Sequence record: NZ_CP079207.1 | DNA: 16,663 nucleotides | Reading direction: 5' to 3' (one strand) | Origin: a plasmid | Shown here: positions 1-16,663 of the stretch, piece after piece | Numbering within the stretch: the stretch's first letter is position 1 | How the letters are laid out: every line of letters starts with the position of its first letter | Notes under the pieces: model-generated | Database searches by the model: none | Seen by the model: only the letters and a program-made list of their open reading frames with translations | Told to the model about the DNA's origin: nothing | Translations under genes and position numbers: made by a program

Positions 1-30
1 GTGTGTCAGTCAAGAAAGGGAGTTTTTATT

Positions 31-1143
31 ATGACAAAATCAACAAATTTCAATTACTATGAAGCCGATAACGTATATGGAGCCTTATTTTTCCAGTTTC
101 CTAAGGTATTAATGTATGGCGAGCAATATAAACATTTAAGCAGTGATGCTAAATTGGCTTATATGGTACTGAAAGACCGGCTCGAGTATTCTTTACGCAA
201 CAACTGGGTTGATGAGCAAGGGCACGTCTACTTTATTTTTACCGTTAAAGAATTACAAGATTTATTTAACTGCGCTACTGAAAAAGCCGTTAAAATCAAA
301 AAAGAATTGCAAACAGCCAATCTATTAAAACAAATTCAAATGGGATTTAATCCTAAAACTAAAAAGAATGAACCAAATCGTCTATACCTTTCTAAACTCG
401 ATGTGAAAGCTACTGATGTCTATTTAAGGGGCGAATATGGGCAAAAAAAGCCGGAATCCCTTACTACGAGCGGAATTTCGAAAATCGAAAGTCCGCATGA
501 CTTCGTTGAATCCCTTGCTACGAGCGGAATTTCGAAAATCGAAAGTCCGCATGACTTCGTTGACGACAACCCTCAAACCCTTGCTACGAGCGGAATTTCG
601 AAAATCGAAAGCAATCTATATAAAGACTATAAAAATAATATAGATACTAATAGATACGATATAGATACTCAAAAGTTGGACTTTTCCACAACTAATTTTT
701 CACCAGCTGAAATTGAAGCCCAAAATCGAGATCTAGTAAAACATGCTGATGAGTTCTTAACTGACGAAGATAATGGGTTGCCGGTCTTCTTAGAACCAGA
801 AGCAGTTCAACTACTTAGCTTTTGGTGCCGTACCCCACAACAAATGCGGCGCTTTATTGGCATTATCTTAAACGCCAAATATGCTGTTGAAAAAGAGCAT
901 AAGGATTTAGGCGTATGGATTCTATTAGACGATCCTGATTTAAAAAAAATGATGACCAAAACATTAAGACGCTATTTTAATGCTCTAAGAAGCGACGAGA
1001 AGCATATCAAGAATGTTGAGAACTACCTGTACGGCACCATGCAAAACCTATTTGGTGTTTGGTGGAACCGACAAGCAGCTAGAGAATATGCGGCCAAACA
1101 CCCCGAAGAACAGAATCTTGATGGCGAGCGCGCTTGGGACTAA
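31..1143 (+). CDS. repA: RepA_N-family plasmid replication initiator (theta type). Start chosen at ATG 31, preceded by AAGGGAG.
   Basis: The N-terminal region (FPKVLMYGEQYKHLSSDAKLAYMVLKDRLEYSLRNNWVDEQGHVYF) matches the RepA_N N-terminal domain pattern of Firmicutes plasmids. The central region holds tandem peptide repeats (SLTTSGISKIESPHDFV x3) encoded by DNA iterons. The C-terminal half is variable. Confidence 0.75.
   Translation: MTKSTNFNYYEADNVYGALFFQFPKVLMYGEQYKHLSSDAKLAYMVLKDRLEYSLRNNWVDEQGHVYFIFTVKELQDLFNCATEKAVKIKKELQTANLLKQIQMGFNPKTKKNEPNRLYLSKLDVKATDVYLRGEYGQKKPESLTTSGISKIESPHDFVESLATSGISKIESPHDFVDDNPQTLATSGISKIESNLYKDYKNNIDTNRYDIDTQKLDFSTTNFSPAEIEAQNRDLVKHADEFLTDEDNGLPVFLEPEAVQLLSFWCRTPQQMRRFIGIILNAKYAVEKEHKDLGVWILLDDPDLKKMMTKTLRRYFNALRSDEKHIKNVENYLYGTMQNLFGVWWNRQAAREYAAKHPEEQNLDGERAWD
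458..613. repeat. Three tandem direct repeats (units starting near 458, 512 and 578; 54-bp period, with 12 extra bp before the third copy) inside repA. Each unit carries an internal TTCGAAAATCGAAAG sub-repeat. Candidate iterons of an intragenic oriV.
   Basis: The repeat CCCTTGCTACGAGCGGAATTTCGAAAATCGAAAGTCCGCATGACTTCGTTGA occurs 2.5-3 times, read directly from the sequence. RepA_N plasmids place their origin inside the rep coding region. Confidence 0.7.
614..700. repeat. AT-rich tract with short ATAGATAC direct repeats, immediately 3' of the iterons. Candidate DNA-unwinding element of the origin.
   Basis: AATCTATATAAAGACTATAAAAATAATATAGATACTAATAGATACGATATAGATACTC seen in sequence. It still lies within the repA reading frame. 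Confidence 0.4.
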
Positions 1144-1292
1144 AACGCCATATAAGCCCATTTAAGCCACTTCAAGTGTTACGCATATATTTTACTAAAG
1201 CCACTTTAAAATCGCTTAGAAGTAAAAACAGATACCTTGAGTGGGCGAATTGGCGATAGCTAAACTAGAAAAATGGGATAGGCGCTTTTTAA

Positions 1293-1490
1293 ATGACCAA
1301 ACCAAGCAAAGAAGTTGAAAAAAATTGAGCAATTGTTGGCTGACCCATGGGCAGTCGATATTCAAGACATTTGGGAGCAAGCAGCCCAAAATCGAGATCC
1401 TGATAAATGCAAGCTGTTTGACGCGTTATACACTTACCTCTTAGATAAACGCCAAGAACAAATCATCAATGAAAAGCACTTTTTGATTTA
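1293..1490 (+). pseudogene. Small ORF interrupted at an A7 homopolymer (1318-1324). ATG 1293 gives MTKPSKEVEKN-stop. Removing one A yields a clean 65-aa ORF (MTKPSKEVEKIEQLLADPWAVDIQDIWEQAAQNRDPDKCKLFDALYTYLLDKRQEQIINEKHFLI) ending at 1490.
   Basis: Manual translation. The downstream frame stays open for 55 codons but has no start codon of its own. A homopolymer is the only lesion. Confidence 0.4.
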
Positions 1491-1541
1491 ACATAGACAG
1501 TTCAAATAATCAATGATTGAAATAAAAAGGAGGCACAAAAT

Positions 1542-2258
1542 ATGGCTAAGACACGAACATATATGGACAAGTATAGATTCACAACTGCGGAAAACCAACG
1601 GTTTGCCCGAGCAAATTTTACCAAGTTAGTGCATACTAATGCTCGCTTTGAAGGCGTTAATACCACATTGCCACAAACACAAACTATTATGGACGGTATG
1701 AGCGTAGCAGGAGTACCTGTTGAAGATGTTTTGACGATTGTTAATTTAAAGCGTGGGTGGCAATATATCACTACTCAAAATTCCCCTTTAACGTTAACCA
1801 TGGAAAAACAAATCAACAAAATTGTGGCAGCAGAAGACGCCTTAGTACCAGGAGAATTACGGCAAGGGAAAGGGGGAGTTAATTTAGGTAGTGAAGACTT
1901 TTTTGAGCCGCCTTTAATTAACGAAAAACAGGAACAATCCTTTTTACAAAAAATCTTAACTGATCCACGAACGACGATTACTGATAAAGCATTGACTGTC
2001 ATGTATCATAATATGCGTCAACAAATCTTTTGGGACGGAAACAAAAGGACGGCAACTTTAAGTGCCAATAAAATTATGATTGACGGTGGCGCTGGTTTAA
2101 TTAATATCCCATTAGATAAGTGGGATCAATGGAACGAACTAATTGCCAATTATTATCGGACTAATGACATGACTGAAGTTAAAAAGTGGACATATGATAA
2201 TGGTATCCAAGGATTACAAATTCGAGCAAACAAAAAATTAAGTGTTAATCACAAGTAG
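1542..2258 (+). CDS. Doc/Fic-fold protein with a Doc-type motif variant. IFWDGNKRTATLSA aligns with the P1 Doc motif HIFNDANKRTALNSA, but the catalytic His position is Gln (QQIF).
   Basis: Strong RBS AAGGAGG 9 nt upstream of ATG 1542. Motif-level match to the Doc subgroup of Fic proteins (HxFx[DN][AG]NKR). No further domain is recognisable by eye. Confidence 0.45.
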   Translation: MAKTRTYMDKYRFTTAENQRFARANFTKLVHTNARFEGVNTTLPQTQTIMDGMSVAGVPVEDVLTIVNLKRGWQYITTQNSPLTLTMEKQINKIVAAEDALVPGELRQGKGGVNLGSEDFFEPPLINEKQEQSFLQKILTDPRTTITDKALTVMYHNMRQQIFWDGNKRTATLSANKIMIDGGAGLINIPLDKWDQWNELIANYYRTNDMTEVKKWTYDNGIQGLQIRANKKLSVNHK

Positions 2259-2333
2259 TAAATTATGTATTTAATATATCTAAATATGCCTATTAATGAT
2301 ATAATTGACCGCAAAGAAAGCAGGTCTATTTTT

Positions 2334-2999
2334 ATGTCAAGAATTTATAAAGTTGGCGAAGCTGCTAAGCTTCTCGGTGTATCTCGCTCTACCATGCAAA
2401 GATGGGATCGAGAAAAAAGACTAGTTGCTCAGCGCAATGTTGCCAATCGCAGATACTATACGCAAGAGCGGCTGGATGCTTTTAGGGGCATTAAGCCTCA
2501 CCGCAAGACAGTTGCTTATGCCCGTGTTTCTTCTGTAGGTCAGAAAGAAAATCTTAGGCATCAGATGGCTTTCATCATTGAATATGCCAATGCTAGAGGC
2601 ATCATTATTGATGAACATGTAGAAGATATTGGATCAGGGCTTAATTATAACCGCAAAAAATGGAATAAATTATTGGATGAAGTAGAAGCAGGAAAAATAG
2701 AACGAATCTTTGTTACCTATAAAGATCGTTTTGCCCGCTTTGGCTTTGATTGGTTTGAACATTTTTGTGCTAAGCACGATACTAAAATTATTGTTTTAAA
2801 CAACCCTGAAACCTCTCCAGATGAGGAAATGGTTGAAGACTTAATTTCAGTAATTCATGTGTTTTCATGTCGGCTTTATGGGTTGAGACGGTACGGCAGG
2901 AAGATTAGGCGGGATTTAAAGAAGGAAGGTGAAAAGAGTGATCATCAAAACCAGAACATATCGATTAAAACCCAATCAAAGGATGAAGAAGGTTCTTGA
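2334..2999 (+). CDS. tnpA: IS607-family TnpA: a serine recombinase with an N-terminal MerR-like HTH.
   Basis: HTH YKVGEAAKLLGVSRSTMQRWDREKRL. Catalytic-Ser motif AYARVSSVGQ. About 220 aa from ATG 2334. Overlaps the start of tnpB. Confidence 0.8.
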   Translation: MSRIYKVGEAAKLLGVSRSTMQRWDREKRLVAQRNVANRRYYTQERLDAFRGIKPHRKTVAYARVSSVGQKENLRHQMAFIIEYANARGIIIDEHVEDIGSGLNYNRKKWNKLLDEVEAGKIERIFVTYKDRFARFGFDWFEHFCAKHDTKIIVLNNPETSPDEEMVEDLISVIHVFSCRLYGLRRYGRKIRRDLKKEGEKSDHQNQNISIKTQSKDEEGS

Positions 3000-4215
3000 T
3001 TCGCTTTGTGATTACAGACGCTTCAGCTGGAATCTCGGTTTAGAAACCTGGCAAAATATGCATGAAGCCAGACAATTGGCTTTAACCCAGCATCTTAAAG
3101 CAGAACTTAAAAAGCCTAGAAAAAAACAAAAGCTTACAAACGCTGAAAGAGAAATTCTCGCAAACAATCCTGTCCCTTCCTGGCGCAGAATTCGTGATGA
3201 GCTGACTGAAAACAAGCAATACTGGCAGACAAAGCTTCCAGCTCATGTCTTTAATTTGGCGATCCAAGACTTAGGCAATGCTTGGCAGAATTTTTTTGAT
3301 AAAGCGCAGCCAGGCTGGGGAAAGCCAAAATTCAAGTCTAAAAAAGCACCTAGGCAGGGATTTAAAATGGATCAGGCCAAAATTAAGGATGGCTGCTTAT
3401 TTTTAGAAAAGCCTAGGGCTGTCAAAGAAACATGGAACGGCTTTAAATTAAGCTCTGCTCCATTGTCGGATGATTTCGGAACAATCAGCTTTTACAAAGA
3501 AAAAAACAGATACTATGCATCCATTCCTTTTAAAATATCTGATCCAGAAGACAAGCCTAAGACAGGCAGATATACAGGCGTGGATATCAATGTTGGACAT
3601 TTCAATTACAGAGACGGTCAATGCATAGTAATGCCCAAATCGTTAGCAGCAGTCTATTGCAAAATCAAGCATTATCAAAGACAGCTGTCTAAAAAGCGTG
3701 TCGTCAATGGTAAAATCAAAGGAATGCAAAGCAAGCGCTACATGAAAGCGAGAAACAAGCTTCAAGCAGCTTACGCTCGTGCTAAAAATATTCAAAATGA
3801 TTTGATGCAGAAATTTACCACAAAGCTGGTTAGCGAATATGATTCTATTGTGATTGAAGACCTAAGCGTTAAAGGAATGCTTATGAGTCATGTTGCCTCC
3901 AAAGGAATGCACAGGTCAATGTTTGGCAGATTTAGACAGATATTGACTTATAAATGCGAATGGTATGGCAAGAAATTGATCGTAGCCAATAAACTGTACC
4001 CTTCAACTCAAAGGTGCGCAGCCTGCGGATTAGTGAAAAAAGGCGATGAAAAAATCACTTTAAGAGGCAATAAGAAGCATGGCACCAAGCATAATGAATT
4101 TGTTTGTTATAATCCGAACTGCCGTAACTATAATAAAAAAGTTGACCGTGACGAAAACGCCATGCTCAACTTAATAATTCTGGTAAAACATCCAGAATTA
4201 AATAAAGCCTTATAA
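2929..4215 (+). CDS. tnpB: TnpB (OrfB, IS605/IS607 accessory protein; RuvC-like RNA-guided nuclease family).
   Basis: N-terminal IKTRTYRLKPNQ. RuvC-I GVDINVGHFN, RuvC-II IVIEDLSVKGM, and RuvC-III DRDENAMLN. Zn finger CAACG...CYNPNC. The start is GTG 2929 or 2938, with GGAAGGTG as RBS. Confidence 0.85.
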   Translation: MKRVIIKTRTYRLKPNQRMKKVLDSLCDYRRFSWNLGLETWQNMHEARQLALTQHLKAELKKPRKKQKLTNAEREILANNPVPSWRRIRDELTENKQYWQTKLPAHVFNLAIQDLGNAWQNFFDKAQPGWGKPKFKSKKAPRQGFKMDQAKIKDGCLFLEKPRAVKETWNGFKLSSAPLSDDFGTISFYKEKNRYYASIPFKISDPEDKPKTGRYTGVDINVGHFNYRDGQCIVMPKSLAAVYCKIKHYQRQLSKKRVVNGKIKGMQSKRYMKARNKLQAAYARAKNIQNDLMQKFTTKLVSEYDSIVIEDLSVKGMLMSHVASKGMHRSMFGRFRQILTYKCEWYGKKLIVANKLYPSTQRCAACGLVKKGDEKITLRGNKKHGTKHNEFVCYNPNCRNYNKKVDRDENAMLNLIILVKHPELNKAL

Positions 4216-4459
4216 AAAGAATGCGGGCGAAGCTACGTCCGAAAAAGAAGTCAAAAGAGTCGGTCAATGCGATTACTCCCAAGTTGGAATATCGGAAAAC
4301 TGATGAAGACGTTGATAAGAAAAGCATAGGCATGTTAAGCCATAATGACTACAAATAAATACAATGTAGTTGTTTGCATATGTTTTTCATAGCTGCTAAT
4401 GAATTGAACCAGATGTACAAGCAACTAAAAAAACGGATAAATTAGAACTTAAATTAGTT

Positions 4460-5622
4460 CCTGAATTGTCAATTTAAGTGCAACAGTTAGGTTATGAAGA
4501 GATATATTGCTTGAAGAGTTCTTCTGCTGTGTGATATTGGAGGATTCGGCGATGTTTGTGGTTAATGGCATTAGTTGCCTGTTGAACATATGCAGCTGTC
4601 TTATCGTTCATGCTTTTGCCTTTAGGGAAGAATTGACGCAGAAGACCGTTGCAGTTTTCATTTGTGCCTCTTTCCCAAGGTGAATATGGATGAGCGAAGT
4701 AGATCTGACAGTTTTTAATTTTAGTCATATCTGCAAACTCAGAACCATTATCAAAAGTAATAGTCTTGAACCAATCTGGATGCTGGTCTATTTCTTTTTG
4801 AAGCAGTCTTTGACAAGTACTTGCTCGATAATCTGGTATTTTGATGACAATTTCAAAACGAGTAGTTCTTTCTGTCAGAGTCATCAAAGCAGGCTGATTT
4901 TTACGTCTAACGCCTTTAACCCAATCTCCTTCCCAGTGAAGAGGAGTTGCTCTGTCTTCAACTTCTTTAGGACGCTGCTCAATTGAATTGCCAAGATTCT
5001 TTTTATGCAAAGCATGCCCACCATGACTATGATGCCGTTTGTTTCTGCGTCTTTTAAGCTTCATTGGCAGATCAATATTGCTTATATCTAGCAAACCGCG
5101 ATCAATATAGCGATAAACGGTAGGCGTGCTGGGGCAAGGATAGCCTGGCATCGTCTGCTTGAACTCACCCACAAACTCATCAATGCTGGTAGCATCAAAT
5201 TTAGTTTTAAACCGCTTAGACAGCATTTTCAGAAAAACAGCATAATGCTTTAACTGATCACGCTTATAGCAGTTCTTGCGTCGCTTATCATGATAGATCT
5301 GCGCAGTATCGGCATAGTAATGCTCATAGAGCAGATAGTTATGATCTCTTTGCAGGACGCTGCCACGTCTGATTTCACGGCTAATTGTCGATTTGTGACA
5401 GCCAACTTCTCGAGCAATAGCGGAACAGGAGGTTATGCCTAAATCAAGCAGAGCTTGTATTTGTCCTCGTTGTACACTATTTAATTGATGATAATGTCTA
5501 GAGATGCTAGAATTTGAATTGGTCATGAAGATTCACCTTCCTTGATTTTTCGTCACTTCAAGTTTAGGTCTTCATGGCCTTTTTGTTTAACACTTAGCGT
5601 TGCACTTCAATTTTAAATCCGG
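4460..5622 (-). mobile_element. IS30-family insertion sequence, about 1.16 kb, with imperfect 26-bp terminal IRs.
   Basis: The left end ATTGTCAATTTAAGTGCAACAGTTAG aligns with the reverse complement of the right end ATTTAAAATTGAAGTGCAACGCTAAG. A 1035-bp transposase gene lies between them. The left boundary is confirmed by the independent copy at 11683. Confidence 0.75.
4492..5526 (-). CDS. IS30-family DDE transposase.
   Basis: 344 aa with an N-terminal HTH (VQRGQIQALLDLGITSCSAIAREVGCHKSTISREIRRG). DDE region with HWEGDWV, FDNGSEF and ERGTNEN motifs typical of IS30. Confidence 0.9.
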   Translation of the reverse strand: MTNSNSSISRHYHQLNSVQRGQIQALLDLGITSCSAIAREVGCHKSTISREIRRGSVLQRDHNYLLYEHYYADTAQIYHDKRRKNCYKRDQLKHYAVFLKMLSKRFKTKFDATSIDEFVGEFKQTMPGYPCPSTPTVYRYIDRGLLDISNIDLPMKLKRRRNKRHHSHGGHALHKKNLGNSIEQRPKEVEDRATPLHWEGDWVKGVRRKNQPALMTLTERTTRFEIVIKIPDYRASTCQRLLQKEIDQHPDWFKTITFDNGSEFADMTKIKNCQIYFAHPYSPWERGTNENCNGLLRQFFPKGKSMNDKTAAYVQQATNAINHKHRRILQYHTAEELFKQYISS

Positions 5623-5851
5623 GACTTACCATTTCTGTTAGAATTGCAACTTGTTCTTTGGTAAATCGCTGTTGTTTTCTAATATCACTTAAATCTTTTG
5701 TCCACTTAGAATTTTTTTCATTTTCTTCTGCTAACTTCATAAGATGATGAATTACTTCAGCATTATTTTTTAAATCGTGTTCCTCTTTATAATCTTGAAT
5801 CCAATCTAAATCTGTATCAGAAATTGTCGCTCTAAAAGTTGTCTTAATCAT
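5594..5851 (-). CDS. Small RHH-like protein (paralog C). Its last 11 codons are encoded by the IS30 right end, so the native C-terminus is lost.
   Basis: RBS AAGAGGA. Beta-strand/helix pattern TTFRATISDTDLDWIQDYKEEHDLKNNAEVIHHL, paralogous to 5866-6093. The tail VSPGFKIEVQR-stop derives from the IS30 IR. Confidence 0.5.
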   Translation of the reverse strand: MIKTTFRATISDTDLDWIQDYKEEHDLKNNAEVIHHLMKLAEENEKNSKWTKDLSDIRKQQRFTKEQVAILTEMVSPGFKIEVQR

Positions 5852-5865
5852 TTTTTCTGGTCCTC

Positions 5866-6093
5866 TTAATCAGCGTAAGTTTCTTGTCTTTTTTTCAAAG
5901 CATTATCAATCTTTTGATTAATTTTTTGTAACTCTTCCAGTTCTTTTTCTTTTTGAACACCTAACATGGCATTGAAGAATAAGAACTTATAAAGTTGACC
6001 ATTATTATCAAAGCAATGTTCTTTTCTAATCTGCCTAATTTCTTCCCATTGCTTATCGTTGAGTCGAAATTGCAAAAAGTGCTGTCGTCCCAT
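5866..6093 (-). CDS. Small RHH-like DNA-binding protein (paralog B).
   Basis: RBS AAGAGGG. HFLQFRLNDKQWEEIRQIRKEHCFDNNGQLYKFL aligns with paralog C (F.R.-.[NS]D...[WL]..I....[KE]EH...NN..[LV]...L). Confidence 0.5.
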   Translation of the reverse strand: MGRQHFLQFRLNDKQWEEIRQIRKEHCFDNNGQLYKFLFFNAMLGVQKEKELEELQKINQKIDNALKKRQETYAD

Positions 6094-6113
6094 TTCTTGC
6101 CCTCTTTCTAAAT

Positions 6114-6446
6114 TTAATCATCTTCTTTTGCCGTGTCTTCTGACAAACTATCTAACAAATTTAATGCTCGTTCGGTGTCATTAACATCTCCACTAATGAA
6201 ATACTTTGCAAGAACATTCAGCCCTAATAAATTTTCCTGCAGAAGTTTATTCTGCTTCTGAATCAATAAACTAGTTTGCGAATCTTCATTTTGATTTTGA
6301 AAATTAATTGGAATTTGTTCAATTTGTTCTCTCAAAAATTGATTTCTGGAAATTTTCTTACTTGAATTTTGATTTAATTGATTAACAATCCGATCAATTC
6401 TAGCCAAGTTTTGTTCGCTGATTCCACGGATTAAAACTTTTACCAT
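6114..6446 (-). CDS. Small RHH-like protein (paralog A, more divergent, with a Q/N-rich middle).
   Basis: RBS AGAGGAAAG. N-terminal KVLIRGISEQNLARIDRIVNQL has a beta-strand plus helix pattern. First gene of a three-gene minus-strand operon. Confidence 0.4.
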   Translation of the reverse strand: MVKVLIRGISEQNLARIDRIVNQLNQNSSKKISRNQFLREQIEQIPINFQNQNEDSQTSLLIQKQNKLLQENLLGLNVLAKYFISGDVNDTERALNLLDSLSEDTAKEDD

Positions 6447-6459
6447 AATTTTTCTTTCC

Positions 6460-6500
6460 TCTGATTTCTAGTTTCTAGTTTTCCTTCTAGTTTCTACTCT
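6460..6500. promoter_or_regulatory. Three to four direct repeats of TCTAGTT(T) in the leader/promoter of the RHH operon. Candidate operator.
   Basis: GATTTCTAGTTTCTAGTTTTCCTTCTAGTTTCTAC lies immediately upstream (on the minus strand) of the RBS of 6114-6446. Confidence 0.35.
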
Positions 6501-6621
6501 GAAATTTGACTAAAATCTGCTTCTTTTAGTTATCTCTAGTAAAGAGCATAAGGGAAATCTGACCCCACGCCTTTTATCAAGGTGTGCTGGGCTTGGTTGT
6601 ACCAAGCGATTTCGCATTTTT

Positions 6622-6770
6622 AGAAGTGATATCACTTCTGATTAATTTGACGTCTATATACTTCTAAATTGTTCGTCTTTTACCTGACATTACGTCTTGA
6701 TACGTAATGTTTTTTTGTAATATCCGAACAGGACGTATTCTTACGTAGCTCATTACGTCCAAGACGTAAC
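6622..6770. promoter_or_regulatory. Cluster of palindromes and ACGT-core half-sites. Candidate operator, oriT or sso.
   Basis: Perfect 18-bp palindrome AGAAGTGATATCACTTCT (6622-6639). GACGTC. Perfect IR CATTACGTcttgatACGTAATG (6688-6709). A second unit CATTACGTCcaagACGTAAC (6752-6770), plus GACGTATTCTTACGTAGC. Confidence 0.35.
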
Positions 6771-6792
6771 ATTTTTTGCTCTATTTTTGAGT

Positions 6793-7662
6793 CTAGTTAT
6801 CAAAATTTCTATTTTTTAACTCTAAAATTTCTTCAACATTTTCAACCAAAATTCCTAAAGTCGACGCAATTTCTCTTGTGCTTTTGCCAATTTCCCGATA
6901 TTTTTTAACTCGAAAAATTAACTCTTGAGAATATTCTACAGGTTCCTTATCACGCTCTATCTCTTTAACTTCAACATTTCTAGCATGATACCTCTGCATC
7001 ATTTTTTGCAAAGTTCCTTCAAGAATATCAAACTGATTTACAAATTCTTTCGCTAAAATTTTAGAAACCCTATTTGACTTTTTAGCTTCATAAATCATTT
7101 TTCTATATCTCTGCTTAGAAGCCCGAGAAGCTTTACTATAGAATTCAGGATTATGAACCAACGCATAAATCATCATTTGCCTATTTAAATTTTCCTCATG
7201 GTCCCAATCTGGCAAATAAAAGTTTTCCAGCATTTCTCTAACTTCCTGAACATAATTTTCAATTTTTGAACCACGCAACTGCATTTCTAATCGCCAAAGT
7301 GAATCAACATTTACAATTCGTCCATGCCTTTGTTCTTGTTCAATTTTTTTATTATACAAACGAATTTGTCTCTCACTTGAACGCGCGCCGAAATATACCG
7401 TTTGCAATTCCCCATTCTTACCATAGAAAAACTTTTTAGTCATTCCCCAGCGCCATACCTGATAATACTGAATCTCAGAATCATTATAAATATCAAAAGC
7501 TACATCACAACGTGAATAATGCTTATTTTGAATTTTTGCAATAATTTCTCTAAGTAGCCATTGACCAGCTGGAGTATTCATCGAATGATTGGGATTAAAG
7601 TCAATTCTAATCTTATCTTTTTGAAACCTAGGAACTTCAAAATATGCAACTTGCCCAGGCGA
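6793..7662 (-). pseudogene. pT181-family (Rep_trans) rolling-circle replication initiator, missing its N-terminus.
   Basis: Block-by-block match to pT181 RepC: RIDFNPN vs [14 protein letters not shown] vs [36 protein letters not shown] vs [39 protein letters not shown] vs LWRVEIELKR. The frame is open upstream only to a TAA at 7663-7665. The first ATG (7581) lies after the RIDFNPN block, so about 100 N-terminal residues are absent. Confidence 0.7.
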
Positions 7663-7667
7663 TTACA

Positions 7668-7725
7668 GACATTACCGGCAGAATTATTCATTTAGACAGC
7701 TGCCAGGCATACCGGCATGACATGC
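7668..7725. other. Candidate double-strand-origin nick hairpin of the RCR replicon. GC-rich imperfect IR ACCGGCAG / CTGCCAGG flanks a loop containing TCTAAAT (minus strand), reminiscent of the pT181 IR-II CTCTAATAG nick loop.
   Basis: GC-rich patch in an AT-rich region, located where pT181-family plasmids carry their origin (within the 5' part of rep). Also a CATTACCGGCA / CATACCGGCA direct repeat. Confidence 0.3.
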
Positions 7726-7810
7726 GGCTGCTGCGTGATTAGCTGATATATTATAATTTTTCCAATTATTGTAAATATCAATTTTATCTTGTTTGGATAA
7801 TTTAGACATA

Positions 7811-7850
7811 AATAAAAACCCCGAAATTCTTGTCCGAATTTCGGGGTTCA
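7811..7850 (-). terminator. Rho-independent terminator of the nrd operon. Stem CCCCGAAATTC / GAATTTCGGGG with the T-run on the minus strand.
   Basis: Perfect 11-bp stem, 6-nt loop. The minus-strand RNA ends in UUUUUAUUU. Lies 40 nt downstream of the nrdE stop. Confidence 0.8.
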
Positions 7851-7887
7851 TATCAATAAACACTTTAGCTGCTTTTCTATTATTAAA

Positions 7888-10056
7888 CTAAATCATACAT
7901 TTCTGGCATTCTGCACCATTTTGAATTAAACATTCGTCTGCAGTCAAGTTCTCACTACCAGCTAAAACTTTTTCTCTTATTCTAACATAATAAATTGAGT
8001 TGCAGCGCTTTTTAAAGGCATAAATATAAGCCTTATTTAAATCTCTTGTTGTTGCATTATCTTCAACAAATAAAGTTAACGAAATTGATTGATCAACATA
8101 CTTTTGTGCAGCAGCTGTAATATCAATAATAGCATTAGGTCCTACTTCATATGCACCCTTTTCGTAATACTCATAATTGTCTTTATTAATCTTATAAGCT
8201 GGTACATAAATTCGACCCAAATCAGCCTCTTTGCGTGTTTCAACAGGAGCTACTACTGGCTGCAAACTTGGTGTACATGAAGATAAATAACTAATTGATC
8301 CAGTAGGTGCAACTGCTAACAAGTTAGCATTAGCTATACCTGTCTTTTTAATTTTAGTAATCAATTCTTCCCAATCTTCTTTAGTTGGAATAACTAATTT
8401 ATATTTAGCTACAATTTCTTTAATCTTGTCTGTTTTCGGTGAGACTTCCTCATCAATAAATTTTTTGAAATAATCACCACTAGCATATGATGAATCTTTG
8501 AATCCTTTAAAAGCACCATACTTTTCAGCTAATTTATTTGATTCTTTAAATGCATGGTATGCAATTGTATAAAAGAAAATTCCTGTAAATTCAACTGCTT
8601 CTGGTGAATCATAATAAATATGATTAGTTGCTAAAAAGCCATGTAAATTCATTGCTCCTAGACCGATTGCTCGATTAGCTTTATTTCCCTTTTCAATTGA
8701 AGGAGCACAATCTAAATCTGAAGACCTGGCAACACGATTAAGCGCTTGAACACTATCAGAAACCAAACCACCTAACTTGTCAGCGCTATTCATTGCTGCT
8801 GCAATATTAAGTGATCCTAAATTACAACAAACATCGTAGCCCGTCTTATTAAAACTTAAGTCTTCATTATAGGTACTTGGCGTATTAACCTGAGCAATTT
8901 CTGAACATAAATTAGACATCACGATCCGCCCCAATTTCTTTTGTGGGTTTCTTCGATTGACAGTATCTTCATACATAATATAGGGATACCCTGATTCAAA
9001 TTGAACTTCAGCAATAGTTTGGAAGAATTTTCTAGCACTGATAAATGTCTTTTTAATACATGGATTATTAAGGAGATTTTGGTATTCTTTAGTAATTGAA
9101 ATATCTGACATTGGTTTACCATATTCACGTTTAATATCATATGGTGAAAACAAAGCCATCTTTTTATTTTCTTTGGCTAGTTCAAAAGTAATATCTGGAA
9201 TCACTACGCCAAGTGATAAAGATTTAATTCTTACCTTTTCGTCAGCGTTTTCTCGTTTAGTATCTAAAAATTGCAGAATCTGGGGATGATGGGCACTTAA
9301 ATAAACTGCACCGGCACCTTGTCTTTGCCCTAATTGATTGGCATAAGAAAATGAATCTTCTAGTAATTTCATTACAGGAATTATCCCACTAGATAAATTC
9401 TTCATTTTTTTAATAGGTGCACCTAATTCACGCAAATTAGTTAAGCATAGAGCAACACCACCACCACGTTTAGATAATTGCAGACTTGTGCTTATTGCTC
9501 GTGAAATTGATTCCATATTGTCTTCAACTCTGAGCAAATAACATGAAACATATTCACCGCGTCTCTTTTTACCTGCATTCAAGAAAGTCGGAGTTGCTGG
9601 CTGGAAACGATTACTAATAATATCTTTAACTAAATTCAAGGCCAGTTCTTCATTGCCATCAGCTAAAAATAAAGCATTCATAACAGCCCGATCTTCAAAA
9701 CGTTCTAAAAATTGTTTATTATCGTTTGTTTTTAAGGCATATGCTTTATAGAATTTAGCTGCACCCATAAAGTTCAAAAAGCTAAAATTTTGCGCATAAG
9801 CTAATTTGAAAATTTCTTTAATAAATTTAGCTGTATATAAATCTAGAACTTTTTTATCATAGTAATTATTATCAACTAAATAAGCTAATTTTTCTTCTAA
9901 AGAAGCAAACTTTTTCATTCTTGGTTCAATATGATTTTCAAGATATTGCTTAGTAGCTTCCTTGTCAGCTTTAAAATTATAATTTCCTTTTTCATCTTTA
10001 AATTTAGCAAGTGCATTTAAAGAAATATATGAATCATTATTAAGATGATCAGTCAT
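7888..10056 (-). CDS. nrdE: Class Ib ribonucleotide reductase alpha subunit NrdE.
   Basis: About 720 aa with the catalytic NLCSEI motif. Start taken at MTDHL (ATG 10056, RBS GGTGAGGA), which overlaps the nrdI stop in ATGACTGA. Confidence 0.9.
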
Positions 10057-10474
10057 TGTCCTCACCTGCATCAGCAATTATTTTATTAACATTATTTACA
10101 TCTTCAGTTGTTCCCAGTAACTCAAATTTATATAGATAAGGAACATGTAATTTCTTAGAAATTACATCCCCTGCCAAGGCAAAAGAATTACCAAAATTGG
10201 TATTTCCACTAGCAATAACACCAATACATTTTTGCCGATTAGCCAATTTGTTCAAAAAGTGGATAACTTGCTCAGGCACAGCACCTGTAGTCCCATGGCC
10301 ACCAGAATAAGTTGGCGTAATTAAAATATATTCTTCAGAAACTGAAATTTCTTTACTGAGTTTAATAGGAATCCTAATAGAATTACAATCTAACTTTTCT
10401 ACAAAGCGTGCTGTATTATTTGAAGTGGAAGAATAATAGACAACTAATGGCTTTTTAGAAATCCCAGTCATCAT
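10049..10474 (-). CDS. nrdI: NrdI flavodoxin-like protein of class Ib RNR.
   Basis: About 140 aa. N-terminal [20 protein letters not shown] has the NrdI signature. Lies between nrdF and nrdE with overlapping stop and start codons. Confidence 0.85.
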
Positions 10475-11462
10475 CTTTAGTCTCCTCTCCTGTTCCCATT
10501 ACATATGAAGAACCATTACCAGAAAAGAAATCATGGTTTTCATCAGCTTGAGCTGATAATTGAGCGAATACTTCTGGGGAAATATAAGTTTCTTCTGCGG
10601 TAAAAGGAGTATCATAGCCTAAATTTTGTAAAAATTTACCTGCATTATACAAACTGAAATGAATTGCATCATCAACCAAATCAAAATCATCATAAAGCTC
10701 GTGCAAATATTTCTTTTCCAAATCAATTAGTTTATCTAAGAAATCAAAAACGAATTTTTTCATTTCTGCTTGTTTAGCTGGAGCTAATTTCTTTACGGCC
10801 AATTGATATTTGTAACCACTATAATAATTGTGAATAACCTTATCTCTTAAGATCAATCTAATAATATCAGCAGTATTAGGCAATTTACCTCTTGCAGCTA
10901 AATAAAATGGTAAATAAAAACCACCATAAAGCAGGAACCCTGGCATAATTGCTGCGGCAACCTTTGATTTAAGCGGATCATTGCCTGTATAATACGGAAT
11001 TACCGCTTTAGCTCTTGCTTGTAAAGCATCATTATTAACTACCCATTCATGCGCTTCTTCAATTTGTTCACTAGTACATAAAGTAGAAAAAATAGTTCCA
11101 TATGATCTTGCATGGACAGCAACCATAAAAGCAAAATTTGCATAGATAGCTTGCTCTATATCAGTTTGTGAATTTTTAATTTGGGCTACATCACCCACAC
11201 TTGATTGAGTTGTATCTAATAAAGTCAATCCAGTGAAAGTGCGAGTTATAAGCTGTTGCCAGTCATCAGATAATTGATTCCAAGAACTTATATCATTCGA
11301 AACTGGGATTTTTTCAGGTAACCAAAAGTTTTGAGTAACTCTGTTCCAAACCTCAAGATCCTTATCATCTTTAATGTCATTCCAGTTAATAGCTCGCATA
11401 TTTTTGCCGTTGTTATTGTAAGCAAATTCAACTGGTGACTGTGAATGATCATAATAACTCAT
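10455..11462 (-). CDS. nrdF: Class Ib ribonucleotide reductase beta subunit NrdF.
   Basis: [42 protein letters not shown] plus the ferritin-like diiron E/H motifs (EEAHEW). Start chosen at the second ATG (11462), preceded by AGGAG. Confidence 0.9.
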
Positions 11463-11542
11463 ATTTGTATTTGCTCCTATCATTATTTATTGTTTTATCT
11501 AATATTTGTGTGAACATAATATAGCATCTTCTGCTCAATAAT

Positions 11543-11586
11543 ACAACATGTGGATTTTTGGCTATTTATAATCAATATATTGTGGC
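11543..11586. promoter_or_regulatory. Two NrdR-box-like palindromes about 30 bp apart, overlapping the predicted nrdF promoter. On the minus strand: -35 TTGTAT, 17-bp spacer, -10 TATATT.
   Basis: TCAATATATTGTGG (11572-11585) matches the NrdR core CwAtATaTwG exactly. ACAACATGTGG (11543-11553) is a weaker second box. Tandem boxes at roughly 31-bp spacing are the usual NrdR arrangement. Confidence 0.45.
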
Positions 11587-11682
11587 TAAGCCGTTTTGAT
11601 AATACAAAATTATTTTCAAATTTATTTTATCTTCCAAAAATAATGTAGGTGTTGTTTTTTGCTTTTTTGACAAAAAAATCTC

Positions 11683-11752
11683 CCTGAATTGTCAAATTAA
11701 GTGCAACAGTTAGGCTATGAAGAGATATACTGCTTGAAGAGTTCTTCTGCTG
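11683..11752. mobile_element. 70-bp solo fragment of the IS30-family element: the left IR plus the last 13 codons of the transposase.
   Basis: Near-identical to 4460-4529 (three mismatches visible). Similarity stops abruptly at 11752. Confidence 0.8.
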
Positions 11753-12129
11753 ATAGCGCTGAAATTTCAAATAGAATTAATACCGATAACGATCAGGATC
11801 AGGATCAGCAAGGTGATAATGCGGAAACAAATTTTGAATATTCCGATGATCGTGATGGAGATGACCAATAAATAATTAAAAAAAGGAGTAGACAAAATAG
11901 CATTAAGTCAGAAATTAGCTTTGAATAATGATTTTCAAAACAAAAAAGCCCTGCTATTATGCAGAGCCACCGCGCGTTCGCAAGTTATCGTCTTGCTGCG
12001 CATGCATCCATGATCATTGGACGCGACAATTTTCCTACATGTATTATAACATGCTAAAATAAAAATGCATGTCATTCATGCACATTCTAGGGTTGGCTCA
12101 ATCAACCACCCTATAGGAGGTGAGAGACG

Positions 12130-12219
12130 TTGGACGACATGACAATTTTCCTAATTTGCGTTCTGCTACATGAGCTCCATTTAGTTCTTCGGGAACTAAA
12201 TAATCTACTTGATAAGTAG
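12130..12219 (+). CDS. Short hydrophobic peptide P1, 29 aa from TTG 12130 (MDDMTIFLICVLLHELHLVLRELNNLLDK) or 26 aa from ATG 12139.
   Basis: RBS GGAGG 9 nt upstream. Paralogous at both protein and DNA level to the peptide at 12686-12778. A degenerate copy of the 5' end lies at about 12024-12056. Confidence 0.45.
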   Translation: MDDMTIFLICVLLHELHLVLRELNNLLDK

Positions 12220-12224
12220 TCATC

Positions 12225-12470
12225 ATTAGTAGACGCGACCAGAGTCATCGGCAGTTGTATAGTCGGTGACTTTTTTATTTTGCATTCTTTAATTCTCTAA
12301 AGCGTCGATAAATTGGTGTTTTGGAGATCCCTAATTTCTTGCTGATTTCAGAATAGCTCCTGTATGCAACCTCCAGGCAAAATCAATTTGTTCTGGAGTG
12401 TACTTTCGAAGCATACCATCATGGAGGTTGGTATTATTAGCTTTCGCTCATGCCTTGTTTTCCCAAGATG
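12225..12470 (-). pseudogene. Decayed 3' remnant of a serine resolvase gene, homologous to 12775-13380, with a frameshift and upstream loss.
   Basis: DNA-level homology to 12790-13010. It translates to ..NLHDGMLRKYTPEQIDFAWRLHTGAILKSARN-stop, where the intact gene reads FHDGMPRKYTSEQIDFAWKLHTQDHMSYSEISRKLG. An in-frame stop lies upstream. Confidence 0.7.
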
Positions 12471-12685
12471 AAAAAGTGCGACAGATCAACGCTTTTTTAT
12501 TTTTTTGGTCAAATTTTAGAAATATGCTAAATAAAAAAAGCGGTCAAACGACCGCCCACGTTTTGCATGCCTCGTTCATGTCGACAGCATAACACTAATC
12601 CTTTAATCATTATAACATGATAAAATAGTTATGGCATGCTTTTGTGCCCCTACACTGCTGTAAAAGGCTAGAAAGGAGCTGTATC

Positions 12686-12778
12686 ATGTCAGATGTTGTA
12701 ACACTAATCCTAACAATCGCACTTTTGAATGAATTACATTTAGTCCTTCACGAACTAAACCAGCTATTAAAGCACTAG
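12686..12778 (+). CDS. Short hydrophobic peptide P2, 30 aa (MSDVVTLILTIALLNELHLVLHELNQLLKH).
   Basis: RBS GAAAGGAG 7 nt upstream of the ATG. The stop codon TAG overlaps the convergent resolvase stop within CTAG. Paralog of P1. Confidence 0.45.
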   Translation: MSDVVTLILTIALLNELHLVLHELNQLLKH

Positions 12779-13380
12779 TGCAAAAAGTCGTCCTTCGGGG
12801 CGGCTTTTTTGTCTCTTAACTCTCTAAAACGCCGGTAGATAGTTGCTTTTGACATACCTAATTTCCGACTGATTTCAGAATAGCTCATGTGGTCTTGAGT
12901 ATGGAGCTTCCACGCAAAATCAATTTGTTCTGAGGTGTACTTTCGAGGCATACCATCATGGAAGTTAGGATTATTGGCTTTTGCCCATGCCTTGCCTTCC
13001 TGGGTTCGGTTCACGATAAGATCACGTTCAAATTCTGCAAATGCACTGAATACAGTGAAGATTAGACGGCCACTTGGTGAATTATCAATCGTACCAATAT
13101 TTAAGACGCGTAGAATGATTCCCTCAGCATTTAATTGTTTAACAATGTTCAATGCGTCCTGAGTATTACGTGCTAGTCGATCTAATTTGGTGACAATTAG
13201 GGTATCACCACTACCAATTTGAGCCATCAATTTATCGAATTCTGGTCGATTTGCTGTGGTGCCTGTGTATTTATCCTTAAAGATTTTGGTCGCTCCTGCC
13301 TGTTTTAGGTCTTCAACTTGAGTTGCATAGTCCTGCTGAGTAGTTGAAACACGAGCATAGCCATAAATGGTATTTGTCAT
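12775..13380 (-). CDS. Serine recombinase of the resolvase/invertase family.
   Basis: YGYARVSTTQQD catalytic-Ser motif. About 200 aa. C-terminal HTH (SYSEISRKLGMSKATIYRRF). Confidence 0.9.
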   Translation of the reverse strand: MTNTIYGYARVSTTQQDYATQVEDLKQAGATKIFKDKYTGTTANRPEFDKLMAQIGSGDTLIVTKLDRLARNTQDALNIVKQLNAEGIILRVLNIGTIDNSPSGRLIFTVFSAFAEFERDLIVNRTQEGKAWAKANNPNFHDGMPRKYTSEQIDFAWKLHTQDHMSYSEISRKLGMSKATIYRRFRELRDKKAAPKDDFLH

Positions 13381-13486
13381 ATATTTCCTTTCAATTATGA
13401 ATACAAGTTATGAATATGGCTTATGCCCTATCTTAGAAGATTCTACTTTTGTATTCAAGACTTTCAACTTTTGATTACAAAACAAA

Positions 13487-13527
13487 AAGCAGTTTCTAAA
13501 AAGAAACTGCTTAAGTATTATTATTTT
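13487..13527. terminator. Bidirectional rho-independent terminator. Stem AAGCAGTTTCT / AGAAACTGCTT; the T-run is stronger on the minus strand.
   Basis: Perfect 10-11-bp stem with an AAAAA loop. The minus-strand RNA is followed by UUUUUGUUUUG. Confidence 0.65.
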
Positions 13528-13729
13528 CAATAATTACCATTTAATGTTAGAAATAGAAGATCAAAAGTAGAGAATGAAAATGTAAAAGTAGGAGTAGAGA
13601 ATAAAAATGAGAAAAAAGGGCTGGCTCTTTCTAACAGCCAGTCAGAGTACTCAAATCTGAGACAAAATGTAAAAATTAGCATAGATCGATTAACAATTGT
13701 TGGAGATTTTTCGACAGAGCTTTTTAAAA

Positions 13730-14350
13730 AATTAGTTCGTAAATGGCTGACTTTTTCTTTTATTAGATCTTCGGGAGCTGGTTTTGAGGTATTAGATTAT
13801 TCAAATTGCAGGTTTGATGATTTCGGTAATCCACATGAGGAAATTCCGCCTGGGCTTTTAAAACGTGCTGTTTTTTCTTGCCGGAATAATAAGCTGCTTG
13901 TCTTTTTTTGGGCGTTGAATCTTTACTTCAGTGGCATCGATTAAGACAACATCGTCTGGCTTGATTTCTTGCTTGCCAATGTTAAAGCCATGCTTAGCCA
14001 AAGTCTCTTCGGCCCAGTGGCTTCTTCTGATCAGGTTGCTGTCATGCACACCGTAATCGGCAGCTATTTGTTCATAAGTACGGTATTCCTTGAGGTACTG
14101 CAAAGTAGCCAGAAGCAGGTCTTCAATTGCCAGCTTGAGCTTTCTGCCGCCTCGGGCATGCTTGACTTGATATTCGGCTTTTAATACTTTGACCATTTCG
14201 TCAAAGACAGGCTTGGCAACGCCGATCAGACGCTTGAATCTGGTATTGTTTAAATTTTTAGCTGTTTCGTATTTCATAATTTAAGATTATAGCAGATGTT
14301 TCGCAGTAACTCTATTAACTAAAGAAACAAATAATGAAAGGCATGGTTGG
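13730..14350 (-). mobile_element. 5' fragment of an IS5-family element (IS427-like two-ORF organisation). orfA (13858-14277) is intact. orfB begins via a -1 frame at AAAAAAC and then stops after about 30 codons, so the DDE domain is missing.
   Basis: The orfA N-terminal HTH region ends at the first DDE aspartate (LIDATE). The -1 frame continues KKKQHVLKAQ, resembling the IS5-family YSGKKKRHTLK block. No further transposase sequence follows. Confidence 0.55.
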
Positions 14351-14819
14351 CTTTGGAAAATAACGCATTAGCTAATAACGTCAAAATACGCTGAACTGAG
14401 TTTGTCGAAATACCGGTGAGACTGGCGATAGTCTTAGCCGGGAGTGATTTACTGGCTAGCTTCAGCACATGAGTCGCTAGTCCGTGACCGATGGCGTGGT
14501 TGGTTGATACCACTGGAGTGGTGGCCGTACAAGTGCTATGGCAGTTACTACAACGCCAGCGTTGCTTGTTTAGCTCTAGAATTACGGGCCGGTCCATGGA
14601 TCCTGCAATGTGGACATGAGTGAGCTTGTGTCCGTTAGGGTGCAACATATTGTATCCACAGCTGGGACAGCGCCTGAGTGTGTAGGTAAGCTCTGCCTGG
14701 ATGACCAAATACTTTTTGCGACCCGAGCCCCGACCATGAAATTCCTCACGAGTACCGAACACCCGAATGTTTGTGTCTGTAACTCCCAGTAATTTAAGTG
14801 TATTATCTAGTTGAGACAT
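14319..14819 (-). pseudogene. N-terminal fragment of an ISL3-family transposase (zinc-finger domain), interrupted by the IS5-family element. The candidate ISL3 terminal IR lies at about 14883-14909.
   Basis: [18 protein letters not shown]...[10 protein letters not shown]...RWRCSNCHS matches the zf-ISL3 N-terminus. The ORF ends after 166 aa with a junction-derived tail [11 protein letters not shown]. Full ISL3 transposases are more than 400 aa. Confidence 0.6.
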
Positions 14820-15025
14820 CTATTCCTACCCCCGCTTATCTTGAGTTTCGTCGCTTAAAGCATAGCACTAGGGAGGCTTAGATGCCTTTTTTTGTTATCA
14901 AAAAGGGCCTAGTACTTTTGGAATGGAAATACTTTCCAACACCAAAAATTCTAGACCCCTAAATTTGCGATCTACCACGTATGTTTAAATCAAATTTATT
15001 TTAAATATACCTTGTACAGTGAAGT

Positions 15026-15087
15026 TTACTGATTGTGTGATTTATGATAAAAGATTAATCTTTTATCATAAATCACACAATCAGTAA
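15026..15087. repeat. Perfect 62-bp palindrome immediately downstream of the small par gene. It carries the same TGATTTATGAT and GATTAATC motifs as the parA operator.
   Basis: TTACTGATTGTGTGATTTATGATAAAAGATTAATCTTTTATCATAAATCACACAATCAGTAA checked base by base. There is no T-run after it on either strand. Confidence 0.8.
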
Positions 15088-15107
15088 TACATAAGTTAAG
15101 CTCAATC

Positions 15108-15323
15108 TTATTTACGTTTGGCAAGGCCTTCACGAATAATTTTTTCTAAGACATCAACAATTTTTTTGTCATTCTCAAAAGCGATGCGTTTAACTTCTTT
15201 ATATGTGCTCATGCGAAGTTGAACGGTTTTAGTTCTTTCTGTTTCGAATTGGTATGGACTTTTTAGATTTTTAAGTTGTTCAGATGCCTTTTTACTAACT
15301 TTGTTTAAAAAATCTTCTGCCAT
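15108..15323 (-). CDS. Small RHH-type partition/centromere-binding protein (ParG/ParR-like partner of ParA).
   Basis: 71 aa located directly after parA. TVQLRMSTYKEVKRIAFENDKKIVDVLEKIIREGLAK has a beta-strand plus two helices, the RHH pattern. Confidence 0.55.
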   Translation of the reverse strand: MAEDFLNKVSKKASEQLKNLKSPYQFETERTKTVQLRMSTYKEVKRIAFENDKKIVDVLEKIIREGLAKRK

Positions 15324-15329
15324 GATAAA

Positions 15330-16115
15330 TTACTCCTCTAACTGTTGAATTCTAAGTAGTTGTTCATTAAGAACCATTTGGTACATTTGGATTGCTCTTT
15401 TATCCCAATGGTCTTTATTCCGTATTCCTTCATTAGCAAACGTTTTAACCCGTTCTTGAGTTCTAATTGAGTTTGAAAAGACCCCTTCGCCAAAAAAGTC
15501 TTTTGCTTGTGCAGAAATTTCAGTATCAACTTTTGCACGTGGCTTCATTAAGTACAATATGACACCAACTAACTGAAAACTTCCATTGTATTGTTCACGT
15601 AGTTCACCTAAATGCGTAGCTGTTTTTAAAGAACTTGTATATGACTGCTTTTGAGTTTGTAAGACAATTGAGATGAAATCTGAAGCCATGATTGCGTTAT
15701 TAGTAAAGACATTTATTGTTGGTGGTACGTCAATAAAAATATAATCGTAATTTTGTTTTAATTTTGAAAGCATTTGTGGTAATAGAATATTACGTTTAAC
15801 CCGACTAACTTTTTCTACAGCACCAATCCATAAAGACAATGTCCAATCTGTAGGAATCATATCAATTTGGTTTGTAACAGACACAATAGATTTAGACAAA
15901 TTCCCTCCAAGAAGGCCCTCATATAATGAAAGTTCCGGCTTTAAATCGGCTTTATAAGTCTCCTTCATAATTTCAGTTGCATTTCCCTGGGGATCGAAAT
16001 CTATCAGTAGTACTTTTTTCCCCTCTTGACCCAATAAATAGGTTTCCATTACAGTCAAGGTGGTCTTACCAACGCCACCTTTAAAGTTGAAGTTTAATAG
16101 TGTTTTCCCATTCAT
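15330..16115 (-). CDS. parA: ParA/Soj-family partition ATPase.
   Basis: Deviant Walker A KGGVGKTT near the N-terminus. 261 aa. RBS AGGTAGGTG. Confidence 0.9.
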   Translation of the reverse strand: MNGKTLLNFNFKGGVGKTTLTVMETYLLGQEGKKVLLIDFDPQGNATEIMKETYKADLKPELSLYEGLLGGNLSKSIVSVTNQIDMIPTDWTLSLWIGAVEKVSRVKRNILLPQMLSKLKQNYDYIFIDVPPTINVFTNNAIMASDFISIVLQTQKQSYTSSLKTATHLGELREQYNGSFQLVGVILYLMKPRAKVDTEISAQAKDFFGEGVFSNSIRTQERVKTFANEGIRNKDHWDKRAIQMYQMVLNEQLLRIQQLEE

Positions 16116-16147
16116 AGTAGCACCTACCTTTACATAAACATTTTACC

Positions 16148-16201
16148 ATGATTTATGATTAATCGCAAATTTTATATGATTTATGATTAATCATAAATCA
16201 T
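16148..16201. promoter_or_regulatory. par operator/centromere. Two direct repeats ATGATTTATGATTAATC (16148-16164 and 16176-16192, 28-bp period). The second extends into the palindrome ATGATTTATGATTAATCATAAATCAT.
   Basis: Seen directly, 30-60 bp upstream of the parA start. Confidence 0.55.
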
Positions 16202-16256
16202 ATCCATGAAAATATTTACTTAACCTTTGCAGAATGATATGCTTTGTTCATAAACA

Positions 16257-16290
16257 AAAAATCCCAATACACTCGGGATTGGGATTTTTG
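16257..16290. terminator. Hairpin AAAATCCCAAT-loop-ATTGGGATTTT flanked by A/T runs. Bidirectional terminator-like structure.
   Basis: 11-12-bp stem. A-run before and T-run after. Confidence 0.5.
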
Positions 16291-16327
16291 CAGTATTGAC
16301 AAGTAGCTATCTTGCAGCTACCTAGTC

Positions 16328-16361
16328 CAAGCAATTTTCACCGCCGAGTTAAAATTGCTTG
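16328..16361. other. Hairpin CAAGCAATTTT-(12 nt GC-rich loop CACCGCCGAGTT)-AAAATTGCTTG.
   Basis: Perfect 11-bp IR seen in sequence. Function unknown. Confidence 0.4.
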
Positions 16362-16454
16362 AACAAATTGTAATCTTGTTTACGTGCTAATTATACCGCA
16401 AGCAAACCTTAAAGGGCAAGCAAAGGTAAACTAATTAAAACGAAGACAAGACCA

Positions 16455-16497
16455 ATGGACTAAGTAGCTTCTAATAACTACTTAGTCCATTTTTAGT
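16455..16497 (+). terminator. Plus-strand rho-independent terminator. Stem ATGGACTAAGTAG / CTACTTAGTCCAT followed by TTTT.
   Basis: Perfect 13-bp stem, 10-nt loop, then TTTTAGTTCTT. There is no T-run for the minus strand. Confidence 0.7.
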
Positions 16498-16663
16498 TCT
16501 TAAAAATTAAAAAAGTTGCCGACTGGGCAACCCAGAATAGACACATGCTGGTGAAACTACAAAGCCGATCACGACCAATATCCGCTTTGTAATTCTATTA
16601 AAGCATATCAGATTTGTATTTTAAAGCAAGTCAGATGTTTTAGCAACTCTCTTTTGAGACAGC

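What the first reader, a model, noticed from the sequence alone, without database searches (positions are those of the whole stretch)
1293..2258. Homopolymer-broken small ORF upstream of a Doc-like protein lacking the catalytic histidine: a possibly decayed toxin-antitoxin-like pair
The 238-aa protein carries IFWDGNKRTATLSA. This aligns with the Doc toxin motif HIFNDANKRTALNSA, a Fic-fold kinase that phosphorylates EF-Tu. The invariant His is Gln here, which in Doc abolishes activity. Directly upstream, where an antitoxin would sit, a 65-aa ORF is interrupted after 11 codons by an A7 run. Deleting one A restores the full frame. An inactive toxin would relax selection on its antitoxin. Alternatively the A7 tract is a phase-variable or slippery switch, or a sequencing error.
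Basis: partly seen in the sequence, partly recalled or inferred. Interest (0 to 1): 0.55.

Follow-up and report, generated by a model that had tools for sequence, protein, structure and literature searches.

The report
Orphaned small gene beside Gln-type Fic
A small plasmid gene broken by one extra A sits next to a healthy Fic/Doc-type gene that naturally has Gln in place of the catalytic His; the small gene is probably the leftover partner of a zeta-toxin gene that the Fic gene replaced, so this is not a decaying Doc toxin-antitoxin pair.

Summary
An A7 run (1318-1324) stops a 65-codon ORF after 11 codons, and removing one A restores the family-standard protein. The 238-aa neighbour carries QIFWDGNKRTA.

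Gln at the His position is not decay. It is present in about 95% of a large Fic subfamily, noted in 2015 as "Doc clade D2". The gene is under purifying selection whether or not the small ORF is intact.

The small ORF is a real gene (dN/dS 0.15). Its superfamily occurs in at least 702 Lactobacillaceae plasmids. In sister plasmids with the same backbone, the same 65-aa ORF is translationally coupled to a zeta-toxin gene. Sequence homology shows that the Fic gene replaced the body of that zeta ORF.

So the small ORF here is most likely an orphaned zeta partner (putative antitoxin). It has been knocked out independently in about one third of Fic-type plasmids.

A7 is not a sequencing error: the exact remnant occurs on more than 170 contigs. 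In L. crispatus the tract region carries five alleles on one backbone, some of which restore the frame. The functions of both proteins remain untested.

The parts
1..1143 (+). repA, a RepA_N-type theta replication initiator with internal 54-bp repeats at 454-563. It is the upstream neighbour and defines the plasmid backbone.
   Evidence: Pfam RepA_N and Bac_RepA_C. Tandem repeats. PLSDB typing is rep_cluster_707.
1280..1284 (+). Weakened Shine-Dalgarno of the small ORF. It reads AGGCG here, where relatives have AGGAG.
   Evidence: Alignment of 40 upstream regions. Sequence.
1293..1328 (+). The 11-codon remnant of the small ORF (MTKPSKEVEKN, then TGA).
1318..1324 (+). The A7 run. One A more than the ancestral A6, giving a +1 frameshift.
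1315..1491 (+). Downstream frame of the small ORF. It is a 58-codon open frame from TTG 1315 that holds the conserved core IEQLLADPW...IINEKHF.
   Evidence: RefSeq annotates it as a 58-aa hypothetical protein.
1489..1495 (+). TAA-C-ATA. This is the small ORF stop plus the vestigial start codon of the replaced zeta-toxin ORF (TAACATG in relatives). It marks the left junction of the swap.
1526..1533 (+). The Fic-like gene's own Shine-Dalgarno, AAAGGAGG, 8 nt before its ATG. A promoter-like match at 1483-1510 precedes it.
   Evidence: One search gives the promoter-like site, which is a consensus match only.
1542..2258 (+). Gln-type Fic/Doc-family protein of 238 aa (Doc clade D2 motif). It is intact.
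1644..1655 (+). RFEG (residues 35-38). This is an N-terminal Glu-Gly that aligns with the inhibitory-helix IEGN of FICD.
2022..2054 (+). Active-site-loop motif QIFWDGNKRTA (residues 161-171). Gln161 sits at the position of the catalytic His.
2250..4309 (+). IS607-family element: serine-recombinase tnpA, tnpB, and a Transposase-1 RNA at 4251-4309. Its insertion replaces the last ~10 codons and the zeta-derived tail of the Fic-like ORF.

Best explanation
The window is a complete 16.7-kb RepA_N (rep_cluster_707) plasmid of the kind found in Lactobacillus crispatus. Just downstream of repA, this plasmid backbone has a slot. In sister plasmids the slot holds a two-gene cassette: a 65-aa acidic three-helix protein whose stop is joined to the start of a zeta-toxin (P-loop kinase) gene as TAA-C-ATG.

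In the lineage of the window, the body of the zeta ORF was replaced by a gene with its own ribosome-binding site. The replacement runs from just after the zeta ATG to about 29 codons before its stop. The incoming gene encodes a Gln-type Fic-fold protein with the motif QxFxDGNKRT ('Doc clade D2').

The small gene was left behind without its cognate partner. I infer that it is the zeta antitoxin. It is now an orphan. Selection on it is relaxed or conditional, for example through protection against zeta cassettes on co-resident plasmids. It is therefore lost again and again.

In this window it was switched off by slippage of an A6 tract to A7, and its Shine-Dalgarno is also weakened. At most an N-terminally truncated 51-58-aa product could arise, by reinitiation at TTG 1315, 1333 or 1336.

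The Fic-like gene is intact, is expressed independently, and is kept by purifying selection. It is not a dead toxin. Lacking the general-base His, it most probably acts by binding a nucleotide or target, or by non-canonical chemistry, rather than by His-dependent transfer.

Shown here: the frameshift, the family-wide Gln, the selection patterns and the zeta-to-Fic replacement. Inferred: the antitoxin role of the small protein, the reason for its loss, and the biochemical mode of the Fic-like protein.
For: Frameshift and ancestral state.

The small ORF is a real gene.
- 285 clusters, nearly all of 65 aa.
- A conserved core.
- dN/dS 0.15.

A7 is real and common.

The small ORF was disrupted independently in about 13 of 38 species-representative Fic-type loci. 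The lesions are four CAA-to-TAA changes, two TGG-to-stop changes, three different frameshifts, deletions and start-codon losses.

The Fic-like gene is conserved regardless.
- All 46 family-invariant residues are kept in every lineage with a disrupted small ORF except L051.
- pN/pS is 0.12 in disrupted lineages and 0.13 in intact ones.

Gln is conserved across the family.
- 32 of 32 near relatives.
- 254 of 261 residues at that column in all aligned hits, and 135 of 142 among the distant representatives alone.
- 1810 representative clusters match the profile.
- The clade was noted in the literature as Doc clade D2.

Fold: the AF2 model has pLDDT 91. The best structural matches are FICD, BT_2513, SoFic and CdFic.

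Small ORF paired with zeta in the same slot:
- L105, L106, L107, L108, L110.
- A paralogue at 45% identity sits in a RelB/DinJ-X-zeta cassette with a 4-nt overlap.

Replacement junctions: homology between the Fic type (L096) and the zeta type (L106) stops right after TAACATG. It resumes about 29 codons before the zeta stop. The 273-aa Fic variants end in the zeta tail ...QKQLKDF..NPEIKPKNDPENKNDRPSY.

The Fic gene occurs without the small ORF, behind RepA_N, behind Rep_3/DUF536, and in chromosomes.
Against: - Intact small ORFs in Fic-type plasmids are still under purifying selection (dN/dS 0.15).
- In L. crispatus at least three different nearby 1-nt deletions restore the frame on an otherwise identical backbone. 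This suggests the protein is still useful there and may interact with the Fic-like protein.
- An acidic small protein (pI 4.8) next to a basic Fic protein (pI 9.3) is also a toxin-antitoxin-like pairing.
- The antitoxin role towards zeta rests on gene context only. The small protein has no detectable similarity to epsilon or PezA, or to any PDB or Pfam entry.
- About 311 plasmids carry a stand-alone relative with its own terminator next to a pUCL287-type origin. That could point to a replication-related role instead.
- In the few zeta-type plasmids examined, the zeta gene is often damaged as well.
Confidence: 0.65

Rival explanations
1. The tract is a contingency (phase-variable) switch. The poly(A) run and the bases beside it toggle expression of a still-useful small protein on and off in the L. 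crispatus plasmid population. The window simply shows the OFF phase. This reading is compatible with the orphan-partner model.
For: - On a backbone with no more than 2 other differences in 3.8 kb there are five tract alleles: A7TT (off), A8T (off, in 5 NCBI assemblies), A7T (on, 18 contigs including a 16,662-bp contig), A6TT (on), and deletion of A1312 (on).
- Other A7, A8 and T7 runs in the same contigs do not vary.
- A second A6 tract in the ORF slipped to A7 in L033, L034 and L052.
- L015 keeps A7 but reads through it from an upstream GTG.
Against: - The contigs were picked because their small protein differs, so there is ascertainment bias.
- Some A6 contigs carry other indels and may be homopolymer errors.
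- A7 is short for efficient slippage.
- Several restoring changes lie outside the homopolymer.
- Elsewhere the gene is killed by nonsense mutations and deletions, which are not reversible.
- No RNA structure follows the site (z = -0.03).
- No within-culture data are available.
Confidence: 0.15
2. The small protein and the Gln-type Fic form a genuine two-gene toxin-antitoxin or regulator-effector module. The small protein is a promiscuous neutraliser that serves both zeta and Fic partners.
For: - Gene order, gene sizes, an acidic and a basic partner, and a plasmid location in the slot used by toxin-antitoxin cassettes.
- The pair stays together in about 36 of 38 RepA_N Fic-type loci.
- Purifying selection on intact small ORFs.
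- Frame-restoring alleles.
- Distant Gln-Fic relatives are fused to Xre-HTH, ToxN or PD-(D/E)XK domains, a toxin-antitoxin or defence flavour.
Against: - The small gene is dead in about one third of lineages while the Fic gene stays intact and constrained.
- The Fic gene occurs without the small gene (L036, L037, L040, L044 and chromosomal copies).
- The Fic gene has its own SD and a 50-nt spacer, unlike the coupled zeta.
- The adjacency is explained by replacement of zeta.
- The small protein lacks the (S/T)xxxE(G/N) inhibitory motif of class I Fic antitoxins, and the Fic protein carries its own E-G.
Confidence: 0.12
3. A Doc toxin was inactivated by His-to-Gln, which relaxed selection on its Phd-like antitoxin, and both genes are decaying.
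For: - The motif resembles the Doc motif HIFNDANKRTA.
- The TIGR01550 Doc profile gives a weak match (E = 5e-4).
- The PHROG 'Doc-like toxin' family gives a weak match.
- The small ORF is broken.
Against: - Gln is the conserved state of an old, large family, not a recent lesion.
- There is no relaxation of selection on the Fic gene.
- The protein is about 230 aa with an N-terminal region aligned to FICD, unlike the 126-aa Doc. The Doc profile score is below its cut-off (20.1 against 38.65).
- The small ORF is the partner of zeta genes, not a Phd relative.
Confidence: 0.05
4. Sequencing or assembly error: the true sequence is A6 and the ORF is intact.
For: - Homopolymers are error-prone.
- A6 versions exist on the same backbone.
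Against: - The exact A7-derived 58-aa product lies on 109 contigs, with variants on about 70 more, from four independent sources.
- These include the complete record NZ_CP046312 of L. crispatus strain FDAARGOS_743.
- A7 is shared with L. gastricus plasmids, which carry a further nonsense mutation.
- Derived alleles retain A7 (A7T, and deletion of A1312).
Confidence: 0.02

Closest known systems
Doc clade D2 of Khater and Mohanty 2015 (PMC4454073): Fic/Doc proteins with the motif Qx[F/Y]x[D/E][G/V]NKR
   Same: The window protein has exactly this motif (QIFWDGNKR), is single-domain and bacterial. Gln at the His position is conserved, as that paper noted for 45 sequences.
   Different: The clade is known only from an in-silico survey, and no function or structure is published in the library I searched. 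Here the family is far larger (1810 representative clusters). It has a ~225-aa fold closest to class II Fic proteins, with an N-terminal E-G helix, rather than the minimal Doc fold.
Phage P1 Doc/Phd type II toxin-antitoxin system
   Same: Both have a Fic-fold core, Lys replacing the second Gly of the Fic motif (NKR), no final Arg, and a small ORF directly upstream.
   Different: Doc is 126 aa, has the essential His66 and has no N-terminal inhibitory-type helix. The TIGR01550 score is below its cut-off. Doc is absent from the top 50 structural matches. The small ORF is unrelated to Phd and is not required for retention of the Fic gene.
Class II Fic AMP-transferases (FICD/HYPE, SoFic, CdFic, BT_2513)
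   Same: The fold matches over about 210-230 residues (TM 0.6-0.74). An N-terminal helix carries Glu-Gly aligned to the inhibitory TVAIEGN.
   Different: In the motif, His is Gln, the second Gly is Lys, and the final Arg is Thr. Canonical His-dependent AMPylation or deAMPylation is therefore not expected.
Epsilon/zeta and PezAT toxin-antitoxin systems
   Same: In sister plasmids the same small three-helix acidic protein is translationally coupled to a Zeta_toxin-family P-loop kinase in a plasmid stability slot. One subfamily has an extra upstream RelB/DinJ-type gene, recalling omega-epsilon-zeta.
   Different: The small protein shows no detectable sequence or fold similarity to epsilon or PezA. 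The zeta genes here are short (226-229 aa). In the window the zeta gene is gone, replaced by the Fic gene.
FicT/FicA and VbhT/VbhA (class I Fic toxin with a small upstream antitoxin)
   Same: A small upstream ORF of about 60 aa followed by a Fic-fold protein.
   Different: The antitoxin-borne (S/T)xxxE(G/N) motif is absent from the small ORF. The Fic protein has its own E-G helix and lacks the catalytic His.
OrfB of Pediococcus pentosaceus plasmid pMD136 (UniRef Q9RH49)
   Same: It is a homologue at 79% identity (P0014). It was named only as an ORF.
   Different: No function is assigned to it. RepB of pUCL287-type plasmids is a different protein, a DUF536 family member.

Membership tests
Fic/Fido superfamily | Fic fold (helical core with a beta-hairpin flap) | tested here: met
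   The AF2 model has pLDDT 91. Foldseek matches FICD, BT_2513, SoFic and CdFic at probability 1.0 and TM up to 0.74. The Pfam PF02661 score is 25.8 against a cut-off of 24. A PDB profile search hits FICD at E = 4e-9.
Fic/Fido superfamily | Canonical catalytic motif HxFx(D/E)GNGRxxR | tested here: not met
   The window protein has QIFWDGNKRTAT. His is Gln, the second Gly is Lys, and the last Arg is Thr.
Doc toxins (TIGR01550, phage P1 type) | Profile score above the curated cut-off | tested here: not met
   20.1 bits against a cut-off of 38.65.
Doc toxins (TIGR01550, phage P1 type) | Catalytic His of HxFx(D/N)(A/G)NKR | tested here: not met
   Gln161 occupies this position. It is invariant in 32 near relatives and in 135 of 142 distant representatives.
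Doc toxins (TIGR01550, phage P1 type) | Lys in place of the second Gly, and no terminal Arg in the motif | tested here: met
   The motif reads NKRTAT. Lys is present in 131 of 141 representatives.
Doc clade D2 (Gln motif; PMC4454073) | Consensus Qx[F/Y]x[D/E][G/V]NKR in a single-domain bacterial protein | tested here: met
   The window protein has QIFWDGNKR in a single domain of 238 aa. The published definition was read.
Type II toxin-antitoxin pair (small ORF with the Fic-like protein) | The two genes depend on each other: the toxin is not kept without its antitoxin | tested here: not met
   The small ORF is disrupted in about 13 of 38 loci while the Fic gene stays intact and constrained. The Fic gene is also found without the small ORF.
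Type II toxin-antitoxin pair (small ORF with the Fic-like protein) | Toxicity of the larger protein and its neutralisation by the smaller one | not testable with these tools
   This needs expression and co-expression assays.
Class I Fic antitoxin (VbhA/FicA type) | The (S/T)xxxE(G/N) inhibitory motif in the small protein | tested here: not met
   No Glu in the small protein is followed by Gly or Asn, in the consensus of 25 members.
Zeta-toxin antitoxin (functional analogue of epsilon/PezA) | A small gene directly upstream of, and translationally coupled to, a Zeta_toxin-family gene | tested here: met
   This is met in sister plasmids, not in the window. The junction is TAA-C-ATG in L105-L110, and the paralogue overlaps zeta by 4 nt in L002 and L090. 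The window keeps only the vestige TAACATA.
Zeta-toxin antitoxin (functional analogue of epsilon/PezA) | Homology or fold similarity to epsilon or PezA, or demonstrated neutralisation | tested here: not met
   There is no Pfam, PDB-sequence or Foldseek match. Neutralisation cannot be tested here.
Phase-variable contingency locus | Length polymorphism of a simple repeat that toggles the reading frame within one lineage | tested here: inconclusive
   Five alleles occur on one backbone. However, the sampling was biased towards variants, some A6 calls may be errors, and no within-culture data exist.

The most novel reading that the evidence does not exclude
The 65-aa protein founds an undescribed antitoxin family for short zeta toxins. 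It also survives as a widespread orphan 'anti-addiction' gene on Lactobacillaceae plasmids. In L. crispatus it is toggled by a poly(A) contingency tract. The Gln-type Fic (Doc clade D2) that took over the toxin slot is itself an active effector. It would work by His-independent chemistry or by stoichiometric binding, and be controlled by the same small protein.
Probability: 0.12. Interest if true: 0.7.

Novelty: new variant of a known kind. Interest (0 to 1): 0.4.

Why it matters
For annotation:
- The small ORF in this common L. crispatus plasmid should be read as a frameshifted, polymorphic copy of a conserved gene.
- The 'Fic family protein' next to it should not be called a Doc toxin or a pseudogene.

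For biology, three uncharacterised things become testable:
- A very common small protein of Lactobacillaceae plasmids, present in at least 702 PLSDB records. Its gene context points to a zeta-toxin partner.
- A clean natural example of toxin-gene replacement that leaves an orphaned partner.
- A large, conserved Fic subfamily with Gln instead of the catalytic His. Its persistence under purifying selection asks what a His-less Fic fold does.

None of this is shown experimentally. The window itself contains an ordinary loss-of-function frameshift.

Tried and rejected
- pUCL287 'RepB' as the identity of the Fic-like protein was rejected. RepB is a DUF536 protein.
- Pfam, NCBIfam, PHROGs and PADLOC gave no family for the small protein.
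- The structure model of the small protein (three helices, pLDDT 74) gave no meaningful PDB match. A PDB profile search also found nothing.
- PADLOC has no match for the Fic-like protein. PHROGs gives only an unknown-function family, phrog_11900.
- A conserved neighbour of the chromosomal Fic homologues was sought and not found.
- Programmed frameshifting: no stimulatory RNA structure follows the tract.
- Rfam finds nothing in the region.
- Promoter and terminator scans were not above the shuffled expectation.
- Literature searches for this module on Lactobacillus RepA_N plasmids, and for the RelB-X-zeta cassette, found nothing specific.
- The test 'small ORF intact wherever zeta is intact' was inconclusive. 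Of four plasmids whose zeta matched in one piece, only L107 has a fully intact zeta, and there the small ORF starts with ATA. L108 and L110 carry a stop near the zeta C-terminus, and in L109 both genes are broken.
Full report
**Observation.**
The window reads ATG ACC AAA CCA AGC AAA GAA GTT GAA AAA AAT TGA from 1293. That is 11 codons and then a stop, with an A7 run at 1318-1324. Removing one A gives a 65-aa ORF ending at 1491. The 238-aa ORF at 1542-2258 carries QIFWDGNKRTATLSA.

**What the window is.**
- It is 99.9% identical over the region to an L. crispatus plasmid, NZ_CP046312.
- A 16,662-bp L. crispatus contig wraps across its ends, so the window is a complete circular plasmid.
- It encodes a RepA_N initiator with internal repeats, the small ORF, the Fic-like gene and an IS607-family element.
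- It also encodes an IS30 element, a class Ib ribonucleotide reductase operon, a resolvase, ISL3 fragments and ParA.

**The small ORF is a real gene.**
- It has 285 homologous clusters, nearly all of 65 aa.
- About 55 C-terminal residues form a strongly conserved core. The first ten residues are variable.
- Among 22 intact copies, dN/dS is 0.15.
- Relatives carry A6 or GAAACAATT at the tract, so A7 is a +1 slippage.
- The Shine-Dalgarno is also weakened here, AGGCG where relatives have AGGAG.
- A7 is not an error. The exact 58-aa remnant lies on 109 contigs, and close variants lie on about 70 more, from four sources. Two L. gastricus plasmids share A7 and add a nonsense codon.

**The Fic-like protein is not a decayed Doc.**
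- Gln161 is invariant in 32 relatives down to 55% identity.
- A profile search of 1.8 billion representatives finds 1810 clusters.
- Among the 142 distant representatives:

| Motif residue | Conserved in |
|---|---|
| Gln | 135/142 |
| Phe | 133 |
| Asp | 127 |
| Gly | 133 |
| Asn | 141/141 |
| Lys | 131 |
| Arg | 134 |
| N-terminal Glu | 126/138, mostly followed by Gly or Asn |

- Over all aligned hits, 254 of 261 residues at that column are Gln.
- Khater and Mohanty (PMC4454073) already listed this motif as 'clade D2 of the Doc subfamily', with 45 sequences and unknown function.
- The AlphaFold model (pLDDT 91) matches class II Fic proteins best: FICD, BT_2513, SoFic and CdFic. Doc is not among the top 50.
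- A PDB profile search aligns residues 12-189 to FICD, with RFEG opposite the inhibitory IEGN.
- The Doc profile TIGR01550 scores below its cut-off.

**The two genes are not interdependent.**
I aligned the region upstream of the Fic gene in 40 species-representative loci. The small ORF is independently destroyed in about 13 of them. The lesions include:
- A7 at this tract;
- A7 at a second tract;
- a +1 insertion;
- CAA-to-TAA at codons 13 and 24, and twice at codon 56;
- TGG-to-stop at codons 19 and 27;
- a recurrent 42-nt deletion;
- lost start codons;
- a 5' replacement.

In all these lineages except one, the Fic gene keeps all 46 family-invariant residues. Its pN/pS is the same as in lineages with an intact small ORF, 0.12 against 0.13.

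The Fic gene also occurs in other settings:
- behind RepA_N without the small ORF (L036, L037);
- behind Rep_3 plus DUF536 genes (L040, L044);
- alone in chromosomes, with no conserved neighbour.

**Where the small ORF belongs.**
Its superfamily is present in at least 702 PLSDB plasmids. It appears in four contexts.
- With the Gln-Fic, as in the window.
- As a 61-aa paralogue (45% identity, E = 2e-15) between a RelB/DinJ gene and a zeta-toxin gene that it overlaps by 4 nt. About 100 plasmids carry this form.
- As the same 65-aa subfamily joined to a zeta-toxin gene by TAA-C-ATG. About 113 plasmids have this arrangement. Among sampled rows with zeta at 80% identity or more, only about a third matched in one full-length piece, and of the four of those examined only L107 has a fully intact zeta.
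- Alone, with its own terminator, next to pUCL287-type origins. About 311 plasmids carry this form.

The zeta cassettes and the Fic cassette occupy the same slot of the same backbone. The order is repA, then the slot, then two minus-strand ORFs, then mobQ.

**The swap.**
I compared a Fic-type plasmid (L096) with a zeta-type plasmid (L106).
- Homology is 88% through the small ORF and ends exactly after TAACATG, the zeta start codon.
- It resumes at 84% about 29 codons before the zeta stop.
- The 273-aa Fic variants therefore end in the zeta tail ...QKQLKDF..NPEIKPKNDPENKNDRPSY.

So the Fic gene, with its own AAAGGAGG ribosome-binding site, replaced the body of the zeta ORF. In the window the vestigial ATG has become ATA (1493-1495). 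The tail has been removed by the IS607 insertion at about 2250.

**Interpretation.**
The small ORF is best read as the orphaned upstream partner of a replaced zeta toxin. I infer from context that it is the zeta antitoxin. This explains why it is lost so often in Fic-type plasmids.

The continued purifying selection on intact copies needs a further explanation. Protection against zeta cassettes on co-resident plasmids, gene conversion from such cassettes, or a second role are all possible. None was tested.

**Tract polymorphism.**
Five alleles occur on an L. crispatus backbone that differs at no more than 2 other positions in 3.8 kb.

| Allele | Reading frame | Where found |
|---|---|---|
| A7TT | off | window, L001 |
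| A8T | off | five NCBI assemblies |
| A7T | on, Ile11Asn | 18 contigs |
| A6TT | on | 10 contigs |
| deletion of A1312 | on | L089 |

Other A7, A8 and T7 runs in these contigs are invariant. This is suggestive of switching or of selection for restoration. However, the contigs were chosen through their variant proteins, and some A6 contigs have other indels. No frameshift-stimulating RNA structure follows the tract.

**What stays unknown.**
- The biochemical activity of the Gln-Fic is unknown. Distant members are fused to Xre-HTH, ToxN or PD-(D/E)XK domains. A phage family of unknown function matches it. PADLOC has no match.
- The function of the small protein is unknown. It has no Pfam, PDB or fold match.

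**Verdict.**
The window holds an ordinary, real frameshift in a conserved small plasmid gene. That gene sits next to an intact member of the known but uncharacterised Gln-type Doc/Fic clade. The pairing is a by-product of a zeta-to-Fic gene replacement rather than a decaying Doc toxin-antitoxin module.

Noticed in passing
window 1-16663: The window is a complete circular plasmid. A 16,662-bp L. crispatus contig (GCA_040428575.1) aligns across the window ends. In the parts compared (window 1-4491 and 14956-16663), its only indel is a single T missing at 1325.
   Followed up: partly
window 454-563 and 616-669: There are 54-bp tandem repeats inside repA, encoding the repeated peptide ...TSGISKIESPHDFV..., and 11-bp repeats just after them. 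They look like the in-gene iterons or origin typical of RepA_N (pLS32-type) replicons. An otherwise identical plasmid (L086) has a RepA of 348 aa instead of 370.
   Followed up: no
window ~2250-4309: An IS607-family element (serine-recombinase tnpA 2265-2999 and tnpB 2929-4215) is inserted at the 3' end of the Fic-like ORF and replaces its tail. Rfam 'Transposase-1 RNA' (RF03014, 61 bits) lies at 4251-4309, just after tnpB.
   Followed up: partly
window 7888-11483 (- strand): A class Ib ribonucleotide reductase operon (nrdF, nrdI, nrdE) is carried on this 16.7-kb plasmid. It is flanked by an IS30 element, a Rep_trans fragment (6793-7581), a resolvase and ISL3 fragments.
   Followed up: no
L097 2393-2640 (L. 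plantarum 16 plasmid Lp16A) and ~311 other PLSDB plasmids: A stand-alone relative of the small ORF has its own stem-loop and T-run terminator. It lies a few hundred bases upstream of the pUCL287-type iterons, repA (Rep_3) and the DUF536 gene, with no toxin-like gene beside it.
   Followed up: partly
L002 3465-4655; L090 1841-3031: A three-gene cassette of a RelB/DinJ-family gene, a 61-aa paralogue of the small ORF, and a zeta toxin. All three L. gastricus loci that carry both this cassette and the Fic cassette have a dead small ORF upstream of the Fic gene.
   Followed up: partly
L022 and L042, small ORF: The same 42-nt in-frame deletion, between GATAAAC repeats, occurs in two distant plasmids (Companilactobacillus and Bombilactobacillus). 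The CAA-to-TAA change at codon 56 also arose twice (L002/L005 and L010).
   Followed up: no
L003-L039, repA against small ORF and Fic: RepA identity to the window ranges from 59% to 100%. In some loci only its C-terminal third matches. The small ORF and the Fic gene stay at about 85-98%. This indicates mosaic replicons, or much faster evolution of repA.
   Followed up: no
P0364, P0319, P0293, P0302 (distant Gln-Fic relatives): Gln-type Fic domains are fused to a ToxN endoribonuclease domain (P0364, which has two Fic domains), a PD-(D/E)XK nuclease domain (P0319), or Xre-type HTH domains (P0293, P0302).
   Followed up: no
L105, L106, L108-L110, zeta ORF: The zeta-toxin genes coupled to the 65-aa ORF are often damaged themselves, by frameshifts or a shared CAA-to-TAA about 33 codons before the stop. 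The small ORF upstream is usually still intact.
   Followed up: partly

Follow-up and report, generated by a model that had tools for sequence, protein, structure and literature searches.

The stretch of DNA analysed here (the window; 16,663 nucleotides) is the whole of the circular plasmid NZ_CP079207.1, and its two ends are contiguous in the closest public relative of this 16.7-kb plasmid, the Lactobacillus crispatus plasmid NZ_CP046312.1 (FDAARGOS_743 unnamed1, 13,473 bp). A Pfam match confirmed that the host plasmid is a RepA_N replicon, as had been proposed in an earlier reading of the sequence alone (the original prediction), and this replicon is the carrier of the remnant of a second, pT181-family rep gene. 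A complete, expressible copy of that gene is absent from the window; it lies there in two pieces, on opposite strands and 6 kb apart (Table 1). The plasmid as a whole is a mosaic of IS30, IS607, ISL3, IS3, and IS5 pieces, and many variants of it occur.

The larger piece of rep is a minus-strand frame that opens after a TAA (7665 to 7663) and has its first ATG at 7581, past the RIDFNPN block. This ORF matches the Pfam family Rep_trans (PF02486) with an E value of 2e-8, which is above the gathering score, and it matches the sequence of the RepD/E structure 4CWC with an E value of 1.9e-28, with the YFG and IRLYNKK blocks aligned to the staphylococcal motifs. Both the family assignment and the opening of the frame agree with what had been predicted. 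The tyrosine of IRLYNKK (codon 7354 to 7356) corresponds in the alignment to Tyr191 in the translation of pT181 repC (IRIYNKK), which, following the literature, we take to be the catalytic residue of RepC.

The closest complete relatives in a collection of 5.8 billion proteins were two Reps of 391 amino acids (P0002 and P0003; 84% identity at 100% query cover), encoded on plasmid contigs of ∼1.9 kb from Logan assemblies (L007/L008 and L009). The ends of L007 overlap by 30 bp, as do those of L008, so that both are circles of 1,883 bp. Homology to P0002, P0003, and the Reps of pBNS11-2kb and pFD3.1 starts at QVAY (residue 106 of these proteins; window position 7653), so that the ORF lacks the first 105 codons of intact Reps and the predicted 5' truncation is borne out. 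At the DNA level, a sensitive blastn search of the small-plasmid contigs against the whole window gave two matches for each contig and aligned L007 489 to 1660 with 7659 to 6488 on the minus strand (85.4% identity). The window Rep has an extra HTH-like C-terminal tail of ∼55 amino acids, and a divergent C-terminal stretch of the protein (REMLENFYLPDWDHEENLNRQMMIYALVHNPEFYSKASRASKQRYRKMI) is identical in P0003.

Table 1. Features of the rep remnant and its surroundings in the window
Feature	Position	Strand	Description
Captured-plasmid non-coding DNA, 3' of rep	6488-6792	−	TTACGTC..GACGTAA palindromes; candidate single-strand origin
pT181-family rep, 3' part	6793-7659	−	286 codons, residues 106-391 of intact Reps; stop 6793-6795
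9-bp core, first copy	7653-7661	−	CGCCTGGGC in minus-strand reading; IS5-A/rep-3' junction; rep and IS5 matches overlap (L007 489-495, L001 4078-4086)
IS5-family transposase gene, internal fragment (IS5-A)	7653-7738	+ (sense)	86 bp; reads AQAITDITGRIIHLDSCQAYRHDMRLLRD; 98.8% identical to L001 4001-4086
IS3-family element, left end	7730-7856	−	terminal repeat begins TGAACCCCG; hairpin 7816-7849; transposase ATG 7812
Putative inverted segment	7662-13846		∼6.2 kb; IS5-A, IS3 end, nrdE-nrdI-nrdF, recombinase remnants, resolvase gene, rep 5' part
Resolvase gene (serine recombinase)	12775-13380		170 bp from rep 5' part
rep, 5' part	13548-13855	+	codons ∼4-105; open frame RNRRSKVENENVKVGVENKNEKKGLALSNSQSEYS...HEEIPPG; lacks start codon, RBS, and promoter
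Candidate IR-II-type double-strand origin hairpin	13621-13641	+	CTGGCT-CTTTCTAAC-AGCCAG
9-bp core, second copy	13847-13855		CGCCTGGGC; rep-5'/IS5-B junction
IS5 element, 5' part (IS5-B)	13847-14314	−	reaches terminal inverted repeat GAGTTACTGCGAAAC

IS5 and IS3 pieces next to the truncated frame

In a megablast search against PLSDB, the DNA from 7653 to 7900 broke into unrelated pieces. The piece that adjoins rep, IS5-A, is an open transposase frame on the plus strand that occurs as a single copy in the window, and its counterpart in L001 sits within a complete IS5-family element of ∼860 bp with HTH_Tnp_4, DDE_Tnp_4, and terminal repeats (GAGTT(C/A)CTGCGAAAC). Pfam searches with the IS5 ORFs returned HTH_Tnp_4 and DDE_Tnp_4/DDE_Tnp_1. 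The rest of this element that is left in the window lies far away, in IS5-B: positions 13847 to 14318 are 98.9% identical to L001 4078 to 4549, and a 139-amino-acid ORF there (13858 to 14277) contains HTH_Tnp_4. Identity to adjacent parts of the L001 element places both pieces in the IS5 family; the copy in the window is split, and its 3' ∼313 bp are absent.

The second piece upstream of rep is a remnant of 127 bp, with about the first 27 codons of a transposase, that shares 97.6% identity with the beginning of a complete IS3 element in L. helveticus plasmid pFAM8105 (L002 3001 to 3127), whose transposase (464 amino acids; HTH_28, HTH_21, and rve) establishes the IS3-family membership. The remnant breaks off at 7730 to 7738, with TCA(C)GCAGC at the seam to the IS5 fragment, and the same nrdE-IS3 junction is carried by L. 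gasseri plasmids (99.4% identity). Judged by these identities, 7653 to 7856 is IS5 and IS3 debris and neither rep nor origin DNA.

The rep 5' part, its hairpin, and the downstream palindromes

Of the codons missing from the truncated ORF, those from ∼4 to 105 were found in the piece at 13548 to 13855. In the same blastn search against the whole window, this piece aligned with L009 680 to 987 (86.4% identity), and 13555 to 13855 aligned on the plus strand with L007 195 to 495 (83.4% identity). Its left edge (13547/13548) falls about 8 nt past the start codon of L009, and the piece contains no in-frame ATG, GTG, or TTG. It was also found in an independent assembly (L020), and PLSDB contained no close relative of it. 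The counterpart of L007 1661 to 1883 plus 1 to 194 (∼410 bp) is missing from the window; this is the control region with promoter, leader, and start codon, and the upstream countertranscript/attenuation control of pT181-type replicons is accordingly absent from the window. Rfam detected no plasmid countertranscript or single-strand origin (sso) family in the window. Approximately 78% of the small plasmid has been kept, comprising rep from codon ∼4 to the stop and ∼300 bp of downstream DNA. The original prediction had suggested checking for a deletion relative to intact homologues; the 5' control region has been lost, but codons 4 to 105 would have been moved by an inversion and not deleted (see below). 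The edges of the captured plasmid, at 13547/13548 and ∼6488, lie away from the nick site and away from IS ends.

Origins of the pT181 family sit within rep (PMC5703833). Codons 23 to 32 of repC (KTGYSNSRLD) contain the IR-II hairpin, AACCGGCTA-CTCTAA-TAGCCGGTT, in the sequence record of pT181. All of the relatives inspected have a hairpin at the homologous "SNS" codons; the core of its loop is always TCTAACAG, and the arms of its stem are complementary but vary from plasmid to plasmid. Nine plasmids (pT181, pRS2, pFD3.1, pBNS11, pSC262, pL11, L007, L009, and the window) have the loop TCTAA(C/T)AG without exception and show covarying stems. The stems were tallied sequence by sequence, as differences in loop length place them in two alignment registers: the 5' and 3' arms are GCCGGCT and AGCCGGC in pFD3.1, TTTTGCTGTC and GACAGCAAAA in pBNS11, AGCCGGC and GCCGGCT in pRS2, ACCGCC and GGCGGT in pSC262, GCCGCC and GGCGGT in pL11, GACTGGCT and AGCCAGTC in L007, and CTGGCT and AGCCAG in both L009 and the window.

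The hairpin in the rep 5' part occupies the homologous "LSNSQ" codons (about codons 27 to 35), and its stem and loop are identical to those of L009; its 3' flank is likewise of the L009 type and not of the L007 type, with ∼94% identity over 13590 to 13700. TCTAAYAG occurs three times in the window versus 1.2 times expected, and about four hairpins with a TCTAA loop arise by chance per shuffled window, so that the motif alone is not diagnostic. On homology and position together, the feature at 13621 to 13641, with its TCTAA(T/C)AG loop in the 5' part of rep, is likely the origin-type hairpin of the family, and the pT181 site CTCT/AATAG, taken as a guide by homology, would put the nick between 13632 and 13633. 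The synonymous divergence dS is lower in the 5' third of rep (0.41 to 0.49 versus 0.68 to 1.17), which fits a cis-acting site overlapping the codons.

The match to L007 runs without a break from rep into the DNA downstream of it (6488 to 6792), the outer boundary of which lies near 6488 to 6490. As single-stranded DNA, this region folds with −45 kcal/mol and a z score of −6.3 (−7.6 on the other strand), and none of 100 shuffled sequences folded as well. Its palindromes and this fold suggest that it might be the single-strand origin of the captured plasmid.

Junctions between rep and IS5 and the origin of the split

The two rep pieces are bounded by the same 9-bp core, CGCCTGGGC, and so are the two pieces of IS5: the element mapped in two complementary parts (L001 4001 to 4086 to window 7738 to 7653 and L001 4078 to 4549 to window 13847 to 14318), whose 9-bp overlap is this sequence. 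An alignment of the four arms was exact, with rep-5'/core/IS5-right at 13847 to 13855 and IS5-left/core/rep-3' at 7661 to 7653. IS5 reads ..TGTAAT-CGCCTGGGC-TTTTAAAAC.. across the core, and the ancestral rep would have read ..GAAATTC-CGCCTGGGC-AAGTTGCAT.. at this place. The junctions are reciprocal, with nothing lost or duplicated beyond the common 9 bp, and the rejoined rep halves are in frame over 388 open codons (PPGQVAY at the seam versus PPEQVAY in relatives). The rep genes of the related plasmid contigs read CCACCTGAGC at the core, with CCTGAGC and not CCTGGGC; the ancestral cores may therefore have contained a mismatch and shared 7 to 9 bp.

Both junctions recur elsewhere. The IS5-A/rep-3' junction is present in NZ_CP046312.1 (L006), in L011, and in a metagenome contig (L019), and the rep-5'/IS5-B junction is present in the independent assembly L020. 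The backbone of NZ_CP046312.1 is 99.9 to 100% identical to that of the window, including the order rep-3'/IS5-A/IS3/nrdE. Unlike the window, this plasmid lacks 13470 to 14316, a segment with the rep 5' part, the hairpin, and the IS5 5' part that has since been lost from it, and it also lacks 3353 to 5685 (part of TnpB plus IS30).

Since the reciprocal hybrid junctions lie on opposite strands, a single inversion is the simplest history, and we consider it highly probable that a rolling-circle plasmid was captured and that rep and IS5 were then both split by one inversion of ∼6.2 kb at the 9-bp core. In the order of events that we infer, a pT181-family plasmid akin to L007 to L009, coding for a 391-amino-acid Rep with an HTH tail, would have joined the RepA_N theta plasmid. 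Later, one reciprocal exchange at CGCCTGGGC would have taken place between rep codons 103 to 105 and the antisense strand of a nearby IS5 transposase gene. With the two cores inversely oriented, the ∼6.2 kb between them, containing nrdEIF, the resolvase gene, and the IS3 stump, would have been flipped, which would have joined the rep 3' part to the 86-bp IS5 stump (at 7653 to 7661) and the rep 5' part to the other part of IS5 (at 13847 to 13855). The exchange was presumably an intramolecular short-homology (illegitimate) recombination; 9 bp is too short for normal RecA recombination. Recombination mediated by Rep was considered and rejected, as ∼220 bp separate the hairpin from the breakpoint downstream of it, and the outer boundaries lie elsewhere too. 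A scan of genome contigs, aimed at the ancestor before inversion and at hosts of plasmids like L007, returned one chance match of 22 bp in a Thermococcus MAG, and a metagenome scan for the ancestor returned only another copy of the inverted arrangement. Since the collections of plasmids, genomes, and metagenomes yielded no ancestor with the un-inverted order, the inversion is deduced solely from the geometry of the junctions.

The original prediction had explained the truncated frame differently, with the Rep N-terminus displaced into a 41-codon ORF (7812 to 7687), as a small deletion or frameshift would do, and the nick site in a GC-rich hairpin at 7668 to 7725, the place thought to correspond to the pT181 origin. 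The patch is indeed GC-rich (48 to 54% versus 36% for the window) and lies directly upstream of the truncated ORF, and its loop holds TCTAAA, with a superficial likeness to CTCTAAT in the loop of pT181. It folds only weakly as single-stranded DNA, however (−8 kcal/mol, z score of −1.2, with 22 of 200 shuffled sequences folding at least as well), and it is a fragment of the IS5 transposase gene that matches the IS5 copies of L. helveticus and L. kefiranofaciens plasmids at 99% identity. Against the displaced N-terminus, the first 24 residues of the 41-codon ORF, beginning MSKLSKQDKIDIYNNWKNYNISAN, are the N-terminus of the IS3 transposase, and the remainder is read-through into antisense IS5, the tail of which (AAACHAGMPGSCLNE) is also read in L001, far from any rep. 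Nor does an alternative start at 7660 to 7830 restore the N-terminus, as homology to intact Reps ends at 7653 and the DNA upstream is IS5 and IS3. The region from 7580 to 7830, for which similarity to known origins had been expected, gave only matches of ≤14 nt in blastn-short comparisons with the origin and 5'-rep regions of pT181, L007, L009, pBNS11, pFD3.1, and pRS2, which we regard as noise, and the patch itself matches no origin. The true hairpin lies on the other strand, at 13621 to 13641, and since it is ∼70 codons upstream of the breakpoint, as expected for the origin of the family, it was never next to the truncated ORF. We give the displaced N-terminus and its nearby nick site next to no credence. 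What holds up of the broader proposal, the capture of a rolling-circle plasmid with its origin retained, is the capture, the broken rep, and the survival of an origin-like hairpin, but not the location of that hairpin.

The same reciprocal junction sequences would also result if the exchange had occurred between molecules, with a crossover between the rep plasmid and an IS5 plasmid giving a cointegrate that was then rearranged further, and a plasmid that is an IS mosaic with many variants (such as L006 without 13470 to 14316 and 3353 to 5685) offers room for such steps. A simple cointegrate, however, would carry the hybrid junctions on the same strand, whereas they are observed on opposite strands; this route needs at least one extra inversion, is less parsimonious than a single event, and appears unlikely to us. 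Still less likely is a remnant that has kept a function, either as a 262-amino-acid truncated Rep made from the ATG at 7581 and acting on 13621 to 13641 or with the inversion as a reversible serine-recombinase switch. Both halves of rep are free of stops and frameshifts with a dN/dS of 0.16, the aligned tyrosine and the C-terminal part are present, and the 262-amino-acid ORF is identical across a cluster of 88 member sequences; for the switch, the resolvase-family gene lies close to the rep 5' part. The low dN/dS was obtained against distant relatives (dS of about 0.6 to 0.7), though, and speaks only for a recent onset of decay. The ATG at 7581 is not preceded by an evident Shine-Dalgarno sequence, and the 130 absent residues include blocks that are conserved among the compared Reps. 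As for a switch, a re-inverted rep would still be without start codon and promoter, all assemblies examined have one orientation only, and the 9-bp core is internal to two coding sequences and showed no features of a recombinase site.

State of the remnant and relation to known plasmids

The captured element is not a working pT181-type replicon; it has kept the initiator domain, the origin hairpin, and possibly the single-strand origin, and the split rep is presumably non-functional. The dN/dS of the rebuilt rep against the L007 and L009 reps (0.156 to 0.157) equals that of the intact pair (L007 versus L009, 0.164), and there are no stops in 388 codons, suggesting that both the capture and the disruption are recent relative to the divergence of the plasmids.

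With pT181 and pC221 of Staphylococcus aureus (RepC/RepD), the window shares the Pfam family, the IR(I/L)YNKK motif, and the origin hairpin at the "SNS" codons in the 5' part of rep with its TCTAA(T/C)AG loop. Protein identity to these Reps is about 35%, and the subgroup to which the window belongs differs from them in a longer N-terminus, a 9-nt loop (CTTTCTAAC versus CTCTAA), and the ∼55-amino-acid HTH-like C-terminal tail; the window, in addition, has rep split and without start codon or control region. Closest in kind to the captured plasmid are L007/L008, L009, and small plasmids of lactic acid bacteria (pBNS11-2kb, pFD3.1, and pRS2). L007 to L009 are 84% identical to the window in protein and ∼85% in DNA over rep, and L007 shares the downstream palindromic region, but in these plasmids rep is undivided and preceded by its control region, whereas the copy in the window is integrated, split, and short of ∼410 bp.

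Theta plasmids commonly contain co-integrated rolling-circle plasmids whose replication regions have been deleted, and in staphylococci small rolling-circle plasmids have been captured by larger theta plasmids and then lost their replication functions (PMC5703833). The event described here is of this known kind, in a Lactobacillus host lineage and with a different route of inactivation. As in the staphylococcal theta plasmid and SCCmec cointegrates, a small rolling-circle plasmid was captured by a larger replicon of the RepA_N type, and its replication functions were then inactivated or deleted. In contrast to the IS257-flanked staphylococcal cointegrates, the captured plasmid is without directly repeated flanking IS copies; its inactivation consisted of the loss of the 5' control region plus the short-homology inversion, as opposed to IS257-mediated adjacent deletion, and the cargo is nrdEIF as opposed to a resistance gene.

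The locus thus records that an nrdEIF plasmid of Lactobacillus captured a plasmid of the pT181 family, which was recently inactivated, and it offers a clean case of a reciprocal inversion for which 9 bp of identity sufficed. It also corrects a reading of the sequence alone that had put the origin into IS debris, where mapping by homology locates both the hairpin and the break in the gene. That the captured cis elements (the hairpin at 13621 to 13641 and the sso-like region at 6488 to 6792) are still usable in trans by a co-resident L009-type Rep is a fairly small chance; if they were, the 16.7-kb theta plasmid would gain a conditional rolling-circle mode and might be transferred by a conjugative element with Rep as a surrogate relaxase. 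The hairpin has been kept unaltered in one variant of the plasmid and is absent from that of FDAARGOS_743; the pair would make a simple natural comparison to show whether a theta plasmid is harmed or helped by an orphan rolling-circle origin.

Rep tails, palindromes and nick-site-like hairpins

The Rep encoded by the captured rolling-circle DNA and those of its two relatives (P0002 and P0003, 391 amino acids each) carry an extra helix-turn-helix (HTH)-like C-terminal tail (..GKSTREIASTLGILVENVEEIL..), which is missing from the Reps of the small lactic-acid-bacteria plasmids pBNS11 and pFD3.1 and from Reps P0004 and P0005. The palindromes that follow the rep stop codon are common to the window and L007, one of the ∼1.9-kb relative contigs, and are not present in another, L009; they could represent an operator for the HTH-like tail or part of the candidate single-strand origin. 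L009 also contains a match to "Bacillus-plasmid RNA" (RF01691), flanked by a NikA-like ORF and rep, and no counterpart of this element was found in the window.

Two nick-site-like hairpins were observed in L021, an intact 1.8-kb plasmid with Rep P0005. The second is kept, with one stem change, at ∼7165-7190 of the Lactobacillus amylovorus contig L013, downstream of a rep remnant, and no counterpart of it follows the rep stop codon in the window or L007. Upstream of the window's RepA_N gene lies a further hairpin, which is perfect, is followed by a T-run, and is probably a terminator; its loop contains a pT181-like TCTAAT, and the hairpin may instead be a transfer-origin-like site.

Features of the window and of related small plasmids (strand in parentheses)
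Feature	Location	Details
Rep tail codons	Window 6796-6960 (−)	Last ∼55 Rep residues
Palindromes	Window 6650-6790 (−)	Right after rep stop; TTACGTC-TTG-GACGTAA and ATTACGT-ATCAA-GACGTAAT
Perfect hairpin	Window 16457-16488 (+)	11-bp stem; GGACTAAGTAG-CTTCTAATAA-CTACTTAGTCC, then T-run
Imperfect tandem repeats in RepA_N gene	Window 455-611	Coding ..TSGISKIESPHDFV..
Segment 1 missing from L006	Window 3353-5685	Part of IS607-type TnpB gene and IS30 copy
Segment 2 missing from L006	Window 13470-14316	rep 5' piece and IS5 5' piece
"Transposase-1 RNA" RF03014	Window 4251-4309 (+)	Rfam, 61 bits
Three small ORFs (110, 75, and 85 aa)	Window 5594-6446 (−)	Adjoin captured plasmid DNA, downstream side
"Bacillus-plasmid RNA" RF01691	L009 367-422	Rfam, 32.6 bits, gathering score barely exceeded
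L021 hairpin 1	L021 ∼500-530	5' coding region, expected place; GGACTGGCT-CTATCTAAC-AGCCAGTC
L021 hairpin 2	L021 ∼1425-1450	Directly 3' of rep stop; AGCGTGC-CTATCTAATA-GCACGCT

A second Rep_trans remnant

The L. amylovorus remnant (L013 6001-7158, protein P0006) is a second, independent remnant of a Rep_trans gene, and its carrier is a Rep_3 theta plasmid. The N-terminal ∼150 residues of P0006 show no relation to Rep. Homology to the intact plasmid L021 begins at L021 position 719, ∼14 to 20 bp upstream of the equivalent of the window breakpoint. Two near-coincident breakpoints (n = 2) in a 1-kb rep gene may be due to chance; alternatively, they could be a sign that the boundary is fragile or favored by selection.

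Mosaic structure of the plasmid

Outside the two segments that it lacks, the Lactobacillus crispatus FDAARGOS_743 plasmid (NZ_CP046312.1; L006) is 99.9 to 100% identical to the window. The RF03014 match lies just 3' of the IS607-type TnpB ORF (2929-4215). The three small ORFs beside the captured DNA were assigned to no Pfam family and are not present in L007 or L009. The resolvase gene has a partial duplicate, ∼500 bp from the intact copy (12289-12463 versus 12816-13000, 78% identity).

The end of the nrd module is bordered by a lone 70-bp sequence resembling an IS30 end (11683-11752), which is 95.7% identical to window positions 4460-4529. The stretch at 7730-11682, comprising nrdF-nrdI-nrdE and the first 127 bp of an IS3 element, shows 99.4% identity to Lactobacillus gasseri pEB01-1 and its relatives, indicating that the nrdF-nrdI-nrdE module is common to different species.

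What the first reader, a model, noticed from the sequence alone, without database searches (positions are those of the whole stretch)
12020..13400. Tandemly duplicated module pairing a short hydrophobic peptide gene with a convergent resolvase whose stop codon it overlaps
Two paralogous ORFs are each preceded by a strong Shine-Dalgarno sequence: MDDMTIFLICVLLHELHLVLRELNNLLDK (12130-12219) and MSDVVTLILTIALLNELHLVLHELNQLLKH (12686-12778). Their DNA is clearly homologous over the 3' two-thirds. Each is convergent with a serine-resolvase gene: the copy at 12775-13380 is intact, and the copy at about 12225-12470 is frameshifted and truncated. In the intact module the peptide TAG and the resolvase TAG overlap in a CTAG, so the two mRNAs must be mutually antisense at their 3' ends. 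Each module also begins with the same breakpoint: a remnant of the first 7-8 peptide codons fused to a conserved ATTATAACATG-N-TAAAATA motif with a -10-like TAAAAT. The peptide was retained in both copies while one resolvase decayed, which argues that the peptide is under selection. The arrangement of a small hydrophobic peptide plus 3'-overlapping convergent transcription resembles type I toxin/antisense loci or a cis-antisense control of resolvase, but the peptide does not match Fst or Ldr by eye. It could be an undescribed small-protein family linked to plasmid resolution.
Basis: partly seen in the sequence, partly recalled or inferred. Interest (0 to 1): 0.72.

Follow-up and report, generated by a model that had tools for sequence, protein, structure and literature searches.

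The report
Plasmid peptide genes with antisense RNAs
The two small peptide genes are real, conserved and apparently undescribed, and each is most likely a plasmid "addiction" toxin silenced by a small antisense RNA made from the DNA just upstream, not by the neighbouring resolvase gene.

Summary
Both ORFs, both Shine-Dalgarno sites, the intact and decayed resolvases, the CTAG stop overlap and the shared ATTATAACATG-N-TAAAATA motif are all present.

The interpretation needs changing. The "breakpoint remnant plus motif" is a functional unit: two back-to-back extended -10 promoters, plus a 70-95 nt minus-strand sRNA gene with its own intrinsic terminator. The predicted sRNA 5' end is complementary to the start codon through codon 9 of the adjacent peptide mRNA.

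I found 16 distinct homologous modules, in Lactobacillus plasmids and in metagenome contigs of unknown host. The sRNA seed and its mRNA target co-vary: 13 of 16 pairs carry compensatory changes, and 87.5% of cells pair versus 40-51% when the register is slid. The peptide core LLHELHLVLHELN shows a clear coding signature (117 synonymous versus 30 non-synonymous differences).

A resolvase lies next to only 2 of the 16 module types, and resolvase C-terminal tails differ with context. The stop-codon overlap is therefore incidental.

The two window copies are old paralogs with non-cross-reacting seeds, not a recent duplication.

Best reading: a new type I toxin-antitoxin-like family. The peptide is unrelated to Fst/Lpt, and the antisense RNA is encoded divergently on the 5' side. 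A 2021 survey lists that layout only for Gram-negative families. Transcription and toxicity are untested.

The parts
11942..12036 (-). Predicted antisense sRNA-1, about 95 nt. It has a single-stranded 5' seed AGGAAAAUUGUC, two internal hairpins and an intrinsic terminator.
   Evidence: The terminator at 11968-11947(-) was found by the scan. The start site is inferred as 7 nt downstream of the minus-strand TGTTATAAT. Fold. The region is 87% identical to an orphan copy in L. amylovorus p2 (85%).
12043..12060 (.). Back-to-back promoter core of module 1. ATTATA at 12043-12048 is the minus-strand TATAAT with TG for the sRNA. TGCTAAAAT, with its -10 at 12055-12060, drives the peptide mRNA.
   Evidence: The same arrangement occurs in every intact module that could be checked.
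12067..12276 (+). Predicted peptide (toxin-1) mRNA. The 5' GCATG pairs with the start-codon region; SD AGGAGG at 12115; ORF; terminator hairpin at about 12241-12273.
   Evidence: The ends are predicted, not mapped.
12130..12219 (+). Peptide ORF 1: 29 aa, TTG start, MDDMTIFLICVLLHELHLVLRELNNLLDK.
   Evidence: The TTG start matches the alignment with homologues.
12126..12153 (+). Target of sRNA-1 on the mRNA, positions -4 to +24. It includes a 12-nt perfect match, GACAATTTTCCT, at 12141-12152.
   Evidence: repeat D5. Duplex energy -31.4 kcal/mol.
12223..12470 (-). Serine-resolvase pseudogene: C-terminal third only, with frameshifts. It is of the L. crispatus DC21.1 (L005) type, with the tail QNKK.TD.TTADDSGRVY.
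12533..12602 (-). Predicted antisense sRNA-2, about 70 nt. It has a 5' seed AGGAUUAGUGUUA, an internal hairpin and the terminator GGGCGGUCGUUUGACCGC-U7.
   Evidence: Terminator at 12557-12538(-) and promoter ATGCCA-17-TATAAT with TG at 12637-12609(-), both. Also.
12609..12637 (.). Overlapping divergent promoters of module 2. The sRNA uses -10 at 12614-12609 and -35 at 12637-12632. The peptide mRNA uses TGATAAAAT, with its -10 at 12621-12626.
12633..12810 (+). Predicted peptide (toxin-2) mRNA. The 5' GGCATG pairs with CATGTC at the start codon; SD GGAG at 12674-12677; ORF; terminator.
   Evidence: The ends are predicted, not mapped.
12686..12778 (+). Peptide ORF 2: 30 aa, MSDVVTLILTIALLNELHLVLHELNQLLKH.
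   Evidence: The only relative in the representative protein library is P0001, 83% identical.
12680..12712 (+). Target of sRNA-2 on the mRNA, positions -6 to +27. It includes a 13-nt perfect match, TAACACTAATCCT, at 12699-12711.
   Evidence: repeat D7. Duplex energy -32.8 kcal/mol.
12782..12809 (.). Terminator hairpin flanked by an A-run and a T-run. It belongs to the peptide module (homologous in L. johnsonii, which has no resolvase there) and encodes the last residues of the resolvase.
12775..13380 (-). Intact serine resolvase, 201 aa. It is a neighbour, not part of the module. Its conserved core ends at ...RRFRELR, and the 12-residue tail is read from the module's terminator.

Best explanation
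Each of the two units is a self-contained, type I toxin-antitoxin-like cassette of about 280-350 bp.

A compact block of two overlapping, back-to-back extended -10 promoters fires in both directions. Rightward it produces a 180-210 nt mRNA for a 29-30 aa peptide. The peptide has a hydrophobic N-terminal half and an amphipathic, Leu-heptad, His/Glu-bearing C-terminal half with the core LLHELHLVLHELN. Leftward it produces a 70-95 nt sRNA that ends at its own intrinsic terminator.

The sRNA gene contains a direct repeat of the peptide gene's translation-initiation region. Because it is transcribed in the opposite direction, the sRNA's single-stranded 5' end is complementary to the mRNA from the start codon to about codon 9.

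Inferred mechanism: the sRNA seed binds this unstructured stretch, the duplex extends over the start codon, and this blocks 30S binding and probably exposes the duplex to RNase III. A 5'-end/start-codon helix in the mRNA adds intrinsic translational repression. If the plasmid is lost and the sRNA decays faster than the mRNA, the membrane-active peptide is made and the cell is harmed (post-segregational killing).

The two window modules have different seeds and should work independently. The resolvase genes are neighbours that read into the cassette's terminator. They are not partners.

Shown here: sequence architecture, conservation, covariation and the coding signature. Inferred: transcript ends, RNA half-lives, translation and toxicity.
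For: 1. Signals. Minus-strand promoter ATGCCA-17-TATAAT with TG, and minus-strand intrinsic terminators at 12557-12538 and 11968-11947. ATTATA...TGnTAAAAT is present in all 8 plasmid modules and in every intact module found later. It occurs nowhere else in the fetched loci.

2. Complementarity. sRNA nt 1 to 9-13 match the mRNA perfectly at +12/14 to +23/26 in every module. The extended duplexes are -32.8 and -31.4 kcal/mol and cover the start codon.

3. Covariation over 11 distinct seed/target pairs. 87.5% of cells pair versus 40-51% when slid. 13 of 16 pairs have changes on both sides. 0 of 500 shuffles reach the observed score. Cognate pairs average 12.0 of 13 Watson-Crick matches versus 7.3 for non-cognate. 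Cognate duplexes are -25 to -34 kcal/mol versus -8 to -21 for non-cognate, apart from the two near-identical sRNAs of L. crispatus L005 and L. amylovorus L007.

4. Accessibility. The target site is mostly unpaired (P 0.60-0.97), while the SD and start codon are mostly paired (SD unpaired P 0.15-0.53). The sRNA 5' 8-13 nt are single-stranded in nearly all of the 16 predicted sRNAs.

5. Peptide selection. Variable columns by codon position are 6/3/13 of 13, with 117 synonymous versus 30 non-synonymous pairwise differences. Ten residues are invariant in 15 sequences.

6. Asymmetry expected of a toxin. The inactive copies I found (at least five separate kinds) have all lost the toxin's expression signals. 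Three lineages collapsed independently through the repeat, one has an SD/start deletion, and one lost its promoter. No promoter-bearing peptide gene lacks a cognate sRNA gene.

7. In L. amylovorus p2 the same chassis carries an unrelated 41-aa peptide with a hydrophobic head and a basic tail.

8. All database hits are on Lactobacillus plasmids. None are in viral contigs.
Against: - There are no expression data. Both transcription starts are inferred from -10 positions, and no -35 is obvious for the peptide promoter.
- Toxicity is untested.
- The fully hydrophobic stretch is only about 11 residues, and the helix carries two invariant Glu. In Lpt, a Glu introduced at Pro11 abolished toxicity (PMC6811638), so this peptide may not behave as a classical membrane toxin.
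- Covariation between two direct DNA repeats could in principle be kept by sequence homogenisation rather than by selection on RNA pairing.
- The control statistics are inflated by relatedness among the sequences.
- The SD-sequestering fold is a prediction only.
Confidence: 0.68

Rival explanations
1. The peptide mRNA and the convergent resolvase mRNA are mutually antisense at their 3' ends. The peptide gene thereby controls the resolvase in cis, or is controlled by it, as a unit dedicated to plasmid multimer resolution.
For: - The stop codons overlap in CTAG at 12775-12778.
- The resolvase ORF runs through the peptide's terminator.
- A convergent resolvase also follows the L005-type module and the alternative-toxin module in L009.
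- In the L005/window-copy-1 type, the terminator has no A-run on its upstream side. Resolvase transcription could therefore read antisense through the peptide gene. This is my reading of the sequences.
Against: - Only 2 of 16 distinct peptide-module types have a resolvase within 1 kb. The L. johnsonii type, seen on 8 contigs, and the gasseri, helveticus, amylovorus and most metagenomic types do not.
- Resolvase sequences are conserved up to RRFRELR/K and then carry unrelated tails of 8-22 residues that depend on the neighbouring DNA.
- The terminator at 12782-12809 is homologous to the one in L. johnsonii, where no resolvase follows.
- In the window the overlap is confined to a hairpin flanked by A- and T-runs, which should stop both transcripts.
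Confidence: 0.07
2. The sRNA-regulated peptide is real but is not a toxin. It is a small membrane or oligomerising protein with another plasmid-related role, for example stress or pH response or modulation of a membrane protein, and it is kept at low level by an antisense RNA.
For: - The hydrophobic segment is short (about 11 residues).
- The C-terminal half is an amphipathic Leu-heptad helix (L14, L17, L21, L24, L28) with invariant or nearly invariant His and Glu: hydrophobic moment 0.47-0.59, mean hydrophobicity about 0.
- There is no similarity to any known toxin family.
Against: - The cassette is plasmid-borne, often present in more than one copy, and has the full regulatory layout of type I systems.
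- Every inactive copy I found has lost peptide expression, while no expressed-looking peptide gene lacks its sRNA.
- The same chassis carries a second peptide of typical type I toxin shape.
Confidence: 0.2
3. The upstream repeats and the motif are inert scars of duplication and recombination, and the small ORFs are conserved only as part of a mobile DNA segment. No RNA-RNA regulation takes place.
For: - Recombination through these repeats clearly happens. Collapsed copies occur in three lineages.
- The region is mosaic: copy 1 and copy 2 relate to different plasmids.
Against: - The repeat sequences differ between modules but match within each module, at one fixed register and at a fixed distance from a minus-strand TATAAT and a terminator.
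- Third-codon-position variation with a conserved protein sequence cannot come from hitch-hiking alone.
- The motif occurs twice against 0.01 expected.
Confidence: 0.05

Closest known systems
par (Fst-RNA I / RNA II) of Enterococcus faecalis pAD1 and its Lacticaseibacillus relative Lpt/RNA II
   Same: - A plasmid-borne cassette that encodes a roughly 30-aa peptide.
- The antitoxin RNA owes its complementarity to direct DNA repeats that cover the toxin's translation-initiation region and are transcribed in the opposite direction.
- The toxin mRNA's 5' region is predicted to fold back on the SD/start (PMC7472228, PMC5608710).
   Different: - In par/Lpt the two RNAs converge on a shared bidirectional terminator. 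Here they diverge from a shared promoter block and do not overlap.
- The peptide lacks the PXXXG motif, the conserved Trp and the charged disordered tail.
- There is no Pfam hit of any kind. hhalign probability against Fst (2KV5) is 4.7%.
Zor/Orz, ShoB/OhsC, TisB/IstR-1 and DinQ/AgrB of Enterobacteria
   Same: The antisense RNA is encoded 5' of the toxin gene, does not overlap it, and acts through a short (about 13-30 nt) region of complementarity (layout as summarised in PMC8594479).
   Different: - Those families are Gram-negative and chromosomal, and the papers read here describe them only from Gram-negative bacteria. From my own knowledge, their sRNAs pair in the 5' UTR or at a standby site.
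- Here the host is Lactobacillus, the location is a plasmid, and the pairing covers the start codon and codons 1-9.
- No Rfam family reached its gathering score in this region, even in a permissive scan.
- The peptides are unrelated.
Gram-positive 3'-overlapping type I systems (TxpA/RatA, BsrG/SR4, SprG/SprF, SprA1/SprA1AS)
   Same: Small hydrophobic peptide toxins in Firmicutes, each controlled by a dedicated antisense RNA.
   Different: In all of them the antisense RNA lies on the 3' side and overlaps the mRNA (PMC8594479). Here it lies on the 5' side with no overlap. There is no sequence similarity.

Membership tests
Type I toxin-antitoxin systems (generic definition) | Short ORF (20-60 aa) with an SD, encoding a hydrophobic or membrane-active peptide | tested here: met
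   The ORFs are 28-30 aa with an SD 7-10 nt upstream. The N-terminal half has a Kyte-Doolittle mean of 2.5-3.0 and the C-terminal half is amphipathic. A coding signature is present.
Type I toxin-antitoxin systems (generic definition) | Adjacent gene for a non-coding antisense RNA with its own promoter and terminator, complementary to the toxin mRNA | tested here: met
   This is met at sequence level only. Extended -10 promoter and intrinsic terminator on the minus strand. Complementarity with covariation. Transcription itself was not observed.
Type I toxin-antitoxin systems (generic definition) | Toxin mRNA folded so that the SD/start is sequestered | tested here: inconclusive
   In the 7 HELH-family plasmid modules, minimum-free-energy folds pair the mRNA 5' end with the start-codon region. 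P(unpaired) is 0.15-0.53 for the SD and 0.01-0.36 for the start codon. In the alternative-toxin module of L009 the start codon is mostly unpaired (0.68). This is prediction only and depends on inferred 5' ends.
Type I toxin-antitoxin systems (generic definition) | Peptide is toxic when over-expressed, the RNA neutralises it, and the RNA is less stable than the mRNA | not testable with these tools
   Indirect support only: inactive copies always lose peptide expression, and no expressed-looking peptide gene lacks its sRNA.
Fst/Ldr superfamily (including Lpt) | P/D/S/T-XXX-G motif in the transmembrane helix, and a conserved Trp before a charged C-terminal tail (PMC7472228) | tested here: not met
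   None of the 15 aligned peptides has the motif or a Trp at that position. The only Pro is at residue 2 of the gasseri type, and the only Trp is at residue 12 of that type.
Fst/Ldr superfamily (including Lpt) | Detectable sequence or profile similarity to Fst | tested here: not met
   Pfam and NCBIfam gave no hit at E<=1-10. A PDB profile search gave no hit at E<=10. hhalign against Fst (2KV5) gave probability 4.7% over 10 columns.
Fst/Ldr superfamily (including Lpt) | Convergent RNA I/RNA II sharing a bidirectional terminator | tested here: not met
   The sRNA gene lies upstream, is transcribed away from the peptide gene and has a separate terminator.
Divergent 5' non-overlapping type I families (Zor/Orz, ShoB/OhsC, TisB/IstR-1, DinQ/AgrB) | Antisense RNA encoded 5' of the mRNA and not overlapping it | tested here: met
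   The predicted transcription starts are about 31 nt apart on opposite strands, at 12602(-) and 12633(+), and at 12036(-) and 12067(+).
Divergent 5' non-overlapping type I families (Zor/Orz, ShoB/OhsC, TisB/IstR-1, DinQ/AgrB) | Homology of the sRNA or peptide to those families | tested here: not met
   No Rfam family reached its gathering score in 11880-12860, even at E<=10. There was no Pfam or NCBIfam match for the peptides.
Serine recombinase / resolvase (flanking gene 12775-13380) | N-terminal resolvase catalytic domain plus a C-terminal HTH | tested here: met
   PF00239 at 6.3e-42 (residues 5-137) and PF02796 HTH_7 (residues 145-186).

The most novel reading that the evidence does not exclude
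This is a previously unrecognised type I toxin-antitoxin family confined to plasmids of Lactobacillus sensu stricto (crispatus, ultunensis, johnsonii, gasseri, helveticus, amylovorus, kefiranofaciens, gallinarum).

- It would be the first Gram-positive family with a divergent, non-overlapping, 5'-encoded antitoxin RNA.
- It has naturally diversified into many mutually orthogonal seed/target specificities, so that two cassettes can coexist on one plasmid.
- Its toxin is a new His/Glu-bearing, leucine-heptad helix rather than an Fst-like transmembrane peptide.
- The regulatory chassis is modular and can carry unrelated toxins.
Probability: 0.5. Interest if true: 0.65.

Novelty: new variant of a known kind. 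Interest (0 to 1): 0.56.

Why it matters
- **Plasmid biology.** If confirmed, this adds a toxin family and a gene layout to the type I toxin-antitoxin repertoire of Firmicutes. It would help explain how small cryptic and metabolic plasmids persist in vaginal, gut and dairy lactobacilli. The window plasmid itself carries nrdEFI.
- **Annotation.** The cassettes are invisible to current pipelines. None of the peptide genes is annotated in the plasmid records I inspected, and only one family sequence sits among 1.84 billion representative proteins.
- **Engineering.** The natural set of co-varying seed/target pairs is a ready-made collection of presumably orthogonal sRNA-mRNA regulators. It could also supply compact stabilisation cassettes for probiotic Lactobacillus vectors.
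- **Method.** Short direct repeats next to small ORFs should be read on both strands before they are called recombination scars.

Tried and rejected
**Searches that gave nothing or too little**
- Protein-level tblastn of the 30-aa peptide against plasmids found nothing, probably because of the low-complexity filter. DNA 'distant' searches worked instead.
- The genome-contig scan matched 48 stretches but confirmed only one, L. ultunensis. I suspect a filtering artefact, though that was not checked, so the species range from that scan is under-counted.
- The viral contig scan gave 0 hits.
- Rfam gave only sub-threshold chance hits, at both gathering and permissive thresholds: RNAI at 25 bits against a gathering score of 47, and Phe_leader.
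- Pfam, NCBIfam, PADLOC and a PDB profile search gave no hit for either peptide type.
- The Lpt reference plasmid AP012543 is not in the collection, so I could not compare DNA with the Lpt locus.

**Analyses that were not informative**
- Whole-transcript RNAduplex energies were not discriminating for window copy 1 or for the alternative-toxin module in L. amylovorus p2 (z = -1.4), because long interior loops inflate the background. I replaced them with seed-restricted and fixed-register analyses.
- RNAalifold on the sRNAs recovered only the terminator hairpin, because MAFFT misaligned the variable internal hairpin.

**Ideas considered and dropped**
- A replication-control countertranscript: rejected because the position relative to rep genes is not conserved.
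- A bacteriocin or immunity peptide: rejected because there is no leader, and only one locus lies near a lactococcin-972 gene.

Structure prediction was not run. A 30-aa single helix would add little, and alignments containing non-window sequences are not accepted.
Full report
**1. What is in the window**

The region is 100% identical to the Lactobacillus crispatus FDAARGOS_743 plasmid NZ_CP046312.1. The same pair of modules occurs in L. ultunensis DSM 16047. Apart from two extra segments, the window is that plasmid: nrdEFI, parA, repA and an IS element.

- ORF 1 runs 12130-12219, with a TTG start 9 nt after AGGAGG.
- ORF 2 runs 12686-12778, with an ATG start 8 nt after GGAG.

The gene at 12775-13380(-) is an intact serine resolvase, with Pfam Resolvase at 6e-42 plus HTH_7. 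The segment at about 12223-12470(-) is a frameshifted C-terminal fragment of another resolvase. The two stop codons share CTAG at 12775-12778. The motif ATTATAACATGNTAAAATA occurs exactly twice, against 0.01 expected.

**2. The "breakpoint remnant" is a gene**

Read on the minus strand, ATTATAACATG becomes CATGTTATAAT, which is an extended -10 box (TGnTATAAT). The consensus scan independently reports this promoter as ATGCCA-17-TATAAT with TG, at 12637-12609(-). It also reports two minus-strand intrinsic terminators just downstream of each "remnant", at 12557-12538 and 11968-11947. On the plus strand, the other half of the motif is TGnTAAAAT, an extended -10 box for the peptide mRNA.

Each module therefore holds two overlapping, back-to-back promoters. 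Placing the starts 7 nt after each -10 gives these predicted transcripts:
- sRNA-2 at 12602->12533 (70 nt) and sRNA-1 at 12036->11942 (95 nt);
- peptide mRNAs at 12633-12810 and 12067-12276.

The "remnant of the first codons" sits at the very 5' end of each sRNA. On the RNA it is therefore antisense to the peptide mRNA. There are 13 of 13 matches for module 2 (12590-12602 versus 12699-12711) and 12 of 12 for module 1. With a few mismatches or bulges, the duplexes extend to mRNA -6..+27 (-32.8 kcal/mol) and -4..+24 (-31.4 kcal/mol), so they cover the start codon.

**3. Relatives**

DNA searches of PLSDB found the same cassette on plasmids of L. johnsonii, L. gasseri, L. crispatus, L. helveticus (pLH1), L. 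amylovorus, L. kefiranofaciens and L. gallinarum. A degenerate pattern for the peptide core retrieved 31 metagenome contigs. All of them were true members. Viral contigs gave none.

In total there are 16 distinct intact modules. Every one of them has:
- the ATTATA...TGnTAAAAT promoter block, with 12 or 18 nt between the two -10 boxes;
- an SD-preceded ORF of 28-30 aa;
- a minus-strand sRNA of 66-95 nt with a short unpaired 5' tail (8-13 nt in most), an internal hairpin and a GC-rich terminator followed by a U-run.

**4. The pairing is selected**

The sRNA seed and its mRNA target differ between modules but match within each module. Examples:
- AGGAUUAGUGUUA with UAACACUAAUCCU;
- AGGGUUAAUGUUA with UAACAUUAACCCU;
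- AGAACUAAUAUUA with UAAUAUUAGUUCU;
- AGAGUUAGAGUAA with UUACUCUAACUCU.

All lie at one fixed register relative to the promoter and to the conserved peptide core. On 11 distinct seed/target pairs:
- 87.5% of cells form standard pairs, against 40-51% when the partner is slid by 1-3 columns;
- 13 of 16 pairs show changes on both sides;
- no shuffle out of 500 reaches the observed covariation score.

At fixed register, cognate pairs average 12.0 of 13 Watson-Crick matches and non-cognate pairs 7.3. Seed-region duplex energies are -25 to -34 kcal/mol for cognate pairs and -8 to -21 for non-cognate pairs. The exception is the two near-identical sRNAs of L. crispatus L005 and L. amylovorus L007, which cross-pair at cognate strength. 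For the two window modules the crosswise values are -13.9 and -18.8, so they should not cross-react.

Predicted folds put the target site in an unpaired stretch (P 0.60-0.97). In the seven HELH-family plasmid modules, the mRNA 5' end (GCATG...) pairs with the start-codon region and the SD is partly sequestered. The alternative-toxin module in L009 differs here, with a mostly unpaired start codon.

**5. The peptide is translated and constrained**

In the core LLHELHLVLHELN, variable alignment columns fall 6/3/13 on codon positions 1/2/3. Pairwise codon differences are 117 synonymous and 30 non-synonymous, and the other two frames are full of stops. Ten residues are invariant in 15 distinct peptides.

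The N-terminal 11 residues are strongly hydrophobic. The C-terminal half is amphipathic (hydrophobic moment 0.47-0.59), with Leu at heptad-like spacing (14, 17, 21, 24, 28) and a polar face of His15/18/22 and Glu16/23. A pore-forming or pH-sensitive oligomer is conceivable, but that is speculation.

**6. Indirect evidence for toxicity**

The inactive copies I found have all lost peptide expression.
- In three separate lineages the sRNA-gene repeat is fused straight into the ORF body, which deletes both promoters, the 5' UTR, the SD and the start codon. These are L. kefiranofaciens/gallinarum L010-L013, metagenome L029 and L039. One of them also carries an in-frame stop.
- L043 has deleted the SD, the start codon and the N-terminal codons.
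- L041 has lost the promoter and the sRNA gene together.

I found no promoter-bearing peptide gene without a cognate sRNA gene. In L. amylovorus p2 the same chassis controls an unrelated 41-aa peptide, MKWYLLLVLVFMPVDRRSKFFKRFKK.... It has a hydrophobic head and a basic tail, which I read (from general knowledge) as the usual shape of type I toxins. Its codons are again mirrored in the sRNA seed.

**7. The resolvase is a neighbour, not a partner**

A convergent resolvase follows only the window-copy-2 type and the L. crispatus DC21.1 type (of which window copy 1 is a decayed relative). That is 2 of 16 module types, plus the alternative-toxin module.

Four resolvases align up to ...IYRRFRELR/K and then carry unrelated tails of 8-22 residues. 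The window tail DKKAAPKDDFLH is read from the peptide module's terminator. That terminator is homologous to the one in L. johnsonii, where no resolvase follows. The CTAG overlap is therefore simply where this read-through meets its first in-frame stop.

The hairpin at 12782-12809 is flanked by an A-run and a T-run, so it should terminate both transcripts.

Copy 1 and copy 2 share only three stretches: the resolvase fragment (78%), a 19-nt promoter core and a 31-nt ORF core. Each is about 80% identical over longer stretches to cassettes elsewhere, L005 and L027 respectively. They are old paralogs brought together by recombination, not a recent tandem duplication.

**8. Comparison with known systems**

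The logic resembles par/Fst of pAD1 and Lpt of Lacticaseibacillus plasmids. In those systems, direct repeats over the translation-initiation region are transcribed in opposite directions (PMC7472228, PMC5608710). Membership fails on every defining feature I could test:
- no PXXXG motif, no conserved Trp and no charged tail;
- no Pfam or NCBIfam hit;
- no PDB hit with a profile;
- hhalign probability of 4.7% against Fst, whose sequence I verified against PDB 2KV5;
- divergent rather than convergent RNAs.

The gene layout matches Zor/Orz, ShoB/OhsC, TisB/IstR-1 and DinQ/AgrB. The T1TAdb paper lists those as the families with a 5', non-overlapping antisense RNA, and all are Gram-negative. It lists every Gram-positive family as 3'-overlapping (PMC8594479). 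No Rfam family reaches threshold.

Full-text searches for the peptide motif, and for type I systems in these Lactobacillus species, found no description. I could not query T1TAdb or subscription literature, so prior description cannot be fully excluded.

**9. Verdict**

The locus is best explained as two orthogonal members of a new type I toxin-antitoxin-like family on Lactobacillus plasmids. The sRNA-mRNA pairing and the peptide's coding status are well supported by comparative evidence, at about 0.85 in my estimate. Toxicity and post-segregational killing are inferred, at about 0.6. The resolvase-centred mechanism is not supported.

Noticed in passing
L009 2120-2490 (L. amylovorus GRL1118 plasmid p2): The same promoter/sRNA chassis carries an unrelated 41-aa peptide, MKWYLLLVLVFMPVDRRSKFFKRFKKALKKALKVLLDSLLR, annotated as hypothetical protein WP_014566316.1. 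Its codons 3-9 are mirrored in the sRNA 5' end, and it is again convergent with a resolvase. A 95%-identical copy lies in L. kefiranofaciens NZ_CP140263.1, with partial copies in four other kefiranofaciens plasmids. This suggests a modular chassis with swappable toxins.
   Followed up: partly
L010, L011, L012 and L013 around 1950-2080; L029 around 400-560; L039 (minus strand) around 1220-1420: These are collapsed relics. The sRNA gene is fused directly to the peptide ORF body through the shared direct repeat, which removes both promoters, the 5' UTR, the SD and the start codon. This happened independently in three module lineages. L013 also has an in-frame TAG.
   Followed up: partly
L009 1990-2110: An orphan copy of the sRNA-1-type gene, 85-87% identical to window 11930-12076. 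It lacks the promoter block and any peptide gene, and sits directly upstream of the alternative-toxin module.
   Followed up: no
window 12009-12027 and 12221-12239: A second direct repeat (79%, including an exact GACGCGAC) links the sRNA-1 gene to the region just after the ORF 1 stop codon. sRNA-1 might therefore also pair with the 3' UTR of its mRNA, or the match may be chance.
   Followed up: no
window 12775-12812: The resolvase stop codon (12777-12775 on the minus strand) lies a few nucleotides beyond the U-run of the hairpin as read on the minus strand. If that hairpin terminates resolvase transcription efficiently, the mRNA could end at or before its own stop codon.
   Followed up: no
window 15026-15087: A 62-nt perfect palindrome (self-reverse-complement match), just right of the 71-aa ORF 15108-15323(-) and the ParA gene 15330-16115(-). 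It may be a partition site or an operator.
   Followed up: no
window 454-611: A tandem repeat at 87.5% (454-545 versus 508-611, offset 54 nt or more) inside the replication initiator (RepA) ORF at 1-1143.
   Followed up: no
window 4251-4309: A match to Rfam RF03014, Transposase-1 RNA (61 bits against a gathering score of 42.8). It lies immediately after the 428-aa ORF at 2929-4215(+), within one of the two segments absent from NZ_CP046312.1 (3350-5685 and 13470-14316).
   Followed up: no
window 7888-11483: A complete class Ib ribonucleotide reductase operon (nrdE, nrdI, nrdF) is carried on this small plasmid, according to the annotation of the identical region of NZ_CP046312.1.
   Followed up: no
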